Source: Candidatus Nanopelagicaceae bacterium (lineage in GTDB: Bacteria; Actinomycetota; Actinomycetes; Nanopelagicales; Nanopelagicaceae). Taken from it: a DNA stretch of 64,000 nt. Where the stretch lies: positions 2,597 to 66,596 of the forward strand of contig JBJTCN010000076.1 of the NCBI GenBank assembly GCA_046091905.1. The letters run 5' to 3'. Below are positions 1-64,000 of this stretch, piece by piece. How positions within the stretch are numbered: the first letter of the stretch is position 1; each line of letters opens with the position of its first letter. The notes under the pieces were generated by a model, which saw only the letters and a program-made list of their open reading frames with translations, was not told where the DNA came from and did no database searches. The position numbers were made by a program, and so were the translations under genes.

Positions 1-546
1 TTCCATCAAATCTGCACGAGGGTTAAAAGTTGCAATTGATCTAAACCAGACAGATACTGTTTCGCGGTAGTTGTATCCATCAGGATATTTACCAGGTAGG
101 TTTAATAAATTTATTCCGATGGTGTTATAGACACCGAGCGCTACAAGTGAACCCAGAACTAGATACATTAACTTATCGGTCTTGGTAGTAACTTGGAAAA
201 CGCGAAGCACAGTACGACGTCGATAAATCAAAATTGTCATACCGCTTACAACCATAACGCCAGCGACTGAACCAAGCGCAACTGCTACAACATGGTAAAG
301 ATGTTCGCTGATCCCAATTTTTTCAGTTAACGATGCCGGAATTACCAAGCCCATAATGTGGCCACCTAAAGCCATCAAAATTCCAATATGAAATAAGGGA
401 GATCCAATTCGAAGCAACTTTGCTTCATAGATTTGCGAAGAACGTGAAGTCCAACCATATCTATCGTATTTGTAGCGCCAAATCATTCCTACAATGAAGA
501 CCATCGTGACAATGTAAGGGCCAGAGTTCCAAAAAACTTCTAACAT
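1..546 (-). CDS. narI: Respiratory nitrate reductase gamma subunit NarI (C-terminus cut off by the window edge)
   Basis: My own minus-strand translation from the ATG at 544-546 gives MLEVFWNSGPYIVTMVFIVGMIWRYKYDRYGWTSRSSQIYEA..., a typical NarI N-terminus. It lies just downstream of narJ in narGHJI order. The frame stays open to base 1. Confidence 0.85.
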   Translation of the reverse strand, partial: MLEVFWNSGPYIVTMVFIVGMIWRYKYDRYGWTSRSSQIYEAKLLRIGSPLFHIGILMALGGHIMGLVIPASLTEKIGISEHLYHVVAVALGSVAGVMVVSGMTILIYRRRTVLRVFQVTTKTDKLMYLVLGSLVALGVYNTIGINLLNLPGKYPDGYNYRETVSVWFRSIATFNPRADLME

Positions 547-1157
547 GTCGCACCTGCCTTTGCGCTCTCACCATAAGGTGCCAGACCAACCGTTTCAGCG
601 GGTGGCCCTGATTGAATCAATTTAAGTGTTAACGGAGTTGAATCTCCCGGAATTCGATTATGAATCTCTTTGATTAAAGGTGCATAAGGAGATTTCATAT
701 CTCTAAGTGCAATCTCAAGAAGTGCGATACCGGCTTTATGCTCTTGTAATAGCGCAAAACCAGCTGGGGATGCGGTAACTGCGATAAATTCAAGCAAAAT
801 TGGAAGGTAATCATCTAGCTCTTCGCCAGATGTTGCCCAACCTTCGGCTGCAAATACTTGTTTGAAATCAAGGAGTGCCATGCCACGTCTACGGGTATCC
901 CCATTTAAATAATAAGAGAGATATAGGCAGGCGCGACGTTTGCGATCAAAGAGATTCACGTATTCAACTTGTAGATCCATAATGGATTTGCTTGAAAAGT
1001 GCGTAATTAATTGCCAGAGCACCGATTTGGTCTCAGGTGAGAATGAATCCAATTCGAATTCGATCTCTTCAAATGATTTCAACCAATCTCGTTCTGGATA
1101 TCGAAGTGCAACCGAGGCTGTTGCAAATAAGCGCCGAGTTTCTAAATCAATCATCAC
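540..1157 (-). CDS. narJ: Nitrate reductase molybdenum cofactor assembly chaperone NarJ
   Basis: 205-aa ORF between narH and narI. It has a 4-nt overlap with the narH stop. Size and position fit NarJ. Confidence 0.85.
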   Translation of the reverse strand: MMIDLETRRLFATASVALRYPERDWLKSFEEIEFELDSFSPETKSVLWQLITHFSSKSIMDLQVEYVNLFDRKRRACLYLSYYLNGDTRRRGMALLDFKQVFAAEGWATSGEELDDYLPILLEFIAVTASPAGFALLQEHKAGIALLEIALRDMKSPYAPLIKEIHNRIPGDSTPLTLKLIQSGPPAETVGLAPYGESAKAGATC

Positions 1158-2716
1158 TCGACCTCCTTATAAGTTTCAGCTGCGGCACGTCTCTTTGTCA
1201 GATGGAAAGATTCGATAGCAATCGGAACCGGCTTGCTTTCGGCAAGACCAGGTCCACCAGGGATCTCTGTGAAATCTACGCTGCAACCTGAATTCATCGC
1301 TTCTTCTAACTTATCTGCAGTCTCTTGATGAGCAGCAGGGATGACGTAACGATCTTGGTATTTTGCAATAGCCAGAAGTTTGTACATCTCATACATATCT
1401 TCTGCGCTCATGCCTACTGAATTAGGAATTTCTTCATTGAAGTCATTTCCTAAGTTGAAATCGCGCATATAAGAACGCATCGCAGCTAGTTGCTTTAGGA
1501 CTTTATCAATTACCGAAACATCGCCAGCTGACATCAAATTTGCCAAGTATTGCGCTGGAATACGTAAAGTATCGATCGCTGCAAATAGATTACTTACATC
1601 CTCTGCATCATTACCGGTGTTCTTTAGCGCATCAACTACCGGAGATAGCGGCGGGATATACCAAACCATTGGCATGGTGCGATATTCCGGATGTAGTGGC
1701 AGCGCCACCTTATATTTCTTTGCAAGTGCGTAAACAGGGGATTTCTTAGCAGCCTCTAGCCAATCTTCAGGAATGCCATCACGACGTGCTTGCGCAATGA
1801 TTTCTGGATCATTTGGATCAAGAAGTAGATCTAACTGCGCTTCATATAGATCTTTATCATCTTTAACTGATGCTGCAGCTAAAACTTTATCTGCATCATA
1901 AAGAAATAGTCCGATATAACGTAAGCGACCAACACAAGTTTCGGCGCAGACAGTTGGCTGACCAACTTCAAGACGAGGAAAACACATCGTGCATTTTTCG
2001 GCTTTGCCGCTCTTATGATTGAAATAAACCTTCTTGTAAGGGCAACCAGTAACGCACATACGCCATCCGCGGCATTTATCGCCATCGACTAGAACAATGC
2101 CATCTTCACTTCGCTTGTACATCGCGCCTGATGGACATGCGGCAACGCATGCAGGATTTAGGCAGTGTTCACAGATACGTGGCAGATAGAACATAAATGA
2201 TTTTTCGAATTCGAATTTAACTTGATCTTCAATGCCTTTAAGCATTGGATCTTTATGTCCAGTTTCGTAAGTGCCGCCAAGATCATCATCCCAGTTGGCG
2301 CTCCATTCGATTTTCATATCTTTTCCAGTAATCATCGATTTCGGACGTGCAACTGGAGTGGTATCTGTAGTTGGAGAGCTGATCAGATTGTCATAGTCAT
2401 AAGTCCATGGCTCGTAGTAATCATCAAGCCCTGGAAGTTTTGGATTGCTAAAGATTTTAGTTAGGCGATCAAATCTGCCGCCTGATTTAAGTCTTAACTT
2501 TCCATTCTTCTTAAGTTCCCAACCACCTTGCCATTGATCTTGGTTCTCGTATTGGCGCGGATATCCAACGCCAGGACGAGTTTCTACATTGTTAAACCAT
2601 ACATATTCCACGCCTTGGCGATTGGTCCAAGTCTGCTTGCAGGTAACAGAGCAGGTATGGCAACCAATGCATTTGTCGAGGTTCATCACCATTCCGATTT
2701 GAGCCATGATTCTCAT
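1154..2716 (-). CDS. narH: Respiratory nitrate reductase beta subunit NarH (Fe-S)
   Basis: N-terminus MRIMAQIGMVMNLDKCIGCHTCSVTCK, plus further Cys clusters (CEHCLNPACVAACPSGA, CRGWRMCVTGCPYKK). TAATG overlap with narG. Confidence 0.95.
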   Translation of the reverse strand: MRIMAQIGMVMNLDKCIGCHTCSVTCKQTWTNRQGVEYVWFNNVETRPGVGYPRQYENQDQWQGGWELKKNGKLRLKSGGRFDRLTKIFSNPKLPGLDDYYEPWTYDYDNLISSPTTDTTPVARPKSMITGKDMKIEWSANWDDDLGGTYETGHKDPMLKGIEDQVKFEFEKSFMFYLPRICEHCLNPACVAACPSGAMYKRSEDGIVLVDGDKCRGWRMCVTGCPYKKVYFNHKSGKAEKCTMCFPRLEVGQPTVCAETCVGRLRYIGLFLYDADKVLAAASVKDDKDLYEAQLDLLLDPNDPEIIAQARRDGIPEDWLEAAKKSPVYALAKKYKVALPLHPEYRTMPMVWYIPPLSPVVDALKNTGNDAEDVSNLFAAIDTLRIPAQYLANLMSAGDVSVIDKVLKQLAAMRSYMRDFNLGNDFNEEIPNSVGMSAEDMYEMYKLLAIAKYQDRYVIPAAHQETADKLEEAMNSGCSVDFTEIPGGPGLAESKPVPIAIESFHLTKRRAAAETYKEVE

Positions 2717-5700
2717 TAGTAAGTAACCTCCTGTGAACGGCGACGGATAACTGTGACTTCATCACGTTGATTTCCGGTTGGACCGTAGTAATTAAATCCA
2801 TATGAAAGTTGTGCATAACCACCAATTAAGTGCGATGGTTTTAGAAGTAAACGAGTTAAAGAGTTATGAATTCCACCGCGCTTACCGGTTGCTTCAACTC
2901 TTGGAACATCGATGGTGCGATCTTTTGCGTGGTACATGTAGACCAAACCTTCTGGCATACGGTGTGACACCACTGCGCGAGCTACGACAACACCGTTGCG
3001 ATTTACCGCTTCGATCCAATCGTTATCTTTAACGCCAATTTTTTCAGCATCTTCAACGCTCATCCAAATATCTGGTCCGCCACGAGATAGCGCCAACATA
3101 AATAAGTTATCTTGATATTCAGAGTGGATGGACCACTTTGAATGTGGCGTTAAATATCGAACTGCAATACCTAGCTCATCTTGCGCGCCAATCTTTGGAT
3201 AGTTAGATAATGTTGTTAAATTCAATGGAGGCCGGAAGATAGGCATCTGTTCGCCTAGCTCCGACATCCATTGATGATCAAGGAAGAAATGTTGACGCCC
3301 AGTCAATGTATGCCAAGGCTTCAAACGCTCCACGTTGATAGTGAACGGAGAGTATCGACGACCACCGTGTTCACTTCCTGACCACTCCCATGAAGTAATC
3401 ACGCCTTGCGGACGTGATTGAGTATCGGCAAAAGTTATTTGTTTGCCTTCATTATCAAGCGCTAGATCGGCAAGTTTCTGACCGGTGCGCTTCTCTAACT
3501 CTCTAAAGCCAGCAACTGCTACATGGCCATTAGATACACCTGATAACGCCAGAATTGTTTCGCAAGCTTGTTCGGCAGTTTGAAGCAGTGGTCGACCCGC
3601 TGTCAGTGGTTCATGCGAAACACCATTGATATTCTTTAAGTATTCGACTGCCTGACCCTGCTTAAGAGTTACTCCTTTAACTACAGTTCCTAAATTCTCT
3701 ACATTAGGCCCAAGGGTCTGCATCTTCTGTGCAATTGCACTGTAATCACGTTCTACAGTTACAAGTGTTGGCATAGTCTTACCTGGAATTGGTTCACATT
3801 CGCCGAGCTTCCAATCTTTTACAATTCCAAAAGGTTGAGCAGCTTCAGTTGGAGTGTCATGTTGTAGCGGTAGCGCGACGATATCGCTCTGAGTTCCCAA
3901 ATGTTTCTGCGCTAAATGGCTAAAGACTTGAGACATCTTCATAAATGCGTCGTAATCTGTTCGTGCTTGCCAAGGTGGATTGATAGCGGCATTAAATGCA
4001 TGAATAAATGGATGCATATCTGTTGAAGAGAGATCGTACTTCTCATACCAAGTTGCAGCCGGAAGTAAAATATCTGAGAAGAGGCCGGTGCTGGTCATAC
4101 GAAAATCAAGTGAGACCAGCAGATCTAATTTTCCGGTTGGTGCCTCATCGTGCCACTTCATCTCTTTTGGTCGCTTCTCTACCGGAGTCTCTGGTCCGCT
4201 CTGTGCACCTTCAACTCCAAGTAAATGATGTAGGAAATATTCATTTCCCTTTCCGGATGAACCAAGCAAATTAGCGCGCCATACAGTTAATACGCGCGGA
4301 AAGTTAATTGGATTATCAGGATCAGCAACTGCGAAATCTAAAGAACCATCTTTAAGAGATTGGACAACATAATCTTTTGGATCCTTACCTTGTTCTTTAG
4401 CTTCTTTAACAATTGTTAATGGATTCTTATTAAAGGTAGGAAATGATGGCGTCCAACCCATTCGAGTTGCTTTAACTAAAGTATCGGCCATCGAAGTTTT
4501 ACTTAATGTGCCGCGGGAAAGTGGCGAAGTCAGCTCTTCTGCGCCCCATGCGTCATAACGCCATTGATCAGTAGCTAAATACCAGTAAGAAGTACCGGCC
4601 ATCTGGCGAGGTGGACGAGACCAATCTGCGCCAAATGCCAATTGCGCCCATCCGGTAAATGGTCGAGCTTTCTCTTGGCCAACATAGTGCGCCCAACCGC
4701 CACCATTTTTACCTTGGCAACCAGTTAATAAAACTAAAGAAATGATTGCGCGATAGATGGTATCTGAGTGATACCAGTGATTGGTTCCTGCTCCCAATGT
4801 AATCATCGAACGTCCGCCAGAATCCTTTGCATTCTGGGCAAATTCACGTGCAATTCTTTCAACAGTTGCAGCGCTCACCGAAGTAATTTCCTCTTGCCAA
4901 GCTGGGGTATAAAGTGAAGTGGCATCTTCATACGAAGTTGGCCATTCACCAGGCAGACCGTCTCTTCCAACTCCGTATTGGGCAAGGATTAAATCATAAA
5001 CAGTAGTAACTAAATGGCTACCAATTTTTCTTGTTGGTACGCCACGATTGATTATCTCTTCCTTTTCATCAAATCTAGGAAGCGAGATTGCATGGAATTC
5101 ACCATCGTTATAGAAAGATAACTTTGGATCTCTACCTTCTAAATCTAAATTCCACTTACCCATTCCCACTTCGGTATGTCGATCACCAATAGTGCCATTT
5201 GGAATAAATACTTCGTTAGAAGAGCTATCTACCAACAGTGGTTTCCATTCAGATGAATCAACTTCCATACCCAAATCAGATGCGGTTAAGAATCGATCAG
5301 GTGTTAACTTTCCATTAATTTCAGTTAGTGAAACCAAGAATGGTAGATCGGTAAATTTCTTTGAATAATCTAGAAACTCTGGAGTCTCTTTATCAACGTA
5401 GAATTCTTTAAGAATCACGTGACCCATAGCCATCGCAAGCGCGCCATCTGTTCCAGGCTGAGCAGGTAACCACTCATCAGCAAACTTGGTGTTATCTGCA
5501 TAATCTGGGCTGACAGATACGACTTTTTGCCCTTTATATCTAGCTTCAGTCATGAAGTGCGCATCTGGTGTTCTCGTCGTTGGGATATTAGAACCCCACA
5601 TAATTAAATAGGAAGCGTTCCACCAATCTGCAGATTCAGGAACATCTGTTTGATCTCCCCAAATTTGTGGTGATGCAATTGGTAGATCGCAATACCAATC

Positions 5701-6387
5701 ATAAAAACTTAACATCGTGCCGCCGATTAATGATGTGTAACGGGCACCGGCAGCATGCGATGCCATTGACATCGCAGGAATTGGTGAGAAACCTGCAACA
5801 CGGTCAGGACCAAATTCCTTAATTGTATGAACTTGAGCAGCTGCAACAATTTCTAGCGCTTCATCCCAAGTTGCGCGAACAAATCCGCCTTTACCTCGAA
5901 GCGATTTATAAGTTTTAGAAACTTCTTTATTTTCAATAATTATCGCCCAGGCATCAACCGGATCTCCGCCCACTGCAACTTTTGCTTTACGGTATGCGTC
6001 AAGTAAAAATCCGCGAATATATGGATAACGAATTCGAGTAGGAGAGTAGGTATACCAAGAGAAAGCTGCACCGCGAGGACATCCACGAGGTTCGTATTCA
6101 GGTGATTCAGCGCCTATTGATGGGTAATCAGTCTGTTGTGTTTCCCAAGTAATAACGCCATCTTTTACATAAACTTTCCAAGAACATGATCCGGTGCAAT
6201 TAACTCCGTGTGTTGATCTAACAATTTTGTCATGTGACCAACGTTCGCGATAGAAAGAATCGCTATCTCTTCCGCCTTCATAAAATACAGCGCGATGATC
6301 TTCTGAAATTTTACTTTTCGAAAGAAATGATCTGGTCGAAATTAAGTAATCGATAAAAGAATCGTCTGCTAACTGTTTCTTGCTCAT
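2716..6387 (-). CDS. narG: Respiratory nitrate reductase alpha subunit NarG (molybdopterin)
   Basis: 1223 aa. N-terminal FS0 motif HGVNCTGSCSWKVYVKDG. Length and overall architecture fit NarG. Confidence 0.95.
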   Translation of the reverse strand: MSKKQLADDSFIDYLISTRSFLSKSKISEDHRAVFYEGGRDSDSFYRERWSHDKIVRSTHGVNCTGSCSWKVYVKDGVITWETQQTDYPSIGAESPEYEPRGCPRGAAFSWYTYSPTRIRYPYIRGFLLDAYRKAKVAVGGDPVDAWAIIIENKEVSKTYKSLRGKGGFVRATWDEALEIVAAAQVHTIKEFGPDRVAGFSPIPAMSMASHAAGARYTSLIGGTMLSFYDWYCDLPIASPQIWGDQTDVPESADWWNASYLIMWGSNIPTTRTPDAHFMTEARYKGQKVVSVSPDYADNTKFADEWLPAQPGTDGALAMAMGHVILKEFYVDKETPEFLDYSKKFTDLPFLVSLTEINGKLTPDRFLTASDLGMEVDSSEWKPLLVDSSSNEVFIPNGTIGDRHTEVGMGKWNLDLEGRDPKLSFYNDGEFHAISLPRFDEKEEIINRGVPTRKIGSHLVTTVYDLILAQYGVGRDGLPGEWPTSYEDATSLYTPAWQEEITSVSAATVERIAREFAQNAKDSGGRSMITLGAGTNHWYHSDTIYRAIISLVLLTGCQGKNGGGWAHYVGQEKARPFTGWAQLAFGADWSRPPRQMAGTSYWYLATDQWRYDAWGAEELTSPLSRGTLSKTSMADTLVKATRMGWTPSFPTFNKNPLTIVKEAKEQGKDPKDYVVQSLKDGSLDFAVADPDNPINFPRVLTVWRANLLGSSGKGNEYFLHHLLGVEGAQSGPETPVEKRPKEMKWHDEAPTGKLDLLVSLDFRMTSTGLFSDILLPAATWYEKYDLSSTDMHPFIHAFNAAINPPWQARTDYDAFMKMSQVFSHLAQKHLGTQSDIVALPLQHDTPTEAAQPFGIVKDWKLGECEPIPGKTMPTLVTVERDYSAIAQKMQTLGPNVENLGTVVKGVTLKQGQAVEYLKNINGVSHEPLTAGRPLLQTAEQACETILALSGVSNGHVAVAGFRELEKRTGQKLADLALDNEGKQITFADTQSRPQGVITSWEWSGSEHGGRRYSPFTINVERLKPWHTLTGRQHFFLDHQWMSELGEQMPIFRPPLNLTTLSNYPKIGAQDELGIAVRYLTPHSKWSIHSEYQDNLFMLALSRGGPDIWMSVEDAEKIGVKDNDWIEAVNRNGVVVARAVVSHRMPEGLVYMYHAKDRTIDVPRVEATGKRGGIHNSLTRLLLKPSHLIGGYAQLSYGFNYYGPTGNQRDEVTVIRRRSQEVTY

Positions 6388-6444
6388 GAGTGCTACCTCT
6401 CTACTGCCCTGTAACTAATCATCTCGCTACGCAGAAAAAAGTAA

Positions 6445-6464
6445 GTAGGGTCTTTAGTCCCTAT
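6445..6464. promoter_or_regulatory. DosR/DevR-like palindromic box in the divergent narG / narK promoter region
   Basis: GTAGGGTCTTTAGTCCCTAT matches the mycobacterial DosR consensus TTSGGGACTWWAGTCCCSAA at 15/20 positions, and at 13/14 in the core. It lies 58-77 nt upstream of the narG ATG and 81-100 nt upstream of the narK ATG. Confidence 0.5.
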
Positions 6465-6544
6465 TTCGCCAGACCTCTATTGACCCATACTCCAACATAA
6501 TTCAATCAATCAACTTTCAATTAACTTTGAACTCGGAGCCCACA

Positions 6545-7855
6545 ATGAGCGAAAAGCGTGAGCAAAACTCAGTACTCACATTGAGTTTTATAGCGTTTAC
6601 TTTGATGTTTGCAGTTTGGCTCGAATTTGGCATTCTTGCAATTCCAATTCAAAAAGAATTTGGTTTAAGTGATACACAGTTCTATTGGTTAACTGCGTTA
6701 CCAGTATTGAACGGATCAATTTGGCGTTTATTTACTGGAATTTGGGCAGATAAATACGGCGGTCGCAAAGTAATGATGACTTTATTGTTGTTATCTGCAA
6801 TCCCAACTGCACTGTTAACTCGTGTTCACGATGTAACAGCTCTTTTTATTTTAGCTTTTCTAATTGGTATTGCCGGAAATTCATTTAGCGCAGGTATTGC
6901 ATGGAATAGCGCCTGGTTTCCTAGAGAGCATCAAGGATTTGCACTAGGTGTATTTGGCGCCGGAAATGTTGGAGCATCTGTAACAAAGTTAATTGGCCCA
7001 GCAATAATTTCCGGAACCGCAGGAGCGGTATACCTTGGAGGTTTAGCTACCGGTGGGTGGCGCTTGGTACCGGCGATCTACACAGCGCTTTTAGTAATTA
7101 TGGCGATTGCCATATTTCTATTTACTCCGCGCCAGGATCGGATGCCAGGTTCTTCGGTTCCACTTAAAGAACAACTAGAACCGCTAAAAGAGATTCGTGT
7201 TTGGCGATTCTCGCTTTATTACACCGTGGTATTTGGGGCATATGTATCGCTCTCATCCATGTTGCCCAAATATTATGAAGCGGTATTTGGTGTAGAACTA
7301 TGGAAAGCAGCGTTATTAACCGCTCTATTTATATTTCCGGCTTCTCTACTTAGACCACTTGGTGGATCGCTATCTGACCACTTTGGAGCACGAAGAGTTA
7401 TGTATTGGACTTTCGGGGTAATGCTTTTAAGTAGCGGAATTTTGATGATGCCGCAAGGACACATAATTGTTGAGGTAACTAAAGAGAAATCACCAAGTGG
7501 TGTGGTTGAAGTTCTGCCGTGGCATGTAAATATCGTGATGTTTACTCTGCTAACAATTCTCCTTGGTTGCGCGATGGGAATTGGCAAAGCTGCAGTCTTT
7601 AAACATATACCTGAATATTTTCCGACCCACGTTGGATCAGTTGGCGGATTAGTTGGCATGTTAGGTGCACTTGGTGGCTTCTTCTTACTTCCTATCTTCG
7701 GTTACACCCAGAGTTTCACCGGGATTAGATCTTCGCCATTTGCAGTCCTTTTCGTACTTACCCTCATCTGTTTAATCTGGATGCATTTGGTTGTGATGCA
7801 TATTTTGCAGAAGAGTTCCCCAAACCTTTTACATATTTTTGAAAGAAAACATTAG
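6545..7855 (+). CDS. narK: MFS nitrate/nitrite transporter (NarK family), copy 1
   Basis: Multi-TM MFS protein divergent from narG. I prefer the ATG at 6545 (MSEKREQ..., GGAG a few nt upstream) over the TTG at 6527 given in the ORF track. Confidence 0.85.
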   Translation: MSEKREQNSVLTLSFIAFTLMFAVWLEFGILAIPIQKEFGLSDTQFYWLTALPVLNGSIWRLFTGIWADKYGGRKVMMTLLLLSAIPTALLTRVHDVTALFILAFLIGIAGNSFSAGIAWNSAWFPREHQGFALGVFGAGNVGASVTKLIGPAIISGTAGAVYLGGLATGGWRLVPAIYTALLVIMAIAIFLFTPRQDRMPGSSVPLKEQLEPLKEIRVWRFSLYYTVVFGAYVSLSSMLPKYYEAVFGVELWKAALLTALFIFPASLLRPLGGSLSDHFGARRVMYWTFGVMLLSSGILMMPQGHIIVEVTKEKSPSGVVEVLPWHVNIVMFTLLTILLGCAMGIGKAAVFKHIPEYFPTHVGSVGGLVGMLGALGGFFLLPIFGYTQSFTGIRSSPFAVLFVLTLICLIWMHLVVMHILQKSSPNLLHIFERKH

Positions 7856-7864
7856 GAGCAGATA

Positions 7865-9253
7865 ATGAATCAAAAGAAAAGTAATCGTTGGCTAGATGGT
7901 TGGCATCCAGAAGAAGGAAACTGGGATCCCAAACTTGCACATATGACGGGAATGATTACCACTTTCAATCTGGGCTTAGCTTTTGCTACCTGGTTTCTTG
8001 CCAGTGCGCTGGCTCCTAAATTACAAGGTTTAGGTTTTACTTTAAGTAAGAGCGAGCTCTATTGGATCACGGCAATGCCTGGATTAGCAGGTGGACTACT
8101 CCGTTTAGTGTGGATGTTCTTGCCGCCTATTTTTGGTACTCGTAAATTGGTAACTTTCACAACGCTCTTACTATTAATTCCATTAGTTGGCTGGGGTATG
8201 GCAGTCCAAGATCCAAATACCAGCTACAAACACTTCTTATTGCTGGCATTCTTATCTGGCATTGGTGGCGGGGCTTTCTCTGGATTTATGCCAAGTACTT
8301 CCTACTTCTTCCCGAAGCGATTGCAGGGAACCACATTAGGTTTGCAAGCTGGTTTAGGTAATTTTGGCGTGAGCTTTGTACAGTTCTTAACCCCTTGGAT
8401 TGTGGGCTTCTCACTCGTTGGAATTATGGGACCTGCTAGAAAATTTACCAACCCAGTAAATGGAGTGGTCTCTGATGCTTGGTATCAAAATGCAGCTTAT
8501 GTATATGTTCCATTTGTAATTATTGGTGCAATTCTTGCTTGGACTGTTTTAAAGAGCGTTCCAGTTACTGCAAATTTCAAAAAGCAGATGGATATTTTTA
8601 AGAATGTAGATACGCTTTGGATGACGCTTCTATATGTAATGACCTTCGGAATTTTCTCTGGCTTCTCTGCACAATTTGGTCTATTGATTAAAAATATTTT
8701 CGGCGCAGGAAATGGCAAGATTGTCGAAGTTGCCGATGGAGTAAATAATCTATTAGTTGCTGGTTACACAATTCCAGATGTTGCCAAATATGCATTCCTT
8801 GGACCATTAGTTGGAGCAGGAGCTCGAATTGCATTTGCACCACTTACAGATAAATTCGGTGGCGCACCTTGGACCTTAATCTCATCTGTCGGTTTATTCT
8901 CTTCAATTCTATTTACCGCACAACATGTAAGCCCTGATGTATCTCTTGGCTCAACATATCTAACTAGTGAATTCCACTCATTTCTCTACGGAATGATTGC
9001 AATCTTCTTCTTTGCAGGTATCGGAAACGCTTCGACCTTTAAACAGATGCCAATGATCTTCGAACCGCGACAGGCAGGTGGAGTAATTGGCTGGGTCTCA
9101 GCTATCGCTGCATTTGGTCCATTCCTATTTGGAATTGGCTTAGTGGCATTTTCTCCATACCAATTCCAAATAGGTCTCTCAGGGTATGTAGCCCTCTGCT
9201 TCTTAATAACCTGGTTTAGATATGCAAAACCAGGAGCTGCCAAAAAGTCCTAG
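7865..9253 (+). CDS. narK: MFS nitrate/nitrite transporter (NarK family), copy 2
   Basis: 462-aa multi-TM MFS protein starting 9 nt after copy 1, with AGGAG upstream of the ATG. This tandem NarK1/NarK2 arrangement is common next to nar operons. Confidence 0.85.
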   Translation: MNQKKSNRWLDGWHPEEGNWDPKLAHMTGMITTFNLGLAFATWFLASALAPKLQGLGFTLSKSELYWITAMPGLAGGLLRLVWMFLPPIFGTRKLVTFTTLLLLIPLVGWGMAVQDPNTSYKHFLLLAFLSGIGGGAFSGFMPSTSYFFPKRLQGTTLGLQAGLGNFGVSFVQFLTPWIVGFSLVGIMGPARKFTNPVNGVVSDAWYQNAAYVYVPFVIIGAILAWTVLKSVPVTANFKKQMDIFKNVDTLWMTLLYVMTFGIFSGFSAQFGLLIKNIFGAGNGKIVEVADGVNNLLVAGYTIPDVAKYAFLGPLVGAGARIAFAPLTDKFGGAPWTLISSVGLFSSILFTAQHVSPDVSLGSTYLTSEFHSFLYGMIAIFFFAGIGNASTFKQMPMIFEPRQAGGVIGWVSAIAAFGPFLFGIGLVAFSPYQFQIGLSGYVALCFLITWFRYAKPGAAKKS

Positions 9254-9281
9254 AAGTCCTAAAAGTCTTAGAGGCGCAAAT

Positions 9282-9314
9282 AGTTGGCGATTAGGCGATT
9301 TCTAATCGCCAACT
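9282..9314 (+). terminator. 12-bp perfect hairpin after narK2 and 13 nt before the fur-family gene (terminator and/or operator)
   Basis: AGTTGGCGATTA-(9 nt)-TAATCGCCAACT, followed by TAAAATTAT. Confidence 0.45.
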
Positions 9315-9326
9315 TAAAATTATGCT

Positions 9327-9734
9327 ATGGCTGGAAAACACGAACTACATCAAAAGGGCTTACGCCTTACCCCGCAACGTGAATTGGTACTTGCAGCAGT
9401 TCGCGAACTTGGCCACTCCGCACCAGAAGCAATTGCTGAACATGTGCGCAAAACACATCCCGGCATCAATCTTTCAACGGTTTATCGCAACTTAGAAACT
9501 CTGGAAAATGTGGGGTTAGTACAACACACACATTTAGGACACGGTAGCGCGACTTATCATGCATCAGAAGAGTTAAATCACCTGCACTTAGTCTGCGAAA
9601 ATTGCGGAGAAATTGGTAATGCACCGCTAGAAGTTGCAGCGCAATTTGTGCAAGCGCTCTCAGATGATTACGGTTTTAGAACCGATGTTTCACACTTCGC
9701 AATTAGCGGGCTGTGCAGTAATTGCTATAAGTAA
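9327..9734 (+). CDS. Fur-family metalloregulator (metal specificity not determinable)
   Basis: 135 aa. Winged-helix region LTPQRELVL...STVYRNLETL, C-terminal CENC...CSNC pairs, and an HLGHG His cluster. Confidence 0.8.
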   Translation: MAGKHELHQKGLRLTPQRELVLAAVRELGHSAPEAIAEHVRKTHPGINLSTVYRNLETLENVGLVQHTHLGHGSATYHASEELNHLHLVCENCGEIGNAPLEVAAQFVQALSDDYGFRTDVSHFAISGLCSNCYK

Positions 9735-9756
9735 TCACAGATAACTGCAATCAATA

Positions 9757-10662
9757 ATGACCGTGGAACCAATCGCACATAACGGAAGACTGTTGGTTGG
9801 GACGGGTCCAGACCGCGGCGCTACCTTACATTTTGGCGATCCAGTAAAAGAACAGCGGGCACTTGCCGAAGGCAAAGCTTGGGCAGATTTATCACATTTA
9901 GAAATAATCGCAGTTAAAGGCGTGGATCGCTTACGTTGGTTACATGATTTAACTACGCAGCATTTAGAAACTTTTACTGGTGGCTGGAGCGATGGATTAA
10001 TTCTGGATCACTTAGGCCATATCGAACATCAATTCCTAATATTCGATTCCTTAGATTCGAGCGAAACTGCCTGGTTAATTGTGGATGTAGATCGCGCAGC
10101 GCCACTGATTGAATACTTAAATAAGATGCGTTTTACGATGCGCGTAGAGGTGCGCGATGCATCTAATGAGAAATCTTTGATTCGCATTCCAGGATTAACT
10201 GATGATTTAGGTGGGCCATACCAATTAGTAAATCGCGGCGAACTGCCAGATTTTTCGGGCGCTACTCAAGTTGGAATTTGGGCGCTAGAAGCAGAGCGCG
10301 TAGAAAAAATGCGTCCGCGTTTGGGGTTAGAAACGGATCACAAATCAATTCCAAATGAGATTGGTGTATTAAATAAATCAGTGCATATGAATAAAGGTTG
10401 CTATCGCGGACAGGAAACGGTCGCCAAGGTGCATAACTTGGGGCAACCACCGCGAAAGCTAGTGCTGCTGCATTTAGATGGCTCTGAAGTGGATTTGCCT
10501 GCAGTAGGCGCGGATGTTGAAAGAGATGGCATCAAAGTAGGTTTTATCGGCACCGTTGCCCGCCATTATGAATTGGGCAATATCGCTTTGGCGGTCGTAA
10601 AGCGCAACGTTAAGGCCGATAGCGCACTTTTAGTGAACGGAATTGCTGCAAAAATTAACTAA
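9757..10662 (+). CDS. ygfZ: YgfZ/GcvT-like folate-binding protein (Fe-S cluster repair)
   Basis: Contains the family signature KGCYRGQE. 301 aa. Confidence 0.8.
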   Translation: MTVEPIAHNGRLLVGTGPDRGATLHFGDPVKEQRALAEGKAWADLSHLEIIAVKGVDRLRWLHDLTTQHLETFTGGWSDGLILDHLGHIEHQFLIFDSLDSSETAWLIVDVDRAAPLIEYLNKMRFTMRVEVRDASNEKSLIRIPGLTDDLGGPYQLVNRGELPDFSGATQVGIWALEAERVEKMRPRLGLETDHKSIPNEIGVLNKSVHMNKGCYRGQETVAKVHNLGQPPRKLVLLHLDGSEVDLPAVGADVERDGIKVGFIGTVARHYELGNIALAVVKRNVKADSALLVNGIAAKIN

Positions 10663-10671
10663 ACTGCGCGA

Positions 10672-10788
10672 GTGGAATATTTAACTTCGATCTTACTTGG
10701 CTTAGTCGCAATTGTTGTGGGCATAGCTTTGATAGTTTACGGAGTTATCTCAAAACCGAAACAGCGACCATTACGGAGAATCAAATAA
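10672..10788 (+). CDS. Possible 38-aa single-TM peptide (too short for the ORF track)
   Basis: GTG-initiated VEYLTSILLGLVAIVVGIALIVYGVISKPKQRPLRRIK. Its TAA directly abuts the ATG of the next gene. Confidence 0.3.
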   Translation: MEYLTSILLGLVAIVVGIALIVYGVISKPKQRPLRRIK

Positions 10789-11289
10789 ATGGCCTTTAGC
10801 ATCCCAGAGAATCTTCCTGAAGATTTATTTCCACTTGCTTGGTTAATTGGTACTTGGTCGGGCAAAGGCCAAGGTGAATATGAAGGCGTTGCGCCATTTC
10901 AATTTGCGCAAGAAGTTACCTTTAATCACGATGGTCGTAATTTCTTAACTTATTACTCTCGCTCTTGGATTATTGATGACAATAATGAAATCATCAAACA
11001 AGCTGCTTCCGAAACCGGTTTCTGGAATATCCGCGACGGAAAAATTCTGGATGTGATGTTGTCACATTCAAATGGACATGCAGAATCTTGGGTCGGTTTA
11101 GTAGATGGCCCACGCATTCAATTGGCATTTGATGGTGTAATTAATGGCGTGAAAGCCAAAGAAGTATCCGGTGGCCATCGCCTATATGGATTAGTCGAAG
11201 GCGAACTCTTTTTTGCATATGACATGCAGACTCCAACTAAAGAGCTGCAACCACATATTTGGTCGACCATGGCGCGCATGCCGTCATAA
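10789..11289 (+). CDS. FABP-family / nitrobindin-like beta-barrel protein (DUF1794)
   Basis: N-terminal LAWLIGTWSGKGQGEYEGV...F.QEVTF pattern, typical of actinobacterial nitrobindins. 166 aa. Confidence 0.7.
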   Translation: MAFSIPENLPEDLFPLAWLIGTWSGKGQGEYEGVAPFQFAQEVTFNHDGRNFLTYYSRSWIIDDNNEIIKQAASETGFWNIRDGKILDVMLSHSNGHAESWVGLVDGPRIQLAFDGVINGVKAKEVSGGHRLYGLVEGELFFAYDMQTPTKELQPHIWSTMARMPS

Positions 11290-11303
11290 CTTGAAAAGAA
11301 ATT

Positions 11304-12224
11304 ATGCACGAATCTGTATTAGCCGAATATGTCCGCGATGGAGTTATTGAATCAAAACATTTTGGCCATCTAATCGCGCTGGATTCATCTGGCGCGCCAG
11401 CATTAATTAAAGGAGATCCAAATGAACTTATTTACCCTCGTTCGGCGATTAAGTCGATTCAAACTAGTGCGATGGTTCGGGCGGGTTTGGATCAAGAGGT
11501 ACGGCATCTTGCTATTATCTGCGCTAGTCACTCTGGTTCGCGGACGCATACAGAAGTGGCTCTTGAAATCCTCAAGACCGCTGGATTAGATGAAACTGCA
11601 CTTCAATGCGTAAAAGATCGCCCAATTGGCGTGCAGGAACGTAAAGATTGGGGCGATCAAGAACCTACTCGCCTGGCCATGAATTGCAGCGGAAAACATG
11701 CCGGAATGCTGGCTACCTGCGTGGTAAATAATTGGCTGATTGAAAGTTATTTAGATCCAACTCATCCACTGCAAGTTGCAATTCGCGAAGAGTTGGAAAC
11801 TTTATCGGGCGAAAAAGTTGCCAAAATTTCAGTTGATGGCTGCGGTGCGCCGCTATTTTTACTTTCTTTACGTGGTTTAGCAAATGCCTTTCACAAATTA
11901 GCTACATCAAATGATCCGATTCATAAGAAAGTTATCGCCGCTTGTTTAGCTTTTCCAGAATTGGTTGCTGGCATTGGTCGCGGAGATACTGAATTGATGA
12001 AACAAGTACCTGGGCTATTTATGAAAAATGGTGCAGAAGGAGTGCAGAGTGCTTTCTATAAAGATGGCAGCACTGTGTTTTTCAAAGTTTCAGATGGCGC
12101 AGAACGCGCACATCAAGTTATTTTGCAAGATGCTTTTGGCAAAATGGGAATCCACTTTGATGTTAAGCACCCAGAAGTTTTAGGTGGCGGCAAAGTTATT
12201 GGCGAAATTAGGGCGGTTAAATGA
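11304..12224 (+). CDS. Asparaginase (asparaginase II family, Rhizobium etli type)
   Basis: Motifs HSGSRTH and CSGKHAGMLATC. 306 aa. Confidence 0.7.
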   Translation: MHESVLAEYVRDGVIESKHFGHLIALDSSGAPALIKGDPNELIYPRSAIKSIQTSAMVRAGLDQEVRHLAIICASHSGSRTHTEVALEILKTAGLDETALQCVKDRPIGVQERKDWGDQEPTRLAMNCSGKHAGMLATCVVNNWLIESYLDPTHPLQVAIREELETLSGEKVAKISVDGCGAPLFLLSLRGLANAFHKLATSNDPIHKKVIAACLAFPELVAGIGRGDTELMKQVPGLFMKNGAEGVQSAFYKDGSTVFFKVSDGAERAHQVILQDAFGKMGIHFDVKHPEVLGGGKVIGEIRAVK

Positions 12225-14812
12225 AAAAGTTAATTGCGTTTATTGCCGCATTAATGGTGCTGCCGATTTCGCCAGTGCAAGCGGTCGAAACCAGAACTAT
12301 TGATATTGTTGCAATCACTTGGCCAGGCGCGCCAGCGCCGGCAGTGAGCGTTAATGACGTTAAAAGCGCAATTGATAATGAAGTCACTACTAGGTGGAAT
12401 TTTCTAGCGCAGAACTGGCCGGGTGGAATTAATTTCTCTGTGGGCACGGTGCAGAGCACGCCAATTCAAATGACGATTCCGCTGGTCTGCGAAGGCGGCG
12501 AATCTTCAATTTATATGCGCGATGCGCGCCGCGCTTTTTACACCAAATACCCAATGGCGGATTACGCATCGCATTACTTGATTTTGCTCAGCCCAGCGCC
12601 AAGACCAAACTGTATTTGGGAAGGTAAATCGCTAATTGGCGATGCCGCTACTCCTGGTGGCTTGATGGTGATCAAAAATAATGCTTCTGCTTTTGTGATT
12701 ACTCATGAATTAGGCCATTCGCTAGGACTTGGCCATACCAATTTAATTCGCTGCCCAGGAAATGGACCAGATGGCGCTTGGGCAAATTGCAATGCCATTG
12801 AATATGGCGGCGCAGTTGATGTAATGAGCAACGTTGATGTTAAAGGGCCGTTAAGTACTTACCATCAATGGCGCATGGGAATTATTAAAGATAGCGATGT
12901 CACCCAAGTTTGGAAAACACAGACCATTGATTTGAAATACACCAATGCGTCGTCGGGCACTCGCGCCATCTTTGTGCGCGATGGTAAACAGACTTATTGG
13001 ATTGAATATCGAAAAGCTGCAGATGGTTACACACCAGGTCTTGCAATTTATCGTACTGATCCACCACCAGCATCATCAGTAGTTTCGCCAAATTCATCTG
13101 ATGCCGTAGAAGCACCAAACGATGCCGTAACTAGCGATGTTTGGTTGATGAATTTAGATTCTTTTAGTTATACCAGTTCTGCAACTACAACTGGTTCTCC
13201 AACTTTGCCGATCGGACAAACATTTCTTGATGCCAGCGGCAATGTCTCAGTTGCGGCAGCGCTAAAAGATAGCGATACCGTATCGGTAACCATTACGCGC
13301 AATGCAGATACGGTGGCACCGCCAACGCCGGTATTAACTAATCCAAATACCTGGGTCTCACCAGAATCTGAATTAATTACCGCCGGTTATGAAGATGCGG
13401 AATCCATTATCGACAAGTTTCAAATTTCGGTTGATGAAAAAGTTTCGGATGTAACGGGAAGTGCATCTAGTAGCTGGTTTGCCACCTATTTATCGCCGCT
13501 AAACCCGATAAAAAGCTTGCATGTAAAAGATCTGCCAGAGGGCACATATGCGCTAAAAGCACGCGGGGTTGATATTTATGGCAACGCTAGCGCCTGGTCA
13601 AAGTCGGTAAATGTAATTATCGATCGCGGTGCACCAGTGGTAACTAGTGATTTTAAAGTCACCACCATAAATACCAAAGGCACCAAATTAACTTGGAGCG
13701 GCGCCACCGATGCCGGTAGCGGAATTTGCAGCGTGCAAGTTTTAAATAGCGATGGCCTTGTCGTAGCACGTATCGATCGCACCACCAATGTGAAGAGTGC
13801 GCCAGAGTTAAATTTCACCGGTGACACAGTTGGTCGCGCACAAGTATTTGATTGCCGCGGAAATGGCGTGGTTGGCGACTTAACTTTAGGTTTTACTTAC
13901 ATTCCAGCATTTAACGCTAAGACCACCGGCAAGGTAACTATTAATAAAACAGATTCTGCATGTATTGGTAGTTGCAGCTTCTCATTTAGCGTCGCTGGTG
14001 ACTTAGAGGTAAAAGTTGCGAAAGGTAGCGGCACCGCATATATCAATGGCGTACCAAGTGGCACCTTTAAAGCAGGCGGGGAAACTCTAAAACTTGCCAT
14101 CGGTAAAACCAAAAAAGTAGTGCGCTTACAAGGTAAAGATTTGATAATTCAAGGTTTGGCAAAGGTCAGTGTGCAATGGAAAGAGAGCGGCAAGCTACAA
14201 CGAAAAGTAGCGGTCGTGGATCCATCTCTTGAAGATAAAGATCAATTAGCGATTTCTAAATATGGTTTTCAGATCTCTGATTTCGATCAGGATTATCAAT
14301 TGCTACCAATTGCGCGCGGCACCACGCTATTGGATGCCACGTTAGATGTTTGTAGCGGCGATTTCCCATCTGAAAAATCCCGCGTATTACGCCGACAAGT
14401 AGCGGCCTTTAAAGAGGGCAGTCCATACTCATTTTTAAGTACCGAAACTGTTAAATACAAAGATAGCGCTAGCGCTGAGAGTGCGTTAACTGATTTAGAT
14501 ACCGTGGTAGCAAAGTGCAAAATTGCAGGTGGCGTAAAAGGTGCAGATGGTGCCATCACCAAATATGCATTTAGCGATACTCCGAAATTTACCTATGCTG
14601 ATGGCGTTAAAGGTCGCGTGCTACTTACGCTAATTGGTGAAGGTGCAAATGCGCGTTGGTTGCTTGGTTTCTTCCAAATTAAGGGTGAACTAGCCGTGAA
14701 CACATATTTAGTTCGTGCCGAAAAATTCACCGATGCAGATATCAAGCGTTGGTCGCAGGTAGCATCAGAAATCTCAACTAGGTTAAGTGGGTATACGCCA
14801 GTAAACTTATAG
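12221..14812 (+). CDS. Secreted 863-aa protein with a metzincin-type zinc-protease motif and Ig-like repeats
   Basis: Signal peptide MKKLIAFIAALMVLPISPVQA. Motif HELGHSLGLGH (HExxHxxGxxH). Ig/FN3-like segments (YGNASAWSKSVNVIIDRGAPVV). No C-terminal anchor was seen. Confidence 0.65.
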   Translation: MKKLIAFIAALMVLPISPVQAVETRTIDIVAITWPGAPAPAVSVNDVKSAIDNEVTTRWNFLAQNWPGGINFSVGTVQSTPIQMTIPLVCEGGESSIYMRDARRAFYTKYPMADYASHYLILLSPAPRPNCIWEGKSLIGDAATPGGLMVIKNNASAFVITHELGHSLGLGHTNLIRCPGNGPDGAWANCNAIEYGGAVDVMSNVDVKGPLSTYHQWRMGIIKDSDVTQVWKTQTIDLKYTNASSGTRAIFVRDGKQTYWIEYRKAADGYTPGLAIYRTDPPPASSVVSPNSSDAVEAPNDAVTSDVWLMNLDSFSYTSSATTTGSPTLPIGQTFLDASGNVSVAAALKDSDTVSVTITRNADTVAPPTPVLTNPNTWVSPESELITAGYEDAESIIDKFQISVDEKVSDVTGSASSSWFATYLSPLNPIKSLHVKDLPEGTYALKARGVDIYGNASAWSKSVNVIIDRGAPVVTSDFKVTTINTKGTKLTWSGATDAGSGICSVQVLNSDGLVVARIDRTTNVKSAPELNFTGDTVGRAQVFDCRGNGVVGDLTLGFTYIPAFNAKTTGKVTINKTDSACIGSCSFSFSVAGDLEVKVAKGSGTAYINGVPSGTFKAGGETLKLAIGKTKKVVRLQGKDLIIQGLAKVSVQWKESGKLQRKVAVVDPSLEDKDQLAISKYGFQISDFDQDYQLLPIARGTTLLDATLDVCSGDFPSEKSRVLRRQVAAFKEGSPYSFLSTETVKYKDSASAESALTDLDTVVAKCKIAGGVKGADGAITKYAFSDTPKFTYADGVKGRVLLTLIGEGANARWLLGFFQIKGELAVNTYLVRAEKFTDADIKRWSQVASEISTRLSGYTPVNL

Positions 14813-14814
14813 CC

Positions 14815-16065
14815 ATGAGTAGCATGCGAAATAAAGTGGCTTTAGTGATGGTGCATACCTCCCCACTTGAACAAGCTGGCATTGGTGATGCCGGTGGCAT
14901 GAATATCTACGTAATTGAATCCGCAAAACGCATGGCCACAGTCGGGGTAGATGTAGATATCTTCACTCGCAAAATTTCGGCAGATCAACCAGATGTGGTG
15001 CAATACGAAAAAGGCATTCGCATTGTGCATTTAGATTTACCAATCGGAACAAAAAAGGAAGAGATTCCTGCATTGATTCCAGCGATGGCCGAAGATTTCA
15101 GAGTAAAAATTAAAGGCGTGGGCTACCAAGTAATTCATAGCCACTATTGGATTAGCGGCAAAATTGCGCTGCCGGCTGCCAAGGAATTTGGAATTCCGTT
15201 AGTGCACACCATGCACACGATGGCACGAGTTAAGAATGCATTCTTAGCCGAAGGCGAGAGCCCAGAACCGATGATTCGCGTGCAGGGCGAAACTCAAATA
15301 GTTGAAGCGGCAGATGCGTTAATTGCCAATACTGATGCCGAAGCTGCTTGTTTAGTGGGTCAGTACGGTGCATGTCCTGACATTGTGCAAGTTGTTGCGC
15401 CAGGTGTGGATCTATATAGCTTTACCCCAGATCGCAAAGATGCCCGGAAGAATTTAGGTTTAGATCCAAAGAAATTGATTATCTCTTTTGTGGGCCGAAT
15501 TCAGCCACATAAAGGCCCTGAAGTTTTGGTGCGTGCAATTAATGAAATGATGCAACATAACCCTGAATTGCGTGCAGTTTTGCAGGTTTTGATTACTGGC
15601 GGCGCATCTGGTGCTGGCAATAATGAAGCGCTTAGAATTCGCGAATTAGTATCATGGTTAAAACTTGATGATGTTATTAATTTCTTAGAACCAATTAGTC
15701 GAGATAAGTTACCGGATTTATATCGTTCATCTGATTTAGTTTGTGTGCCAAGTTATTCTGAAAGTTTTGGTTTAGTGGCACTGGAAGCGCAAGCATGTGG
15801 CACGCCGGTAGTTGCAAGTGCGGTTGGTGGCTTAAGAACTGCAGTTGCTGATGGTATTTCTGGTGTGTTAGTGGATGGACATAATCCAAAAGCTTGGTCT
15901 TCAGTTATTGCACGTTTGTTGATGGAACCGCAGCGTCGAATCACACTTTCAATAGGCGCAGTGGAACATGCATCACACTTTGGTTGGGATGCAACGGCTC
16001 GTGGCACTTTAGATGTCTATGACCGTTTGATTAATCACCTGCCAATGGCAAAATACGCCCCATGA
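14815..16065 (+). CDS. mshA: D-inositol-3-phosphate glycosyltransferase MshA (mycothiol biosynthesis)
   Basis: N-terminus [28 protein letters not shown]4 fold. Conserved position upstream of gpmA. Confidence 0.9.
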
Positions 16066-16808
16066 GCAAATACACGCTAATACTTTTGCGCCACGGCGAA
16101 TCCGAATGGAATGCACTTAATCTTTTTACAGGTTGGGTGGATGTTCGTCTCTCTGCAACTGGAGAAGCCGAAGCAAAGCGTGGCGGCGCCTTGATGCTTG
16201 AGCGCGGATTACTGCCAGATATCGTGCACACATCATTATTGCGCCGTGCGATTCATACTTCGCAACTTGCGCTTGATGTATGCGATCGCCACTGGATTCC
16301 GGTGAAGCGTTCTTGGCGCTTAAACGAGCGCCATTACGGTGCGCTACAAGGCAAAGATAAAGCGCAGACATTAGCTACCTACGGCGAAGAGCAATTTAAA
16401 TTATGGCGCCGTTCTTTTGATGTGCCACCACCACCAATCGATGAAAATGATGAATTTTCGCAGGCGCACGATGCTCGTTATGCAGATTTAGCAGAGGTGC
16501 CACGCACCGAATGCTTAAAAGATGTAGTCGCGCGCATGATTCCTTACTGGAACGAATCAATAATTCCAGATTTAAAGGCAGGCAAGAAAGTTTTAATTAC
16601 CGCACATGGCAATTCACTACGCGCATTAGTTAAACACTTAGATGGAATTTCAGATGCCGATATCGCAGGTTTAAATATTCCAACCGGAATTCCGTTGCTC
16701 TATGAATTAAATGAATATTTCACACCGGTTAAAACAGGTGGCGAATATTTAGATCCCGAAGCAGCGAGAGCAGCCATCGAAGCAGTAGCAAACCAGGGTA
16801 AGAAGTAA
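16062..16808 (+). CDS. gpmA: 2,3-bisphosphoglycerate-dependent phosphoglycerate mutase
   Basis: [12 protein letters not shown] catalytic His motif. 248 aa. Confidence 0.95.
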
Positions 16809-16836
16809 CTCTTAACTTATAGATTTACTTATAGAT

Positions 16837-17481
16837 TTAAGAGTTATATTCGCCGTTAACCATGTAGTAAACGCGGCGACCCACAGATACCGCATGGTCT
16901 GCGCAGCGCTCGTAATAACGGCCAAGCAGCGTCATATCAATCGCAATTTCGGTGCCATGCGCCCAAGTAGATTCCATTAAAGTCTTAAAGAGCTGGCGAT
17001 GTAATTTATCCATCTCATCGTCATCTTGTTCTAGTTGTAGCGCCAAAGTGGTGTTGCGAGTATCAATCGCGGCGGTGGTTTTTTGAATAATTCCCACAGC
17101 CACGCGATCCATATTTCGAATAATTTCGCGGAGCTCTTCAGGAACTGCAATATTTGGATAGCGCATGCGGGCTAGCTTTGCGATGTGGTGTGCCATATCG
17201 CCCATACGCTCTAGATCTGCAGACATACGTAGAGAAGTGACCAGAGTTCTTAAATCGCCCGCAACCGGTGATTGGCGCGCGATAATCATCATGGTGCGCG
17301 CATCTAATTCATGCTGCATATCATCGATGGTGTCATCGTCTTTAATTACCTTCTCTGCAATCTCAAGGTTTGGTTCGAGTAGCGCGCGAGTTGCAGCGGA
17401 CATTGATTCCTCAACGATACGTCCCATTTTGACTAGGGTGTCGTGGATGGAATCAAGCTCTTCCTGAAAGGCATTACGCAT
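16837..17481 (-). CDS. phoU: Phosphate signalling complex protein PhoU
   Basis: 214 aa with two PhoU repeats. Divergent from senX3, as in mycobacteria. Confidence 0.9.
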   Translation of the reverse strand: MRNAFQEELDSIHDTLVKMGRIVEESMSAATRALLEPNLEIAEKVIKDDDTIDDMQHELDARTMMIIARQSPVAGDLRTLVTSLRMSADLERMGDMAHHIAKLARMRYPNIAVPEELREIIRNMDRVAVGIIQKTTAAIDTRNTTLALQLEQDDDEMDKLHRQLFKTLMESTWAHGTEIAIDMTLLGRYYERCADHAVSVGRRVYYMVNGEYNS

Positions 17482-17546
17482 GGAGGAATTTTACCTTTCG
17501 GCCAAGGTAAAGGCGCCCAAACAAGTGAACAAATGATTAACAGATT

Positions 17547-18704
17547 ATGAAGGGTTATTTATTACACGATAATAGGCTCATGGGGCGAATTAGAGAGATC
17601 TACGATGCGCTTATGTATCGCCGTGCCCCAATCGACGATGAAGATTTATTAGCAGTCGGTCAGGGTTCAGATTCACGATTGTATGAAATTTTAGATTTAA
17701 CTGATGCCGATTACATTCTGGTTAATGCCGATGATTTGGTGATCTCGTGTTCGGAAACTGTTTCTAATATCGGGTTGGTTAAAAATAATTGCATTACCTC
17801 TGAAGCGGTTCGTAAATTGATCCGAAGCGCTCGCAATAAAAATGAGATTATCGAATCCGAAGTTGCGATTCCACGCGGCGTGATTGCAGCGGGGTATCAC
17901 GAACGACGAGTGCGAATTGGGCGTATCGGCAAGCAGGGCGAAGTCGCCGCGCTGATTTTTGATGACTCAGAAGCCAATCGATTAGATGCAGTCCGTCGAG
18001 ATTTCGTAGCCAATATTTCGCATGAACTAAAGACGCCTATCGGTGGTATGTCAATTTTAGCCGAAGCGATATCTGAAGGTAGCGAAGATCCCGTTCTAGT
18101 TAAGAATTTCTCCGAACGTATGAAAATTGAAGCTAATCGCTTAACTAATTTAGTACAAGAGATTATTGATTTATCCCGCATTCAAGATCAAGATGCGATG
18201 CAGAACGCGGTAATGCTCCAACTTAATACCGTGATTGAAGAAGCGATTTATCAATCTAAAGTTCGTGCCGAAAAGAAGGCCATCGAAATCAATTTTGTTG
18301 CTGAGGATAAAGTGGAGTTTTTTGGCGATAAGAAACAGACGGTGATGGCAATTAGTAATTTAATTGAAAACGCCATCAATTATTCGCCAGAACGCACCAC
18401 GGTGACCGTGGTTCTAAAGCGCAGCGATGATTTCACCGAAATAACTATCAAAGATCAAGGCGTGGGTATTGCCGAGGCAGATTTAAATCGCATCTTCGAA
18501 CGTTTCTATCGCGTTGATGCAGCGCGCTCCAGAGAAACAGGCGGTACAGGCTTAGGTTTATCAATCGTTAAACACGTGATTTCAAATCATGGCGGCGATA
18601 TTCAAGTTTGGAGCGCACCTGGCACGGGCAGTACCTTTACCGTCTTATTACCGATTGTTAATTCAGAACTTAATTCCAAGCGCGAAGTAGGTGATGCTAA
18701 ATGA
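17547..18704 (+). CDS. senX3: Sensor histidine kinase SenX3-like (no TM segment seen)
   Basis: H-box FVANISHELKTP and an HATPase G-boxes region (GGTGLGLSIV). 4-nt overlap with regX3. Confidence 0.85.
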   Translation: MKGYLLHDNRLMGRIREIYDALMYRRAPIDDEDLLAVGQGSDSRLYEILDLTDADYILVNADDLVISCSETVSNIGLVKNNCITSEAVRKLIRSARNKNEIIESEVAIPRGVIAAGYHERRVRIGRIGKQGEVAALIFDDSEANRLDAVRRDFVANISHELKTPIGGMSILAEAISEGSEDPVLVKNFSERMKIEANRLTNLVQEIIDLSRIQDQDAMQNAVMLQLNTVIEEAIYQSKVRAEKKAIEINFVAEDKVEFFGDKKQTVMAISNLIENAINYSPERTTVTVVLKRSDDFTEITIKDQGVGIAEADLNRIFERFYRVDAARSRETGGTGLGLSIVKHVISNHGGDIQVWSAPGTGSTFTVLLPIVNSELNSKREVGDAK

Positions 18705-19390
18705 CTCGCATTTTGATTGTGGAAGATGAGCAATCTTTCTCAGAGCCACTTAGCTTTTTGCTGGGCAAAGAGGGCTACGAAACTGATATTGCACCAGATG
18801 GCAATAAAGCGTTAGAAATCTTCGGCAAAAAAGGCGCAGATTTAATCCTCTTAGATCTAATGCTGCCCGGAATGGCCGGTACTGAAGTCTGCAAACAGAT
18901 TCGCGCTAACTCCACAGTGCCAATCATCATGCTCACCGCAAAAGATGATGAGGTAGATACCGTGGTTGGCCTGGAATTAGGCGCAGACGATTATGTAACT
19001 AAGCCATATTCATCCAGAGAACTTTTGGCTCGCATTCGTGCGGTACTGCGTCGCAGAAGCGATTTCGCGCTCGAAGAGGGACAAGGCGCGACAGTTCAGG
19101 TAGGCCAAATTCGTTTAGATACCGACAGACATCTAGTTACCTTTAATAATGAGAATATCTTGCTGCCGCTAAAAGAGTTTGAATTATTGGAATATTTAAT
19201 GCGCAATGCTGGTCGCGTCTTAACCAGAATTCAAATTATCGATCGCATCTGGGGTAATGATTATGTGGGCGATACCAAAACCCTTGATGTGCATATCAAA
19301 CGCTTACGCTCTAAATTTGAAAAAGACCCAGCCAATCCAGAGTTAATTCAGACTGTGCGCGGCTTGGGTTACAAGATGGAATTAAATTAA
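18701..19390 (+). CDS. regX3: OmpR-family response regulator RegX3
   Basis: Receiver domain (ILLDLMLPG) plus winged-helix domain (TLDVHIKRLRSK...VRGLGYK). Confidence 0.9.
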   Translation: MTRILIVEDEQSFSEPLSFLLGKEGYETDIAPDGNKALEIFGKKGADLILLDLMLPGMAGTEVCKQIRANSTVPIIMLTAKDDEVDTVVGLELGADDYVTKPYSSRELLARIRAVLRRRSDFALEEGQGATVQVGQIRLDTDRHLVTFNNENILLPLKEFELLEYLMRNAGRVLTRIQIIDRIWGNDYVGDTKTLDVHIKRLRSKFEKDPANPELIQTVRGLGYKMELN

Positions 19391-19839
19391 GCGTTTACAA
19401 CTAAAGCATCAACAGAAACAGAACCAGCTAAGCCAAAGAAGAATGAGACCGGAACTCGGTGACCGGCAATCAAACCAGCAGCGGCGAGCGCAGCTTCAGT
19501 ATTGGCAGAGTCGCCGCCAAAGATAATTGGCTTATTCTGTAACGCAATTTGTGGCACGATCTTAATTCCGACTTTATTGATTGCTACGGCAATTAGCGCA
19601 TCTTGAGTTGGCTTTTGATTAACAATGGTGCCAACCAATGAGGCATCGCCCGCGGCATTAACTGCTACATAGATATTGCGTAGGTAAATTAAATTGCCTT
19701 CAGATGCCAGGTTTGCCTCAACGCCATCTGTTACTTGATTAATCATTCTAGTAGGAGCGTTATTTCCAGTCCCGCTGCATGCGGTCAATGAAGTTGAAAG
19801 AATTGCTGCAGCAAAGGCGATGGCAAATTTCTTTTGCAT
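19387..19839 (-). CDS. Hypothetical lipoprotein
   Basis: Signal peptide with lipobox (LSTSLTAC). No recognisable catalytic motif. Confidence 0.5.
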   Translation of the reverse strand: MQKKFAIAFAAAILSTSLTACSGTGNNAPTRMINQVTDGVEANLASEGNLIYLRNIYVAVNAAGDASLVGTIVNQKPTQDALIAVAINKVGIKIVPQIALQNKPIIFGGDSANTEAALAAAGLIAGHRVPVSFFFGLAGSVSVDALVVNA

Positions 19840-20034
19840 TAATAACTCCCACGATTTTTAAAACTTTTGAGACTCGCGTATTTTATCAGTAGAAATGGTT
19901 CGCTTATAACCGCAAAATCAAGCTAAGAAATAGCGATTTACAATGATTTTTCGCGAGAAAAACTGATAGTGACTCTCTTATTAATCCATGCTAAAATTAT
20001 CCTTCTGCTTAACTCTTCTCCTGAAAGGCGTTAA

Positions 20035-20517
20035 ATGTCATTTAAGGTCGGCGAAACAGTTGTTTATCCTCATCACGGCGCAGCTCTAATCGAAGCAATC
20101 GAAAAACGTGTGATTAAAGGTGAAGAGAAGACCTACTTAGTTTTAAAGGTAGCTCAGGGCGATTTAACAGTCCGAGTACCAGCAGATAATGTGGATTTAG
20201 TTGGTGTACGAGATGTAGTTGATTCCGCAGGACTTGATCGCGTATTTAACGTATTGCGCCAGCCATACACCGAAGAACCAACCAACTGGTCACGTCGTTA
20301 CAAAGCAAATCTAGAGAAATTGGCTTCTGGCGATGTTATTAAAGTCGCAGAGGTAGTGCGCGATCTTTATCGTCGCGATTTAGACCGCGGTCTTTCAGCT
20401 GGCGAGAAGCGTATGTTGGCTAAGGCAAAGCAGATTTTGGTTTCAGAGTTAGCGTTGGCAGAACGCACCGATGAGGAAAAAGCAGCAACTATCCTCGACG
20501 AAGTACTTGCCTCATAA
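20035..20517 (+). CDS. carD: RNA polymerase-binding transcription factor CarD
   Basis: [20 protein letters not shown]... is the typical CarD/CdnL N-terminus. 160 aa. Confidence 0.95.
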
Positions 20518-21151
20518 ACTTTTAGTAATAGTTACGGTTGGCAGTCCTTTAGCGCTTCAACCGCTTAATGGAAGCAATCTTTTATCCGCAGCGCTTTCAT
20601 CTGCCTATCAATTCTCTGCCGAAACCAGCATTTCAAATCAATTATATGTCGCGGCGCAAGATTTAAATGCTGTTCGAGAAGCTACTAAAGGTATATCAAT
20701 AAATTTTTTGGACCTTGAATGTGACCCTAATAATCCAATTGAATTGGTAAAAGCAATTCAACCTTTGGAATTTGAAATGGTGGCAATACATGATGCGCAG
20801 CGGCCATTAACGCGAAGTACCCAATTTCATCGCACTTTAGAAGGTTTGTTTGGTTGCGATGCAGTTCGACCAACCATGGCATTTACGGAAACTTTGAAGG
20901 CGGTAAATGAATCATCTGAGCTTACGCACACAATTGATCGGACCAAATTTCGTCGCATTTCGAGCCCAGAAATTATCCGTCGCACAGTAATCGATTTTTC
21001 AGGAGGCGAAAGTAGTTGGATGGTTCCGTTAGTCAAGGAAGCTCGACTTTCAGAAGTAGAAGCAGATCCTGATTCAATTAGAATCAACAACGCAGAAGAA
21101 ATTACGCTGATGGAGGCTTTCCTTCATTGGCAACAGAAGATCGCTAAATAA
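20471..21151 (+). CDS. Degenerate IspD-like protein at the ancestral ispD position (pseudoenzyme or decaying gene)
   Basis: Keeps IspD-like blocks ([32 protein letters not shown]). The CTP-binding loop AAGxGxR...K is replaced by [10 protein letters not shown]. The only canonical start I found upstream of the IspD-like region is the ATG at 20471, which overlaps carD by 47 nt. Confidence 0.55.
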
Positions 21152-21161
21152 TTTAGATAAA

Positions 21162-21449
21162 TTACTTACCAAAGAGATTTTTGATCTCTTCCCAGAACTT
21201 CCGTGGCTGACCAAGGGCTTGACCTGGAAATTCAGTAAAAGTCTTCGTAGGGTTGCGCCAAAAGCGGCGCAATAACCTAAATGGCTTTGTTTTAATTCGA
21301 TGCTCTAAATCTTTTACATAAGCAACGCGTAAATCATCAGGCTCATGTTGCACCTTTGTTTTACAAACAGTGCAGGTTGTAGATGCAAGCAAACGGCCGG
21401 CATAAACAAGTTCGTGCACAGTTTCGGTCTTGCAATGTGCGCATTCCAA
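21162..21449 (-). CDS. Zinc-ribbon protein, function unknown
   Basis: CAHC...CTVC pairs in the first 33 residues and a basic C-terminus. Starts 22 nt downstream of ispD on the same strand. Confidence 0.5.
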   Translation of the reverse strand: MECAHCKTETVHELVYAGRLLASTTCTVCKTKVQHEPDDLRVAYVKDLEHRIKTKPFRLLRRFWRNPTKTFTEFPGQALGQPRKFWEEIKNLFGK

Positions 21450-21471
21450 AGTCGCGCTTATTGATTCGTGC

Positions 21472-22164
21472 TTAATCTTTATACCCCCTCTTTGCTAGAA
21501 CGTGTTCGGCAATCGCCAAATCCTGCGGATAGGTAATCTTTACATTTGTCGGTTCGCCTGTCACGGAGTGCGTCTTAATTGATGGAAAGTATCTCTCAAT
21601 ACAGGCACCCGTGTCAGTACCGGTAAATGAATCTTCAGCAGCTTTCAAGTAAGCCGATAGTAGCTCTTTGGCAATAAAACCTTGCGGGGTTTGTACGCGA
21701 ACTACTGGCACGTTCTGTTTAATATCCATTTCAATTGGCTCAACAGTAATCGTCGGAATCGCACCGCCATGTGTAACTGCTTCGGTAGCAATCTCTTTAA
21801 ATAAAGTAGGAGTGGCAAGCGGACGAGCACCATCGTGAATAAGCACCACATCGATTTCGCCCGAATCGATTCCGCTTCGTAAATGTATTAGCGCCTGATA
21901 TTCAGATTCATGGCGGGTTGCACCACCATAAACAATCTCAACTTTTAATTGCGGTACTTCGCGAGCTAAAACTTCTTTAGCCATCGCTTCATCATCTGGG
22001 TGAATAACCAAGACCAGGCGCGCTTTGTTAAAAGGCTTTGCTGCATTAACAAGAGATCTACTAATAATTCGACGGCCAGATAGGGGTAGCCAAACCTTGT
22101 TGGTACTGTGGCCAAAACGGGAACCAGAACCGGCTGCTAAAACAACGACAGCTGTGCGTTTCAT
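21472..22164 (-). CDS. ispD: 2-C-methyl-D-erythritol 4-phosphate cytidylyltransferase IspD (intact motifs)
   Basis: VVVLAAGSGSRFGHSTNKVWLPL, IHDGARPL, RVQTPQGF and VKITYPQDL are all present. Confidence 0.85.
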   Translation of the reverse strand: MKRTAVVVLAAGSGSRFGHSTNKVWLPLSGRRIISRSLVNAAKPFNKARLVLVIHPDDEAMAKEVLAREVPQLKVEIVYGGATRHESEYQALIHLRSGIDSGEIDVVLIHDGARPLATPTLFKEIATEAVTHGGAIPTITVEPIEMDIKQNVPVVRVQTPQGFIAKELLSAYLKAAEDSFTGTDTGACIERYFPSIKTHSVTGEPTNVKITYPQDLAIAEHVLAKRGYKD

Positions 22165-22190
22165 GTCGTAATTGTGGCAGACTTAAACGC

Positions 22191-22454
22191 ATGTGGCTTC
22201 CGAAGAGATTACGTAAGTCCACCGACCCTGTGGCAAAAGCTGCAGAGATAAAGGCTAAATTCGAGGCGAAGCGTAAACAACAGGGGTTATTTACTCCAGC
22301 ACAAGAAGCGTTGATGGATGAACTTGGTTTAAAGCCAGGAAGTAAAAAATCTGAATCGAAATCGAAACGTATTAAAAATACGAAAGCGCGCATTCCTCTG
22401 ACCGCGCGCCAACGTAAATTAGCTGAAGAACTTGGACTTATAAAGCCCGATTAA
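22191..22454 (+). CDS. Hypothetical small basic protein with an internal two-fold repeat
   Basis: 87 aa. Repeats LFTPAQEALMDELGLKP and LTARQRKLAEELGLIKP. It is the only + strand ORF inside the island, and coding status is uncertain. Confidence 0.35.
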   Translation: MWLPKRLRKSTDPVAKAAEIKAKFEAKRKQQGLFTPAQEALMDELGLKPGSKKSESKSKRIKNTKARIPLTARQRKLAEELGLIKPD

Positions 22455-22470
22455 GTTCGATTAATAACTC

Positions 22471-23763
22471 TTAGGCGTAGGTAAGTCCCATCGCATCTTG
22501 CTGGCGACGTAACTTCACGATTAATGAATCTTCATTTAGTTCAACATGATCGTAAGTTAATAGCTCGCCAGCTTTAATTGCTCTAACAATTGTGGCACCT
22601 TGAACCAAACCAATTGGTACCAAATTATCTCGCTTGGCATCCTTTGCAACATCTGCATAACCACGGACTGTGTATCCACCGATACCATCAATCTTGTCGC
22701 CAGGATTTAGTTCCTTCTTGGTCATACATACAACTTCTGCCATCAAACTTTCAGCATAAAGTGAAGATTCGCGATCGATAACAGCGCGTGCAACTGTCAT
22801 TGGAGCCTCTACCGACGCTAAGTGATATGGACGGTATAGCGCGAAATATGGACCAGGGCCCATTGAAAGGTATGACATTTCATGTGCAACATAAGGTGAA
22901 TCTGTTCGAACAATTACGAAAACACCTGGTGCTACATCGCCGGTGCAGTAATCAACTACACCTGGGCGATCTAAAACGCCGCCATCTGCTTGCAATGCGA
23001 AAGTCTCTTGCAGAGTTTTAACTGAAGAAGCCGGGCCATACATACCGCGCTTAGATAGCTCTAGCCCAGTGGTATTTGCCAGCGCTACCATCTCAGTCAT
23101 GGTCTTTGAACCATCAGTGAAAGAGCAGAGCATCTTCGGATTCATCTTCTTTGCATTTGCGCGATCACGTACCGTATCTGGATTGCTAAATGGTTCGAAG
23201 GGATTATTTTTACCTTTTCCAGCACAGACAATTTCAAAATTCAAATCTCTCGCAAAATCAACTAAAACTTTGGCCTCAACTGGTTCATCACCATGGCAGA
23301 CCGCATAGATTGCGCCGTTTTCGACCGCTTTCTTATTTAGCAATGGCCCAATAGTTACATCCATTTCCACGTTTAGCACAGCGATATCTTTCTTCGCCTC
23401 TAGCGCGCTATAGGTGATTTGCGCCCCGATATCCGGAACGCCAGTGCACTCAACAATAAAATCGATAGCTTCTAGGTCGCTAAGGAACTCGGTAGTGGTA
23501 GTTCCGGCTGATTTTCCTTCATTTAGAGCTTTTGCAATCTCTTTGGCGTCATTGCTGATGACTACATCAGAGACGCCAAGATCTTTAAATAGCTCAGTGA
23601 TGCGATTGGTATCAATATCAATAACTAAACGAACTGAAAGTCCTTGCATACGATGAACTTGGTTTCCAAAGCCACGCCCCATCTGACCCGCACCAACTAA
23701 GCCAATTCGAACGTCATGACCCAATTGTTTTGCGTGTTCTAATAATTTGTGACTGTATGCCAC
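22471..23763 (-). CDS. NAD(P)-dependent oxidoreductase of the COG4091 / SAF-domain family (DRL-like, 'predicted homoserine dehydrogenase')
   Basis: N-terminal Rossmann motif IGLVGAGQMGRG. 430 aa. The middle block GKGKNNP...DGSKTM.EM and the C-terminal SAF-like block (IKAGELLTY) are typical of the family that includes Brucella DRL. Family assignment is from motif recognition and no search was run. Confidence 0.6.
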   Translation of the reverse strand: MAYSHKLLEHAKQLGHDVRIGLVGAGQMGRGFGNQVHRMQGLSVRLVIDIDTNRITELFKDLGVSDVVISNDAKEIAKALNEGKSAGTTTTEFLSDLEAIDFIVECTGVPDIGAQITYSALEAKKDIAVLNVEMDVTIGPLLNKKAVENGAIYAVCHGDEPVEAKVLVDFARDLNFEIVCAGKGKNNPFEPFSNPDTVRDRANAKKMNPKMLCSFTDGSKTMTEMVALANTTGLELSKRGMYGPASSVKTLQETFALQADGGVLDRPGVVDYCTGDVAPGVFVIVRTDSPYVAHEMSYLSMGPGPYFALYRPYHLASVEAPMTVARAVIDRESSLYAESLMAEVVCMTKKELNPGDKIDGIGGYTVRGYADVAKDAKRDNLVPIGLVQGATIVRAIKAGELLTYDHVELNEDSLIVKLRRQQDAMGLTYA

Positions 23764-23793
23764 TTTATACTTCCTCGTTCTCTTAGCGGACTT

Positions 23794-24159
23794 TTAGTTT
23801 CTTGCAATAATTTCGAACTTATCGCCAACATTAATTATTGGCATTGGTCGAGCTTCAATATTGGTATCACCAGGAAGCTCAGCTTCATTTAATCCATTTG
23901 CCTTTAAATCTAAGTGCCCCAAATTTAATAAATTTTCAGAAACAACCGAACCAACTGCAAGCACATTGAATTCTTCATTGTTAATTCGTATTAAATCGCC
24001 AACTAATGGAGCTCGTTGGCTAATTTCAACTTTGTGTAGTACCGAAAAGTCGTGAAGCTCTTCGGGAGCGCCTTCGCCAAAGAACACAAGAATTCCTTGA
24101 TCTCGAAAATCTGATACTAATTCTCCGACTGCGGTGACCGTAGTTGAATAAACGACCAT
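23794..24159 (-). CDS. srlB: PTS glucitol/sorbitol-family EIIA component
   Basis: 121 aa. FGEGAPEEL...AVGSVVSENLLNLGHLDLKANGLNEAELPG is colinear with E. coli SrlB. Confidence 0.85.
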   Translation of the reverse strand: MVVYSTTVTAVGELVSDFRDQGILVFFGEGAPEELHDFSVLHKVEISQRAPLVGDLIRINNEEFNVLAVGSVVSENLLNLGHLDLKANGLNEAELPGDTNIEARPMPIINVGDKFEIIARN

Positions 24160-24530
24160 TACGCCGGCTTGATGTTTTCGGGCTTTACTCCAGATACGAA
24201 GAGATCTTTGGTGATAAACATCGCAAGTGGCCCAGCAGGGCTAGCCGCGTGGATATCAACTGTAAGCACTTTCTTCATTGGATAAACACCGACGCGGGCA
24301 GTACCGCCGCAGTCAATAACTGCAACTGCAATCTCATCAAATGGCTTTGAAGATTTGAAACCATCGAATGGCTCGCCGCCAGTGGCATCTGCAATTGCTT
24401 GTGCCACCGGATGTATTCCACCACCTGTTACAGAATAAATATATTTCTTTTTATCGGTTGGCAGGACTTCAAGTGGGCCGCCCCAGCCACCTTTACCTGC
24501 TTCAATAATGACTTTTTTATAATTTCCCAT
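24159..24530 (-). CDS. srlE: PTS glucitol-family EIIB domain protein (equivalent to the N-terminal third of SrlE)
   Basis: GKGGWGGPLEV and AVAVIDCGGTARVGVYP (phospho-Cys motif). It has its own AGGAG RBS. Confidence 0.85.
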   Translation of the reverse strand: MGNYKKVIIEAGKGGWGGPLEVLPTDKKKYIYSVTGGGIHPVAQAIADATGGEPFDGFKSSKPFDEIAVAVIDCGGTARVGVYPMKKVLTVDIHAASPAGPLAMFITKDLFVSGVKPENIKPA

Positions 24531-24585
24531 TGTAACTCCTAGATATTTACCTTAGTAATTGAGTGAATCTTACGTACTAAGTAAT

Positions 24586-24621
24586 CGAGGGCCAAAGTGA
24601 ATTTCTCCACTCTGGCCCTCG
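24586..24621 (-). promoter_or_regulatory. Strong intra-operon hairpin between the EIIC2 and EIIB genes
   Basis: CGAGGGCCAAAGTG-(8 nt)-CACTCTGGCCCTCG, 13/14 bp paired. It starts 8 nt after the EIIC2 stop. No U-tract follows on the minus strand. Confidence 0.5.
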
Positions 24622-24629
24622 AATACTCT

Positions 24630-25178
24630 TTATTTACTTACGGAGTAAAGTCCAAAGCTTGCAAAGTAAGCAATTACTACTGAAAGCGGACCGGTTACCA
24701 AGCGGCTAAATAGAACCGCAGGCACACCAACTTCAACAGTCTCTGGTTCAGCTTCGCCAAGAGCGAGACCTACCGGAATAAAGTCGCAACCAACCTGTGG
24801 GTTGATTGCAAATAGTGCTGGTAATGCGTATTGGGCAGGAATATTTCCCTTGCCGATTTCCACACCAAGCAGAGTTCCAACGATCTGTGCAATAACAGCT
24901 CCTGGTCCAAGCAATGGAGATAGAACTGGAAGAGCACAAACGATTGAGATTAATAGCAAACCTGGAAGTGAAGAAGCGGAACCCTTGATTCCCTTTGCAA
25001 TCCAGTCGCCGACACCGGTTGTAAGAATTAAACCGATGATGAAAGAGATAAACGCCATAAATGGAATGACGTTACGAATTACTGTATCAACAGTGTCACG
25101 ACCAGCCTGATAGAGAGTTCCAACTACTCCACCAACGCTGCGGCCGATTCTTGTAAGAAATGCGCTAATGCCACCCAT
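24630..25178 (-). CDS. srlE: PTS glucitol-family EIIC2 membrane component (equivalent to the C-terminal part of SrlE)
   Basis: FLTRIGRSVGGVVGTLYQAGRDTVDTVIRNVIPFMAFISF resembles the SrlE membrane half. It has its own GGAGG RBS. Confidence 0.8.
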   Translation of the reverse strand: MGGISAFLTRIGRSVGGVVGTLYQAGRDTVDTVIRNVIPFMAFISFIIGLILTTGVGDWIAKGIKGSASSLPGLLLISIVCALPVLSPLLGPGAVIAQIVGTLLGVEIGKGNIPAQYALPALFAINPQVGCDFIPVGLALGEAEPETVEVGVPAVLFSRLVTGPLSVVIAYFASFGLYSVSK

Positions 25179-25182
25179 GTTC

Positions 25183-25779
25183 TTATGCCTCCTTCTTCGC
25201 CATCATGCGAGCGGTAATCCACTCAGTCACGATGCCGCGAATAAAGATAACTACTAGGCCAACAAGTAAGTAACGAACTGCTAGGTCTCCAAGACCTAAA
25301 CCAAGTTGCGTAATACCTGTTGCAATACCTACATACACGAACAATTCGCCTGGGTTTGCGTGAGGGAAAATTCCCAGGATTGGGTGAACGAATGAAACAG
25401 CAGAATCGTAGAAAGCTGGCTTGTAACGCTCTGGTAAGAAGCGTCCCATTGTGTATGCCATTGGGTTTGTTAATACGAATACCGCTACGAAAGGAAGAAT
25501 GATGTAACGAACTGGGTACCACTGGATACCTGGTCGCGCAGCAGCCTTACCTAAGTTTTCAATCTTCTCAGGTCCGATGATTCGAACGAGAGCGTTTACA
25601 GCAGTTAGCAGCACAACAAGAGTTGGAAGAATTCCGCCCATAAGTGAGAGCAGAACTGATCCACCTTTGTTGAAAACTTTAATAAAGTCTTCAGCTGCCG
25701 TAGCCAATGCGCCAAGTACGCCGGTTGGCTTATCAACGGTTACCTCCGCTAAGCGGTAACCAACTGATAGTAGGTTCAA
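25183..25779 (-). CDS. srlA: PTS glucitol-family EIIC1 component
   Basis: GRFLPERYKPAFY...FPHANPGELFVYVGIATG matches SrlA. TTG start with GGAGG 6 nt upstream. Confidence 0.85.
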   Translation of the reverse strand: MNLLSVGYRLAEVTVDKPTGVLGALATAAEDFIKVFNKGGSVLLSLMGGILPTLVVLLTAVNALVRIIGPEKIENLGKAAARPGIQWYPVRYIILPFVAVFVLTNPMAYTMGRFLPERYKPAFYDSAVSFVHPILGIFPHANPGELFVYVGIATGITQLGLGLGDLAVRYLLVGLVVIFIRGIVTEWITARMMAKKEA

Positions 25780-25860
25780 TGCACACCTCCTAAGTGTGTC
25801 GTGGGATCAATAAGTCAGTTACGACTTATTGGAAACAAACGCCCGTACGGTGATCGTTTG

Positions 25861-26277
25861 CTATTCCGCATCGTCAGATTTACTGCGATTAATATGAGCA
25901 TCGATATGTTCTGCCGCCATCCGTGTAGCGTCAGTTATCTTCTGCTTTCTATTCGCAGCAACTCGGTCGCCCGAGATTATTTCTTTGATGTGGAATCCTT
26001 TGTAATCAGTAAAGGGCTTACCTTTTGCCATTACTGTGATGCCGGTAAGTAGTAATCCATCGGAAACTACTCCGTTTTTATCTGCTAAAAGTGCAACATA
26101 TGAGCGACCACCGCGATAGCGCCTGCCACCTACTCCGATTGCGACAATACCGCCGTCGATGCTTTTACGAAGGTCTGCTAACTGTTTCTGAAAACGATTG
26201 GCTTGCCGCCAAGCTAGAAATAACTGGAAAGCCCAGGCAATACCTAGAACTGTAAATAGCGTACCTAGACCGCTCAT
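25861..26277 (-). CDS. gutM: GutM-like glucitol operon activator
   Basis: N-terminal TM segment plus AWRQANRFQK, and a GutM-like length if started at MSGLGTLF (ATG at 26275-26277, ATGA overlap with the sorC stop). The ORF-track start at 26328 is unlikely. Confidence 0.65.
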   Translation of the reverse strand: MSGLGTLFTVLGIAWAFQLFLAWRQANRFQKQLADLRKSIDGGIVAIGVGGRRYRGGRSYVALLADKNGVVSDGLLLTGITVMAKGKPFTDYKGFHIKEIISGDRVAANRKQKITDATRMAAEHIDAHINRSKSDDAE

Positions 26278-27272
26278 GCTGTTCGTGCCTCCGAGCCAGA
26301 TAAAAATTTCAAAATAGCATTTGCACAAGCCAAATCTAAAATTAATTGATCAACTAATTTGCTGCGAGCAGCTCCTACAACTCCAAGCACTTTATCTGCA
26401 CCTGTAGCCACACCAATTACCCGAGGAATTTTTCTAACTTCATCTAAAGAAAGCCCTATGACTCGGCTATCAATGGCAGTTGAAAGGATTTTGCCTTGCG
26501 CATTATAAAAACGCGCTGCGATATCACCTGCCATATTTCTAAAAATAGATTCACGTTCAGACTTGGGTAAGCCAAATTCCTCGACCAACATCTCAGAAGA
26601 TGTAGATCCTGCAGAGCCAATGCCTACCAGTGCAACGTCCGCTTTACGTGCCACATTTAAAACTCTAGTAACTGCTGGTTCGGCCATTAACGAATCGCGA
26701 GTTTTCTGTGAGCTCACTACAACTGGTGCGCTAAAAGGTATGAAATCTGCATTTAAGTTACGAGCAAGTGTGCGGCCTACTTCTTCAGCGCTTACCGATG
26801 TAATCACATTGGACATAGAGCCCATTAATTGAGTAACCTTCAAACCGGGAAGGCTATCTTTGCGACAATTAACTACAGTAGCTTCAAGACCGCGCCCCCA
26901 AGAAATCGCAATAGTTTGATTGGCCCTTAAACCTTTTTGCAATGTTTGCGCAGCGCTTCTACCTACGGCATTTAAAGCTAAGTCATTTCTATCAGGGGCG
27001 ATAACTTGTATTTCATCAATTCCAAGCTTTTCGATTAATTGTTGCGCTAGATAATCATGTCGAGATGTAGGCGCAATGATTCGAATTTCAACGTAACCTA
27101 AACGTTTCGCCGCGGTAAGCATTCTGGAGATATTTGAACGAGAAGTATTTAATTTAGAAGCAACTTGATCTTGTGAAAGCTCATCTTCGTAATAAAGGCG
27201 CGCGGCTTGCAAAATAAGCTCGGTTTCGCGCTGTTTCATCAAGATCCGATCTACCTGATCTACTTTGACCAA
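26274..27272 (-). CDS. SorC-family sugar-binding transcriptional regulator
   Basis: LQAARLYYEDELSQDQVASKLNTSRSNISRMLTAAKRLGYVEIRI HTH region, plus a sugar-phosphate binding domain. Confidence 0.85.
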   Translation of the reverse strand: MVKVDQVDRILMKQRETELILQAARLYYEDELSQDQVASKLNTSRSNISRMLTAAKRLGYVEIRIIAPTSRHDYLAQQLIEKLGIDEIQVIAPDRNDLALNAVGRSAAQTLQKGLRANQTIAISWGRGLEATVVNCRKDSLPGLKVTQLMGSMSNVITSVSAEEVGRTLARNLNADFIPFSAPVVVSSQKTRDSLMAEPAVTRVLNVARKADVALVGIGSAGSTSSEMLVEEFGLPKSERESIFRNMAGDIAARFYNAQGKILSTAIDSRVIGLSLDEVRKIPRVIGVATGADKVLGVVGAARSKLVDQLILDLACANAILKFLSGSEARTA

Positions 27273-27306
27273 GTTTTAACCTTAGTTGTCCTGCGGGTTG
27301 GCGATA

Positions 27307-27377
27307 GTGTGCTCCAGCACACAGTTGCGGTCAAGGACATTTGTGAGCGTTTTTGTGAATTACTGGCACGTACGTGC
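27307..27377. promoter_or_regulatory. Two perfect palindromes between the E2 stop and the sorC start
   Basis: GTGTGCT-CC-AGCACAC (27307-27322) and GCACGTACGTGC (27366-27377). Confidence 0.35.
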
Positions 27378-27380
27378 AGA

Positions 27381-28421
27381 TTAAATGTGGGCAATGAGGT
27401 GATCTAACAAGTTGGCTCCATCATAAAAATCAAGCGCTCGCAGGTCGATAGTCAGTGAAAGCGAGAGCGCGCCCTGCAAATCCACGCCGACATTTAGCGC
27501 CGTGCTTTGATTTGGAAAGAGCACTGGCCTATTGGATGCCATCTTGTAACTTGTTAAATCAAAGATGGTGGTGGTGGCGCCGTTTAACATTGCAAGTGGA
27601 ACTTTGCCATTCATAGCTTGTTCGGTAGTTGTTGCGACTAATTGGATCAGAGAAGTAAAATCCAATTGGTCTGGGTTTTTAAATACGGGAAGAGCACTTC
27701 CGTACTTTGATTCGATAATTAATGCGACACCAATATCCGTTAATCCGAAACCTCTTAAAGTCTTTGCCCAATTAGCTAGCAAGTTGGCATGCCACTCAGC
27801 TTGGCCTGCGGAGCGCTTCTGCACTGCGCGAGTAAATGAAGTCTGTGCAATGCCCAAGTTCATCTCAATGCCCTTGGCAATTAGAGCTTTATTGGCTTCT
27901 TTTCGAGCTGTGATTGCTGGGTCAATATTCGAATTTAAAACATCTTCGTAAGAGATTGTTTCAAATGGCCCCGTTGGATGAATAGTTTTCAGATCTATTC
28001 CCTTTTCCGTCGCTAGCTTTCTTGCAGCAGGTACGGATTTTGGGTTGTCATTTATAATTACAGAATCTGCTACTACAGGGGCAACTGGAGTCGCAACCAC
28101 AGGTGGAACCCCTGCCTCACTTGCATTGTCGTTGGGCTCGGACATATCGAAATCAAAACTCAAGATTTGAGATTGGGTCTCCATAATCAAAACGGGTTTA
28201 CCAATTTCCAACACTGCACCAGGTGCTGCAACCAGTTTTTCGACTATTCCATCAGCAGGAGCTTCGACTTCCATGTCAATCTTGTCGGTCATTACTTCAA
28301 AAAGCACGTCTCCAGCTTTCACTTCTTGTCCTTCAGAGACATGAAAACCAATTAATTCGCCGGTTTCCATAGTCATGCTCATCTTTGGCATCACAACTGT
28401 GTGCTTGAAACTCATCGCCAC
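27381..28421 (-). CDS. Lipoyl-domain E2-like protein with a shortened, motif-eroded acyltransferase core
   Basis: The lipoyl domain is intact ([17 protein letters not shown]) and a peripheral subunit-binding domain is present ([14 protein letters not shown]). The core has [10 protein letters not shown] where GGTFTISNLG is expected, and [10 protein letters not shown] where DHRxxDG is expected. Confidence 0.75.
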
Positions 28422-29410
28422 TGCCTAACAATTTCTACAGCAGCGGCGTAAATATCTTCAACTTGTGGTACCGCAGCTTTTTCAAGTTGTGGCGCGTAAG
28501 GAATTGGAATATTTAGACCAGCAAGTTTCTTAATAGGCGCTTTTAATGACCCAAAAACATGTGAACCTGCAACTTGGGCCACAATTTCATTGATAAAGCC
28601 ACCATGTGATGGACCTTCTTGGACGACCAATAAACGACCAGTAGAAGTTACTGAATCAAAAGTTGTCGTCATATCAAGCGGAGAAATAGTGCGCGGATCG
28701 ATAACAGTTAATTCGATACCTTCAGATGCGAGTTTCTCTGCTGCTTCGAGAGCTTTCATTACCATAATTCCGGTAGCGACTACAGTTAAATCTTTACCAG
28801 TACGAATTACTCGACTTACACCAAGTGGAATTCGGGTATTCCCTTCAGGCACAGCCTCCCAGCCAGGAGTTTTGTACAGCAATTTGTGTTCTAGGAAAAC
28901 AACTGGATTAGGATCATCAATTGCGGAAAGTAAAAGTCCTTTTGCATCTGAAGGATTTGATGGAACTACAACTTTTAATCCTGGAACATTGGTAAACCAA
29001 TTCTCAACAATCTGTGAATGTTGTGCCGCCGCACCGGTACCTGAACCTTGTGGAGCGCGGATAACCATCGGAACATGTAGCGCGCCACCTAACATAAAGT
29101 GAATTTTCGCCGCTTGGTTTGCAATTTGATCCATTGCTTGTGCAGAAAAGTCAGAGAATTGAATTTCTGCAATCGGGCGCATTCCAGAAAGTGCAGCACC
29201 TACCGCTGCTCCAATGTATCCAAGTTCAGAGATTGGTGTATCGATTACGCGATCTGCACCAAACTTTTCAAACATTCCAGCAGAGACACCAAATGCGCCG
29301 CCATAAATACCGACATCTTCGCCCATTAAAAACACTTCTGGACGTTCTTCCATGGCAATGGTCATTGCTTCACGAACAGCTTCTGCCATGGTCAACATGC
29401 GATCTGACAC
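28412..29410 (-). CDS. acoB: TPP-dependent 2-oxoacid/acetoin dehydrogenase E1 beta subunit
   Basis: MAEAVREAM...FLMGEDVG...VIDTPISE pattern. 10-nt overlap with the E2 gene. Confidence 0.8.
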
Positions 29411-30421
29411 TTACATTTTTCCAATCTGTGAATCCATGAATACCGCGGCTTCAAGACTGGCAGGATCTGACGCTTTTGCTTTAACTGATTCATTAACGGC
29501 CGCGATTATTTCATCAGTTGCTTGTTGTTGCACCGCATCCATCTCTTCCTGAGTTAAAAGGTTTTTCTCATGGAGTAGAGACATAAATTTTGCTATTGGT
29601 TCTTTAGTTTTCCACTCTTCAATTTCTTCTTTAGTGCGATAAAGATTTTTATCAGAACGAGAATGACCTTTCCAACGATAAGTCACACATTCAATTAATG
29701 TTGGGCCAGCACCGTTGCGGGCTGATTCAATAGCTCGTTCGGCTGCCTCGTAAACAGCAACTACGTCATTGCCATCAACTGTCACACCAGGAATTCCATA
29801 ACCAAGTCCGCGGTCTGCGAGATTTTCTAGCGCAAATGCTTTTTCAGTGGAATTAGACATTCCATATTTATTATTTTCACAGACAAAAACCACTGGTAAT
29901 TTCCAAATTGCGGCCATATTTGCAGCTTCATGAAAAGCACCTTCATTAAGAGCACCATCGCCGAAAAAAGAAACGGCGATTGTTTCTCTCTTCATCAATT
30001 TAGATGCAAGTGCCGCACCAGTTGCAATAGGAATTCCACCAGCCACAATTCCATTTGCGCCAAGATTGCCGGTTTCAACATCAGCAATATGCATAGAACC
30101 GCCGCGACCGCCGCAATAACCAATTTCTTTTCCTAGGAGCTCTGCAATCATGCGAGTGAGATCAGCACCTTTTGCGATGCAATGTCCGTGGCCGCGATGT
30201 GTTGAAGTAATTTGATCAGTAAGCTTAAGAGCCATACAGACTCCGGTAGGAGAGGCTTCTTGGCCAATTGATAAATGCATGGTTCCGTGCATCATTCCTC
30301 GACCAAACAAATCTTCAACAGCTTCTTCGAATTTTCGAATCTTCCACATGTAAAGAAGTGCATGTGATGCGTGCGCTTTAGAAGAGAGCGGGTGGCCAAT
30401 TAGTAAATTTTTTGTCGCCAT
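29411..30421 (-). CDS. acoA: TPP-dependent E1 alpha subunit, acetoin-dehydrogenase (AcoA) type
   Basis: HLSIGQEA, STHRGHGHCIAKG and GDGALNEGAFHEAANMAAIWKLPVVFVCENNKYGMS (TPP motif). The THRGHGHCIAKG block is characteristic of the AcoA clade, in my recollection. Confidence 0.75.
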   Translation of the reverse strand: MATKNLLIGHPLSSKAHASHALLYMWKIRKFEEAVEDLFGRGMMHGTMHLSIGQEASPTGVCMALKLTDQITSTHRGHGHCIAKGADLTRMIAELLGKEIGYCGGRGGSMHIADVETGNLGANGIVAGGIPIATGAALASKLMKRETIAVSFFGDGALNEGAFHEAANMAAIWKLPVVFVCENNKYGMSNSTEKAFALENLADRGLGYGIPGVTVDGNDVVAVYEAAERAIESARNGAGPTLIECVTYRWKGHSRSDKNLYRTKEEIEEWKTKEPIAKFMSLLHEKNLLTQEEMDAVQQQATDEIIAAVNESVKAKASDPASLEAAVFMDSQIGKM

Positions 30422-30432
30422 TAATCTACTTT

Positions 30433-30464
30433 CACATATGTGCAGATCGCTGAACAGATGTTCA
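30433..30464. promoter_or_regulatory. Two palindromes in the 78-nt divergent region between the E1 alpha gene and ptsH
   Basis: CACATATGTG (30433-30442) and TGAACA-GA-TGTTCA (30451-30464). Confidence 0.35.
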
Positions 30465-30499
30465 TATTTAACAGGAGAAGATTCAATTACGCTAGCCCA

Positions 30500-30778
30500 A
30501 TGAAGGAATTTCTCACAAAAGTAGGTTCTCCAGTGGGGCTACACGCCCGCCCAGCATCGCTATTTGCAAAGGCTGCTAAGGAATCTGGATGCAAAGTTTC
30601 ACTTGCCAAGATCTCTGAAGATGGCAGTGAATCTCCTTTTGTCGATGGTGTATCGTTATTAAAAATTATGGCGCTTGGAATTAAATGCGGCGAATCAATC
30701 AAAGTGCAAGTCGAAGGCGATAATGAAGAAACCGCAGCTGCGGCACTGCAAGCAATTGTTGAAAGCTCCGATCACTAA
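30500..30778 (+). CDS. ptsH: Phosphocarrier protein HPr
   Basis: Starting at the ATG at 30500 places GLHARPA with the His at residue 15. 92 aa. The longer GTG-initiated ORF from 30440 is not supported. Confidence 0.85.
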   Translation: MKEFLTKVGSPVGLHARPASLFAKAAKESGCKVSLAKISEDGSESPFVDGVSLLKIMALGIKCGESIKVQVEGDNEETAAAALQAIVESSDH

Positions 30779-30785
30779 CTTCTAT

Positions 30786-31274
30786 ATGTCTATAAATAAT
30801 CTACGAACCGGTGTCGGTGTTGATGCGCATAAGTTTGTGCAATCGGCATCTGATGGACCATGCCATTTGGCAGGTTTGGAGTGGACAGAAAGTAATCGTT
30901 TGGAAGGCCATTCAGATGGCGATGCCGCAGTGCACGCGCTATGCGATGCCGTCTTAGCAGCCGCCGGTTTAGGAGATGTGGGACAAGTATTTGGAATTGA
31001 TAAACCAGAATGGAAGGGCGCAAGTGGCACAAAGATGATTGAACATCTGCGCACTTTGATTTCGGAAAAGGGAATTGAAATCAATAATGTTTCGATTCAA
31101 ATTGTAGGAAATACACCAAAGATTGCTAAACGCCGCGATGAAGCCCAGCAAGTCTTATCAAAAGCACTTGGCGCACCTGTCACAATTGGCGCTACTACTA
31201 CTGACACAATGGGATTTACTGGACGCGGCGAAGGGGTATTCGTGATTGCAAATGCTTTGGTGCGTCTGCCATGA
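30786..31274 (+). CDS. ispF: 2-C-methyl-D-erythritol 2,4-cyclodiphosphate synthase IspF
   Basis: GVGVDAHKF...GHSDGDAAVHAL...TTTDTMGFTGRGEG. The ATG at 30786 gives the normal ~160 aa length. Confidence 0.9.
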   Translation: MSINNLRTGVGVDAHKFVQSASDGPCHLAGLEWTESNRLEGHSDGDAAVHALCDAVLAAAGLGDVGQVFGIDKPEWKGASGTKMIEHLRTLISEKGIEINNVSIQIVGNTPKIAKRRDEAQQVLSKALGAPVTIGATTTDTMGFTGRGEGVFVIANALVRLP

Positions 31275-32644
31275 AGCTCTACAACACTCGTACTCGCGAG
31301 ACTTCTGAATTTAAACCGCTAGTTGCCGGCAAAGCAGGCATCTATGTCTGCGGTGCAACGGTGCAATCATTTCCGCATATTGGACATGTTCGAAGTGGAA
31401 TTAATTTCGATATTTTGCGCCGTTGGTTAACTGCCAACGGCTACGACGTCACCTTTATTCGTAATGTGACTGATATCGATGACAAAATTCTTGAGAAATC
31501 AAAGGCTGAAAATATGCCTTGGTGGGCTTTAGCTTTTAAGTACGAACAAGAATTTCAAAAAGCATATGCGCTATTAAACGTATTACCACCAACTTATGAG
31601 CCACGCGCTACTGGTCACATCACACAAATGATTGAATTAATGGAGAAATTGATTGCTAATGGCGCGGCATACGCACCAGGTAATGGCGATGTGTATTTAG
31701 AAGTTCGTAAATTAAATTCTTATTTAACGCTTTCACGCCAGAAGTTAGATGATCTGCTGCCTGCCGCAGATGCAGATGAAAGTGCCAAGCGCGATGTCCG
31801 CGATTTCGCGCTATGGAAAGCAGCTAAAGCTGGCGAACCATCATGGCCAACTCCTTGGGGCGCAGGTCGCCCAGGTTGGCATTTGGAGTGCTCTGCCATG
31901 GCACACTCTTATTTAGGTGAAGCTTTTGATATTCACGGCGGTGGCTTAGATTTAATTTTCCCGCACCACGAAAACGAGATTGCACAATCAGAAGCGGCTG
32001 GTTATAAGTTTGCCAATATTTGGATGCACAATGCTTGGGTTACGCAATCTGGCGAAAAAATGTCTAAATCACTTGGTAACACCATGCAAGTGAAGGAATT
32101 TGTAAAGCAAGTTCGCGGAATTGAGTTACGTTTCTATTTAGGAAGCGCGCATTACCGTTCTATGTTGGAATTTTCACCAGCAGCGCTACAAGAAGCGGCC
32201 ACTAATTTCCAACGTATTGAGAACTTCCTTATCCGCGCCAAAGAACTTGTTGGCAATGTTGAAGGAGTTATCAGTGCGCCAGTTAAAGCGGCATTTGATG
32301 ATGATTTAGCAGTACCGCAAGTACTGGCACAGATTTCAGATGCCCTTCGTCGCGGAAATAGTGCAATTACTGAAAATTCTAAAGATGCAGTTAAAGCAGC
32401 GGCGGCAGAAATTCGCGGTGCGTTAAGTATTTTAGGTTGCGATCCATTTGATGCTGCTTTTGGTTCAGTTGGCGCTGTTTTAAGCGATGCATTAGATGGT
32501 GTAATTCAATTAGCGTTAGCGCAACGTGCAGCCGCACGCGAACGTAAAGATTTTGCTAGCTCTGATGCCATTCGTGATGGACTTGCTGCGCTAGGAATTG
32601 CAATTGAGGATACGCCTCAAGGACCACGTTGGAGTATTAAATAA
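31271..32644 (+). CDS. cysS: Cysteine--tRNA ligase
   Basis: HIGH-type motif (FPHIGHVRSG) and KMSKS. Confidence 0.95.
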   Translation: MKLYNTRTRETSEFKPLVAGKAGIYVCGATVQSFPHIGHVRSGINFDILRRWLTANGYDVTFIRNVTDIDDKILEKSKAENMPWWALAFKYEQEFQKAYALLNVLPPTYEPRATGHITQMIELMEKLIANGAAYAPGNGDVYLEVRKLNSYLTLSRQKLDDLLPAADADESAKRDVRDFALWKAAKAGEPSWPTPWGAGRPGWHLECSAMAHSYLGEAFDIHGGGLDLIFPHHENEIAQSEAAGYKFANIWMHNAWVTQSGEKMSKSLGNTMQVKEFVKQVRGIELRFYLGSAHYRSMLEFSPAALQEAATNFQRIENFLIRAKELVGNVEGVISAPVKAAFDDDLAVPQVLAQISDALRRGNSAITENSKDAVKAAAAEIRGALSILGCDPFDAAFGSVGAVLSDALDGVIQLALAQRAAARERKDFASSDAIRDGLAALGIAIEDTPQGPRWSIK

Positions 32645-33604
32645 ATGGCTGGTAATTCATCGCGTCGCGGAGCTGTGCGCAAAGGCAAGAAGGGTCCTTC
32701 CAAAGGTACTGGCGGAAACAATAAGAAACGTTTAGCTGGCAAAGGCCCAACTCCAAAAGCAGAGGATCGTCCGTATCACGCCGCCGCAAAACGAAAAACT
32801 ACGCGTGGTGCAGCAAAGCATGCGCGCAGTGCAGCAAAGCCTGCGCGTTCTGAAAAGCGTAGCAATTTCTCATTCCATGGCGAAATGGTCGCTGGGCGAA
32901 ATGCTGTTTTAGAAGCGTTACGCGCGGATGTGCCATCGACAGAATTAATCGTGGCTCGTTCAATTGATATCGATGATCGCATTGAAGAATCTCTAATACT
33001 TGCACTTAAGAAAACGCTACCAATTCGCGAAGTACATCGTGCAGATGTAGAGAAAATTTCCATGAATTCACAAGGTATCGCGCTATCAATCAAGCCATAC
33101 CAATACTCATCACTTGATGAAATTCTGCTTCGCGCATCGCAACCCGGTTTAATCGTGGCACTTGATGGCGTAACCGATCCACGTAACTTAGGTGCCATCA
33201 TTCGATCTGCCGCTGCATTTGGCGTCGATGGCGTAATCATTCCGGAACGTCGCTCAGCTGCGATGACCGCTGCAGCATGGAAAACCTCCGCTGGCGCAGC
33301 GGCACGTATGCAAGTCGCGCAAGTTACCAATTTAAATCGCGCAATCGAAGAGGTGCAGGAGCGTGGTTATTTTGTAGTTGGTTTAGATGGCGAATCAGAT
33401 GAGCTAATTGGCAATATGAAGGTAGCCACCGAACCAATCATGATCATTGTGGGCTCGGAAGGTAAGGGCCTTCATAAATTAACTCGTGAAAAGTGCGATC
33501 TCGTAGTAAAAATCCCAATGCGTTCGACTACTGAAAGTTTGAATGCAAGTGTTGCTACATCTATCGCGCTCTATGCGGTGGATGAGGCGCGCAGCAATGG
33601 CTGA
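32645..33604 (+). CDS. rlmB: TrmH/SpoU-family 23S rRNA 2'-O-methyltransferase (RlmB-like)
   Basis: Basic N-terminal tail plus a SpoU domain (GVTDPRNLGAIIRSA, IVGSEGKG, ESLNASVA). Conserved position after cysS. Confidence 0.85.
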   Translation: MAGNSSRRGAVRKGKKGPSKGTGGNNKKRLAGKGPTPKAEDRPYHAAAKRKTTRGAAKHARSAAKPARSEKRSNFSFHGEMVAGRNAVLEALRADVPSTELIVARSIDIDDRIEESLILALKKTLPIREVHRADVEKISMNSQGIALSIKPYQYSSLDEILLRASQPGLIVALDGVTDPRNLGAIIRSAAAFGVDGVIIPERRSAAMTAAAWKTSAGAAARMQVAQVTNLNRAIEEVQERGYFVVGLDGESDELIGNMKVATEPIMIIVGSEGKGLHKLTREKCDLVVKIPMRSTTESLNASVATSIALYAVDEARSNG

Positions 33605-34418
33605 TTCAACCGAAAACTATAAATACTTTAAAAACTTTATTGTTTTAGGCGATTCCTTCTCTGAAGGCATGACCGATGTTGAAATTGATGGCAAATATCG
33701 AGGCTGGGCTGACCGCGTGGCTGATGTAATGGCCACACATGTAGATGGATTTAAATATGCCAATCTTGCCGTGCGCGGCAAGTTAATTCGCCAAGTCGTG
33801 GCAGATCAAGTACCAGCAGCTCTGCAATTAATTACCTCTGATACTTTGGTTTCATTTCACGCCGGCGCTAATGATGTAATTCGCCCAAAGTATTTTCCAG
33901 AAATTACGCTTCCAGAATACGCCAACGCAGTGCGCCAACTTGCCGCAGAACTGCAGAAATATGGCGCGCAGCTAATGTTATTTAGCGTGCAAGAAAGCGC
34001 CGCGGCAAATACTCGTACCGGTGTGATTTGGAATCAGCGATTTAAAGATTTCAATAAACAAGTTCGAGAGTTAGCCGTTGAAACTGGCGCGATTCTCAAT
34101 GAAGCAAATGATGGACGTTATCCAAATGATATTCGCTTTTTGGCATTTGATCGCCTACATTTAAATCCCGAAGGTCATCATCGCGTAGCGCAAGGTGCGT
34201 TAGAGAATCTGGGTTTACCTTTTGATGAAGGTTATAAAATTCCATTGCCACCTGCGCCAAAGGAAAATCTGGTTAAGAAAAAGATTATTAATGCACTTTG
34301 GATTGCAACATTTGTAATTCCTTGGTTGATTCGCAGATTACGTGGCAAATCATCAGGTGATGGCCGTCAACCTAAATATCCAACGCTTACTGCATGGCCG
34401 ATTTCAGATAATCGCTGA
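33597..34418 (+). CDS. SGNH/GDSL hydrolase
   Basis: FIVLGDSFSEG block I. The ATG at 33597 overlaps the rlmB stop. Confidence 0.75.
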   Translation: MADSTENYKYFKNFIVLGDSFSEGMTDVEIDGKYRGWADRVADVMATHVDGFKYANLAVRGKLIRQVVADQVPAALQLITSDTLVSFHAGANDVIRPKYFPEITLPEYANAVRQLAAELQKYGAQLMLFSVQESAAANTRTGVIWNQRFKDFNKQVRELAVETGAILNEANDGRYPNDIRFLAFDRLHLNPEGHHRVAQGALENLGLPFDEGYKIPLPPAPKENLVKKKIINALWIATFVIPWLIRRLRGKSSGDGRQPKYPTLTAWPISDNR

Positions 34419-34447
34419 TATTTGCCATAATTGCGCCCGCAACAATT

Positions 34448-34522
34448 GCCTCCCTAGCTCAGTGGTAGAGCATCCGCCTTGTAAGCGGAAGGTCGTCAGT
34501 TCAATCCTGACGGGGGGCTCCA
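34448..34522 (+). tRNA. tRNA-Thr (anticodon UGU), CCA encoded
   Basis: Hand-folded cloverleaf. Acceptor GCCTCCC/GGGGGGC (one G-U pair), D arm GCTC-AGTGGTA-GAGC, anticodon arm TCCGC-CTTGTAA-GCGGA, T arm GTCAG-TTCAATC-CTGAC. Confidence 0.9.
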
Positions 34523-34549
34523 GATTATTTAATCCGCTAAAATTCTCAA

Positions 34550-35197
34550 ATGCCCAATGACTTGAAGCGTGAAATAAAACGGAAACCGAATCGAGTAGTC
34601 GAAGATCGATTAGGTGCATATCAAATTCTTGATGAAGGATATGTTGCACACGTTGGCTTTGTAGATCCAGATAGCTCTGAAACCGTAGTAATTCCAGCAG
34701 GTTATGTGCGGGATAAAGATCGGATAATTCTTCACGGATCAACCGGTTCTAGATTTTTTATGGCCTTGAAAGATGGCGTCCAGGTTTGTGCAACAGTTAC
34801 TCTCCTGGATGGATTAGTTTCGGCGCGCTCTCCATTCAATTCTTCAATGAATTATCGATCAGTAATGATTTTTGGAAAGACTAAAGCGCTTGAAGGCGAA
34901 GAAAAAATCGCTGCCTTGAAAGAAGTATCCGAAAAATTGATTCTCGGACTCTGGGATGCTGGTCGAGAAATGACTGCCAAAGAATTTGCGCAAACAATGG
35001 CGTTAGAGCTCTCACTAGAAGATATGACTGCAAAGAAACGCGCAGCTGGCGCGTTAGATGTCGAGAATGCAGATCTACCGATTTGGGCCGGCCAGATACC
35101 TTTCGAAACAAAGTTTGGTCAGCCAATTCCAAATGAAGAGTGTGTAGATTTGCCATTACCTGATTACATTAAAAATTTAATCAAGCGTAAAGGTTAA
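34550..35197 (+). CDS. Pyridoxamine 5'-phosphate oxidase-family FMN-binding protein
   Basis: 215 aa. General similarity to the COG3467 / Pyridox_ox_2 pattern (GYVAHVGFVD...VIP). Confidence 0.55.
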   Translation: MPNDLKREIKRKPNRVVEDRLGAYQILDEGYVAHVGFVDPDSSETVVIPAGYVRDKDRIILHGSTGSRFFMALKDGVQVCATVTLLDGLVSARSPFNSSMNYRSVMIFGKTKALEGEEKIAALKEVSEKLILGLWDAGREMTAKEFAQTMALELSLEDMTAKKRAAGALDVENADLPIWAGQIPFETKFGQPIPNEECVDLPLPDYIKNLIKRKG

Positions 35198-35227
35198 ACA
35201 TATATTGAGTTGAGATTTGCGATTAGG

Positions 35228-36451
35228 CTATCCAATATCGATAATATGGCGATTTCCGCGATCATAAGTTAGATAGTTCCACATCCAATCTACTGTGGTG
35301 GCCAACTTATTGCGTCCACCTAATAGATAGAACAGGTGCAACCAAAGCCAGGCATACCAGGCAATTGCGCCACTTAATTTAAATTTCTTCACTTCAACAA
35401 CCGCTTTATGTTTTCCGATTGTGGCCATAGCGCCTTTGTCTACGTATGTAAAAGATTTTAACTTCTGCCCTTTGATTGCAAGCAATATTTGTCGACTGAT
35501 AAAACGACCTTGTTGCATTGCAACGGGTGCCACCATTGGAAGTAATTTGCCATCTTTGCCGTAGGTAGCTGCGATATCTCCAATCGCAAAAATCACAGGA
35601 TGCTCTTTAACCTGCAGAGTCTCCTCAACCGCAATGCGATTAAATTCAATTGGCAAAGAAAATTTATTAATAATTGGTTCACCCATTACGCCAGCTGCCC
35701 AAATAGTTATTTGAGAATCAAAAGCGCTACCATCTCTAAAATGAATTAAATTCTCTTCTAGCTTGGCTACGCTCGCATTGGTTAAGACGCCCACACCTAA
35801 TTTTTCAAGATCTTTCTTGGTTCGCTCTGATAGAGATGGGGCGAAACTTGGCAATAAACGGGGCCCAGCTTCAATGATTGAGACTTGAATTCTTTTAGCA
35901 GCATCAGGATTATCAGATTTCAGAGGGCCTCTTGCTAATTCTGCAATTGCACCTGCTAGCTCAACTCCAGTTGGTCCACCACCAATCACCGAAATGGATA
36001 ATCGAGTTTCATCGTCAAAGCGGCAGAGATCCTCAAATTTGCGCATGATGTTGGCACGGATAGTAAGTGCTTCAGTTACCGTTTTCATACCGAGTGCATG
36101 TTGAGCCACGCCTGAGATGCCGAAATCATTTGTAGCAGAGCCCAAAGCGATGATTAAGAAATCAAATGAGAGAGTTTCATTGGAATCTAATTGAACCGTT
36201 TTTTGATGGTAATTTATAGAAGTAGGCGAGCCCATCCGAAATTGAATAGACTTTTTTCGAAGTGCACCTCGGATTGGGTATGCCACATGATCTGCAGCTA
36301 ATCCGGCAGTTGATACTTGATAAAGAAGTGGTAAAAAAGTTTGAAAATTGTGTCGGTCTACTAAAGTAACATCAGCTACTTTTTCGAGTGATTTTGCCGC
36401 AGTCAATCCACCAAAGCCGGCACCAAGAATCACAACTTTGGGTTTCTTCAT
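35228..36451 (-). CDS. ndh: Type II NADH:quinone oxidoreductase (Ndh)
   Basis: VVILGAGFGGL and VIGGGPTGVELAG dinucleotide motifs. 407 aa. Confidence 0.8.
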   Translation of the reverse strand: MKKPKVVILGAGFGGLTAAKSLEKVADVTLVDRHNFQTFLPLLYQVSTAGLAADHVAYPIRGALRKKSIQFRMGSPTSINYHQKTVQLDSNETLSFDFLIIALGSATNDFGISGVAQHALGMKTVTEALTIRANIMRKFEDLCRFDDETRLSISVIGGGPTGVELAGAIAELARGPLKSDNPDAAKRIQVSIIEAGPRLLPSFAPSLSERTKKDLEKLGVGVLTNASVAKLEENLIHFRDGSAFDSQITIWAAGVMGEPIINKFSLPIEFNRIAVEETLQVKEHPVIFAIGDIAATYGKDGKLLPMVAPVAMQQGRFISRQILLAIKGQKLKSFTYVDKGAMATIGKHKAVVEVKKFKLSGAIAWYAWLWLHLFYLLGGRNKLATTVDWMWNYLTYDRGNRHIIDIG

Positions 36452-36507
36452 TAAGCAATAGTACTTCTAACCCTGGGCTCGTTTTGAATTTGAATTCATG
36501 TCGTTAA

Positions 36508-36873
36508 TTATGAGCTCTGCTTAATTATCCAGTGCAAAATTCTCACTAATAAACCATTGCGATGTGTCGCCACATAGCGATAGCCAAATGCGCCAATAGG
36601 GCCCAATAAACGCAAAATTAAGGCTAGGAATTTATGGCCAGATTGGTTAAGTAAGAACGCAACGGCTTTAGCAGCGAAGTAAGTGCGATCTGCTATTACT
36701 ACTACTGACTTTTCACATTGCGCTTTGGTTACGCCATATTCATCTGGGTCAATACTTTGGTTAGAGAGTGCGTTAATTTCAACTCGCGCCTTTACCCACT
36801 CAACACAAGAGATGCAGAAGTCACATTCACCGTCATAAATCACGGTAGTAGCCATGGCGTAATCATCTACCAA
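36508..36873 (-). CDS. DCC-family thiol-disulfide oxidoreductase (DUF393)
   Basis: VIYDGECDFCISCVEW motif. The start may be the internal ATG at 36855. Confidence 0.7.
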   Translation of the reverse strand: MVDDYAMATTVIYDGECDFCISCVEWVKARVEINALSNQSIDPDEYGVTKAQCEKSVVVIADRTYFAAKAVAFLLNQSGHKFLALILRLLGPIGAFGYRYVATHRNGLLVRILHWIIKQSS

Positions 36874-36910
36874 ATCTTCCCAATCTCATATTTCCTGATT
36901 AGATAGCGCA

Positions 36911-37612
36911 ATGGCATTGGCATTCGTAACTGGTGGTTCGCGCGGCTTAGGCTTCGAAACTGCAAGGGCGCTAAAAGCAGCTGGCAATGAAGTGGTGCTA
37001 TTTGCGCGCAATACTGAAAAGTTGTACCAAGCAGGCAAAGAATTAAATTCGCCAATTGAATTTGTTGAGTTGTCAGATATCGTTGCCACGCGTGAAGTAT
37101 TTAAAACCGCGGTAGAAAAATATGGTGTGCCAGATATTTTGATGCTGGCTCAGGGCGTGATGTCTGATCGCTTAGCAAAAACATTAAAAACCAATGATGA
37201 AGAGTGGCGCCGGGTAATGACTATCAATTTAGATTCAGTCTTCACAATTGTTAATGAAGTTGGCGCGAAGATGGCCGAAGCCAGAAAGGGCAGAGTGATT
37301 GTTTACTCTGCTTGTTTAGGCAGAATGTCCGGCCCCGGAAATGCTGGTGGTTTAGCGCCATATCGAATTTCCAAAGCCGGAGTAAATGCTTTGGTAAGAA
37401 ATTTGGCGCATGAAACTGGACATGGATCACGAGGATTTTGGATTGATGCAATCTGCCCAAATCATTCGCGTACCGATATGGGCGGCGATAACGCGCCACG
37501 CTCAGCCCAAGAAGGTGCGGCAACTGCAGTTTGGCTTGCCACCCGAGAATTAATTCCGGGCGTTACCCAAACCGGATTACTTTGGGAAGATAACGAAGTT
37601 ATTGATTGGTGA
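36911..37612 (+). CDS. Short-chain dehydrogenase/reductase
   Basis: TGGSRGLG cofactor motif and YRISK catalytic motif. Confidence 0.8.
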   Translation: MALAFVTGGSRGLGFETARALKAAGNEVVLFARNTEKLYQAGKELNSPIEFVELSDIVATREVFKTAVEKYGVPDILMLAQGVMSDRLAKTLKTNDEEWRRVMTINLDSVFTIVNEVGAKMAEARKGRVIVYSACLGRMSGPGNAGGLAPYRISKAGVNALVRNLAHETGHGSRGFWIDAICPNHSRTDMGGDNAPRSAQEGAATAVWLATRELIPGVTQTGLLWEDNEVIDW

Positions 37613-37614
37613 TT

Positions 37615-38082
37615 TTAATTTCTCGCCGCGTAGCTAAATGAGAGCGCGGCCGCGGTAATAACCCAAATTTGATATGGCGAAAAAAGCAAACCATAAATAA
37701 TTGAAGATTTATAAGTTAAAAAGGTAAGCGGTAAAGTCAAAATTGCGGTCAAAATTAAGCTTGTTGCGGCGATTTGTAAATTATGAGGTACATAAAATTG
37801 ATAATCCCAATTAAGTGCAAAAGTTACGCTGAGTGCAAAGATGGTTAACCAAGCAATTGCAGTATTTCTACTTTGGTTATGCACAATGTGTACAGCGGTA
37901 AAACCAATAACTAAGAAGTTATAGGGCCAGATCAGGCCAAAAATGAAATCTGGTGGCTGCCAACTTGGTCGATTTAGAGAGGTATACCAACCAGGTGAAG
38001 TGTTCACCCAGATTCCAGATCCGCCAGCGTAAACAAGTACCAAAATGATTCCAAGTGCAGAGGCGATAGTTTTAAAATCCAC
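37615..38082 (-). CDS. tspO: TspO/MBR tryptophan-rich sensory protein
   Basis: LNRPSWQPPDFIFGLIWPYNF. Five TM segments, 155 aa. Confidence 0.8.
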   Translation of the reverse strand: MDFKTIASALGIILVLVYAGGSGIWVNTSPGWYTSLNRPSWQPPDFIFGLIWPYNFLVIGFTAVHIVHNQSRNTAIAWLTIFALSVTFALNWDYQFYVPHNLQIAATSLILTAILTLPLTFLTYKSSIIYGLLFSPYQIWVITAAALSFSYAARN

Positions 38083-38083
38083 T

Positions 38084-38878
38084 TTAACTACCTACCGAAA
38101 TAGTTTTTAGAGTTTCACTAATCACTGCATCAACTTGATCCCACATTGGCGCATGGCCTGATTGTGGCAGCACTACCCAACTGCAATGTTCTGACGCAAG
38201 AGATTTTTCTTGGCTATTTGCAGCCGGTAAGGTGTAGTCAGTATCGCCAAAGATAATGGTCACGGGAATGTTAGATGAAATAGCTTTATCAAAACGATTT
38301 CCCAAAAAAGCATCCCACAATTTGTAATAACCACTAGCGCTACCCATTGCAATTGCCGCCTTAGCACAAGTCTCTGGCGTGAACTGCTCCCATTGTGGGC
38401 TAACCAATTTAAATCCAATTTTGCGTAGCGTTTTTACTTTTGAAATCGGAGTAGCAAAGCGATATGTGGCTTTTGCTAAGTACCTACTAATTGCTAATTC
38501 GCCATTGCGGTGAGTTTTTGGTGTTAACCAAAGCCCAGCCGGCGCAACTCCAGTTACCGATAAAACGTTTTGAGGAAAGGCGGCCGCCATTTCAAGTGCA
38601 ATCCAGCCACCTAAAGAATTACCAATTAGATGAAATTCTTCGATTCCAAAATCTCTAAGTTCATTTATCAAGAGCTCTGCAATTTTGGCAGGAGTCATAT
38701 CTAGCGTGGCCGGCATATTAGCTTCACCGTGACCTGGTAGATCTAAGGTAATAAATTGAAAGTGTTTAGATAGTTCAGGTTGCACCAAATCCCAAGCGGT
38801 ACTTGCCGAACCCAAGCCATGAATAGCCACTAATTTGGTTGGACCTTGGCCGTAGCTACGGATATTTAACCGATTCAA
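38084..38878 (-). CDS. Alpha/beta hydrolase
   Basis: GNSLGG nucleophile elbow and HGLGS oxyanion region. Confidence 0.75.
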   Translation of the reverse strand: MNRLNIRSYGQGPTKLVAIHGLGSASTAWDLVQPELSKHFQFITLDLPGHGEANMPATLDMTPAKIAELLINELRDFGIEEFHLIGNSLGGWIALEMAAAFPQNVLSVTGVAPAGLWLTPKTHRNGELAISRYLAKATYRFATPISKVKTLRKIGFKLVSPQWEQFTPETCAKAAIAMGSASGYYKLWDAFLGNRFDKAISSNIPVTIIFGDTDYTLPAANSQEKSLASEHCSWVVLPQSGHAPMWDQVDAVISETLKTISVGS

Positions 38879-40368
38879 ATCTCACCTCTGGATAGACCTT
38901 CAAGTATGCGCTTGCTCTCCACCTTTAATTCTGGCAAATCCTTTAGCCGTTTTAGGCCACTTACCTGCTGAAACATCCGGTGGTTACCTTGGAATTCAAC
39001 CAGATGCTCATCAATAAAATTCCAATAGAGATTGGTAAATGGACAGGCGGTATCGCCAGTTCTTAGCTTTGGATCGTATTTACAGCCTTTGCAGAAATTA
39101 CCCATCTTAGAAATATACGAACCACCAGAGATGTAGGGCTTGGTCATCATCTGCCCGCCATCTGAGTGCATTCCCATTCCAATTACATTAGGAACCATCA
39201 CCCAATCTGCGGCATCAATAAATACTTCGCGCATCCAACCCAAGAACTCATCGGGTTTCACACCGGCAAGCAAAGCTAAATTACTAAGCACCATTAAACG
39301 TGGAATGTGATGCACCCAAGCTCGTTCTTTAATATCCGAAATTTGTTTGGAAACACAGACCATGGATGTCTTTCCGGGATCTTGAAAAAGTGGCAGCAAT
39401 GGTCTGGTAAGTTCAAAGTGATTTTGTTTACGGTATTCATCGCCAAAGAACCAATAAACACCATTTATATATTCACGCCAACCTATTACTTGGCGTACAA
39501 ATCCTTCGCAAGAAGCAAGCGGCACGTCACCTTTTTGATAGCGCTTACGAATCGCATCAATCACTTCAGATGCATGAATCAAACCAATATTTAAGTAAGG
39601 ACTTAACAAGGAGTGATGTAGCGACCAATTCTCATCCAACATCGCATCTTCATAGGGACCAAAGTAGGCAAAGTGATTTTTGAGAAAGTAATCCAACTGC
39701 GCAAGGGCAGCCTTGCGAGAAGTGCCCCAGGTGGTACCAGGATGATCTCCCCAAAGATTTAATTTGGAATTAGTTAGCTCTCTTTCCACTTCTAAATCTA
39801 AGTCATCTTTTTGATGGGTTAAATAAGCAGGAAATTTGTAATCTTTAGGTGGCGTTAAGCGATTCTCTTTATCAAAATTCCAAGCGCCACCTACTGGTTT
39901 TTCACCATCCATCAGGATATTTAGCCGTTTGCGTTGTTGGCGATAGAAATTCTCCATTAATAATGATTTTTGACTCTTAGCCCAATTTAGAAAATCTTCT
40001 TTATTGGTTAAGAAGAAATCATTCTCAAGGTAATTAACTATCGGTTTGAGGCTTTCGTAAAGTCGATATGAGTTAGGTGCTGCTGCGATAACCTCATTTA
40101 AACCCTGCTCTTTGATAACTTGCTCAATACCAGCTTTAGTAGTTTGGGCCTTTAGATAGTGAACTTCAAAACCTTCAGCCGTTAAGTCATGTGCAAAATG
40201 TCTAGCTGCAGAGATCATGAACCAAAGCCGCTGAAAATGCCACTTTCTGCTGGTCAACATGCGCTGGCTTTCGATAAGAATTATCAAATCTTTTTTCGGA
40301 TCCGCGTTTTTAAGTGCACCATAATTGCGATGCAATTGATCAAAGGCTACATAAATACCGCGCTTCAT
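38875..40368 (-). CDS. Cryptochrome/photolyase-family protein of the FeS-BCP / CryPro type (COG3046)
   Basis: 497 aa. N-terminus FDQLHRNYGAL...SRKWHFQRLWFMISAARHF and a C-terminal Cys cluster (CKGCKYDP...ACPFTNLYW). Confidence 0.7.
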   Translation of the reverse strand: MKRGIYVAFDQLHRNYGALKNADPKKDLIILIESQRMLTSRKWHFQRLWFMISAARHFAHDLTAEGFEVHYLKAQTTKAGIEQVIKEQGLNEVIAAAPNSYRLYESLKPIVNYLENDFFLTNKEDFLNWAKSQKSLLMENFYRQQRKRLNILMDGEKPVGGAWNFDKENRLTPPKDYKFPAYLTHQKDDLDLEVERELTNSKLNLWGDHPGTTWGTSRKAALAQLDYFLKNHFAYFGPYEDAMLDENWSLHHSLLSPYLNIGLIHASEVIDAIRKRYQKGDVPLASCEGFVRQVIGWREYINGVYWFFGDEYRKQNHFELTRPLLPLFQDPGKTSMVCVSKQISDIKERAWVHHIPRLMVLSNLALLAGVKPDEFLGWMREVFIDAADWVMVPNVIGMGMHSDGGQMMTKPYISGGSYISKMGNFCKGCKYDPKLRTGDTACPFTNLYWNFIDEHLVEFQGNHRMFQQVSGLKRLKDLPELKVESKRILEGLSRGEI

Positions 40369-40391
40369 ACGGATTACCTCATCTTCTTAAG

Positions 40392-40991
40392 TTAGAAGAT
40401 TTGATTGCCATACTTTAAAATAATTGCAATCGCCAAGAATGTGTAAATTGCAGAGTAGATGACCCGACCCCAACCACGATCTAGGAAATTCATAACTTTG
40501 GCGTAATTAGCTTCAGATAAGTTCCAAGTATTCTCGACTAAATTTATGCGGGTCATAGTGCTGAAAACAGTTACCGTGGAAACAGTCACTAGTAAGCACC
40601 ATGGGCAGAAAGCTTTAATGACAAAGAAACTTTGGGAAAGTAACCAGAGCGCAAAGATAAGACCTAAGCCGTATACAACATGAGCTACGCGCAAAAATAA
40701 TTTAGGAAAAGTGACTAATCCCAGACCTGCAATTGCCACTGTGATAACCACAGGTTCGGTCATCAATCCAATAAAGGAATTTGGGAAACCAAGGAGCGTT
40801 GATTGCCAAGCTTTTGCGACTTTTCCGCAAGAAACTACCGCATTGATATCGCAGGCAAATTTAGAGTTTGGATTTCCGGTTAATTTCCAAGCATCAATTG
40901 AGAGCACCAAAGAGGCAATCAGACTGAGCACCGAGCTAATTAGCATCGCAATGTATGTCTTGCGATAAGCCAGCAATCGCTCTGAAGTCAT
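40392..40991 (-). CDS. Vitamin K epoxide reductase (VKOR) family protein
   Basis: CDINAVVSCGKV loop cysteines and a CPWC redox motif. I prefer the ATG at 40989-40991 (MTSERLL...) over the ORF-track start at 41072, which would overlap the divergent gene. Confidence 0.7.
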   Translation of the reverse strand: MTSERLLAYRKTYIAMLISSVLSLIASLVLSIDAWKLTGNPNSKFACDINAVVSCGKVAKAWQSTLLGFPNSFIGLMTEPVVITVAIAGLGLVTFPKLFLRVAHVVYGLGLIFALWLLSQSFFVIKAFCPWCLLVTVSTVTVFSTMTRINLVENTWNLSEANYAKVMNFLDRGWGRVIYSAIYTFLAIAIILKYGNQIF

Positions 40992-41043
40992 GCGGAGAAG
41001 TTTAGCGCAGCGCCAAGTGGCGCTATCCAATAAACTTTGGCCT

Positions 41044-41562
41044 ATGCCGGCCCAAGAATTTCCACATGACAAATTTGATGATCTTTTAGCTGCGAACTCT
41101 GAATATCAAAAGAGCTTTAAATATTCAGAATTAACTGGCCGGGCACAAAAAGGCTTAGCAATTGTTACCTGTATGGATTCTCGAATTAATCCGCTTTCAG
41201 TAGTTGGTATGCGTTCGGGTGATGCCAAAATCCTAAGAAATGCCGGAGCACGCGTAACCGAAGACGTATTGCGCACCTTGGTTCTGGCGACTTACCTATT
41301 AGGAGTAGAGCGCATCTTGGTAATGCCACATACTGATTGCCGAATGGCAAAATCAGAAGAGCCAGAAATACATGCAACAATTTTGGAACAATTTGATGTT
41401 GATACTAGATCTTTAGAATTTCGCACCGTTTCAGATCAAATAGGTGCACTTGCAATTGACGTGCAGAGAATTCGTTCTTATCCGTTAATCCGTAAAGGCG
41501 TTTCGGTCGCAGGCGCAATTTACGATGTAGCTAATGGCTCAGTTACGCCAATTGATTGCTAA
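41044..41562 (+). CDS. Beta-class carbonic anhydrase
   Basis: CMDSRI and HTDCRM zinc-ligand motifs. The ATG at 41044 is preferred. Confidence 0.8.
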   Translation: MPAQEFPHDKFDDLLAANSEYQKSFKYSELTGRAQKGLAIVTCMDSRINPLSVVGMRSGDAKILRNAGARVTEDVLRTLVLATYLLGVERILVMPHTDCRMAKSEEPEIHATILEQFDVDTRSLEFRTVSDQIGALAIDVQRIRSYPLIRKGVSVAGAIYDVANGSVTPIDC

Positions 41563-42776
41563 CTGAGATTGTTAACTTAGATCGCTCAATGTATTTAAAA
41601 ATAGTGCTCCTAAAAGCCAGAGCAATAGGCGCACTCTCTAGATTATTAAGACAAGGTAATGGCGTAGTTATTGCCGGCCGCTTTATTTTAAAATTTGCGC
41701 CAAATTCAGTTTCTAAATTGGCTGCTAATAAAAGAGTGGTTTTGATCTCTGGCACTAATGGAAAATCAACTACTGCTAAATTAATTGCGGAAGCACTTGG
41801 TACGAAGTACTCAGTAGCTCACAATCACACTGGTGCTAATCTTTTTGCCGGAGTCGCGGCAGCTCTTGGCGCTAATCCAAAAGCAGAAGTTGCGGTTTTA
41901 GAAGTAGATGAATTGGTGCTGCCGTGGGCAATTGAAAAGACCAAACCTGAATTGGTGGTCTTACTTAATTTAGGGCGCGATCAGTTGGATCGACTATCTG
42001 AAGTGCGGATAGTCTCTAATAAATGGCGCGCATCGCTACAAGGTCAAAGAGTTTTGGCATCCACAGATGATCCCTTTGTAGTTTTTGCCGCGCAAAGCGC
42101 CGAAGCCCAAATCTGGTTTAGCGCGCAGGAAAAGGGCCATCTGGATGCGGCCACCTGCCCAGCATGTGGCCAATTACTTAATTGGGAAGCTGATGGCGCT
42201 AACTATTGGTGCCAATGTGGATTTAAGAAACCAGATGCCATTTGGACGCTAAGCGGCGATACTTTAAATCAGGAATTTAAAGTAGCAAGCGCAATCCCGG
42301 GTTTTGCTGCGCAACAAAATGCTGCGCGCGCATTTATCGTGGCAAATGAATTTGGCATTGATTTAGCTGCTGCTAATAAGGCAATTGGTATCGTGAAGGC
42401 AGTTGATGGTCGTTTTTCAAATAAGAAAATTGGTGAAACTAATTTTCGATTGCTGCTTTCCAAGAACCCCTCATCATGGCGAGAAACTTTAGCCACCAGT
42501 AAGTTAGGTCCGAAGCAAGTTTTATTGGTAGTAAATGCCAATACTCAAGATGGTAAGGATACCTCTTGGTTATGGGATGTAGATTTCACTCCGCTATCAG
42601 GTCGTGAAGTTTTAGTTACTGGTGATCGCAGAGCTGATGTTGCCGCGCGATTAACTGTTGATGGTATTACTTATAGAGTAGTTGAGAATGAAGTAGCTGC
42701 TTCAAAGATATTTGGAGCTATTGACGCGGACATTATTGCCAGCTATACCGCATTTCATCGATTGGCTAACAAATGA
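41556..42776 (+). CDS. murT: Lipid II isoglutaminyl synthase subunit MurT (Mur ligase family)
   Basis: SGTNGKSTT P-loop and a zinc ribbon CPACG...CQCG. Followed by gatD. The start is uncertain (TTG at 41556 or ATG at 41589). Confidence 0.85.
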   Translation: MLTEIVNLDRSMYLKIVLLKARAIGALSRLLRQGNGVVIAGRFILKFAPNSVSKLAANKRVVLISGTNGKSTTAKLIAEALGTKYSVAHNHTGANLFAGVAAALGANPKAEVAVLEVDELVLPWAIEKTKPELVVLLNLGRDQLDRLSEVRIVSNKWRASLQGQRVLASTDDPFVVFAAQSAEAQIWFSAQEKGHLDAATCPACGQLLNWEADGANYWCQCGFKKPDAIWTLSGDTLNQEFKVASAIPGFAAQQNAARAFIVANEFGIDLAAANKAIGIVKAVDGRFSNKKIGETNFRLLLSKNPSSWRETLATSKLGPKQVLLVVNANTQDGKDTSWLWDVDFTPLSGREVLVTGDRRADVAARLTVDGITYRVVENEVAASKIFGAIDADIIASYTAFHRLANK

Positions 42777-43471
42777 TAAAAATTATCAATTTGTTACCGG
42801 AGCTACTTGGAACTTACGGTGATCAAGGAAATGTCGCCACGTTATCTTGGCGTTTAAGTCAGCGCGGCATTGAAAATCAAATAATTCATGCATCGGCTTA
42901 CCATTCATTACCTACCGATGGAGATTTTTATCTTTTAGGTGGCGGAGAAGATGATGCGCAAGTTGCCGCAGTTGAATTATTAAGACGTGAAAATGTTTTG
43001 CAGCGCGCGTTAGATAATGGCGCACAGATTTTTGCAGTCTGCGCAGGATTTCAATTATTAGGTAGTAGCTTTCCGGCATCTGGTGGCCGAATAATTGCAG
43101 GGCTTGGGCTACTGCCGATTGTGACCGAACCAGCTACACCTAGAAGTGTGGGTGAACTATTAGTTGATTCCACGATTGGAATTGGCCAATTAACGGGCTT
43201 TGAAAATCATGCGGGGCAGACGAAATTTGTAGAGAAGCTGCAACCGCTCGGAATCACTAAGCGTGGAATTGGCAACCACGCCATGGAAGCTTGTGATGGC
43301 GCAGTAACGGATCAAATCATCGCAACTTATATGCATGGACCAGCGCTAGTTCGAAATCCAAAACTTGCCGATTATTTCTTAGGTAGAAAAGTTAGCGCGC
43401 TGGCACCGATTAAAGATGATTCCGTATTTACTGAGCTTCACGCATCTTGCGTCGCTCGGGCCGCGAAGTAA
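42773..43471 (+). CDS. gatD: Lipid II isoglutaminyl synthase glutaminase subunit GatD
   Basis: LLPELLGTYGDQGN and the nucleophile motif AVCAGFQLLG. Confidence 0.85.
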   Translation: MIKIINLLPELLGTYGDQGNVATLSWRLSQRGIENQIIHASAYHSLPTDGDFYLLGGGEDDAQVAAVELLRRENVLQRALDNGAQIFAVCAGFQLLGSSFPASGGRIIAGLGLLPIVTEPATPRSVGELLVDSTIGIGQLTGFENHAGQTKFVEKLQPLGITKRGIGNHAMEACDGAVTDQIIATYMHGPALVRNPKLADYFLGRKVSALAPIKDDSVFTELHASCVARAAK

Positions 43472-44213
43472 CTGGATATTCGTGGTTTAATAAAAAGTCT
43501 CGGATTATTTTATTTAGAAGTACTGGCTGATCTTTATCTATGGAATGTGAGGCGCCTGGAATAATTGCTAGGCGCGAATTTTCAATAGCTTCATAGATCT
43601 CTTTGGTATGTTTTAAATCAACCACATCGTCGTCACCTGCGATAACCAGCGCTGGGCATTTAATACTCTTTAATTGTTTCTTGGTCATATTTGGTTCGGT
43701 GGACCAAATCTTGGCCATCTTCTTAATTTTCTTAATTAAGGTCTCTGCTCCATCGGGAGAAAAGGCTGCATATTTAGCTTTTTCCGCATCGCCCGGAACC
43801 CAAGGTTCAATTGATACGCCGCCGTGATGATAATTAGCGCCAACTAAAGTTATGGTCTTAACTAAATCGGGGCGATTAATGGCAACTAAGAGCGCGATGA
43901 TTCCGCCATCGGAAAAACCAATTAGATGCGCAGGTTCTTTAACTACATCTTCTAGAAAAGCAATTGCTTCTTGGTTTTGAAAATCAAAGTGAAAACTGCC
44001 TGTCTGATCCGGCGTACGTCCATGGCCAGCGCGATCATATGAATAGACGTGAAAACCTTTCACACTTGGCAGCAGCCGACCATCAAAACCTTCAGATTGC
44101 GACATACCACCATGCAGCAGTACGACCTTCTCCTTGGAGCCGAATAATGGTTTGGCCTGACTTGCCCAAATCTTCTGGCCACGTAAATTGATGTAGCTGC
44201 GCTGGAACTTCAT
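43428..44213 (-). CDS. Alpha/beta hydrolase
   Basis: GFSDGG nucleophile elbow and LLHGG. Confidence 0.7.
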   Translation of the reverse strand: MKFQRSYINLRGQKIWASQAKPLFGSKEKVVLLHGGMSQSEGFDGRLLPSVKGFHVYSYDRAGHGRTPDQTGSFHFDFQNQEAIAFLEDVVKEPAHLIGFSDGGIIALLVAINRPDLVKTITLVGANYHHGGVSIEPWVPGDAEKAKYAAFSPDGAETLIKKIKKMAKIWSTEPNMTKKQLKSIKCPALVIAGDDDVVDLKHTKEIYEAIENSRLAIIPGASHSIDKDQPVLLNKIIRDFLLNHEYPVTSRPERRKMREAQ

Positions 44214-44245
44214 GGGTTAAATCTTATTGAAACTGGTGGCAGAAT

Positions 44246-45601
44246 TTGTGCGTGCATAAATTTAATGCAGAGGTCGAAGAGGTTGCAGATGAGATTCTGG
44301 CCTACGCACTTGATCGCCTTCGCTTAGAACCGCCACTCGATGGGCCGCTAACTGCTGCAGAGCTCTATGAAAAAGTTGGCAACACCATCACTGAAAAAGG
44401 TTTAGGCGGCTTACCTACTTTAGAAATTTTCAAAGAGGTTTTAGCCAAAGCCTGTATCTCCACAGATCACGAGAGATATTTGGCATTTATTCCAACTGCG
44501 CCATCTGAGTATTCATCGCTCTTTGATTTAGTGGTCTCTGCAGCATCGATTTATGGCGGCTCATGGCAAGAAGGCGCAGGCGCAGTCTTTGCAGAGAATC
44601 AGGCGCTACGTTGGTTGGCAGATTTAGCCGGCTTTCCAGAATCGGCAGGTGGCGTATTTGTATCTGGCGGCACGATTGGAAATTTATCGGCGCTAGTTGT
44701 GGCGCGTGAAGATGCTAGACGAAATCATCCAGACCATAAGGGTAAGTGGGCAGTGGTCTGTGGCGACCAAGCGCATTCTTCAATTGCTGGCGCTGCCAAA
44801 ATTATGGATGTCGAAATTATTAAAGCAAAACGCAGCGCGGATGGAAAAATTTATGGCGATGCAGTTGAAAGCGCAATCGAAGAGTATGAGAAAAATGGCG
44901 GCCGAGTTTTCTGCATCGTGGCAACCGCTGGCACTACTAATTTAGGAATTGTTGATCACCTTGATTCAATTGATGATGTCGCAGTGGTACGCGATATCTG
45001 GTTTCACGTTGATGGCGCATATGGCTTAGCCGCGCTCTGCGCACCATCTGTGCGCGCCAAATTTGATGGCATTGAATATGCAGATTCATTTATTGTAGAT
45101 CCACATAAATGGTTATTTGCACCATTTGATGCCTGCGCACTTATCTATAAAGATCCGAAGTTAGCTAAAGAATCATTGGCGCAGCATGCAAGTTACTTAG
45201 ATACCCTGCATGAAAATGATGATTGGAATCCATCAGATTATGCAATTCATTTAACTAGACGTACCCGTGGTTTGCCATTCTGGTTTAGTTTGGCGGCCAA
45301 TGGCACTGATGCATATAAAGATGCAATGGAATACACCATGTTGATTGCGAAAAAAGCGGTGGAATTAATTAAGGCCCATCCAAATTTAGATTTACTTATG
45401 GAACCAGAACTTTCCATTGTGGCATTTACGAGAAAAGGCTGGCAGAAAGAGGATTATCAGCGCTGGTCCGATAAATTATTAAAAGATCAGATTGGATTTG
45501 TCACCCCGTCATCGCATGAAGGCCAGCCAATATTGCGTTTTGCAATCGTAAATCCTTGGACAAATGTCGATGATTTAGAGAAGATTTTAGAGACGATGTA
45601 G
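44246..45601 (+). CDS. Group II PLP-dependent amino-acid decarboxylase
   Basis: SGGTIGNL, and DPHKWLFAPFD with the PLP lysine. Confidence 0.8.
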   Translation: MCVHKFNAEVEEVADEILAYALDRLRLEPPLDGPLTAAELYEKVGNTITEKGLGGLPTLEIFKEVLAKACISTDHERYLAFIPTAPSEYSSLFDLVVSAASIYGGSWQEGAGAVFAENQALRWLADLAGFPESAGGVFVSGGTIGNLSALVVAREDARRNHPDHKGKWAVVCGDQAHSSIAGAAKIMDVEIIKAKRSADGKIYGDAVESAIEEYEKNGGRVFCIVATAGTTNLGIVDHLDSIDDVAVVRDIWFHVDGAYGLAALCAPSVRAKFDGIEYADSFIVDPHKWLFAPFDACALIYKDPKLAKESLAQHASYLDTLHENDDWNPSDYAIHLTRRTRGLPFWFSLAANGTDAYKDAMEYTMLIAKKAVELIKAHPNLDLLMEPELSIVAFTRKGWQKEDYQRWSDKLLKDQIGFVTPSSHEGQPILRFAIVNPWTNVDDLEKILETM

Positions 45602-45605
45602 TAGA

Positions 45606-45872
45606 GTGCGCCATATGTCAGCGATGGAAAATATCAGTGCGGTTACCACGCTCTCTGATTTGGAATCTCGGATCCTAGATTTCGAAAGATCATGGTGGCG
45701 TTATGCCGGTGCCAAGGAGAGCGCAATTAAAGAGCTCTTTGATTTAACTCCAGCGCGCTACTATCAATTATTAAATGATTTGATTGATCGCGATGATGCT
45801 TTAGCAGCAGCGCCAATTTTGGTTAAGCGACTTCGTCGCCTGCGCGAAGCGCGCACCACTGCACGTTTTTAA
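45606..45872 (+). CDS. DUF3263 domain protein
   Basis: ILDFERSWWRYAGAKESAIKELF...ARYYQLLN pattern. Confidence 0.65.
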   Translation: MRHMSAMENISAVTTLSDLESRILDFERSWWRYAGAKESAIKELFDLTPARYYQLLNDLIDRDDALAAAPILVKRLRRLREARTTARF

Positions 45873-46435
45873 TTATTCTCCGCTAACTCAAAACCCGCTA
45901 AAAATGCCTCAGCTTCTAAATGGCGCGGATAGCGATGTAAAAATTCATAAAACTCTGGACCATGATCTGCATGTTGAAGATGAATCGCTTCGTGATAGAG
46001 CACAAACTCCAATACATATTCTGGCGCTCGCTGTAATTTGCTAGCCAAACGGATGGTTCGATCCACTGAGGTACAAGAACCCCAACGTTCATTCATAGGC
46101 CGCCAAGCAACACTTGCTGGTCGAAGCGTGATCTCTGGTGCGTAGCGGCTTAGCAACTGTTCTGCGGCCTCCATTAGCTCTGATTCAGCCGGCGCCACCT
46201 CTTTAGCTCGAATTTTGGCGATCATCTCAGGGACTACCTGGCGCTCTTCCGCCTTTGAAAGCCGGGCCGGGATTGAGATGATGATCTTGCCACCTTGCCT
46301 AAAGGCGGCGATGTTTCGTTTCCGCTTTTTAGAGCGGATTACCACAATTTCGCCCTCATCGATACCCGGCAGAGTTTGTTCAATCACATCGTCAATCAAA
46401 CTATTCACCAATTTATCAACGGAACCATCAACCAC
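45869..46435 (-). CDS. YgjP-like (DUF45) zinc metallopeptidase-fold protein
   Basis: YHEAIHLQHADHGPEF (HExxH context). GTG start. Confidence 0.65.
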   Translation of the reverse strand: MVDGSVDKLVNSLIDDVIEQTLPGIDEGEIVVIRSKKRKRNIAAFRQGGKIIISIPARLSKAEERQVVPEMIAKIRAKEVAPAESELMEAAEQLLSRYAPEITLRPASVAWRPMNERWGSCTSVDRTIRLASKLQRAPEYVLEFVLYHEAIHLQHADHGPEFYEFLHRYPRHLEAEAFLAGFELAENN

Positions 46436-46613
46436 GACTTTATTCTTTCATCTCTACTTCTGAAATATTCGGATATGCCAAGGAAAAACACGGAAAGTTT
46501 TGGCAGAAACTCTATGGAACTATGTAAAGGTATGAAAAAAACCGTAGAAATTTCTCAAAAATTTACGTTGTCAAGTTTGCTTACGATGGAAAGTAAGTCT
46601 AAGTTTTGCCTCA

Positions 46614-46687
46614 GCAAGATCCTCGGATAACTTTTTCGATAGCTGCAAGGGGAAGGCAGTTATAGAGAATGGGCCCGAGGATTTTGC
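46614..46687. ncRNA. Candidate structured RNA element inside a 356-nt non-coding gap (family unknown)
   Basis: Closing stem GCAAGATCCTCGG / CCGAGGATTTTGC (12/13 bp). It encloses nested helices (ATAACT/AGTTAT, CTGC/GCAG). On the minus strand the apical loop is C-rich (CTTCCCCTT). Confidence 0.25.
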
Positions 46688-46791
46688 CTTGTCCGGAGCT
46701 GTTACAGAAATAAACTGAACGAATGGTTCCGCAGCAGCCGTGAACACCAATAGATACTTGCTTTAACCCTAATCTTTAACCCTAATCAAAT

Positions 46792-48129
46792 TTACTTATC
46801 AAACAACCCAGATAGATCATCCGGAACTTCAGTTGAGCTAATGAACGCTAATGGATCTAAGAGCTCTTTCTCAGTTGGAAGTAAGCCAGCCCAAACTTTA
46901 TCTCTGCTTTCGATATCGCGTTTGTTACGAAGTTCGTGCCAGAAAAATGTAGCTTCGCGAATTCGCTTTGGTGAAACTTCTAAATTAAAGAGCGCTTTAA
47001 ATAATTGTTGAATTGGGGAGTTAGAAACGCGCTCGCGGCGAAGCAGCTCTGAAAGTGCGGCAAGTGATGGCAAACGATTATCCGCTGCCAAAGCAATTAC
47101 CTCTTCGACCCAACCATCAATTAGCGCTAATGCAGTTTCTAACTTTTCTAAAGCGGCCGCCTGTTGTGGCGACTCTTCTGGCGTAAATAAACCATTATTT
47201 AGCGCAATCGTAAAACTCTCGGGATTTTGCGGATCAAAACTTTCACCAGCATCTTCCATGCTACGCATGGTCTCTTCTGCTTGGCGTTGAATCGCATCTA
47301 AATCAATATGAATTCCTTTTCCATATTCTGCAATTGCTGCTTGCATATAAGAAACTAACCATGGATTACTTTCAAATAAACGGACTGTCGCTGCTTCGCG
47401 AAGCGCGAAATAGATTGCGATTTCAGTTTCAGGGATCTCTAAATCTTGGCCAAATTTGCGCAAACTCTGCGGCAAAAGCGATGGTTTTGATGCACTGATA
47501 ATTGGTAGCGCGGCATCATGTGCACCTTTGGAAGCGCTAGCTAGCGCACCAATGGTCTGTCCCATCTGGGTCGCCAGCATGCTGCCGATAAATCCGCGAA
47601 GAATCTGCGCCATTGGCCCAAGCTGCGCTGGTACTTGACCTTCCATAGTTGCCGATGCCTCTTCAACTAACTTGGTTACTGCATCGGTCAAACCAACTGC
47701 AAGTGGTTCAAAAGTTCCATGCCAACCTTCAATGGTGATGTTTAACCAATCCAATGGGCTAATGGCTGGATGATCGGGAGTCACAATCGGAAATACCGTT
47801 GCTTGATTCAACCAAGTATTTGCAATCGACAGCGCCTCTTCACATTTTGCTTGATCGTTTGCGCCAACTGGTTGGCTACCTTGCGCTTGAATAAAACTCT
47901 TGGCAACCTCACGAATCACTTCTTTAGGCAGCGCGCCAGTTCCGCTAGCGCCGCCAAATAAATTGGCAGGATTTATAAATCCAAATTGAGGTGAAATTTT
48001 CTGAAACTCAGATTGCATCCGACGCATAATTTCATTGAAATCAAAATTCTCAGGATTTTCGGAGTTTTCGGAATTCCCGGAATTGTTTCCGGAGTTCTCA
48101 TCGGGTGGGCCAAAGCCAAATGGTGTCAT
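46792..48129 (-). CDS. DUF2342-family protein (usually annotated as zinc-dependent metalloprotease/hydrolase)
   Basis: The ATG at 48127-48129 is preceded by GAGGAGGG. Low-complexity N-terminus NSGNNSGNSENSENPEN. Its position next to the UPF0182 gene matches mycobacteria. Confidence 0.55.
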   Translation of the reverse strand: MTPFGFGPPDENSGNNSGNSENSENPENFDFNEIMRRMQSEFQKISPQFGFINPANLFGGASGTGALPKEVIREVAKSFIQAQGSQPVGANDQAKCEEALSIANTWLNQATVFPIVTPDHPAISPLDWLNITIEGWHGTFEPLAVGLTDAVTKLVEEASATMEGQVPAQLGPMAQILRGFIGSMLATQMGQTIGALASASKGAHDAALPIISASKPSLLPQSLRKFGQDLEIPETEIAIYFALREAATVRLFESNPWLVSYMQAAIAEYGKGIHIDLDAIQRQAEETMRSMEDAGESFDPQNPESFTIALNNGLFTPEESPQQAAALEKLETALALIDGWVEEVIALAADNRLPSLAALSELLRRERVSNSPIQQLFKALFNLEVSPKRIREATFFWHELRNKRDIESRDKVWAGLLPTEKELLDPLAFISSTEVPDDLSGLFDK

Positions 48130-48266
48130 TTTGACCCTCCTCACATTTTCAGGTTACTGCTTTTGATTATTTCTGGTTATTTCGCCGTGTAGTAAGGGTA
48201 ACGGCCCGCGCGAAAGCGATATTCCCGCTTTGCAACTTCTTAGCTCAAGGCCCATAAACTAGGGCC

Positions 48267-48434
48267 ATGTCAGCCGCAGCCGCCGCACTCATCTGGTGGA
48301 TTGTGCCTGCGTTGGGCCTCATTGGCGCACTTAGCTATGCGGTCTGGGTTTCAAAGTTTAAGCGGAAATATGAGAACGATGTATTGCGTTCTACTAGTGC
48401 ATTCTCAAAGTTCCAGAACACCTTTCGTAAGTAA
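48267..48434 (+). CDS. Possible 55-aa single-TM protein (too short for the ORF track)
   Basis: MSAAAAALIWWIVPALGLIGALSYAVWVSKFKRKYENDVLRSTSAFSKFQNTFRK. Ends 36 nt before the UPF0182 gene. Confidence 0.4.
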   Translation: MSAAAAALIWWIVPALGLIGALSYAVWVSKFKRKYENDVLRSTSAFSKFQNTFRK

Positions 48435-48470
48435 CCCCGCACGGACCAGCTCAGGGAGATAAGGAAAGCA

Positions 48471-51353
48471 ATGTCCTTCAATAACTTCGGCAATCAATTC
48501 GGCAATAACTTTGGTAATCAATTTAATCGAAATGTGCAGAAGCTGCGCCGCAATCCGCTAGCCATCACCTTAATCGCATTGGTGATCTTGGGCGGAATCT
48601 TGGTATCAATCAGCTCTTTCTACGCCGACCTACTCTGGTTTAAATCAGTAGGTTATGAATCTGTTTGGCAGACCACGCTCTTTACTAAAGCCTCGCTATT
48701 TGTAGTGGCCGGTTTAGTCACCGCAGCGTTGGTTTTACTAAATGTGTTTATTGCATATCGAAATCGCCCGATTTATGCACCGATGGCTATTGAAGCAGAT
48801 AATTTAGAACGCTATCGCACTCAAATCGAACCAAAGAAGAAGTTATTTGCAATCGGTATTTTTGCGCTGGTTTTTTATATGAGTGGCAGTTCCGCGACAC
48901 CACTTTGGTCAACTTGGTTGCAATTTAAAAATTCAACTGATTTTGGGGTTAAAGATCCACAATTTGGTTTAGATATTTCATTCTTTTCATTTAAGTTGCC
49001 GATTTATCAATCTCTAATTGGTTGGGCAACCACCACTTTGATTATTGCTTTAATTGCTGCAGTTGCGGTGCATTACTTATATTCTGCAATTCGCCTGCCA
49101 CAACCTGGACAGAAGAGCGCCACAACTGGCGCAGCGCAGGTACAACTTTCGATTCTCCTTGGGTTAATTGTTTTAACTAAAGCAGCAGCATATTGGCTAG
49201 ATCGCTACGCACTTCAGCTCAAAGAGGGGCGTTTAATCACAGGCTCTACCTACACAGATATCAATGCGCTACTTCCTGCCAAAGTTATTTTAGCGGCTAT
49301 TGCGATTGTTTGCGCGCTTTTGTTCTTCTCAAATGTAGTTCGAAAATCATGGTCGTTGCCAGTAGTTGGCGTTGGTTTATTGCTGGTTTCATCGATAGTA
49401 ATCGAAACTGCATATCCTGCGATTATTCAGCAATTCCAGGTAAAGCCATCTGAATCAAATAAAGAAGCGCCGTTTATTCAGCGCAACATCGAGGCCACCA
49501 GAGCGGCCTATGACATCTCAGATGTCGAAGTTAAGGATTACTACGCGACCTTAAGTGCAAGTGCGGGGCAGTTAACTAATGATGCCAACACCATTGCCAA
49601 CATCCGTTTGATGGATCCAAATGTGCTCTCTGCGACTTATCGTCAGTTACAGCAGATCAAGCCTTATTACACCTTCGCTGAGACTTTAGATATTGATCGC
49701 TATCAAATCAATAACACTCAACGCGATGCGGTAGTTGCAGTTCGTGAATTAAATATTGATGGTAATCCAGTTCGAAATTGGATTAACAATCACTTGGTTT
49801 ACACACATGGATTTGGTTTTGTAGCAGCTTACGGAAACACCGTAGATGCGGATGGAAAACCAAACTTCATTGTGGGCGATTTGCCACCGACTTCAGGTTT
49901 AGGAAAATTCGAACCACGTATCTACTTTGGTGAGAATGTGCCAGATTATTCAATCATTGGTGGCAATTCCAAGACCGATGTCGAATTCGATTATCCAGAT
50001 GATGCTTCACCTAATGGCCAGAAGAACACCACTTACAAAGGTAAAGGTGGCGTTCCGGTAGGAAATTTATTTAATCGCCTGGTCTTCACAATCAAGTATC
50101 AAGAGCAGCGAATCTTGCTCTCTAATTTGATTAACTCAGAATCGAAGATTTTATTTAATCGCAACCCACGCGAACGCGTATCAAAAGTTGCGCCATGGTT
50201 AACTCTTGATGGAGACCCATATCCAGCGGTTATTGATGGCAAAGTTAAGTGGATAATCGATGGTTACACCACTTCAGCTGGCTATCCATATTCACAGAAG
50301 ACCACGCTCTCTGGTGCCACTAGCGATGCGCTAAGCGCTAATTCCAATGCCATTACCGCACAGAGCGATCGCACCATCAACTACATTCGAAATTCAGTTA
50401 AAGCAACGGTTGATGCCTACGACGGCACAGTTTCGCTTTATGAATGGGATGTCGCAGATCCCGTATTAAAGACTTGGAATAAGGCATATCCAGGGGTAGT
50501 TAAGCCAAAGTCTGAGATCTCGAAGGCTCTGATGTCGCACCTACGTTATCCAGAAGATCTCTTTAAGGTTCAGCGCGACGTCTTGTCTTCATATCACGTT
50601 ACAAATGCAACCGCCTTCTATGGTGGACAGGATTTCTGGCGCGTGCCACGTGATCCATCAACATTTGGTGGCAACATTGCAAACCAGCCTCCTTATTACA
50701 CAACGCTACAGATGCCAGGCGATAAGAACTTAAGCTTCATGTTGGCAACGCCATTTGTGCCACGAGGTGGTCGTGAAAACTTATCTGCATTCGCGGCGGT
50801 AAATGCTTCTCCGGGAAGTGAATACGGAAAGATCACGGTCTTGCAATTGCCACGTAGTACAAATATTCCAGGACCAACTCAGGTTGCTTCAAACTTCGAA
50901 GCAAAACCAGAGGTAGCCACCACGCTATCTCTACTTCGCCAAGGCGGATCTGATGTGGTGCTTGGTAATTTGTTAACGCTTCCAGTTGGTGGCGGTCTAC
51001 TTTTTGTACAACCGGTTTATGTTCGCGCAACTGCAAATGCTGCGGCCTATCCATTGCTACAGAAAGTACTGGTCTCATTCGGTGATCAAATTGGATTTGA
51101 TGACAATTTAAAGGGCGCTCTTGATCAAGTGTTCGGTGGAAATTCCGGAACTTCTGCAAGTGGTACCTCAACTGGCGGCGGTACAACCACTGCTACCTCT
51201 TCTTCACTTTCCGCAGCGCTAAATAGTGCAAAGCAAGCAATTGCAGATGCACAGCGCGCACTTACTAAGGGCGATTTTGCAGCATATGGAAAAGCACAAG
51301 ATCGCTTGAAGGCCGCTATTAGCGCTGCAATTGCAGCGCAAGGAAAGAAGTAA
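48471..51353 (+). CDS. UPF0182-family large membrane protein
   Basis: 960 aa. Seven or so N-terminal TM segments followed by a large extracytoplasmic region, resembling mycobacterial Rv3193c. Confidence 0.8.
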   Translation: MSFNNFGNQFGNNFGNQFNRNVQKLRRNPLAITLIALVILGGILVSISSFYADLLWFKSVGYESVWQTTLFTKASLFVVAGLVTAALVLLNVFIAYRNRPIYAPMAIEADNLERYRTQIEPKKKLFAIGIFALVFYMSGSSATPLWSTWLQFKNSTDFGVKDPQFGLDISFFSFKLPIYQSLIGWATTTLIIALIAAVAVHYLYSAIRLPQPGQKSATTGAAQVQLSILLGLIVLTKAAAYWLDRYALQLKEGRLITGSTYTDINALLPAKVILAAIAIVCALLFFSNVVRKSWSLPVVGVGLLLVSSIVIETAYPAIIQQFQVKPSESNKEAPFIQRNIEATRAAYDISDVEVKDYYATLSASAGQLTNDANTIANIRLMDPNVLSATYRQLQQIKPYYTFAETLDIDRYQINNTQRDAVVAVRELNIDGNPVRNWINNHLVYTHGFGFVAAYGNTVDADGKPNFIVGDLPPTSGLGKFEPRIYFGENVPDYSIIGGNSKTDVEFDYPDDASPNGQKNTTYKGKGGVPVGNLFNRLVFTIKYQEQRILLSNLINSESKILFNRNPRERVSKVAPWLTLDGDPYPAVIDGKVKWIIDGYTTSAGYPYSQKTTLSGATSDALSANSNAITAQSDRTINYIRNSVKATVDAYDGTVSLYEWDVADPVLKTWNKAYPGVVKPKSEISKALMSHLRYPEDLFKVQRDVLSSYHVTNATAFYGGQDFWRVPRDPSTFGGNIANQPPYYTTLQMPGDKNLSFMLATPFVPRGGRENLSAFAAVNASPGSEYGKITVLQLPRSTNIPGPTQVASNFEAKPEVATTLSLLRQGGSDVVLGNLLTLPVGGGLLFVQPVYVRATANAAAYPLLQKVLVSFGDQIGFDDNLKGALDQVFGGNSGTSASGTSTGGGTTTATSSSLSAALNSAKQAIADAQRALTKGDFAAYGKAQDRLKAAISAAIAAQGKK

Positions 51354-51406
51354 TTACTACTCGATTTTGATATTGAGTGCGGCTCTACTAAAGTTGGGTT
51401 CACCGA

Positions 51407-51483
51407 CGCGGGGTGGAGCAGCTCGGTAGCTCGCTGGGCTCATAACCCAGAGGTCATAGGTTCAAATCCTGTCCCCGCTACCA
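51407..51483 (+). tRNA. Initiator tRNA-fMet (anticodon CAU), CCA encoded
   Basis: CGCGGGGTGGAGCAGCTCGGTAGCTCGCTGGGCTCATAACCCAGAGGTC... It has a C1:U72 mismatch and three G-C pairs closing the anticodon stem. Confidence 0.9.
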
Positions 51484-52121
51484 AAGACCGTCAGAATTGC
51501 GGCTATAAAGTGGCAAATAAAAGCTGCCGCGGTTAGCGCATGAAATAGTTCATGAAAGCCAAACCAATTTACATTGAAATTTGGTCTCTTTAACGCATAA
51601 ACCACGCCGCCTGCGGTGTAGCACAGTCCACCTAATGCGATCAATGTAAATACCACTACGCCACCATTGCGATAGAAAGTTGGAATGAAAGCAAGCGCCG
51701 CCCAACCAAGCAAAATGTAAGCAGCCACATAAAGCCAACGCGGTGCACTTAGCCAAACAATTCTTATGAATGAAGTACTTAAAGCACCAACCCAGACTGC
51801 AATTAGCAGAATTTTTCGCTGCTCTGGATTGAGCAGAAATACTGCAAATGGTGTGTAAGTACCTGCAATCAAAATAGGAATATTGGCATGGTCGATTCGG
51901 CGCCATAAACCACGGTATTTATTGCTCCAATTAACGCGGTGATAGAGCGCGCTACAGGTAAAGAGGGTTACGGCAGTCAAAGTGAAGATGCCAAGTGTGA
52001 TCCGCCCGCGTAGCTCAGAAGCGGCAGAGATCATGACTAAACCTGCTACTAAAGAGATCGGCGACATCACTAAATGAATTACGCCGCGAAGTTTTGGCTT
52101 AGCTACTTGATTCATGCGCAA
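51462..52121 (-). CDS. Hemolysin III / PAQR-family channel protein
   Basis: Seven TM segments. HRVNWS...DH and HELFHALT motifs. Confidence 0.8.
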   Translation of the reverse strand: MRMNQVAKPKLRGVIHLVMSPISLVAGLVMISAASELRGRITLGIFTLTAVTLFTCSALYHRVNWSNKYRGLWRRIDHANIPILIAGTYTPFAVFLLNPEQRKILLIAVWVGALSTSFIRIVWLSAPRWLYVAAYILLGWAALAFIPTFYRNGGVVVFTLIALGGLCYTAGGVVYALKRPNFNVNWFGFHELFHALTAAAFICHFIAAILTVFGSGDRI

Positions 52122-52145
52122 AGCCTATAGCGATTTGCACGCAAA

Positions 52146-54449
52146 CTACTTAATACGAAGTGAATTGGTTACTACAAAGAGACTTGATAGCGCCATCGCG
52201 GCAGCGCCATACATTGGATGAAGTAAACCAAGCGCGGCAACTGGAATTCCAATTACGTTATAGAAGAGCGCCCAAACTAAATTACCGCGAATCGTTCCCA
52301 AAGTTTTCTTTGAGAGATCCAGGGCATCATTAATTGATTTAAGCGCTGGATTGGTCAAAGTAATATCGGCAGTCGCAATTGCAGTATCGGTTCCGGTGCC
52401 CATCGCCATAGATAGATCTGCTGCTGCAAGAGCCGCCGCATCATTAACGCCATCGCCAATCATCAATACTTGCTTACCTGAAGCTTGCAATTGCTTAATG
52501 TGATTGATTTTGGCTTCAGGTGAGGCCTCTGCAATTACATGGTTTTCATGAATCCCAACTGCATGCGCAGTATTTAGCGCGACATCTTTATGATCGCCAG
52601 TAAGTAGCCAAACGTTGATATCTCGCGCATTTAGAACTGAAATTGCACTCTGTGCATCAGACTTTATGGAATCACCAACAGCAAAAACCGCTAGCGCCAC
52701 ACCTTCCCATGCCAATACTGAAACCGATAAACCTTGCGCTTCGTTCTCCGCAATTGACTTAGCAATCTTTGGATGAAATGCCATCGCAGAATGCGCGACC
52801 GCAGCTGGTGAGCCGATAATTACAATTGCAGATTGGGCAGATTGCGCGCCATTTTCAGTGCTGATTGTTACTCGACCAGCGGCACCAGCGCCGGGGGCAA
52901 TCTGAAAATCGCTAACTGTAAATGGCTTTTCAATCTTGGCATAACGAACAATGGCTTCCGCTATCGGATGGTTATTTTGTGATTCAATTGCAGCGGCAGA
53001 TTCCAAAATAGATTTTTCGCTAGCAATCTTGCTCCAAGATTCACCAAGTACCGCAACCGCTTCTGGAACAACAGTTGCGCTGATTACTTTCATCTGACCG
53101 GTAGTTAGCGTTCCAGTCTTATCCAAAACCACATCAGTGATGCGTTTTGCGGTTTCAAGTGCAGATGGCTTACGAATCACGATTCCGCGCTGTGCGCCTC
53201 GACCTGAAGCCACCAGTAGCGCGACCGGAGTTGCTAAACCAAGTGCACATGGACAAGCAATCACTAATACCGCGACCGCAATTTCAATGGATCTGGCGAT
53301 GCTCTCGCCATTTGTAAAGCGCCAAAAGAGAAATGTGGCGATGGAAAGGGTAGTAACAATCGGTACGAAAATGGCAGAGATGCGATCAGCCAATCTTTGA
53401 ATTGGAGCCTTTTCGCCTTGTGCGCTAATTACCATCGCAGTAATTCGAGCAAATTCAGTCTCTTTACCAACGCGAGTAGCGCGAACTTCTAAACGACCAT
53501 TCTGGTTAACGGTAGCGCCGATTACGCGATCACCAGCTGCAACTTCTACCGGCACGGATTCGCCAGTAATCAATGAATTATCAATGCTAGAAGCGCCAGA
53601 AACCACTACGCCATCAGTAGCAACTCGTTGTCCAGGTAGCACCACAAAGATGTCACCAATTTCTAATTGCTCAACTGGAATTACCATTTGTAAGTCACCG
53701 CGTTTAACGGTTACCTCTTTAGTAGAAATTTTTAATAGTTCTTGAAGTGCATTGCTAGCGCTGCGCTTTGCACGTGATTCTAAGTACCGACCCAGTACTA
53801 CCAGCGTGACAATCGATGCCGAAACTTCAGTGTAAACCGTATCTAAATCGTAAATGGTGGCATAGATAGACCAACCAAATGCAGTTAGCGAACCAAGTGA
53901 AATTAAATTATCCATAGTTGGATGGAAGAAATTTCGGATTGCAGCTCTATGAATTGGGAAAGCCACAATCAAAACCACTGGCGCGCTGAGAATTAAAAGC
54001 GCCGCATTAACTAATTGATGAAAACTATTAGTTGGCATCGCTAGATTGAAATATTCAAAGACGCTAACTAGCCAAGAGCCAAATTGCATCTGCAAATCCA
54101 TAAACATGGAGAAGAGCGCAACTGGAATAGTGAAGATCAGACCAAAAATTAAAGCTACCGCTGATTTTTTACTGTGCAGTGTGATACTTTCATTATCGCC
54201 AATTTCTTTAGCTTTATATCCAGCAGCTTCAATTTTTTTGATGATCTCTTTGCCACTTACCTCTGCTGGTGCTAAAACGTGCGCAGTTTCTGCAGCAAAA
54301 TTAACGGTGGCAGAGACTCCGGGCATAGAATTTAAAGCACGCTCTACAGTATTCACGCAGGCGTTGCAGGTCATCCCAGTAACTTTGAAAGTCTTTGGCT
54401 CGAGAGCCACATTGCTAATCTCTTTGCTAGTCTCTATTAACTCAGCCAT
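52146..54449 (-). CDS. copA: P1B-type copper-translocating ATPase
   Basis: HMA domain GMTCNACV, CPC (ACPCALGLATP), DKTGTLT, YN...P in TM7 (FYNVIGIP), and MALSS in TM8. Confidence 0.9.
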   Translation of the reverse strand: MAELIETSKEISNVALEPKTFKVTGMTCNACVNTVERALNSMPGVSATVNFAAETAHVLAPAEVSGKEIIKKIEAAGYKAKEIGDNESITLHSKKSAVALIFGLIFTIPVALFSMFMDLQMQFGSWLVSVFEYFNLAMPTNSFHQLVNAALLILSAPVVLIVAFPIHRAAIRNFFHPTMDNLISLGSLTAFGWSIYATIYDLDTVYTEVSASIVTLVVLGRYLESRAKRSASNALQELLKISTKEVTVKRGDLQMVIPVEQLEIGDIFVVLPGQRVATDGVVVSGASSIDNSLITGESVPVEVAAGDRVIGATVNQNGRLEVRATRVGKETEFARITAMVISAQGEKAPIQRLADRISAIFVPIVTTLSIATFLFWRFTNGESIARSIEIAVAVLVIACPCALGLATPVALLVASGRGAQRGIVIRKPSALETAKRITDVVLDKTGTLTTGQMKVISATVVPEAVAVLGESWSKIASEKSILESAAAIESQNNHPIAEAIVRYAKIEKPFTVSDFQIAPGAGAAGRVTISTENGAQSAQSAIVIIGSPAAVAHSAMAFHPKIAKSIAENEAQGLSVSVLAWEGVALAVFAVGDSIKSDAQSAISVLNARDINVWLLTGDHKDVALNTAHAVGIHENHVIAEASPEAKINHIKQLQASGKQVLMIGDGVNDAAALAAADLSMAMGTGTDTAIATADITLTNPALKSINDALDLSKKTLGTIRGNLVWALFYNVIGIPVAALGLLHPMYGAAAMALSSLFVVTNSLRIK

Positions 54450-55278
54450 TTAAGCGTTTTAACACCACTTCTTTTAATACGGCATTTGTTGAGATGCCAC
54501 TTTTGCCAAATGGTCCATCATTGCCATCCATATCGAAAAAGTGGCCGCCAGCTTCACGCACCACGATTGCAAGTGGCGCCATATCCCAAAGCGCCAGAGA
54601 TGGTTCGATCGCTAAATCCATTACACCCTCTGCCACCAACATATGTGACCAGAAATCGCCAACTGCACGGGTGCGCCAAGCCTCATTAACTAATGATTGA
54701 AATGCAGCTAAGCGATCGCCAAAGCCGACAAAATCAGAGTAGCCAAGATGTGCATCGTGAATATTATTAACTAACGAAACCGAAATCTTTCTTGGCTGCC
54801 CGCTATTTGGCGCGCTAGGTGCATCAAACGTTGTGTAGGCACCGCCACCTTTGGTTGCAAACCAAGTGCGTGCAAGTGCAGGCGATGAGACCAATCCGAC
54901 TACTACTTCATGTTTTTCAACGCCGGAGTCATTTGTAACTTCGACAAGTGCGATTAAAGTCGACCAAACTGGTAGCCCGCGTAAGAAAGATTTGGTGCCA
55001 TCGATTGGATCAATTACCCAGTAACGGTTCTTGCCAGTGATATCAGAACCAAACTCTTCGCCAAGGATTCCATCGTTGGGGCGTTCAGTTTCTAAAATTT
55101 CGCGAATACATTTTTCGGTGGCTTTATCCGCATCGGTAACTGGCGAAGCATCAGGTTTAGTTTCGATTATTAAATCTTGTGCCAAAAAACGCGCCATTGA
55201 AACTGCATCTGCAGCTTTGCCAATCTTTCGAACTAATTGCAGATCAGCTGCATATTTTTCATTAGCAAACTCGGCCAT
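54442..55278 (-). CDS. hisN: Inositol monophosphatase-family histidinol-phosphatase (HisN-like)
   Basis: DASPVTDADK and WVIDPIDGT motifs. Actinobacterial HisN-like N-terminus. Confidence 0.65.
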   Translation of the reverse strand: MAEFANEKYAADLQLVRKIGKAADAVSMARFLAQDLIIETKPDASPVTDADKATEKCIREILETERPNDGILGEEFGSDITGKNRYWVIDPIDGTKSFLRGLPVWSTLIALVEVTNDSGVEKHEVVVGLVSSPALARTWFATKGGGAYTTFDAPSAPNSGQPRKISVSLVNNIHDAHLGYSDFVGFGDRLAAFQSLVNEAWRTRAVGDFWSHMLVAEGVMDLAIEPSLALWDMAPLAIVVREAGGHFFDMDGNDGPFGKSGISTNAVLKEVVLKRLNG

Positions 55279-55282
55279 TTCC

Positions 55283-56305
55283 TTATTCTAACCCTGCGGC
55301 AAGCAAGTTGCGAAGGCTAGTTACGCGAGCTACACGCTCAGGGAGTTCAACACCATCTGGCGCCATCCATGCATTTAATTTGCAATCAGCTTCATTGTGT
55401 GAGCAATTCGTCATACATGAATTTGTGATTTCTAATAAATCATCAAATGCGGCGATGATTGCATTAGGATCTAAGTGCGAGAGCCCAAATGCGCGCATTC
55501 CTGGAGTATCAATAACCCAGCTATTAGCGCTGGCTTTACGGCCAGGGAAATCCTTTAACGCCACCGCATAAGCAGATGAAGAGGTATGTCTGCCGCGCCC
55601 TGTTACATCATTTACATCGCCAGTTTCGCGATTAGCTTGTGTTAATTTATTTAAGAGCGTTGATTTACCCACGCCAGAATGGCCAACTAAAACTGATACT
55701 TTGCCATTTAATAAATCATGTAATTCATTTAAATCGCTATCCAAATTGGTAGTAATACATCTGACTCCAATGGATTGGTATTCAGAGAGAAAATCTGGCG
55801 CAGCTGCTAAATCTGTTTTGGTAATTACTAATACTGGTTCAATTTTTTCGGTAAAGGCGCTGACTAGAAATCGGTCGATTAGTCCGCGACGTGGTTCGGG
55901 GTTTGCAGCGGCTGCCACAATTACTAATTGATCAATATTCGCAGCGATATTTCTTTCAAATTGCGCCGCATCATCAACAGTTCTAACTAAAACGCTTTTG
56001 CGCTCTTCAATCGCCACAATTCTGGCCAAAGTGCCTTCAGATCCAGTGGTGTCACCAACCAAACGAACATAATCTCCAACTACAACTGATTTGGGGCCCA
56101 ATTCGCGCGCCTTCATCGCTGTAACAATGGTGCCATCAGGCAAGGTGCAAGTAGTACGTCCGCGATCTACTGTAATTACAAATCCAGTTATTGCATCATC
56201 GTGCGATGGACGATCTTTAGTGCGCGGCTTAGTTCTTCTACTTGGCCGAATCTTCACATCGGATTCGTCGTAATCGCGGCGGCTCATGAAAGAAGCGAGC
56301 TCCAA
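55283..56305 (-). CDS. rsgA: Ribosome small-subunit-dependent GTPase A
   Basis: GHSGVGKSTLLN and a C-terminal zinc knuckle (CMTNCSHNEADC). Confidence 0.9.
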   Translation of the reverse strand: MELASFMSRRDYDESDVKIRPSRRTKPRTKDRPSHDDAITGFVITVDRGRTTCTLPDGTIVTAMKARELGPKSVVVGDYVRLVGDTTGSEGTLARIVAIEERKSVLVRTVDDAAQFERNIAANIDQLVIVAAAANPEPRRGLIDRFLVSAFTEKIEPVLVITKTDLAAAPDFLSEYQSIGVRCITTNLDSDLNELHDLLNGKVSVLVGHSGVGKSTLLNKLTQANRETGDVNDVTGRGRHTSSSAYAVALKDFPGRKASANSWVIDTPGMRAFGLSHLDPNAIIAAFDDLLEITNSCMTNCSHNEADCKLNAWMAPDGVELPERVARVTSLRNLLAAGLE

Positions 56306-57615
56306 AGCCCTGGAAAATCAGTAATAGTTTTCCGGGTAGTTGCGATGTTTTCGACTTCAATTCCATCAACAACTAATCCAATAGTGGCGCCAGATGTCGC
56401 AAGTCGATGATCTTCATAGGTGTGAAAAATTCCCGCGTGCAACGGTTTTGGATTGATACGAAGTGCAGTTGGCTCTTCAGTGAAATCCCCACCTAGCGCG
56501 TTAAATTCAGTGCGCAGCGCAGCCAAACGATCTGTTTCATGTAGTCGCAGATGGCCAATTCCCTGTAAATATGATGGCGAATCCGCCAATGCACATAGCG
56601 CAGCGATCGCGGGGGTTAATTCGCCAACATCGTGTAAATCAACTTCAATGCCATGTATTGCACCGCCCGTGATTTTTAAATCCCAATTATTTCCATTTGG
56701 AACAAATTCAATTGTCGCGCCCATCTTGGTAAAGATATCTCTAAGTTGATCACCTGGCTGAGTAGTAACTTTTGGCCAATCGGCAATAGTTACCGAACCT
56801 CCGCAGACCATTGCAATTGACATAAATGGTGCGGCATTTGATAAATCTGGTTCAATAACTAAATCCTGCGCCTTTAATTTTCCTGGTGCCACCTGCCAAG
56901 TATTTGCGCTTTTATCAACGCTAACTTCGGCGCCAAAATCGCGGAGCATCTGCACCGTCATTTCAATGTGTGGCATCGAAGGAAGCGCACCGCCAACATG
57001 TTTAACTTTGATACCCAACTGAGTACTTGGCGCAATTAAAAGTAACGCTGATAAGAATTGAGAAGAAGCGCTGGCATCAATTTCAATTTCGCCGCCGCGG
57101 ATTTTTCCGCCCGATTTATTCTCCATTTTAAATGGCAGCGCATATCGACCGCCGTGATCAATAGATATTCCCAACTCTTCTAAAGCTTTAATTACTGGGC
57201 CTAAAGGACGTTTATGCGAACGTGGATCGCCATCAAATTCAATTTGGCCAACTGCTAAAGCGGCAAGCGGTGGCAAGAAACGCATCACGGTTCCCGCATT
57301 TCCAACTTCGATTTTTGCCGGCCCTTTAAGTGCGCCACCGGTGACATTAAAAATTAATTCGCGCTGACCATTTACGTCTTCAAAACTTTCCATAATTGAT
57401 AAACCAAGCGCTTTTAAGCCACCCATCATCAACTCTGAATCCCTTGAAACCAGTGGGCGGCGCAGCTTTGAAGTGCCTTCAGCTTGAGCTGCCAAAATCA
57501 AAGCACGATTAGTTACTGATTTAGATCCGGGAATTACTACCCGAATATCGACTGGTTTTTTTCCGCGAAAAGGTGCAGGCCAGTTATTTGCAGCCATGCT
57601 TTCGCGATTTGTCAT
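56284..57615 (-). CDS. aroA: 3-phosphoshikimate 1-carboxyvinyltransferase (EPSP synthase)
   Basis: PGSKSVTNRALILAA and GNAGTVMRFL motifs. Confidence 0.9.
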   Translation of the reverse strand: MTNRESMAANNWPAPFRGKKPVDIRVVIPGSKSVTNRALILAAQAEGTSKLRRPLVSRDSELMMGGLKALGLSIMESFEDVNGQRELIFNVTGGALKGPAKIEVGNAGTVMRFLPPLAALAVGQIEFDGDPRSHKRPLGPVIKALEELGISIDHGGRYALPFKMENKSGGKIRGGEIEIDASASSQFLSALLLIAPSTQLGIKVKHVGGALPSMPHIEMTVQMLRDFGAEVSVDKSANTWQVAPGKLKAQDLVIEPDLSNAAPFMSIAMVCGGSVTIADWPKVTTQPGDQLRDIFTKMGATIEFVPNGNNWDLKITGGAIHGIEVDLHDVGELTPAIAALCALADSPSYLQGIGHLRLHETDRLAALRTEFNALGGDFTEEPTALRINPKPLHAGIFHTYEDHRLATSGATIGLVVDGIEVENIATTRKTITDFPGLWSSLLS

Positions 57616-57658
57616 ATGGCAAATTCTATCGTGAAGAATCCTATGTAGAATTCCGATT

Positions 57659-58384
57659 ATGTGCGGGCGATATGCGCAAACTCAAGAGATGCGCGACTTA
57701 GTTGAAGAATTTGCAGTAACTGGCAAATTCCCAGAGTACGCGCTGCCTGCAAGTTGGAACATTGCACCTACCAATGAAATTTATATTGTGCGAAATGATG
57801 AAAATAATAATCGCGAACTTGCTACCGCATCTTGGGGAATGATTGGTCCATGGCTTACCGATGAAGCAGAGGCGCGCGCTTCACAATCTCGCGCAATTAA
57901 TGCGCGCTCCGAATCAATACACGAAAAACCTACCTTTCGTGATTCATTTAAATCTCGTCGTTGCTTAGTGCCCGCCGATGGTTATTATGAATGGGCGACC
58001 GAGCTAGGTCGTTACAAAACCAAACAACCTTTCTTTATTTCCAGTGATAATGGCGAGACACTTCCAATTGCGGGAATCTGGAATACCTGGCGCTCTCCAT
58101 CTGGAGTTTTTATGCAGAGCGCTTCTATCATTACTCGCGAAGCAGTCGGAGAGCTAGCAACTATTCATCATCGAATGCCGGTAATGATGCCGCGTGAACG
58201 TTGGTCGGCTTGGTTAGATAATAAGAATAACGATGTTCGCGAACTTATAAATTTAATGTCTAACGAACATCCTGATGCGCATCTGCATCCGTTACCAGTT
58301 AGCGATGCGGTGAATAAGGTTGCCAACAATGGCCCGCAATTAGCCGTGCCCATCTCAATTACCGAACCTGAGACGCTCTTTTAA
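57659..58384 (+). CDS. SOS response-associated peptidase (SRAP/YedK family)
   Basis: MCGRYA N-terminal catalytic Cys2. 241 aa. Confidence 0.85.
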   Translation: MCGRYAQTQEMRDLVEEFAVTGKFPEYALPASWNIAPTNEIYIVRNDENNNRELATASWGMIGPWLTDEAEARASQSRAINARSESIHEKPTFRDSFKSRRCLVPADGYYEWATELGRYKTKQPFFISSDNGETLPIAGIWNTWRSPSGVFMQSASIITREAVGELATIHHRMPVMMPRERWSAWLDNKNNDVRELINLMSNEHPDAHLHPLPVSDAVNKVANNGPQLAVPISITEPETLF

Positions 58385-58387
58385 CCG

Positions 58388-58413
58388 GGAATAGCGCTCT
58401 GCAGAATCTGGTT
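58388..58413 (+). promoter_or_regulatory. SigH/SigR-type promoter GGAAT-N18-GTT directly upstream of sigH
   Basis: GGGAAT-(18 nt)-GTTG. The GTT ends 10 nt before the ATG at 58424, so the transcript would be nearly leaderless. Confidence 0.6.
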
Positions 58414-58423
58414 GTAAAGACAA

Positions 58424-59119
58424 ATGGTCACGGATAAAGGCAGTAAAGGTAACGAGGTAGCGCCTTCTCGCAAAAAGGTTGCAAAGAGCGTTCTTGAAGC
58501 GCTGCCTGTAGTCTTGGGGCAAATGGCATCCAAAGAGTTGGTCAAAGAGACCCCAGCAGATCGTAATTCGCGTTTCGAACGCGATGCGATGCAATTTGCC
58601 GACCAACTTTATGCAGCAGCAATGCGCTACACAAAAAACCCAGAAGATGCCAAAGATTTAATGCAGGATACTTACTTAAAGGCCTTCGCTTCTTTTCATC
58701 AATTTGAAGAGGGCACAAATTTAAAGGCTTGGTTATACCGAGTTCTGCAGACAACTTTTATTAATAACTATCGCAAAGCGCAGCGCCAACCTCAATTATC
58801 TGCAGATGCTGAAGTTGAAGATTGGCAGTTACATGCTGCGGCATCGCATACTTCCAACCAGGGTAAATCTGCGGAAATTTCAGCGCTAGAAAATTTGCCA
58901 GATTCAGATATCAAACGCGCGCTGCAAGAAATTCCGGAAGAGTTTCGAATGGCGGTTTATTTAGCGGATGTTGAAGGATTTTCTTACAAGGAAATCGCAA
59001 AGATCGTTGGAGTTCCAGCCGGAACCGTCATGTCCCGACTTCACCGTGGCCGCAAGCAACTTCGCGAGAAGCTAACTGGCTATGCAACTGAACTTGGCTA
59101 TGTGAAGGGCGGTGAATGA
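58424..59119 (+). CDS. sigH: ECF sigma factor SigH/SigR (long form; a shorter form could start at Met35, 58526)
   Basis: [47 protein letters not shown] and [14 protein letters not shown] are colinear with SigH. Confidence 0.9.
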
Positions 59120-59523
59120 TGGCGCACGATGTAGAGATGCCTTGCACCCAAGTTAAGCAAGCACTTTTATTGCTAGTCGATGGCCCAGAATTCTTCGAAG
59201 CCAATCAGATTGATCCAATCTCAGTAGATCGCCATTTGGCCGCTTGCACACCTTGTAAATTGGAAGTGGAAGCCGAAAAGATGGTCCACCAATTGATGCG
59301 TTCGCTCTTGAAGCGCTCTTGCAACGAAAAGGCCCCCGAATCTCTCATTGATTCTATTCATCAGCAATTGCAAGCTGCGATGTTCCAGCAATCTGTGCCG
59401 CAAGTTGTTACCGAATTTCGAATGAGCCAAGTCTCAATTGAGATCGATGAATTTGGCCAAGTAACACAACGCGAAATTCATATTGAATCTACCCAAGAAT
59501 TCCACGATCCAGAGAATATTTAA
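59116..59523 (+). CDS. rshA: Zinc-binding anti-sigma factor (ZAS; RshA/RsrA-like)
   Basis: Cys10 plus HLAACTPC (HxxxCxxC). 4-nt overlap with sigH. Confidence 0.8.
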
Positions 59524-59537
59524 GTTATAAATGGGGC

Positions 59538-59966
59538 GTGAGTACCGCCCAGATCAATGGGATGCCCGAAGGCATTGTTGGCGCGCTCGGTTTTGCCACC
59601 ATGGTGGTGCGCCCCGGAGATACGGCGGCAGCAAATGGAATTGGCGATTTAACTGTCGTAAATAATGCAGCCCTAGTTTCACTTATGGAATCAGCGGCCA
59701 TTGCTGCAATTAATGAATTTTTCGAAACTGGAATTTCAACTATCTCTACTTCAATGAATTGTAACTTTGTAACGAGCGCTGCAATTGGCGCAGAACTTCA
59801 AGCAAGCGCACAATGCATCGCGCAAAATGGCTATGACATGGATTTTAATATTGAAATTTATGAAGGCGAACGTTTAGTTGCCCAATCGACACAACGTCGA
59901 CAGATAGTCGATCGCGTAACTTTTCTAGCCCGCACTGCTGCGCAGAGTCTCTTCGAAGCGAAGTAA
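59538..59966 (+). CDS. Hotdog-fold thioesterase-like protein
   Basis: The pattern GDLTVVNNAALVSLMESAAI resembles COG5496-type thioesterases. GTG start. The assignment is weak. Confidence 0.4.
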   Translation: MSTAQINGMPEGIVGALGFATMVVRPGDTAAANGIGDLTVVNNAALVSLMESAAIAAINEFFETGISTISTSMNCNFVTSAAIGAELQASAQCIAQNGYDMDFNIEIYEGERLVAQSTQRRQIVDRVTFLARTAAQSLFEAK

Positions 59967-59977
59967 CTAGCTAAATA

Positions 59978-60009
59978 AAAAGGACCCCATCTTTCGATGA
60001 GGTCCTTTT
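59978..60009. terminator. Bidirectional intrinsic terminator between convergent genes
   Basis: AAAAGGACCCCATC-TTTC-GATGAGGTCCTTTT, 13/14 bp paired, with an A-tract and a T-tract on either side. Confidence 0.75.
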
Positions 60010-60019
60010 AAAAAGAGTT

Positions 60020-60394
60020 TTATTTCTTGGTAGCCCAGAAAATTTCTGCGATTTCGTCAATCTTTGCGATCAACTTATCTGCAACTGCAACATCCTGAGT
60101 GCCCTTAGTTCCAGTAGCGCCAGCAAGCTTGGTGGCTTCATTAAATAGCGCATGTAGTTGTGGGTAGGCTTCAAAGTGATTTGGCTTGAAGTAATCAGTC
60201 CAGAGCACCCATAGGTGTTCCTTAACTTGGTGTGAACGCTCTTCCTTAATTGCAACTGAGCGCGCTTTGAAATCTGCATCGCTTGAAGCGGCGTACTTCT
60301 CCATGCAAGCCTTTACAGAAAGTGCTTCGATACGAGCCTGCGCTGGGTCATAAACGCCGCAAGGTAGATCGCAGTGAGCCTTAACAATCTTCAT
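60020..60394 (-). CDS. sodN: Nickel superoxide dismutase precursor
   Basis: HCDLPCGVYDPA nickel hook directly after a short propeptide MKIVKA. The ATG at 60392-60394 is preceded by GGAGAGAGAA. Confidence 0.9.
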   Translation of the reverse strand: MKIVKAHCDLPCGVYDPAQARIEALSVKACMEKYAASSDADFKARSVAIKEERSHQVKEHLWVLWTDYFKPNHFEAYPQLHALFNEATKLAGATGTKGTQDVAVADKLIAKIDEIAEIFWATKK

Positions 60395-60540
60395 TTCTCT
60401 CTCCAATTCGATTCAATTTACTACTTCTTTTACTTCTTCTATTACTACTTGAATTACAACTAGTTTTACTGCTTTTTTCATTTGAAAATCTCTAAAGCTT
60501 TAAACGCTCTGGTTAGGCGAGTTATTTCCGAACCAAGTAC

Positions 60541-60900
60541 TTGGCGCTTAGGCTTAGGTTGGAAAGGTTACTCGGGGAGTTAATTTTGCGCATCTTTGGC
60601 TTTGAAATCGTCCAAGTCCAGGGCAATTCAATGCTTCCTGCCTACGCCGATGGTGACCGAATTTTGATTAAACACCGAAGCTCTGATTTGCAGCCGATTC
60701 ATCAAGGGGAAGTTGTGATGATTGAACGTGAAGGCGAATTGATGTTGAAGCGCATCATTCGATATGAAATCGGTGGCCACACTGGCCAAGGAATGGTTAC
60801 CGTTGAAGGTGATAACAAAGAGGAGTCGATTGATTCAAGACATTGGGGCGCAGTGCCAAGTAGGTTTGTAAAAGCGAGAGTAATTAAAAAGCTAACTTAA
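60541..60900 (+). CDS. sodX: S26-family NiSOD maturation protease SodX
   Basis: VQGNSMLP and GDNKEESIDSRHWG motifs. Divergent from sodN. Confidence 0.8.
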   Translation: MALRLRLERLLGELILRIFGFEIVQVQGNSMLPAYADGDRILIKHRSSDLQPIHQGEVVMIEREGELMLKRIIRYEIGGHTGQGMVTVEGDNKEESIDSRHWGAVPSRFVKARVIKKLT

Positions 60901-60948
60901 ATTACAGAAACTTTAGTGCCGAATAAAACCTGACCCGACGAAAACAAC

Positions 60949-63900
60949 TTAACGTGTAAACGCTTCCTGCATTAGAGCTTTCTGCTCATCTTCATGCAGG
61001 TGATGATTTCCAGTTGCCGGTGATGCAGTTGCGCGGCGCGATACTCGACGAAGTGCACGGCCACCAAATCCTGGACCACCAAATTGTTCTGAAGTACGTA
61101 GCGCAATAAATGACCATGGACCTTGGTTTGCTGGTTCATCTTGCACCCAAAGTAAATTCGCATTTGGATGCTTTGCCGCAATCTCTGCCATGTCTCTTGC
61201 CGGAAGTGGATAGAGCAGCTCTACGCGAACAATCGCAGTCGAGGTCTCTTGTAACTTCTCGCGCTCTGTAATTAAATCGTAGTAGACGCGACCAGAGCAG
61301 AAGATTACGCGAGATGCATTTACAACTGATGGATCATCAATAACTTTTTGGAAGCTACCATTTGTAAAGTCTTCAACTTTTGAAGTTGCAGCCTTTAGAC
61401 GAAGTAGCGATTTAGGCGAGAAATAAACCATTGGACGCTTTGCTGGATTCTTGATGTGCCAACGCATTACATGGAAGAACTGCGCTGGAGTAGTTGGTTG
61501 CACGATGGTCATATTCTGTTCTGCGCAAAGCTGTAAGTAACGTTCGATACGCGCTGAAGAGTGATCCGGGCCTTGACCTTCATAACCATGTGGCAGCGCC
61601 AAAACTACAGAGGAGCGCTCACCCCACTTCTGCAGCGCAGAAGAGACAAATTCATCGATGATGGTTTGAGCACCGTTAGCGAAATCGCCGAATTGGCCTT
61701 CCCAAATAACTAACGCCTCTGGGCGAATTGTTGAGTAGCCATACTCAAAGCCCATTGCTGCATATTCAGAGAGCAATGAATCCACTACGAAGAATTGTGA
61801 ATCATAATTTGTTAGCGCACGAAGCGGCGTCCACTCATTTCCGTTTTCGCGATCAATTACAACTGCATGGCGATGGCTAAATGTGCCACGACGTGCATCT
61901 TGACCTGCAATACGTACTGGATGCCCATCAATTAACAAAGATCCATAAGTAAGGATTTCGCCCATACCCCAATCAATAGTGCCATCTTTAATCATCTCAA
62001 CACGTTTTTGTAGCTGTGGCAATAACTTTTGATGAACTGTAAATCCTTCCGGAATCGCAATTTGAGTTTCTGCAATCTTTTCAATTACCAACTTGCTAAC
62101 CGCAGTGGCATTATCTTGTGGCTCTGCAGTCGATGGGATCTTCCATTCTGGAGATTCAGGTTCAACGTTATGCACTGCAGCATAAATAGATTCAAGTTCT
62201 GCATGGAACTCTTTTGAAATCTGATCGTTTTCGTCAGCCGTGATATCGCCGCGACCTACGAGCGCCTCTGCATAAAGTGCACGAGTGGTGCGCTTTGCGT
62301 CAATTAACTTATACATCTGTGGTTGAGTGAAACTTGGCTCGTCACCTTCATTATGGCCACGACGGCGGTAGCAAACTAAATCAATCACGACATCTTTATT
62401 GAATGTTTGGCGATATTCAAAGGCCCAACGCGCAACGCGAACGCAAGCTTCAGGATCATCACCATTTACATGAAAGACCGGCGCATTAATCATCTTGGCA
62501 ATATCAGTTGAATAACGCGCAGAGCGAGAAGCATGTGGTGAGGTAGTAAAACCAACTTGGTTATTAACCACGATATGAACGGTGCCTCCAGTGCGATAAC
62601 CACTTAACTGGCCCATCTGCAAGGTTTCCATATTTACGCCTTGACCAGCAAAAGAGGCATCTCCGTGTAGCAAAATTGGCATCACGTTATATGCATTCTT
62701 CACATTTAGCTTGTCCTGCTTTGCGCGAACAATGCCTTCGAGTACTGGGTTAACTGCTTCTAAATGTGAAGGGTTTGCTGCTAAATAAATCTTGGTCGTT
62801 GCACCATTTGCAGCGGTGAACACACCTTCGGTACCTAAGTGATACTTAACATCGCCAGAACCTTGAACTTGATTCTCTTGGTAATGGCCTTCGAACTCTT
62901 GGAAAATCTGGCCATGTGGTTTGCCAGCGATATTTGCCAGAACATTTAAACGACCACGGTGTGGCATACCGATGCAAACTTCTTCAAGTTTTTGATCAGC
63001 CGCATTGCCGATTAACGCATCCAACAGGGGAATTACCGCTTCGCCACCTTCAAGTGAGAAGCGCTTCTGTCCCACGAATTTTGTTTGCAAGAAAGTTTCA
63101 AATGCTTCAGCGCTATTTAATTTGCGCAATACATGAATCTGTTCTTCTTTAGGTAACTTCGGCGCGCCAACTTCTACCATTTTCTGAATAAAGTTGCGTT
63201 CAACCGGATCGTCAATAAACATGTATTCAATACCGATGGTGCGGCAATATGAGTTGCGCAAAATTCCCAAAATATCGCGCAGCTTCATGAAATCTTTGCC
63301 GCCAAAACCTGCGGTAGGGAAGGTGCGATCCAAATCCCATAGTGATAATCCATGTGATTCCACATCAAGATCTGGATGTGAACGCATCACGAATTCAAGT
63401 GGATCAACATCAGCCATCAAGTGACCGCTCACGCGATATGCATTAATTAGTTCAAGAACGCGCTCTGATTTTGCAACTAAATCTTCTTCCGGCGCGACAT
63501 CAGTTGCCCAACGAATTGGAACATAAGGAATACGTAGCGCGCTAAATACAGAGTCATAGAAGGCATCAGATAACAACAATTCGTGAATGCGCTTTAGGAA
63601 ATCTCCAGAAGTTGCACCTTGAATAATGCGGTGATCGTAGGTAGAGGTAAGTGTTACAACCTTGCTAATACCGAGCTTGTTTAAAGTCTCTTCACTTGAT
63701 CCCTGGAATTCTGCTGGGTAATCCATTGCGCCAACACCAAGAATCAAACCTTGGCCTTGCACCAAGCGTGGGACTGAGTGAACAGTTCCGATGGTTCCAG
63801 GGTTGGTTAACGAAACAGTTGTGCCTGCGAAATCTTCAACAGTCAGTGCACCATTTCTCGCCTTCTTCACTGTTGCTTCATAAGCTGCCCAGAACTGACC

Positions 63901-64000
63901 GAAATCCATTGCTTCGCAGCCCTTAATTGATGGCACTAGCAACTGACGTGAGCCATCATCTTTTGCTAAATCAATTGCGATACCCAAATTGATATGTTCT
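60949..64000 (-). CDS. kgd: Multifunctional 2-oxoglutarate dehydrogenase/decarboxylase E1 (Kgd/OdhA type with a fused E2-like acyltransferase domain); N-terminus lies outside the window
   Basis: E2-like segment ending in STYDHRIIQGA, followed by the SucA E1 domains. The frame is open to the window edge. Confidence 0.9.
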   Translation of the reverse strand, partial: EHINLGIAIDLAKDDGSRQLLVPSIKGCEAMDFGQFWAAYEATVKKARNGALTVEDFAGTTVSLTNPGTIGTVHSVPRLVQGQGLILGVGAMDYPAEFQGSSEETLNKLGISKVVTLTSTYDHRIIQGATSGDFLKRIHELLLSDAFYDSVFSALRIPYVPIRWATDVAPEEDLVAKSERVLELINAYRVSGHLMADVDPLEFVMRSHPDLDVESHGLSLWDLDRTFPTAGFGGKDFMKLRDILGILRNSYCRTIGIEYMFIDDPVERNFIQKMVEVGAPKLPKEEQIHVLRKLNSAEAFETFLQTKFVGQKRFSLEGGEAVIPLLDALIGNAADQKLEEVCIGMPHRGRLNVLANIAGKPHGQIFQEFEGHYQENQVQGSGDVKYHLGTEGVFTAANGATTKIYLAANPSHLEAVNPVLEGIVRAKQDKLNVKNAYNVMPILLHGDASFAGQGVNMETLQMGQLSGYRTGGTVHIVVNNQVGFTTSPHASRSARYSTDIAKMINAPVFHVNGDDPEACVRVARWAFEYRQTFNKDVVIDLVCYRRRGHNEGDEPSFTQPQMYKLIDAKRTTRALYAEALVGRGDITADENDQISKEFHAELESIYAAVHNVEPESPEWKIPSTAEPQDNATAVSKLVIEKIAETQIAIPEGFTVHQKLLPQLQKRVEMIKDGTIDWGMGEILTYGSLLIDGHPVRIAGQDARRGTFSHRHAVVIDRENGNEWTPLRALTNYDSQFFVVDSLLSEYAAMGFEYGYSTIRPEALVIWEGQFGDFANGAQTIIDEFVSSALQKWGERSSVVLALPHGYEGQGPDHSSARIERYLQLCAEQNMTIVQPTTPAQFFHVMRWHIKNPAKRPMVYFSPKSLLRLKAATSKVEDFTNGSFQKVIDDPSVVNASRVIFCSGRVYYDLITEREKLQETSTAIVRVELLYPLPARDMAEIAAKHPNANLLWVQDEPANQGPWSFIALRTSEQFGGPGFGGRALRRVSRRATASPATGNHHLHEDEQKALMQEAFTR

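Follow-up and report, generated by a model that had tools for sequence, protein, structure and literature searches.

The interval between carD and HPr-ispF in Ca. Nanopelagicaceae (acI), the freshwater actinobacterium from which the 64-kb stretch of DNA analysed here (the window) originates, is occupied by one of two alternative cassettes, lying within a cluster of isoprenoid-precursor genes, and the window carries the long one. The best explanation for this arrangement is that DRL, IspD and an IspD paralogue (IspD') serve the MEP pathway in every cassette, and that the long cassette adds to these core genes a putative inducible polyol-utilisation module. Judging from sequence and gene order, we consider it likely (probability roughly 0.8) that the PTS, DRL and E1/E2 genes form a single functional module for polyol-phosphate catabolism. 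The cassette probably imports a small sugar alcohol, for which methylerythritol is our best guess; the more specific proposal that methylerythritol phosphate and DXP are the substrate and intermediate is tentative, at slightly less than even odds.

Core and accessory genes between carD and ispF

Gene content was established from an ORF listing together with Pfam and NCBIfam profile searches (Table 1), and the 12 minus-strand genes, HPr and ispF-cysS-rlmB all lie where the original prediction had placed them. No SDR-type polyol-phosphate dehydrogenase was found within the block, in keeping with the predicted absence of an SrlD-type enzyme, and neither ptsI nor lpd, for Enzyme I and E3, was found in the block or elsewhere in the 64-kb window. 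The comparison previously drawn with Mycobacterium-type genomes holds for gene order, but not for genome type: the GC content of the window is ~44% and its closest homologues carry the name Ca. Nanopelagicaceae. The HPr ORF opens at 30440 and its translation probably begins at 30500; the ATG of ispF (30786) follows 7 nt past the HPr stop.

Table 1 Features of the long cassette and its flanks, in window coordinates
Feature	Position	Strand	Evidence and remarks
carD	20035..20517	+	Pfam CarD_C and CarD_TRCF_RID; conserved left flank
IspD' (IspD paralogue)	20471..21151	+	PF01128 partial, 38.8 bits, profile positions 84-166
Zn-ribbon protein (Cys4 small ORF)	21162..21449	-	CxxC...CxxC plus TKPxR motifs
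Canonical IspD (MEP cytidylyltransferase)	21472..22164	-	PF01128 full length, 132 bits
Conserved basic 87-aa ORF	22191..22454	+	Between DRL and IspD, antisense to operon
DXR-II/DRL-type NAD(P) oxidoreductase (DRL)	22471..23763	-	Rossmann + DRL_cat + SAF; PF21135 210 bits, SAF
PTS EIIA, glucitol family	23794..24159	-	PF03829, 106 bits
PTS EIIB, glucitol family	24159..24530	-	PF03612 positions 2-116, 170 bits; IDCGGTAR motif
PTS EIIC2	24630..25178	-	PF07663 163 bits + tail of PF03612
PTS EIIC1 (SrlA-type)	25183..25779	-	PF03608, 240 bits
GutM-type operon activator	25861..26328	-	PF06923 68.5 bits; NF007592 50 bits
SorC/DeoR(Bacillus)-type sugar-phosphate-binding regulator	26274..27272	-	PF04198 (Sugar-bind), 199 bits
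E2-like lipoyl carrier	27381..28421	-	PF00364, PF02817 (E3/E1-binding), weak PF00198 32.6 bits
TPP-dependent dehydrogenase E1 beta	28412..29410	-	PF02779 and PF02780
TPP-dependent dehydrogenase E1 alpha	29411..30421	-	PF00676, 303 bits; PDH/acetoin-type heterotetramer family
HPr phosphocarrier	30500..30778	+	PF00381, 77 bits; GLHARPA motif; divergent from E1 alpha
ispF (MEcPP synthase)	30786..31274	+	PF02542, 164 bits; right flank, then cysS, rlmB

In all relatives sampled, the carD-ispF interval contains DRL, a canonical IspD and an IspD paralogue without the P-loop, and IspD follows DRL in 47/47 informative Nanopelagicaceae loci. Among 80 DRL-anchored loci from this family, 39 are PTS-positive and 31 PTS-negative (10 were not classed), and an unbiased sample anchored on carD yielded 7 long and 3 short cassettes, with DRL, IspD and IspD' in all. 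These three are thus core genes of the MEP locus even where the PTS and E1/E2 are missing, and the earlier picture of an operon split by a 9.3-kb insertion calls for revision. Since DRL and IspD are core genes in Nanopelagicaceae, their position beside ispF needs no catabolic explanation.

The accessory part (~7 kb) comprises the Gut-type PTS, SorC, GutM, E1 alpha and beta, the E2-like lipoyl protein and the Zn-ribbon protein, and it comes and goes among genomes that share 97% identical flanks. E1 is present in all 18 well-covered PTS-positive Nanopelagicaceae loci, and the Zn-ribbon gene in 25/26 PTS-positive versus 1/21 PTS-negative loci; HPr is kept in PTS-less relatives (L039, L057, L059, L060, L168, L170, L176). 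Across relatives carD is 98-99% and EIIC1 85-98% identical. Between L168 and L169, whose flanks are 97% identical whereas their cassette genes are only ~70% identical, nucleotide identity falls from 97% to ~70% exactly at the end of carD, which is a recombination boundary of the cassette. Purifying selection acts on all module genes. Chance falls far short of accounting for the gene arrangement, as dozens of independent contigs show the identical order.

The 87-aa ORF between DRL and IspD had not featured in the earlier gene list. It has matches at 43-88% identity in ~30 PTS-positive loci (tblastn), and other gene callers also predict it, as a gene of 89 aa in L169 and L171-L175; no Pfam family matched it.

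IspD', E1 and the E2-like protein

Two genes had originally been described as eroded, a description that fits neither. IspD', which sits at the ancestral ispD position, lacks the Gly-rich CTP loop (GxGxR...K) through a 12-residue deletion and keeps IHDxxRPL, FTETLK and RISTPE in all copies examined by alignment, yet it is an intact ORF in 46/47 informative loci and its dN/dS of 0.10-0.21 indicates purifying selection rather than decay; it is probably a pseudo-enzyme or a partner subunit. The E2-like protein has Leu in place of the catalytic His of the acyltransferase core. All Nanopelagicaceae copies read DL[RN], whereas the 25 listed module E2s of other taxa all read DH (24/25 DHR), and a dN/dS of 0.08-0.09 points to a conserved, selected variant. 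The missing His counts against the proposed pathway, as does the lack of Enzyme I and E3 genes in the window.

The canonical IspD is likely the functional IspD of Nanopelagicaceae: its motifs are intact (Gly-rich loop, IHDGARPL, VQTPQ, NVKIT) and its closest solved structures are IspD enzymes; its TIGR00453 score of 142.8 lies under the 181.3 cut-off. E1 alpha likewise scores under the cut-off of TIGR03182 (358 against 393.85). The "AcoA/AcoB-type" label is not supported as it stood; the closest solved structure to E1 alpha is human PDH E1 alpha (208 bits). E1 alpha is 56-57% identical to the module E1 alpha of Bacillota, and for E1 beta the identity to its module counterparts in Tepidanaerobacter, Paenibacillus and Thermaerobacter is 56-59%.

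DRL and its partners in other phyla

The oxidoreductase matches Brucella DRL (PDB 3UPY/3UPL) along its full length (residues 12-425) with E = 1.4e-96, and retains K191, K193, T229, G121 and R320. It thus resembles DXR-II both in sequence and in the substrate-binding residues named in PMC3847144; almost all DXR-II proteins have His250 (PMC3847144). Nanopelagicaceae DRLs carry Tyr for His at position 250 and Val for Glu at position 174, substitutions that count against the MEP/DXP reading. In the DRL tree the Nanopelagicaceae clade falls among E1/E2-associated DRLs, and the deep branches are E1/E2-linked loci. Members of the DXR-II clade complement an E. coli dxr mutant, including those from Finegoldia magna, which has neither MEP nor MVA pathway, and Chloroflexus, which has MVA only (PMC3847144).

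The order PTS-DRL-E1a-E1b-E2 also occurs in Bacillota, Chloroflexota, Rubrobacter and Synergistaceae (outside Nanopelagicaceae usually as PTS-DRL-E1a-E1b-E2(-E3)), and Spirochaetota have a PTS-DRL unit without E1/E2. Across 49 well-covered loci of other phyla, DRL is flanked by a Gut-type PTS in 36, by E1ab in 24 and by both in 19, and is accompanied by SorC in 37/49. In the window 30 nt separate the EIIA stop from the start of DRL downstream, and EIIA directly precedes DRL in PTS-positive relatives. EIIB, encoded by a gene of its own, corresponds to the SrlE N-terminal domain, and EIIC2 to the SrlE C-terminal half encoded before EIIB, an arrangement split and permuted relative to fused EIIBC and common to L140, L144, L145, L152 and L153.

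In Bacillota DRL does not lie beside isp genes; IspD is again found inside or adjoining the module in L140, L152, L153, L107 (Salinicoccus) and L108 (Treponema), an adjacency that has recurred independently. The original prediction had named, among others, two outcomes that would speak against it, namely an oxidoreductase grouping with non-DRL clades and a block whose adjacency to isp genes was a one-off insertion; given the recurrence and the DRL-type identity, neither was found. Its interpretation is partly supported: the insertion picture calls for revision, the erosion falls away, and the AcoA/AcoB label is not supported as it stood.

The Zn-ribbon protein, for which no Pfam or NCBIfam family matched, has homologues in Bacillota and Ktedonobacterales, as proteins of 105-159 aa adjoining DRL or E2. 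It tracks the E1/E2 module: an HMM recovered 21 loci, with E1/E2 genes on the stretch covered in all except L091 and L106, and with E1/E2 in L178 even though DRL is missing there. In the inverse test, anchored on E1 alpha, a PTS-linked module was found in 4/4 cases, and DRL only where the PTS is of the polyol (Gut) type. The same E1/E2 subfamily is also associated with a GAT-family PTS at loci that lack DRL, which counts against the MEP/DXP reading.

A proposed route and its substrate

The PTS, phosphorylated on EIIA and EIIB by HPr together with an Enzyme I from another locus, would import a small polyol, for which 2-C-methyl-D-erythritol is the likeliest candidate, and release it as the 4-phosphate (MEP). 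The Salmonella sorbitol PTS is reported to transport methylerythritol (Testa et al. 2004, J Bacteriol 186:473). From MEP, two branches may be envisaged. In salvage, IspD and IspF would carry MEP into isoprenoid synthesis; in catabolism, DRL would turn MEP into DXP, E1ab would use TPP to split DXP at C2-C3 into glyceraldehyde 3-phosphate and a hydroxyethyl-TPP unit, and this unit would be transferred oxidatively to the E2-like protein, on its lipoyl arm. As the E2 core of Nanopelagicaceae is without its catalytic His, another acyltransferase would have to complete CoA transfer. The DXR reaction favours MEP, and the catabolic direction would therefore need pull from the E1 step. An E1 of the module class would be expected to cleave alpha-ketols next to the carbonyl, and DXP is the one plausible DRL product that would give two central metabolites, glyceraldehyde 3-phosphate and an acetyl unit.

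Erythritol or another polyol would also fit. In a derived clade from gut and oral anaerobes the partners of DRL-PTS are a class II aldolase, a TIM-like protein and UPF0047, and another DRL clade is accompanied by Zn-ADH, FGGY kinase and RpiR; both sets would suit a tetritol such as erythritol. Growth on erythritol has been described for a Halanaerobium species that has no known ery genes (PMC10536098).

Our literature search found no published description of the PTS-DRL-E1/E2 gene combination. If the catabolic reading is true, DRL, known only for making MEP, would work in the breakdown of sugar alcohols, and the polyol-module context could explain the presence of DXR-II in bacteria that already possess DXR-I or that have no MEP pathway.

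Gene content of the carD-ispF interval

ORF listing together with Pfam and NCBIfam scans recovers every gene listed in the original prediction, each at its assigned position, and a reading of the sequence agrees with the placement of HPr immediately upstream of ispF on the same strand (see table). All ORFs of the minus-strand block are intact, in a window of ~44% GC. The predicted lack of an SrlD-type (SDR) sorbitol-6-phosphate dehydrogenase also holds, as Pfam detects neither an SDR protein nor any dehydrogenase in 21162-30421 except the DXR-II-type NAD(P) oxidoreductase (hereafter DRL). Searches by tblastn found neither ptsI nor lpd anywhere in the 64-kb window, and a size-based screen of ten large window ORFs for ptsI, dxr and dxs found none of the three. 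Across 19800-31400, predicted promoters and terminators were not in excess over shuffled sequence (9 against 19 expected, and 13 against 11.6), and since an Rfam search at E <= 1 returned nothing, no riboswitch or leader is proposed. Elsewhere in the window lie a respiratory nitrate reductase beta subunit, preceded by a large ORF that is probably the alpha subunit, and an ORF resembling actinobacterial OdhA/Kgd-type fused 2-oxoglutarate dehydrogenase, which is unrelated to the genes considered here.

Features of the interval and of two other regions of the window (window coordinates)
Feature	Position	Strand	Content or basis
carD	20035-20517	+	ORF listing, Pfam/NCBIfam
IspD-like (weak), IspD'	20471-21151	+	ORF listing, Pfam/NCBIfam
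Block of twelve genes	30421 down to 21162	-	E1 alpha, E1 beta, E2-like lipoyl protein, SorC, GutM, EIIC1, EIIC2, EIIB, EIIA, DRL_cat+SAF oxidoreductase, IspD, Cys4 small ORF (Zn-ribbon)
IspD (canonical)	21472-22164	-	PF01128
87-aa basic ORF	22191-22454	+	antisense, between DRL and IspD
DRL	22471-23763	-	Rossmann, DRL_cat, SAF
EIIC2 and EIIB	24159-25178	-	99-nt gap between the two genes
HPr		+	ends 7 nt before ispF; cysS, rlmB next
Nitrate reductase beta subunit	1154-2716	-	Fer4_11, Nitr_red_bet_C; in 540-6387 region
1223-aa ORF	2716-6387	-	precedes nitrate reductase beta
1012-aa ORF	60949-63987	-	E1-like and E2-like tblastn matches (62122-63999)

The four components of the Gut-type PTS all match their families, at 106-240 bits (EIIC1, PF03608; EIIB, PF03612; EIIC2, PF07663; EIIA, PF03829). 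In comparison with srlAEBD-gutM-srlR of E. coli and Salmonella, the window shares EIIC1 (SrlA), the EIIBC domains (SrlE), EIIA (SrlB) and GutM, but SrlE is split into two genes and permuted (EIIC2 before EIIB), the regulator is of SorC type, DRL stands in place of an SrlD-type dehydrogenase, and E1 alpha/beta, E2 and IspD are attached. The EIIA stop lies 30 nt from the DRL start. An identically split and permuted EIIC2-EIIB pair occurs in five loci from Chloroflexota, Spirochaetota and unclassified high-GC MAGs (L140, L144, L145, L152, L153).

Comparison of the oxidoreductase with Brucella DRL, as the original prediction had proposed, bears out their kinship: its residues 12-425 align with residues 18-435 of 3UPY_A (E = 1.4e-96), and 3UPL is likewise matched over the entire length. 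The same three domains as in DRL/DXR-II of Brucella abortus (PDB 3UPL, 3UPY; Sangari 2010; Carretero-Paulet 2013, PMC3847144) are present, namely Rossmann (NAD_binding_3, 25.3 bits), DRL_cat (PF21135, 210 bits) and SAF (33.7 bits). Lys191, Lys193 and Thr229, named as fosmidomycin/substrate anchors in PMC3847144, and the likewise named Gly121 and dimer residue Arg320, are kept in the window DRL and in all 78 aligned Nanopelagicaceae copies. Unlike the Brucella enzyme, the window DRL has Tyr at the position of His250, as do nearly all Nanopelagicaceae copies, whether or not the PTS accompanies them, and Val at that of Glu174, a replacement also common to both kinds of copy. It is ~45-48% identical to Brucella and Bacillota DXR-II, and its residue signature is common to DXR-II-like representatives and lost in more distant ones. 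Judged from its sequence, the window oxidoreductase is DXR-II-like, with putative membership of that clade (as opposed to DLO1 or DLO2) resting on identity level and residue signature, as the tree contains no labelled DLO1 or DLO2 sequences. Its closest homologues, 70-91% identical, come from freshwater metagenomes, the named ones being Ca. Nanopelagicaceae, Actinomycetales or Actinomycetota, which makes the host an acI-type actinobacterium; the exact window protein has no database record, and homologues were used instead. D-apionate oxidoisomerase, which may be a relative, serves as an analogy only.

DRL neighbours IspD and IspF in Nanopelagicaceae, as expected of a biosynthetic DXR. The canonical IspD possesses all of its motifs (AAGSGSRFG...NKV, IHDGARPL, VQTPQ and NVKIT; PF01128, 132 bits), and scores 142.8 against NCBIfam, below the equivalog cut-off of 181.3. 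Every aligned copy of the carD-proximal paralogue, IspD', has lost the Gly-rich CTP loop (GxGxR...K) and carries Arg in place of the NxKxT Lys, the PF01128 match being confined to profile positions 84-166. This gene had been described as an eroded ispD, yet decay is refuted: although loop-less in every copy, IspD' is conserved in 70 related loci and under purifying selection throughout the family (dN/dS 0.1-0.2), and keeps its MEP-binding and dimer-arm motifs. Its motifs and conservation indicate that it is a conserved pseudo-enzyme or partner subunit rather than a pseudogene, and from the ancestral ispD position it may partner the canonical IspD, as a regulator or in a heterodimer.

E1 alpha matches PF00676 at 303 bits, and E1 beta matches PF02779 and PF02780 at 149 and 123 bits. 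With NCBIfam models E1 alpha reaches 358 (PDH), below the cut-off of 393.85, and E1 beta 357.7, above the subfamily cut-off of 321. The best solved relative of E1 alpha is human PDH E1 alpha, a weak similarity to the DXP_synthase_N domain (Pfam) is also detected, and the Aco name comes only from source annotations, which often call the homologous module E1 proteins acetoin or pyruvate dehydrogenase. The E2-like protein, encoded at 27381-28421 on the minus strand, combines a lipoyl domain (PF00364, 56 bits, TDKIDMEV motif) with a subunit-binding domain (PF02817, 39 bits). Its acyltransferase motif, DHRxxDG, is lost in the window and reads DL[RN] in 24/24 Nanopelagicaceae copies, while the catalytic His persists in 25/25 module E2s compared from other taxa (24 DHR, one DHA). 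The earlier description of E2 as having eroded catalytic motifs is thus correct in that His is replaced by Leu, but not as regards decay, since the protein is conserved under purifying selection (dN/dS 0.08-0.09); in Nanopelagicaceae it is probably a lipoyl carrier or scaffold. The heterotetramer-type E1 alpha/beta and the lipoyl and peripheral-subunit-binding domains of E2 are shared with AcoABCL and PDH-type complexes, from which the window differs in its E2 without catalytic His and in a block without E3, a subunit that is encoded within the module in several Bacillales.

Core and accessory genes in Nanopelagicaceae

Three samples of relatives were compared: DRL-anchored look-ups, a DRL-anchored metagenome scan (80 loci listed), and a carD-anchored sample defined by an identical CarD protein and unbiased for DRL. 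The look-ups yielded one genome with DRL-IspD only, followed by a convergent IspD-like gene, and another with the entire block and Enzyme I, in both cases elsewhere on the chromosome. Among the 80 scanned loci, 39 carry the PTS, 27 are without it, four are without it but have HPr, and 10 are undetermined. DRL is followed by IspD in 47/47 informative loci, and by an IspD-like gene in 46/47. E1 is present in 18/18 PTS-containing loci with enough upstream sequence and absent from those without PTS, except for one weak (27% identity) E1 beta-like match (L067), and the Zn-ribbon ORF occurs in 25/26 loci with the PTS versus 1/21 without. In the carD-anchored sample (7 long cassettes with the PTS/E1/E2 part, 3 short ones without it), IspD', IspD and DRL lie between carD and HPr-ispF in all cases.

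Together these samples indicate that the family baseline is carD - IspD' - (IspD and DRL on the opposite strand) - ispF, and not carD-ispD-ispF. Consequently, the view of an operon split by a 9.3-kb insertion needs correction, as the core of DRL, IspD and IspD' is found in loci without the PTS too. The accessory unit consists of the PTS, SorC, GutM, E1 alpha/beta, E2, the Zn-ribbon ORF and the 87-aa ORF. The last of these is rich in Lys/Arg, with two ...ELGL repeats, shows 43-88% identity in ~30 PTS-containing relatives (tblastn) and is annotated as a gene elsewhere too, by other pipelines; in loci without the PTS it is absent, and DRL and IspD overlap instead. Neither it nor the Zn-ribbon ORF belongs to a family in Pfam or NCBIfam.

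A short locus with HPr only (L168) and a long one (L169), from the same sampling campaign, share 97.3% identity across 10.5 kb of left flank that ends with the final base of carD, against ~70% through IspD', IspD and DRL, so that the breakpoint lies exactly at the carD end (the interval corresponds to window 20518-30421). The carD-ispF interval acts like an exchangeable cassette of which two old alleles exist, a reading that rests on this nucleotide comparison, as the tree gave no foreign replacement. Nanopelagicaceae DRLs are monophyletic in a neighbour-joining (NJ) tree, in which clades with and without the PTS alternate, fitting repeated loss of the PTS/E1 part, and the sister group of the window clade consists of the HPr-only loci. 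A DRL identity of 72% among close relatives was considered as a sign of foreign replacement and rejected, since in the tree these copies make up the sister clade, joined by a long branch. All trees were built quickly by NJ, and for high-GC loci, in which greedy ORF mapping puts some genes on the wrong strand, tblastn maps were relied on.

Of the general PTS components, HPr is present beside ispF (Pfam), and ptsI, which lies between E2 and SorC in 17/18 other well-covered PTS-containing Nanopelagicaceae loci, is absent from the window clade (window and relatives L005, L006, L012). Among members of this clade, all without local PtsI, dN/dS is 0.02-0.10 for the PTS, E1 and E2 genes, and such constraint on the PTS genes suggests that Enzyme I is encoded elsewhere in the genome. 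HPr is also found directly upstream of ispF in seven relatives without PTS genes at the locus (L039, L057, L059, L060, L168, L170, L176), where it may be left over from a lost PTS block or serve another role.

Recurrence of the module in other phyla

Whether the block recurs beside isp genes, as the original prediction asked of related genomes, can be answered in the affirmative, and the order PTS-DRL-E1 alpha-E1 beta-E2 is not a one-off. IspD is embedded in the module in three loci (L140, L152, L153), and the module lies upstream of ispD-ispF in Salinicoccus (L107) and divergent from carD-ispD-ispF in Treponema (L108). Three further loci (L092, L130, L135) were judged weak and not counted, their IspD following a ~342-349-aa ORF upstream of the module, a pair that we take, from size alone, to be TarI/TarJ-like. 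In Tepidanaerobacter syntrophicus the order is SorC-GutM-EIIC-EIIBC-EIIA-DRL-E1 alpha-E1 beta-E2, repeated in Thermaerobacter with HPr and PtsI upstream, and in Paenibacillus validus an ABC transporter replaces the PTS, followed by E1 alpha-E1 beta-E2-E3-DRL-SorC.

A DXR-II alignment scan, with one genome per GTDB species, listed 80 named loci, 49 of which have at least 5 kb on both sides. Among these 49, a Gut-type PTS stands beside DRL in 36, E1 alpha/beta in 24, both in 19, and SorC in 37. Unlike Brucella DRL, the window gene and most non-alphaproteobacterial DRL genes are located downstream of a Gut-type PTS and beside E1 alpha/beta and E2. The Listeria genes lmo054x presumably also pair a Gut PTS with DXR-II; no Listeria is among the 80 loci listed. 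Clustering of neighbouring ORFs, combined with Pfam, defines three variants. In the first, PTS-DRL-E1 alpha/beta-E2(-E3) is often accompanied by a Zn-ribbon protein homologous to the window ORF. The second, from gut and oral anaerobes, joins PTS-DRL to a conserved set of three genes, for a class II aldolase (~282 aa), a divergent TIM-like protein (~230 aa) and UPF0047, without E1/E2 (L092, L117, L120, L122, L127-L137, L142, L155), and forms a derived crown clade of the DRL tree, whose deep branches are E1/E2-linked loci, including Nanopelagicaceae. The third consists of an ORF of unknown family, Zn-ADH, DRL, FGGY kinase and RpiR, with no PTS (L143, L146, L147, L149, L166).

The inverse test, anchored on E1 alpha, returned two loci with Gut-PTS-DRL-E1 alpha/beta-E2 and two in which a GAT-family PTS is coupled directly to E1 alpha/beta-E2 without DRL. 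The latter are Thermoanaerobacter uzonensis (L178, 2477-11552), with a Zn-ribbon protein and a galactitol/ascorbate-family PTS (EIIC-GAT, IIA, IIB), and a Chloroflexi MAG (L180, 4148-11453), with a PTS of the same family. The E1 subfamily, unlike that of Aco and PDH complexes, is therefore PTS-linked in 4/4 anchored samples, with DRL only beside a polyol-type transporter. In addition, a GAT-type PTS lies just upstream of the Gut-PTS-DRL-E1 module in three of the loci compared (L085, L087, L088).

A candidate catabolic pathway and its alternatives

From gene order and distribution, we consider it probable (roughly 80%) that PTS, DRL and E1/E2 form one catabolic module, in which a polyol phosphate made by the PTS would be converted by DRL to a carbonyl compound cleavable by the TPP-dependent E1. 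In its most specific form, methylerythritol would be taken up via the PTS as MEP, the reverse DXR-II reaction would give DXP, and E1 alpha/beta would cleave DXP to GAP and an acetyl unit. Such methylerythritol/DXP chemistry is a tentative assignment, to which we give slightly less than an even chance. It draws on the interconversion of DXP and MEP by tested DXR-II members, including those of organisms without the MEP pathway (PMC3847144), and on a Gut-family transporter, the Salmonella sorbitol PTS, which is reported to carry methylerythritol (Testa 2004). It draws further on the association of IspD and ispF with the module in several phyla, and on DXP being the sole plausible DRL product that would give two central metabolites on C2-C3 cleavage (GAP and an acetyl unit).

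The methyl-ketol cleavage proposed for E1 is the chemistry of acetoin dehydrogenase, although the substrate would be a phosphorylated ketol (DXP) and not acetoin or pyruvate. Formally, the step would be the latter half of the DXS reaction run backwards (hydroxyethyl-TPP + GAP <-> DXP), but E1, unlike DXS, belongs to another protein family, is split into alpha and beta, is coupled to a lipoyl-E2, and would act in the direction of cleavage and oxidative trapping rather than synthesis. More speculatively, the GAT-PTS variant without DRL would suit a cell that imports a keto compound, e.g. deoxyxylulose, directly, and the aldolase variant could reach DHAP and acetaldehyde after a carbonyl migration.

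The main alternative, which we regard as less likely, is that the same module serves another small polyol (erythritol, threitol, a 1- or 6-deoxy polyol, or a branched one, e.g. apiitol) via the Gut-type PTS, with DRL as a polyol-phosphate dehydrogenase, E1/E2 cleaving the ketol phosphate, and IspD and ispF as neighbours only since DRL doubles as DXR. Under this hypothesis the core of DRL, IspD and IspD' would persist even without the PTS, as it does, and the Tyr for His250 in Nanopelagicaceae DRLs could mean a changed substrate. The occurrence of TIM-like and class II aldolase genes in derived PTS-DRL variants likewise resembles erythritol catabolism in Brucella (EryA-D, TpiA2/EryH, RpiB/EryI), in which a C4 polyol is degraded by a polyol phosphate dehydrogenase and TIM-like isomerases, the latter reportedly acting on tetrulose phosphates. 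The window, however, unlike the Brucella system, is without TIM-like, aldolase or kinase genes and has E1/E2 instead, and E1 cleavage of the tetrulose phosphates from erythritol would yield a glycolyl and a glycolaldehyde-phosphate fragment, neither of which belongs to central metabolism or would be of use. In favour of another polyol, the DRL module is carried by Halanaerobium genomes (L115), and Halanaerobium polyolivorans grows on erythritol, not sorbitol, without ery genes (PMC10536098). Against another polyol stand the genuine DXR activity of DXR-II enzymes from MEP-less organisms (PMC3847144), the presence of IspD inside the module in unrelated loci, and the adjoining of module and ispD-ispF in three phyla.

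It is highly improbable that the adjacency is a coincidence at an insertion or recombination hotspot, bringing together a housekeeping DRL-IspD pair, an ordinary glucitol/sorbitol PTS with its dehydrogenase encoded elsewhere, and the E1/E2 of a pyruvate or acetoin dehydrogenase. The interval is clearly a recombination cassette, with a dispensable PTS/E1 part, and E1 alpha homologues are annotated as just such dehydrogenases. Yet the order PTS-DRL-E1 alpha-E1 beta-E2 is shared by Bacillota, Chloroflexota, Rubrobacter and Synergistaceae, and in the Bacillota examined DRL lies outside the MEP locus. Furthermore, E1 tracks the PTS in every well-covered PTS-containing locus, the block has no other dehydrogenase and a DRL start close behind EIIA, and its E2 would be unable to act as a normal acetyltransferase.

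We attach minimal probability to an anabolic module, in which E1 alpha/beta would act as a DXP synthase (pyruvate + GAP -> DXP) and make up, with DRL and IspD, an alternative upper MEP pathway, while the PTS would be unrelated or regulatory. The weak resemblance of E1 alpha to DXP_synthase_N and the order IspD-E1 alpha-E1 beta-E2 in L140 are compatible with it, as is the ability of E. coli PDH E1 mutants to supply DXP (PMC3424233). However, the conserved lipoyl-E2, together with E3 in Bacillales, points to an oxidative complex, linkage to SorC/GutM and a PTS is typical of catabolic operons, and MEP-less carriers exist (PMC3847144). In addition, Nanopelagicaceae without the PTS keep DRL and IspD without E1, which cannot therefore be their source of DXP. 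It is no less implausible that the block is a non-functional remnant, with a catalytically dead E2, heading for deletion as in sister lineages, for although local Enzyme I is lost (but present in nearly all other well-covered PTS-containing loci), E2 has Leu for its catalytic His and the DRL tree implies repeated block loss, all ORFs are intact, the PTS, E1 and E2 genes remain under constraint, and the His-to-Leu change is old and family-wide in an E2 that is still conserved.

Returning to a catabolic module, a wider proposal, which we consider doubtful, is that use of 2-C-methyl-D-erythritol, and perhaps of free deoxyxylulose via GAT-type PTS, may be widespread in bacteria, with oxidative cleavage of DXP to GAP and acetyl-CoA by a dedicated complex of E1 alpha/beta, E2 (and E3 where present) and a Zn-ribbon partner, and with DXR-II ancestrally catabolic and later recruited to biosynthesis, e.g. 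in Nanopelagicaceae. A catabolic ancestry would explain why DXR-II is found in bacteria that have DXR-I or are without the MEP pathway. In Nanopelagicaceae, DXR-II might have arrived with its own IspD, reducing the resident IspD to a paralogue without the P-loop. Why a redundant DXR-II evolved and persists beside DXR-I, or without MEP, is left open in PMC3847144 (Carretero-Paulet 2013), which offers ad hoc answers only and makes no mention of a sorbitol or PTS context. Open-access full text yielded no account either of methylerythritol catabolism or of a module combining DXR-II, PTS and E1, and nothing relevant was found on 2-methyltetrol degradation, lmo0546 or Nanopelagicales isoprenoid/PTS genes in the open-access literature. 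While the parts all come from known families, their combination and the implied chemistry would be new.

Gene context offers a testable answer to the question of DXR-II persistence, namely that DXR-II opens a module for catabolism or salvage that is linked to a PTS, and the existence of cultured carriers (Tepidanaerobacter, Virgibacillus, Marinococcus, Planococcus and Paenibacillus) makes the module directly accessible to experiment. If correct, this would constitute a new carbon-source pathway, and a new substrate class for PDH/acetoin-type E1 enzymes, that of a phosphorylated methyl ketol. Salvage of methylerythritol would, moreover, allow bacteria to bypass two antibiotic targets, DXS and DXR. 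For the abundant freshwater acI bacteria, the module would represent a nutrient niche that varies between strains and resides on an exchangeable cassette.

Follow-up and report, generated by a model that had tools for sequence, protein, structure and literature searches.

The window, 64,000 nucleotides of a 1.33-Mb Nanopelagicaceae MAG (G000), contains two convergent IspD-like genes at positions 20471–22164. An earlier sequence-only reading had described them as lying on opposite strands, with copy 1 after carD lacking the CTP-binding loop and copy 2 possessing it, and our analysis bore this out. The ancestral gene order in other genera of the Nanopelagicaceae is carD-ispD-ispF-cysS-rlmB. Here, ~9.5 kb of mostly minus-strand genes separates copy 1 from ispF, where the ancestral operon picks up again and continues with cysS and rlmB. 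The features of the region are as follows.

20035–20517, plus strand: carD (Pfam CarD_C and CarD_TRCF_RID), the upstream gene of the carD–copy 1 operon
20471–21151, plus strand: copy 1 (ispD'), IspD fold without P-loop, probable start TTG 20507 (214 aa)
21162–21449, minus strand: zn95, a 95-aa small protein with a CxxC...CxxC pattern, an accessory gene downstream of copy 2
21472–22164, minus strand: copy 2 (ispD2), a xenologous IspD whose catalytic and CTP-binding core is complete and whose beta-arm is deleted
22191–22454, plus strand: 87-aa ORF between copy 2 and DRL, kept in relatives with the large island
22471–23763, minus strand: DRL/DXR-II (PF21135), putative alternative DXP reductoisomerase in the dehydrogenase slot of a gut-type PTS operon
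23794–27272, minus strand: sorbitol-type PTS (IIA, IIB, IIC2, IIC1), GutM activator and SorC-family regulator (Pfam)
27381–30421, minus strand: E2 (lipoyl), E1-beta and E1-alpha of an acetoin/pyruvate-dehydrogenase-type complex (Pfam)
30440–31274, plus strand: HPr (30440–30778), then ispF, with its YgbB domain at residues 44–196 of ORF 30675–31274

CarD is 94–100% identical across the family, and a promoter scan placed the sole promoter-like site of the region ahead of carD, at 19969–19997. The two small ORFs had no match in Pfam or NCBIfam. Conservation of zn95 in relatives is 59–94% (dN/dS 0.01–0.07); it adjoins copy-2-type genes in several lineages, among them G054, L106, L107 and L123, and is missing from a compact subclade (G003, G006, G007, G010 and G014). 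The 87-aa ORF is 49–85% identical in relatives by tblastn, with dN/dS of 0.04–0.23.

Reciprocal residue losses in the two copies

Copy 1 is open over 226 codons without a stop, as had been read from the sequence, and alignment confirmed the motif changes reported for it. The CTP-binding loop is lost through an 8-residue deletion, with an 11-residue stretch in the place of the P-loop; NIKVT has become SIRIN, with the conserved Lys replaced by Arg, and TPQ has become SPE. In addition, GGxxRxxS is replaced by CDPNNP, and the Lys changed to Arg is Lys213, so that, judged by Arg20, Lys27, Gly82, Ser88 and Lys213, every CTP-binding and catalytic element is gone. Residue numbers follow what we take to be the E. 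coli IspD sequence, which reproduced all well-known residue numbers. Retained are IHDAQRP, TETLK (Thr140 and Lys142) and TIDR (Arg157). This pattern holds across 21 copy 1 sequences of the clade: Arg20 and Lys27 are missing from all of them, Thr140, Lys142, Arg157 and Asp106 are present in all, and Arg109 is present in 19.

The Pfam IspD match of copy 1 is limited to residues 92–174 (38.8 bits against a cut-off of 27). Its AF2 model (pLDDT 94.2) contains the hairpin strands at 130–133 and 139–143, and its best Foldseek match is M. tuberculosis IspD (3Q80; E = 3e-15, TM 0.77). As modelled, copy 1 is a confident IspD fold, joined to a family-level sequence match. The 47-nt overlap with carD ascribed to its only canonical start holds for the ATG start alone; an alternative TTG at 20507 overlaps the carD stop by 11 nt, yields a 214-aa protein and coincides with the start annotated for most orthologues (MPHKL.../MPKLSV...).

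Copy 2 (minus strand) gives a full-length Pfam IspD match (132 bits, cut-off 27) and has the P-loop GxGxR...K (Arg20 and Lys27), GGxxRxxS, HDxARP, (Q)TPQ, TD(D/E) and NxK(V/I)T (Lys213). The statement that it carries every motif was nevertheless mistaken, as the beta-arm motifs D-T-x-K (Thr140) and x-D-R (Arg157) are missing. A 13-residue deletion takes out the beta-arm hairpin and, with it, Lys142 and the MEP-binding residues Thr140 and Arg157; the AF2 model (pLDDT 95) shows no hairpin at residues 141–154. Copy 2 scores 142.8 bits on the NCBIfam equivalog TIGR00453, under the cut-off of 181.3, which neither copy attains.

We extended this comparison to a census of 115 IspD-like proteins, comprising 38 canonical, 43 copy-2-type and 34 copy-1-type or otherwise degenerate sequences. 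All scored sites are present in the canonical group. The copy-2-type proteins keep Arg20 (43/43), Lys27 (42/43) and Lys213 (43/43), and each of Thr140, Lys142 and Arg157 is found in none of the 43; the other core motifs listed for copy 2 are likewise shared by all 43. The degenerate proteins have the reciprocal pattern, without Arg20 or Lys27 (0/34 each) and with Thr/Ser140 (34/34), Lys142 (33/34) and Arg157 (34/34). Across 28 degenerate members, the only invariant positions are the equivalents of D106, P110, K142, T154, D156, R157 and P166.

Origin, selection and distribution of the pair

An IspD phylogeny, which had been suggested for telling xenologue from duplicate, was computed as a quick PMSF tree with SH-aLRT support and complemented by AU tests; it identified copy 2 as a xenologue. 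Copy 2 nests (98% SH-aLRT) in a clade sitting with non-actinobacterial IspDs, and a 96% branch divides this side from the canonical actinobacterial IspDs. The best PDB match of copy 2 is B. subtilis IspD, and those of copy 1 are mycobacterial IspDs. In a search for the donor of copy 2, the best 120 homologues all came from the same clade. The tree position of copy 1 is unsettled owing to its very long branch (1.25–1.5 substitutions per site): a grouping with the family's resident IspD was not rejected (p-AU 0.50), and a sister relationship with copy 2 was marginally rejected (p-AU 0.042). A quick LG+G4 tree gathered all degenerate sequences into a group apart from every functional IspD, an arrangement that may reflect long-branch attraction, since the mixture model put them on the canonical actinobacterial side. 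Plain displacement of the resident gene by an island-borne copy, as proposed earlier, is not supported: copy 2 is foreign and the catalytic half was displaced, but the arm half was retained in copy 1 and copy 2 has no arm. Since distant actinobacteria also carry this pair, not always beside carD, copy 1 may have come in as part of the module instead of eroding in place.

A dN/dS analysis across related genomes, also suggested earlier, gave an omega of 0.087 for copy 1 outside the carD overlap (likelihood-ratio test against omega = 1, 2dlnL 1446), with values of 0.071 for the C-terminal and 0.148 for the N-terminal part. Omega for copy 2 is 0.068, so purifying selection on copy 1 is of about equal strength; dN of copy 1 is 2–4 times that of copy 2. 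All 17 related genomes read have an intact copy 1 ORF, loci L103–L105 have open frames too, and the gene body contained no stop or frameshift in these 17 genomes and three loci. In-frame stops flagged in five orthologues raised the question of pseudogenisation, and all proved to precede the true start codon, where the frame overlaps carD. Copy 1 is represented by 293 clusters at 90% identity in a metagenome protein database. The suggestion that it is decaying is refuted by its omega, its unbroken reading frame in all orthologues read and its confident fold (pLDDT 94); the alternative offered alongside, a pseudoenzyme, pointed in the right direction.

Wherever a clade genome has both copies on one contig, they are adjacent and convergent. 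The same arrangement occurs in Nocardioidaceae, Mycolicibacterium and other actinobacterial loci. In Mycolicibacterium, the pair is distant from carD and the MEP genes, and a search for a biosynthetic cluster around it found MFS transporter, LtrA, patatin and AMP-binding enzyme genes, with no hint of a substrate. In Ktedonobacterales and Pseudonocardia, a partner with the arm kept and the core dead lies at a locus of its own, and in L120, L121 and L124 the partner is down to roughly 100–180 aa, still holding the arm motifs. Among the best 150 clusters at 50% identity matching the degenerate profile, at least 99 have lost the core and kept the arm, which puts the arm-only partner at about 100 such clusters or more. 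Putative intermediates are visible in related genomes: a canonical IspD with a copy-2-type gene, a full-length dead partner and an arm-only mini-partner.

The pair is the sole IspD equipment in G000 and in at least 12 of 22 further genomes censused (G014, G023, G054, G064, G067–G069, G071, G072 and G078–G080), and IspE, IspF, IspG and IspH are present alongside it. In one fragmentary Ktedonobacterales MAG (G065), we found a copy-2-type gene and no partner.

A candidate heterodimeric cytidylyltransferase

We propose, with a probability of roughly 0.6, that the products of the two genes assemble into a heterodimeric MEP cytidylyltransferase whose single active site is built from both. Copy 2 would give the nucleotide-binding and catalytic core (P-loop Arg20 and Lys27, GGxxRxxS, HDGARP, QTPQ, GTD and Lys213). 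Copy 1, catalytically dead, would lend its beta-arm (Thr140, Lys142 and Arg157) in trans, completing the MEP pocket of its partner. A foreign IspD probably joined the resident carD-linked IspD, after which each would have shed the half that the other supplied. The proposal builds on four observations made here, namely the reciprocal residues, the purifying selection acting on each gene, the strict linkage of the two and the lack of any other IspD where IspE–IspH are present; from these, we infer that the two proteins physically dimerise and that Thr140 and Arg157 act across their interface.

In the E. coli IspD structures, Thr140 and Arg157 reportedly reach the active site of the partner subunit. 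Thr140 hydrogen-bonds the ME hydroxyls, and the Francisella T141E variant is inactive (PMC3111433); the main dimer interface is formed by the beta-meander, which projects from the core (PMC5099578). With its arm shortened, copy 2 might form weaker dimers, whether with itself or with copy 1. Our literature search returned no statement that Thr140 or Arg157 acts in trans and no heteromeric or degenerate IspD, and the pairing of core-only and arm-only IspDs in many actinobacteria is probably new to the literature searched.

We consider it unlikely that copy 2 is instead self-sufficient, acting as a monomer or homodimer whose MEP pocket has been remodelled, and that copy 1 has been repurposed for a non-catalytic role, for example as a MEP or sugar-phosphate sensor or a CarD partner. 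Such a role would suit the translational coupling of copy 1 to carD in a region where it has no promoter-like site of its own, its retention of the ligand-pocket half (HDxxRP, Thr140 and Arg157) and the copy-2-type gene of G065, for which no partner was detected. It leaves unexplained why the residues lost from copy 2 are exactly those invariant in copy 1 (34/34), why the pair stays adjacent away from carD (Mycolicibacterium and L107) and why shrunken partners retain just the arm.

DRL aligns with the Brucella DRL structures 3UPY and 3UPL at E = 1e-96 (1.4e-96 to 3UPY). By the numbering of PMC3847144, it conserves Gly121 together with Lys191, Lys193 and Thr229, which anchor fosmidomycin or substrate in DXR-II, and the dimer residues Arg320 and Tyr322 (PMC3847144); His250 is changed to Tyr, Glu174 to Val and Val351 to Met. 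DRL adjoins copy 2 in every clade genome with both genes on one contig. Canonical DXR-I is missing from 22 of 22 clade genomes, one of them 100% complete, and DXS is mostly lost. The dxr gene is cleanly deleted from the same genome that, by contrast, keeps copy 1. DRL is confined to this clade without DXR-I, apart from distant DRL-like homologues (32–48% identity) in G039 and G054, both of which keep DXR-I. The absence of DXR-I from all 22 genomes, with ispE–ispH kept, suggests that DRL serves as the DXP reductoisomerase. The compact subclade lacks the PTS and keeps only DRL and copy 2. As the clade, the abundant freshwater acI, is without DXR and mostly without DXS, it may rely on importing a precursor for its isoprenoids; the sorbitol PTS transports methylerythritol in Salmonella, according to Testa et al. 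2004 as it appears in the reference list of PMC3994034.

A polyol-phosphate route unrelated to the MEP pathway, with DRL, copy 2 and the PTS forming a TarJ/TarI-like CDP-polyol or a catabolic system, appears improbable. That DRL fills the dehydrogenase slot in a sorbitol-type PTS operon and that the module recurs in DXR-I-containing genomes such as G054 speak for it, as do the sub-cut-off equivalog score of copy 2, its weak match to the ribitol-5-phosphate cytidylyltransferase model (72.6 bits, cut-off 166) and the TarI structures among its PDB matches. Against these stand the clean loss of dxr from all 22 clade genomes, the retention of ispE, ispF, ispG and ispH with no other IspD, the survival of only DRL and copy 2 where the PTS is gone, the substrate-anchoring Lys191, Lys193 and Thr229 of DRL, and the higher score of copy 2 on IspD than on TarI models. 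That copy 1 is a pseudogene relic of a displaced resident ispD, open by chance or through the carD-overlap constraint, would accord with its lost catalytic motifs, its higher dN and its partial Pfam match, but is already contradicted by the selection tests outside the overlap and is exceedingly improbable given the unbroken gene bodies, the 293 clusters, the confident fold and the complete removal of dxr by the same streamlined genome.

Extended beyond this locus, the heterodimer reading would make IspD an obligate heterodimer of reciprocally degenerate, core-only and arm-only paralogues in many Actinomycetota and some Chloroflexota. In the Nanopelagicaceae clade, it would be coupled to a replaced front of the MEP pathway (DXR by DXR-II, DXS mostly lost), with the PTS and E1/E2 perhaps importing or making deoxyxylulose or methylerythritol phosphate. 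To this wider picture we give about even odds.

Comparison with known systems

IspD is usually treated as a simple homodimer and is a drug and herbicide target. Annotation pipelines label both genes "IspD", or copy 1 "hypothetical", with the result that pathway reconstructions would count two enzymes or overlook that both genes may be needed. A genuine heterodimer would offer a clear natural example of complementary degeneration splitting the active site of an essential enzyme between paralogues, with a bearing on IspD-directed inhibitors for actinobacteria that have the pair. A possible dependence of freshwater acI on an imported isoprenoid precursor is now open to direct testing.

Both copies share the fold of the canonical homodimeric IspD/YgbP (E. 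coli 1INI and 1I52; M. tuberculosis 2XWN and 3Q80; B. subtilis 5DDT), and copy 1 sits in the carD-ispD-ispF slot. The same chemistry is expected here, MEP + CTP -> CDP-ME, and the canonical enzyme dimerises through its beta-meander arm. Each canonical subunit, however, has core and arm, giving two active sites per dimer, whereas here these are split over two genes and one site per heterodimer is predicted.

The loss of DXR-I in DRL carriers is the class A pattern described for Brucella abortus DRL/DXR-II (Sangari et al. 2010; Carretero-Paulet et al. 2013, PMC3847144). That 2013 survey named Alphaproteobacteria, Firmicutes, Chloroflexi, Betaproteobacteria and Fusobacteria as carriers, and not Actinobacteria (PMC3847144). 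Unlike the Brucella type, DRL is here linked to an IspD gene and a sorbitol-type PTS, and carries Tyr for His250 and Val for Glu174. TarI/TarJ (ribitol-5-phosphate cytidylyltransferase and reductase) likewise place an IspD-fold cytidylyltransferase gene beside a polyol-phosphate oxidoreductase gene; copy 2 differs in scoring 72.6 bits (cut-off 166) on the ribitol-5-phosphate model against 142.8 on IspD, and the genomes here need an IspD for which there is no other candidate.

The trypanosomatid deoxyhypusine synthase DHSc/DHSp and AdoMetDC/prozyme are heteromers of an enzyme and a dead paralogue with shared active sites. There, as proposed here, an impaired enzyme relies on a degenerate paralogue, the active site lies at the interface and both genes are under purifying selection. 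They belong to another fold, pathway and domain of life; the degeneration described here is reciprocal, bacterial and spread over many lineages.

Gene order and insertion at the carD–ispF locus

The source metagenome-assembled genome (G000), whose contig C76 contains the window, measures 1.33 Mb, is 92% complete and has a GC content of about 44%; records of relatives carry the label Candidatus Planktophila or Nanopelagicaceae, that is, freshwater acI Actinomycetota. Because other genera of the family have an uninterrupted carD-ispD-ispF-cysS-rlmB order, copy 1, the carD-adjacent IspD-like gene, stands where ispD lay ancestrally, and the remainder, including a second IspD-like gene (copy 2) and the alternative DXP reductoisomerase gene (DRL), is an insertion.

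Gene order around the two IspD-like genes (window positions, strand)
Before carD: phoU, senX3-regX3 and a lipoprotein-like gene
20035–20517, +: carD
20471 or 20507 to 21151, +: copy 1, after carD
21162–21449, −: zn95, zinc-ribbon-like ORF of 95 aa, downstream of copy 2
21472–22164, −: copy 2
22191–22454, +: ORF of 87 aa, between copy 2 and DRL
22471–23763, −: DRL/DXR-II oxidoreductase
Beyond DRL, mostly −: sorbitol-type PTS (IIA, IIB, two IIC), GutM, SorC regulator
Beyond the SorC regulator, mostly −: E2, E1-beta, E1-alpha
30440–30778, +: HPr, PTS phosphocarrier (PF00381), immediately upstream of ispF
After HPr, +: ispF, cysS, rlmB, sharing the operon strand with HPr

A compact subclade (G003, G006, G007, G010, G014) retains DRL and copy 2 alone between copy 1 and ispF, which marks these two as the indispensable core of the island. 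In a gut-type PTS operon (22471–27272), DRL stands at the position of the sorbitol-6-phosphate dehydrogenase gene. L107 (an unrelated Actinomycetota MAG) and L123 (Ktedonobacterales) carry this PTS–DRL module too (with copy-2-type IspD and zn95), and genome G054 has it split over two loci. The zn95 protein (CxxC...CxxC) matched no family and is under strong purifying selection (dN/dS 0.01–0.07); its gene also adjoins copy-2-type IspD genes in G054, L106, L107 and L123. Neither the compact subclade nor the Nocardioides-type loci have it. Judged by its conservation (49–85% identity among island-bearing relatives) and dN/dS (0.04–0.23), the 87-aa ORF is probably a real gene.

Origin and constraint of the two copies

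The sequence-only reading had posed xenologue versus duplicate as a question for an IspD phylogeny. In trees of 77–115 IspD-like proteins, with SH-aLRT support from quick searches, copy 2 fell within a copy-2-type clade (98%) with members from Nocardioidaceae, Mycolicibacterium, Pseudonocardia, Kineosporia and Ktedonobacterales, which joins non-actinobacterial IspDs. On the other side of a 96% branch lie copy 1, other degenerate forms and the canonical IspDs of actinobacteria. Constraining copy 1 to the family's canonical IspD came at no cost (lnL +0.11, p-AU 0.50); constraining it to copy 2 cost 26.7 lnL units (p-AU 0.042). The best PDB sequence matches were mycobacterial IspDs for copy 1 and B. 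subtilis IspD for copy 2. Trees, constraint tests and PDB searches together indicate that copy 2 is foreign, and are compatible with descent of copy 1, on a very long branch, from the carD-linked actinobacterial IspD gene.

Copy 1 had been described as open over 226 codons yet stripped of its CTP-binding loop, and both points were borne out. An 8-residue deletion takes out the P-loop (counterpart in copy 2, AAGSGSRFGHSTNKVWLPL), GGxxRxxS is gone, and the alignment has SIRIN for NIKVT and SPE for TPQ. The 47-nt overlap with carD noted earlier holds for the ATG start alone; a TTG at 20507 gives a 214-aa protein with an 11-nt overlap with the carD stop, and start choice in most orthologues agrees with this TTG.

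The further claim that copy 1 is decaying is refuted by intact frames, low omega and a confident fold. The same genus and two sister genera have orthologues of both copies next to each other, and the copy 1 frame is intact (184–234 codons) in 17 of 17 genomes read and open at three further loci. Apparent in-frame stops in five orthologues all lie upstream of the true start, within the carD-overlapping stretch. Pairwise dN/dS (Nei-Gojobori) was 0.07–0.20 for copy 1, 0.05–0.08 for copy 2 and 0.02–0.03 for DRL, compared with 0.07–0.28 for neighbouring ordinary genes. A codon model likewise gave purifying selection across relatives.

Codon model (18 sequences, carD overlap left out; 2ΔlnL against omega = 1)
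Copy 1, all: omega 0.087, 2ΔlnL 1446
Copy 1, N-terminal third: omega 0.148, 2ΔlnL 266
Copy 1, C-terminal two thirds: omega 0.071, 2ΔlnL 1192
Copy 2: omega 0.068, 2ΔlnL 2034

The predicted copy 1 structure (pLDDT 94.2, pTM 0.89) has mycobacterial IspDs as its top structural matches (TM about 0.77), and the protein forms 293 clusters at 90% identity in a metagenome protein collection.

Reciprocal loss of core and arm

Copy 2 had been credited with every motif. This did not hold: alignment and HMMER comparison with B. subtilis IspD revealed a 13-residue beta-meander deletion, with D-T-x-K and x-D-R missing. We distinguish the core (CTP-binding and catalytic part) from the arm (beta-meander hairpin) in a census of key sites, numbered on what we take to be the E. 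coli IspD sequence.

Key-site census (115 sequences, E. coli numbering)
Canonical IspD (n = 38): core residues all kept; arm residues all kept
Copy-2-type (n = 43): core, Arg20 43, Lys27 42, Gly82/Arg85/Ser88 essentially all, Lys213 43; arm, Thr140 0, Lys142 0, Arg157 0
Copy-1-type/degenerate (n = 34): core, Arg20 0, Lys27 0, cytosine-binding residues lost, Lys213 mostly Arg; arm, Thr/Ser140 34, Lys142 33, Asp156 33, Arg157 34

Invariant positions among 28 degenerate members are limited to the equivalents of Asp106, Pro110, Lys142, Thr154, Asp156, Arg157 and Pro166. The hairpin strands (130–133 and 139–143) are kept in the predicted copy 1 model, and the hairpin is absent at 141–154 in that of copy 2. 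In E. coli IspD, Thr140 and Arg157 reportedly extend into the active site of the partner subunit. The beta-meander projects from the core and makes the main dimer interface (PMC5099578); Thr140 hydrogen-bonds the ME hydroxyls, and a Francisella T141E mutant is inactive (PMC3111433).

A core-dead, arm-retaining IspD-like ORF convergent with a copy-2-type gene occurs in several groups. At Nocardioides and related loci the dead partner follows carD, as in the window, while the pair lies distant from carD and MEP genes in Mycolicibacterium and Mycobacterium sp. In the MAG locus L107 it accompanies the whole E1/E2-SorC-GutM-PTS-DRL-copy 2-zn95 module, and G054 also has a convergent pair. One Ktedonobacterales and one Pseudonocardia genome carry the arm-retaining partner at a separate locus. 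Downstream of carD, three actinobacterial loci have a shrunken partner of roughly 100–180 residues, with a PVTDT(V/L)K...DR-type motif still present.

Shrunken partners (position in locus, strand, motif)
L120: 10641–11201, −, PVTDTVK...YDR
L121: 10684–11226, −, PMTETVK...VPRE
L124: 11492–12028, −, PVTDTLK...ADR

In a Pfam census of 22 genomes and G000, with GlmU-type N-terminal matches set aside, the pair is the sole IspD-like equipment of G000 and at least 12 others (G014, G023, G054, G064, G067, G068, G069, G071, G072, G078, G079, G080). The remaining genomes could draw an arm from a canonical IspD or a further full-length copy that they carry, and a copy-2-type gene without a partner was seen in just one fragmentary MAG (G065). 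Besides its pair, G012, a member of the genus, carries on another contig (C81:2637–3272) a canonical IspDF-like gene with a 385-aa frame, which may be a contaminant (contamination 4%) or an ancestral copy that was kept. A degenerate-family profile searched against 1.84 billion cluster representatives returned at least 99 core-lost, arm-kept proteins among its best 150 matches.

Supply of the MEP pathway and the proposed heterodimer

Canonical DXR (PF02670) is lacking throughout the 20 genomes of the genus and in both sister genera (one of the two 100% complete). The other 15 sampled genera of the family have it, as do 22 of 24 other families. Relatives have aminotransferase-dxr-rseP-ispG-proS; in G000, on contig C32 (2055–5822, outside the window), the aminotransferase (2055–3371, −) is followed by an 83-bp gap, rseP (3455–4645), ispG and proS, a clean loss of dxr at the ancestral position. 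Close DRL (71–97% identity) is limited to this DXR-less clade, and distant homologues (32–48%) occur in G039 and G054, both with DXR-I. DRL matches Brucella DXR-II structures (E 1e-96) and keeps Gly121, Lys191, Lys193, Thr229, Arg320 and Tyr322 (numbering from PMC3847144). A 2013 survey found DXR-II in Alphaproteobacteria, Firmicutes, Chloroflexi, Betaproteobacteria and Fusobacteria, with Actinobacteria unlisted (PMC3847144).

No DXS (TIGR00204) turned up in G000 or in at least 12 further genomes that bear the island. Carriers of DXS are the PTS-less subclade (G003, G006, G010, G014), G023 and, with the gene split over two contigs, G011. The usual dxs-flanking gene in G000 adjoins an unrelated ORF (contigs C62:1–1968 and C36 end). 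As MAGs are incomplete, DXS loss is probable, not certain. These data suggest that the island supplies DXP or MEP, through PTS import or E1 synthesis; methylerythritol transport has been reported for the Salmonella sorbitol PTS (Testa et al. 2004, as cited in PMC3994034). IspE, IspF, IspG and IspH are present, the G000 ispE being split over two contig ends (C20:17227–17448 and C18:86–670) and thus broken by assembly.

The simplest reading, to which we assign a probability of roughly 0.6, pairs copy 1 and copy 2 as a heterodimer that has a single composite active site. It accounts for the reciprocal residue pattern, the equally strong constraint on both genes, their strict linkage, their joint presence away from carD and the lack of any other IspD. 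In such a dimer, CTP binding and catalysis would fall to copy 2 and completion of the MEP pocket to the arm of copy 1, and the second site would be dead. An independent new role for copy 1 beside a self-sufficient copy 2 we regard as unlikely. That DRL and copy 2 act on a non-MEP substrate seems more doubtful still, given the kept DXR-II residues and the missing dxr. Copy 1 as a relic pseudogene, for all its lost motifs, is scarcely credible, as a useless copy would not be expected to persist in a streamlined genome from which dxr was removed without trace.

None of the papers searched, a 2026 review on the diversity of bacterial isoprenoid pathways among them, describes an IspD that is heteromeric or reciprocally degenerate. 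In the likely history of the proposed heterodimer, a foreign IspD would have been acquired and would have formed mixed dimers with the resident enzyme, after which each would have lost what the other provided. Pairs of an enzyme and a dead paralogue are known in other families.

Follow-up and report, generated by a model that had tools for sequence, protein, structure and literature searches.

The window, the 64-kb stretch of DNA analysed here, belongs to an acI/Planktophila freshwater actinobacterium. The gene under study encodes a DRL / DXR-II family oxidoreductase and lies among genes for a Gut-type PTS, a GutM-like activator, a SorC-type regulator, E1 and E2 proteins, and IspD-like cytidylyltransferases (Table 1). 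The DRL ORF starts with GTG and is preceded by a Shine-Dalgarno sequence (GAGGAA) 7 nt 5' of the start. The plus-strand reading of the same interval was ruled out because stops occur throughout its translation. An earlier note on this DNA had given the 430-aa ORF with its exact ends but missed its strand. It had also correctly placed the gene 30 nt downstream of EIIA; this is the distance between the EIIA-Gut stop codon and the DRL start on the common strand. The ORF, its family match and its gene context are far beyond chance.

Table 1. Genes of the DRL region, in window coordinates.
Gene or product	Position	Strand	Matches and features
carD, flank	20035..20517	plus	95-99% identical to carD of L003-L006, L009 and L011; Pfam CarD
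IspD', divergent IspD paralogue	20471..21151	plus	Pfam IspD 38.8 bits, profile positions 84-166
f12, small four-Cys zinc-ribbon protein	21162..21449	minus	invariant CxxC...CxxC
IspD-like cytidylyltransferase, intact	21472..22164	minus	Pfam IspD 3.7e-38; NCBIfam ispD 142.8 bits, below cutoff 181.3
Small basic protein, 87 aa, between DRL and IspD	22191..22454	plus	45-57% identity to L004, L005 and L006
DRL / DXR-II family oxidoreductase, the studied gene	22471..23763	minus	430 aa; ORF, Pfam, PDB, residues and clade in text
EIIA-Gut, SrlB-like	23794..24159	minus	121 aa; Pfam PTSIIA_gutA 1.1e-30; NCBIfam gutA; LGH motif
EIIB domain of SrlE as separate protein	24159..24530	minus	123 aa; Pfam EIIBC-GUT_N positions 2-116; NCBIfam SrlE 1-118
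EIIC2, C-terminal part of SrlE	24630..25178	minus	Pfam EIIBC-GUT_C 2.2e-48; NCBIfam SrlE 158-330
EIIC1, SrlA-like	25183..25779	minus	Pfam EII-GUT 1.2e-71; NCBIfam SrlA 225 bits, cutoff 150
GutM-like activator	25861..26328	minus	Pfam GutM 6.5e-19
SorC/DeoR(Bacillus)-type sugar-phosphate-binding regulator	26274..27272	minus	Pfam Sugar-bind 8.6e-59; NCBIfam DeoR-Bac and LsrR below cutoff
E2-like lipoyl protein, inactive-looking core	27381..28421	minus	NCBIfam: lipoyl and E3-binding parts only
E1 beta, PDH/acetoin-DH type	28412..29410	minus	NCBIfam PRK09212 358 bits, cutoff 321
E1 alpha, ThDP-binding	29411..30421	minus	NCBIfam PDH_E1_alph_y 358 bits; GDG...NN motif
HPr, divergent from E1 alpha	30500..30778	plus	NCBIfam PTS_HPr_family 72.6 bits, cutoff 47.9
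ispF, flank, MEP pathway, followed by cysS	30786..31274	plus	NCBIfam ispF 143 bits, cutoff 116

Membership of the protein in the DRL family, with a Rossmann part and a SAF part, had been proposed together with a profile search for the catalytic and SAF domains. Both domains were matched in Pfam. DRL_cat (PF21135) covers profile positions 1-163 of 164 (E=2.4e-62, 210 bits), and it is accompanied by a C-terminal SAF domain (5.4e-08) and an N-terminal Rossmann domain (NAD_binding_3, 2.7e-05). The motif GLVGAGQMGRG is present. Both Brucella DRL structures, 3UPY and 3UPL, are matched full-length at E~1e-96, and residues 12-425 align colinearly to residues 18-435 of 3UPY. Domain content and colinearity with Brucella DRL thus confirm the assignment. 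The identity to Brucella DRL, computed from the family alignment, is 39.6%. The protein has the same length as its close homologues (P0001: 91% identity, 100% coverage), and a sequence lookup found no record identical to it.

In the DXR-II family, Lys191, Lys193 and Thr229 (Brucella numbering) anchor fosmidomycin or the substrate, Gly121 is DXR-II-specific, and Thr229 is diagnostic of DXR-II (PMC3847144). The earlier note had suggested an alignment with Brucella DRL to compare the pocket residues, and in this alignment K191, K193 and T229 are kept. They correspond to K183, K185 and T221 of the window protein, and G121 corresponds to G113. D167, E168, D225, E232, R320, Y322, H323 and E328 are further conserved in the family alignment, so that the phosphonate anchors and the invariant acidic and His residues are common to both proteins. 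Thr is absent from position 229 in all 33 distant DLO-like representatives, in agreement with the published diagnostic. His250 is replaced by Tyr in every acI sequence (Tyr242 in the window). Across 76 DXR-II-clade sequences, this position is H in 49, Y in 20, N in 4, I in 2 and F in 1, and these mixed counts indicate that the site is variable within the clade. Val351 of Brucella DRL is Met in acI. In an NJ tree of 110 sequences, the window DRL falls together with Brucella DRL and the DRLs of every scanned locus, with the low-identity representatives apart; Brucella DRL is nearer to the DRLs of kinase-type clusters than to those of PTS-type clusters. This placement, made by NJ tree only and with outgroups that were called DLO from their residues, points to membership of the window protein in the DXR-II clade, apart from DLO1/DLO2.

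The order of the PTS genes is permuted, with EIIC2 encoded before EIIB, as is the case in acI, Nocardioidaceae, Nocardia, and Chloroflexus. HPr holds the same position in L005, L006, L007 and L010 of the comparison loci. No SDR-type sorbitol-6-P dehydrogenase (SrlD/GutD) was found among the ORFs between HPr and carD. The sole SDR of the window (36911..37612, plus strand) was rejected as SrlD, since it is generic FabG-like and lies 13 kb off. A motif search with crude patterns detected no ptsI (EI) in the cassette or in the 64-kb window. Relatives carry ptsI after E2, and a junction alignment with L010 confirmed its absence from that spot. The GC content of the cassette is equal to that of the flanks, and recent horizontal transfer was therefore rejected. 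Rfam gave no riboswitch or other RNA at E<=0.1 in the 19-32 kb region and the DRL-IspD spacer, and promoter and terminator scans of the same regions gave matches no more frequent than in shuffled sequence.

The E1 alpha protein scores below the NCBIfam equivalog cutoff of 394, and in the PDB it comes closest to human PDH E1 alpha (1e-60). E1 beta also resembles DXS, more weakly, in NCBIfam. Cluster-linked E1 proteins are 51-80% identical across phyla, as against 44-46% identity to the paralogous pair in L027. By sequence, the E1 proteins of these clusters form a coherent subfamily of their own, always embedded with PTS and DRL. In the E2-like protein, the motif DHRxxDG has become DLRALD; all acI copies read D-L-R/N and have lost the catalytic His. 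The motif is intact in 18 non-acI cluster E2 proteins. Without this His in the acI E2, acetyl-CoA could be formed by oxidative cleavage only if a housekeeping E2 took part. The idea that a single E2-truncating deletion produced both the short E2 and the missing ptsI was rejected because the C-terminus of E2 aligns with relatives all the way to the end; the His loss common to all acI copies also counters it. No dedicated E3 (lipoamide dehydrogenase, lpd) was found in the window by motif search with crude patterns. The absent ptsI and the His-less E2 had escaped the earlier note.

The intact IspD-like enzyme has a full-length fold with an N-terminal CTP-binding loop (VVLAAGSGSRFG...K), HDGARP, and a C-terminal VKITYPQDL. 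With the cluster IspDs of Nocardia and L029 it shares 44-46% identity. The best match of the cluster IspD-like genes is the ispD model, with NCBIfam scores of 156-157 bits for the Nocardia and L019 proteins and 229 bits for a Lachnospiraceae protein, against the cutoff of 181.3. The ispF-cysS flank is kept in L003 and L005. No dxr, dxs, ispG or ispH was found in the window by motif search with crude patterns.

DRL neighbourhoods were compared in 80 species-representative genomes with a DRL relative. The genome scan used an 11-sequence alignment as the query, which replaced a 29-sequence alignment that was too diverse. Gut PTS genes are present at 48 of the 80 loci, and Gut-EIIA lies directly 5' of DRL on the same strand at 45 of them, with a median gap of 78 nt. 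This arrangement supports the earlier proposal that DRL stands in the place of sorbitol-6-P dehydrogenase. The EIIA-DRL pairing is seen in at least four phyla (Actinomycetota, Bacillota, Chloroflexota, Spirochaetota, and others), and two distinct PTS gene orders both accompany DRL. SorC genes are present at 56/80 loci, E1 alpha-beta (resembling acetoin/pyruvate dehydrogenase E1) at 27/80, in many cases along with E2 and E3, and E3 at 12/80, mainly in Bacilli and Nocardia. Brevibacillus has a compact operon, E1a-E1b-E2-E3-SrlA-SrlE-SrlB-DRL-SorC. The Nocardia cluster reads SorC-GutM-PTS-DRL-E1a-E1b-E2-HPr-EI-IspD-f12-IspD'-E3, and the Chloroflexus genome L068 carries a full PTS-E1-DRL cluster. 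IspD is adjacent in 24 of the 32 Actinomycetota, as well as in Lachnospiraceae, Treponema, and L064; the Actinomycetota clusters additionally carry IspD-like, IspD' and zinc-ribbon genes. E1 is missing within 10 kb in about half of the PTS+DRL loci. The PTS+DRL loci of gut Firmicutes without E1 contain genes for a class II aldolase, a TIM-like protein and UPF0047, or for a transketolase. A second set of DXR-II genes, nearest to Brucella DRL, is located in SIS-ZnADH-DRL-FGGY kinase clusters.

Six acI loci (L001, L003, L011-L013 and L015) have DRL-IspD between IspD' and ispF, and the PTS is absent. In the acI genomes without the cassette, DRL and IspD overlap by 4 nt; the PTS and the E1/E2 module are gone, and DRL-IspD-IspD' is kept. 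Cassette-bearing and cassette-less acI interleave in the NJ tree. Since all acI-clade outgroups are PTS-linked, the PTS-less state appears to be derived. The retention of DRL-IspD-IspD' after loss of the PTS and E1/E2 suggests that DRL is probably also the housekeeping DXR in acI. DRL would have survived deletion of the module because, with IspD and IspD', it has probably also been turned into a housekeeping DXP-to-MEP-to-CDP-ME step. A DXR-I motif search over all retrieved loci gave a single spurious 104-aa match. The E1αβ/E2(/E3), IspD-like, IspD' and zinc-ribbon partners, and the PTS-less DRL-IspD of acI, are absent from the earlier note.

The gene content suggests a pathway for 2-C-methyl-D-erythritol (ME). 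The Gut-type PTS would import ME and yield MEP inside the cell. DRL would oxidise and rearrange MEP to DXP, which is the DXR reaction reversed. E1 alpha-beta could then split DXP, a methyl ketol, into glyceraldehyde-3-P and an acetyl group on lipoyl-E2 that gives acetyl-CoA, with E3 recycling the lipoamide. The IspD-like enzyme may divert part of the MEP to isoprenoid synthesis, forming a salvage branch. SorC, which is predicted to bind sugar phosphates, and GutM would render the operon substrate-inducible. We hold with about even confidence that DRL interconverts DXP and MEP and ends an inducible Gut-PTS cluster for ME, with the reverse-DXR step, cleavage by E1, and salvage. The broader reading, in which the Gut-PTS/DRL/E1-E2-E3 cluster is a widespread dedicated ME pathway and catabolism or salvage is the ancestral role of DXR-II, is more tentative and falls somewhat short of an even chance. 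Other branched or short polyols are possible substrates.

The product of ME transport by the sorbitol PTS of Salmonella is reportedly MEP. Acetoin and pyruvate dehydrogenase complexes act by cleaving CH3-CO-CHOH-R or CH3-CO-COOH units; as a methyl ketol, DXP has this kind of structure. The DXR equilibrium favours MEP, and reverse flux would therefore need a strong pull. The Salmonella sorbitol PTS is reported to transport ME (Testa et al. 2004), which provides a precedent for a Gut-family PTS that accepts this substrate. DXP-to-MEP activity was demonstrated by complementation for 11 DXR-II members, and 4 DLO members failed; the complementing proteins include those of Chloroflexus (mevalonate only) and Finegoldia (no isoprenoid pathway) (PMC3847144). 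The full cluster of the Chloroflexus genome L068 also counts in favour of the ME reading. Against it, the aldolase/TIM-like/UPF0047 or transketolase neighbours suit a pentose-phosphate-type product better than DXP, and the SIS-ZnADH-DRL-FGGY kinase clusters are not obviously accounted for. The absence of ptsI from the window, the His-less acI E2s, and the score of the cluster IspD below the ispD trusted cutoff also weigh against it.

These neighbours lead to another possible substrate. The PTS may import some other short or branched alditol, and DRL may be a polyol-phosphate dehydrogenase or oxido-isomerase that feeds the pentose-phosphate pathway; the DXR activity of the complementation assays would then be incidental turnover of the methyl analogue. 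The imported alditol could be erythritol (erythritol-4-P to erythrose-4-P), apiitol (apiitol-4-P to xylulose-5-P, in a reverse-DXR-like reaction), or a pentitol. The aldolase, TIM-like isomerase, UPF0047 and transketolase genes of the E1-less PTS+DRL clusters fit this account, and the clusters of DRL with Zn-ADH, SIS isomerase and FGGY kinase resemble known tetritol/pentitol pathways. MEP is one methyl apart from erythritol-4-P and one hydroxyl apart from apiitol-4-P, and little activity would be enough for complementation. However, the E1 alpha-beta/E2/E3 sets, found at 27/80 loci including the window, would be useless for E4P or Xu5P and suit a methyl ketone. The Actinomycetota clusters have, as an integral part, IspD-like genes whose best match is the MEP cytidylyltransferase model. 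Moreover, 11/11 tested DXR-II members complemented, the 4 DLO members did not, and the substrate-anchoring residues are invariant. We consider this alditol account unlikely, though of some weight.

The remaining explanations separate the PTS from DRL. DRL-IspD could be a housekeeping MEP operon of acI, beside which an ordinary hexitol PTS island and an unrelated acetoin/pyruvate dehydrogenase were inserted, the PTS product being handled by an enzyme encoded elsewhere. The overlapping DRL-IspD of the PTS-free sister acI genomes, the opposite-strand gene that parts DRL from IspD where the PTS is present, and the lack of ptsI in the window are in line with such an insertion. It is nevertheless improbable, given that EIIA immediately precedes DRL in 45 of the 80 species, spread over at least four phyla and two PTS gene orders, and that for some of these organisms the literature rules out a housekeeping DRL (Chloroflexus, MVA only). 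Furthermore, the cassette has no other dehydrogenase, the acI outgroups are all PTS-linked, and the base composition of the cassette matches its flanks. Alternatively, E1 alpha-beta could act like DXS on pyruvate and glyceraldehyde-3-P to give DXP, which DRL would convert to MEP for activation by IspD, an alternative entry to the MEP pathway with the PTS unrelated. E1 beta does resemble DXS, and PDH E1 variants (aceE mutants) have been described that form DXP in vivo (PMC3424233). This is the cleavage of the proposed ME pathway run backwards, and it counts in favour of that pathway as well. DRL and IspD act one after the other in the MEP pathway, their genes overlap in acI without the PTS, and the acI E2 is catalytically dead by motif. 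We regard this bypass as very improbable, because PTS-less acI drop E1 alpha-beta but retain DRL-IspD, and because intact E2 and E3, unneeded for a DXS-type reaction, go with E1 outside acI. In addition, no partners are as constant as SorC/GutM regulation and the PTS genes, and the cluster is present in MVA-only Chloroflexus.

Several known systems share parts of this locus. The DRL / DXR-II of Brucella abortus (Sangari et al. 2010; 3UPL, 3UPY; PMC3847144) has the same three-domain architecture, DRL_cat domain and clade. Accounts of it are confined to a biosynthetic role in place of DXR, whereas the window DRL closes a PTS operon that also has E1/E2 genes. We found no mention of PTS gene context in the published DXR-II family analyses. 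The enterobacterial gut/srl operon (srlAEBD-gutM-srlR) shares the SrlA, SrlE and SrlB homologues and GutM with the window; the window has DRL in the place of the SDR-type SrlD, and its SrlE is split and permuted. SrlR of the gut/srl operon is DeoR-type, whereas the window regulator is SorC-type. The window also adds E1 alpha-beta/E2, HPr, IspD-like, IspD' and zinc-ribbon genes, and ptsI is missing. AcoABCL and the heterotetrameric PDH E1 have in common with the cluster an E1 alpha with the ThDP motif, E1 beta, and lipoyl E2, with E3 in 12 loci; the cluster E1 differs from AcoABCL as a separate subfamily. The acI E2 without its catalytic His can be likened to the eukaryotic E3-binding protein. 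D-apionate oxidoisomerase of D-apiose catabolism (Carter et al. 2018) is reported to combine NAD+-dependent oxidation with a branched-to-linear retro-aldol/aldol rearrangement, and as such may be a precedent for DXR chemistry in the degradative direction. Its protein family is not that of DRL, its substrate is a sugar acid rather than a phosphate ester, and neither a PTS nor E1/E2 goes with it.

For 15 years, DXR-II has counted as a redundant duplicate of an essential enzyme that is a drug target, and the redundancy had no explanation. The authors of the 2013 family analysis could give no reason for it and saw no ecological or metabolic distribution pattern (Carretero-Paulet et al. 2013, PMC3847144), and according to a 2026 review none has emerged. 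In open-access papers and bioRxiv, no earlier account of methylerythritol catabolism or of a link between DXR-II and a PTS was found, and a review of fosmidomycin was silent on DRL. The neighbourhood supplies a testable hypothesis, and the DRL-PTS pairing may explain the scatter of "redundant" DXR-II across bacteria. If the ancestral role is catabolism or salvage, the occurrence of DXR-II in bacteria that have DXR-I, only the mevalonate pathway, or no isoprenoid pathway would be explained. It would also become clear how lineages such as acI, and on a wider view perhaps Brucella, came to recruit DXR-II as the only DXR. If the ME reading is true, it would define a new catabolic pathway, a new substrate class for the Gut-family PTS, and DXP as a new substrate of acetoin-type dehydrogenases. 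In that case, the acI genomes would show a catabolic enzyme recruited as a housekeeping step in genome-streamlined freshwater Actinobacteria. The ME reading would also bear on fosmidomycin resistance and on whether exogenous methylerythritol might let cells bypass MEP-pathway inhibitors.

The cluster also flags three uncharacterised conserved partners, namely IspD', the four-Cys zinc-ribbon protein, and the small basic protein. IspD' occupies the canonical ispD position beside carD and lacks the CTP-binding glycine-rich loop (P-loop-less), as seen in an alignment with its homologues of L003, L005, L023 and L024. The f12 zinc-ribbon family is found in 17 loci, from acI, Nocardia, Mycolicibacterium, Streptomyces, Bacilli, and Rubrobacter. 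The 87-aa basic protein is encoded on the opposite strand within the DRL-IspD spacer and has no Pfam match. It contains an internal repeat, xxAxQxxLxxELGL, and is found only in PTS-bearing acI genomes.

The gene under study encodes DRL, a 430-aa oxidoreductase. It has a GTG start codon with a GAGGAA ribosome-binding site 5' of it, and begins 30 nt after the stop codon of the Gut-family EIIA gene. The ends, the length and this gap are as the earlier note had them, and the minus strand is added here. Profile searches matched the DRL catalytic domain (Pfam, E=2.4e-62), the SAF domain and a homoserine-dehydrogenase-type NAD-binding domain; no NCBIfam model puts a name on the protein. Over its full length it matches the crystal structures of Brucella abortus DRL, 3UPY and 3UPL (E~1e-96); in the family alignment it is 39.6% identical to this enzyme. 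The phosphonate anchors of DRL/DXR-II are Lys191, Lys193 and Thr229, and Gly121 and the dimer residues Arg320 and Tyr322 are also named (PMC3847144). All six are kept, as are the family-invariant Asp167, Glu168, Asp225, Glu232, His323 and Glu328. His250 is replaced by Tyr here and in every sequence of acI, the freshwater Nanopelagicaceae/Planktophila lineage, and Val351 is replaced by Met. In a neighbour-joining tree, the protein forms one clade with Brucella DRL, and low-identity representatives fall outside. In the latter, residues 191 and 193 are variable and residue 229 is never Thr; differences at these three positions separate DXR-II from the DLO1 and DLO2 families (PMC3847144). Judged by domains, structural alignment, residues and tree placement, the assignment to the DRL family proposed in the earlier note is correct, and this known family gains a new member.

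The minus-strand gene order is E1 alpha-E1 beta-E2-like-SorC-type-GutM-SrlA-SrlE C-half-SrlE N-half-EIIA-DRL, with an HPr gene divergent from E1 alpha. DRL is followed by a short gene on the opposite strand, then by an intact gene of IspD type and by one for a small zinc-ribbon protein. The block is flanked by carD and a divergent IspD paralogue (IspD') on one side and by ispF-cysS on the other. Base composition is even over the block and its flanks, and no Rfam elements or convincing terminators or promoters were found at the locus. The SDR-type sorbitol-6-P dehydrogenase of classical gut/srl operons (SrlD) is absent from the cassette, that is, from the Gut-type PTS and E1/E2 block attached to DRL. 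The window encodes a single SDR, a generic protein of FabG type at a distance of 13 kb.

Coordinates of the features discussed (L numbers denote DRL-bearing loci from other genomes)
Feature	Window position	Strand	Other loci	Remark
narH	in 1154-6387	minus		respiratory nitrate reductase (NCBIfam, 777 bits)
863-864-aa conserved acI protein	12221-14812	plus	L003:13612-16206	conserved flank, upstream of GT4 glycosyltransferase
IspD'	20471-21151	plus	L003:8234-8779; L005:12688-13356; L023:16032-16817; L024:13622-14260
Zinc-ribbon protein	21162-21449	minus	e.g. L024:13304-13615; L043:11486-11845; L087:9800-10156
Small basic protein	22191-22454	plus	L004:2465-2743; L005:11290-11619	antisense, between DRL and IspD
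DRL	22471-23763	minus
SrlE, split and permuted	24159-25178	minus		EIIC2 ahead of EIIB, 99 nt between
SrlE N-terminal half (EIIB)		minus		separate gene
SrlE C-terminal half (EIIC2)		minus		separate gene
SrlA (EIIC)		minus		separate gene
E2-SorC intergenic	27273-27380			ptsI precisely absent
E2	27381-28421	minus	L005-L007, L009, L010	DHRxxDG changed to D-L-R/N..D
E1 alpha	30421-29411	minus		first gene of the series
Transketolase			L070:11397-13403	Pelosinus, directly after DRL (one case)
DRL between two PTS sets			L056:7986-14166	Anaerostipes hadrus, single DRL, two complete Gut-type sets, one SorC per set

The DRL alignment was scanned against one genome per species, yielding 80 loci onto which the window proteins were mapped and in which flanking ORFs were clustered. 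Gut-PTS genes are present in 48 of the 80, and in 45 a co-oriented EIIA gene lies directly 5' of DRL, at a median distance of 78 nt. SorC is found in 56 loci, lipoamide dehydrogenase in 12, EI (the ptsI product) in 16 and HPr in 15. E1 alpha and E1 beta occur together in 27, all except two of which also have the PTS, and full-length E2 with an intact DHRxxDG motif is found outside acI. Among the taxa are Actinomycetota (acI, Aquiluna, Nocardioidaceae, Nocardia, Mycolicibacterium, Streptomyces, Microbacteriaceae, Propionibacteriaceae and Rubrobacter), Bacillota (Bacilli, Clostridia, Negativicutes and Halanaerobium), Chloroflexota (Chloroflexus and Caldilineaceae) and Spirochaetota. Nocardia has the contiguous order SorC-GutM-SrlA-SrlE-EIIA-DRL-E1a-E1b-E2-HPr-EI-IspD-Zn ribbon-IspD'-E3, and a Chloroflexus genome (L068) has the full cluster SorC-E1a-E1b-E2-GutM-PTS-DRL-HPr-EI. 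Cluster-linked E1 subunits share 51-80% identity with the window E1 across phyla, whereas a second E1 pair of L027 shares only 44-46%; the linked E1 is thus a dedicated subfamily. Fourteen loci have neither the PTS nor the second gene context discussed below. Eight of these have less than 3 kb of upstream sequence (EIIA is at the contig edge in two), and in five, from acI or Nitriliruptorales, IspD is the only partner of DRL. That DRL occupies the slot of sorbitol-6-P dehydrogenase, as the earlier note held, is therefore a conserved design and not an accident of one genome. DRL accompanies both of two distinct PTS gene orders. EIIC2 precedes EIIB in acI, Nocardioidaceae, Kineosporia, Alkalispirochaeta and Chloroflexus, and EIIB precedes EIIC2 instead in Firmicutes, Microbacteriaceae and Propionibacteriaceae.

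The closest homologues of the window DRL (70-91% identity) come from acI Actinobacteria (Candidatus Nanopelagicaceae/Planktophila), whose contigs fall into two states. Cassette-bearing relatives have the gene order of the window, mostly with ptsI between E2 and SorC, and occur in two neighbourhoods, carD...ispF-cysS (L005, L006, L009 and L010) and 6PGD/G6PD (L007). Cassette-less relatives have only DRL, IspD and IspD', with a 4-nt IspD/DRL overlap. These lie in one or other of the two neighbourhoods just named (L003 and L001, with L011-L013 and L015 as further examples). The states are interleaved in the DRL tree, where L003 lies by the window, L004 and L008, L011 by L009 and L010, and L001 by L007. 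In every outgroup (Aquiluna, Nocardioidaceae, Kineosporia, Nocardia and others), DRL is linked to the PTS. The simplest history would be an ancestral PTS-linked cluster from which one module was lost repeatedly. The lost module comprises HPr, E1 alpha-beta, E2, EI, SorC, GutM, the PTS, the zinc-ribbon protein and the small basic opposite-strand protein; DRL, IspD and IspD' are never lost. This retention argues for a PTS-independent function of DRL in acI. Most simply, it would be a putative housekeeping DXP-to-MEP step (1-deoxy-D-xylulose-5-P to 2-C-methyl-D-erythritol 4-phosphate), because DRL and IspD catalyse consecutive steps of the MEP pathway and ispF adjoins.

Two peculiarities mark the cassette of this window. 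The gene ptsI, placed between E2 and SorC in L005-L007, L009 and L010, is cleanly missing: what follows the stop codon of E2 aligns straight onto the SorC-upstream region of relatives, and tblastn found no EI-like sequence anywhere in the 64 kb. The PTS of this strain cannot be energised unless ptsI is encoded elsewhere in the genome. Furthermore, all acI cluster E2 proteins have the catalytic His replaced by Leu and carry a 13-residue deletion just ahead of the motif, which is intact in 18 non-acI cluster E2 proteins. Across these sequences, the His loss is lineage-wide and no one-off mutation. E2 is the least conserved cassette protein within acI (41-58% identity), and its lipoyl and E3-binding domains are kept. 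It may be a lipoyl carrier that relies on a housekeeping E2, in the manner of the eukaryotic E3-binding protein, or else it may be decaying.

For DXR-II, conversion of DXP to MEP has been demonstrated: a dxr mutant is complemented by eleven members, including those of mevalonate-only Chloroflexus and of Finegoldia, which has neither pathway, a result left unexplained by the authors (PMC3847144). A 2026 review still finds no pattern in DXR-II distribution. 2-C-methyl-D-erythritol (ME) is reported to be transported by the Gut-family (sorbitol) PTS in Salmonella (Testa et al. 2004), and E. coli PDH E1 (aceE) can mutate to yield DXP (PMC3424233). The cluster E1 is a homologue of DXS (NCBIfam), and the best model match of the IspD-like proteins is MEP cytidylyltransferase. 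The E1 enzyme class handles CH3-CO- units, and the product of PTS transport of ME in Salmonella is reportedly MEP. The Gut PTS, DRL, IspD-like protein and E1 are thus each independently tied to MEP or DXP, and we therefore propose an ME pathway. The PTS would take in ME as MEP, and DRL would run the DXR reaction in reverse, from MEP to DXP. The ThDP-dependent E1 would split DXP into glyceraldehyde-3-P and a lipoyl-bound acetyl, then acetyl-CoA, and IspD would salvage MEP in a side branch. We infer all of these steps; gene content, residue conservation and synteny are what the analysis shows.

An anabolic reading, with E1 acting as DXS, is contradicted since E1 disappears along with the PTS, comes with intact E2 and E3 outside acI, and belongs to a cluster present in a mevalonate-only organism. 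Pure juxtaposition of DRL and PTS is likewise contradicted by EIIA-DRL adjacency across phyla. About half of the PTS+DRL loci have no E1 within 10 kb, and gut Firmicutes clusters hold a class II aldolase, a TIM-like protein and UPF0047 in its place and, in one case, a transketolase. All of these would fit if the product were, for instance, erythrose-4-P or xylulose-5-P. The E1-less clusters, if not others, may therefore have erythritol-4-P, apiitol-4-P or a pentitol phosphate as their native substrate. Such E1-less loci are L044, L051, L074, L079 and L080 (also L032 and L034), and in L074 the three genes sit between DRL and srlA.

DXR-II also has a second context, SorC/RpiR-SIS-ZnADH-DRL-472-aa protein-FGGY kinase-ABC, in which the 472-aa protein has no Pfam family. 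It is seen in L040, L046, L048, L061, L067, L073, L078, L082, L086 and others (Clostridia, Chloroflexota and one Bacteroidota). Brucella DRL groups nearest these kinase-type genes. This context is catabolic-looking and beyond the reach of the ME model. For the PTS-linked cluster and its implied pathway, no description was found in open-access papers and bioRxiv; it is a PTS-linked polyol operon with downstream chemistry without precedent. If the ME reading is true, it would be a new catabolic pathway and answer the puzzle of DXR-II distribution.

The zinc-ribbon protein, with four Cys, is a partner in 17 loci of four lineages. The family (~105 aa, no Pfam match) has an invariant CxxC...CxxC and a conserved DLxxRIxTKPxRL segment. 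Its gene is kept in E1-type PTS-DRL clusters and in acI is lost along with the PTS module. In IspD' the N-terminal CTP-binding loop (AAGxGxR...K) is missing and HDxxRP and TxDR are retained. Its gene occupies the canonical ispD position by carD in acI, and in Nocardia and Mycolicibacterium IspD', the cluster IspD and the zinc-ribbon gene form a triad. IspD' may be a pseudo-enzyme partner of IspD. The small basic protein (87-109 aa, no Pfam match) has an internal repeat, LFTPAQEKLRDELGL / LTARQRKLAEELGL, and is limited to PTS-bearing acI genomes. Because its gene is antisense, DRL and IspD are separate transcription units.

Farther out, the 863-864-aa protein has no precomputed Pfam match for its L003 counterpart. 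A 1223-aa ORF adjoining narH is probably narG; a Nar island of this kind is a peculiarity of Planktophila vernalis (2025 paper, PMC12817590).
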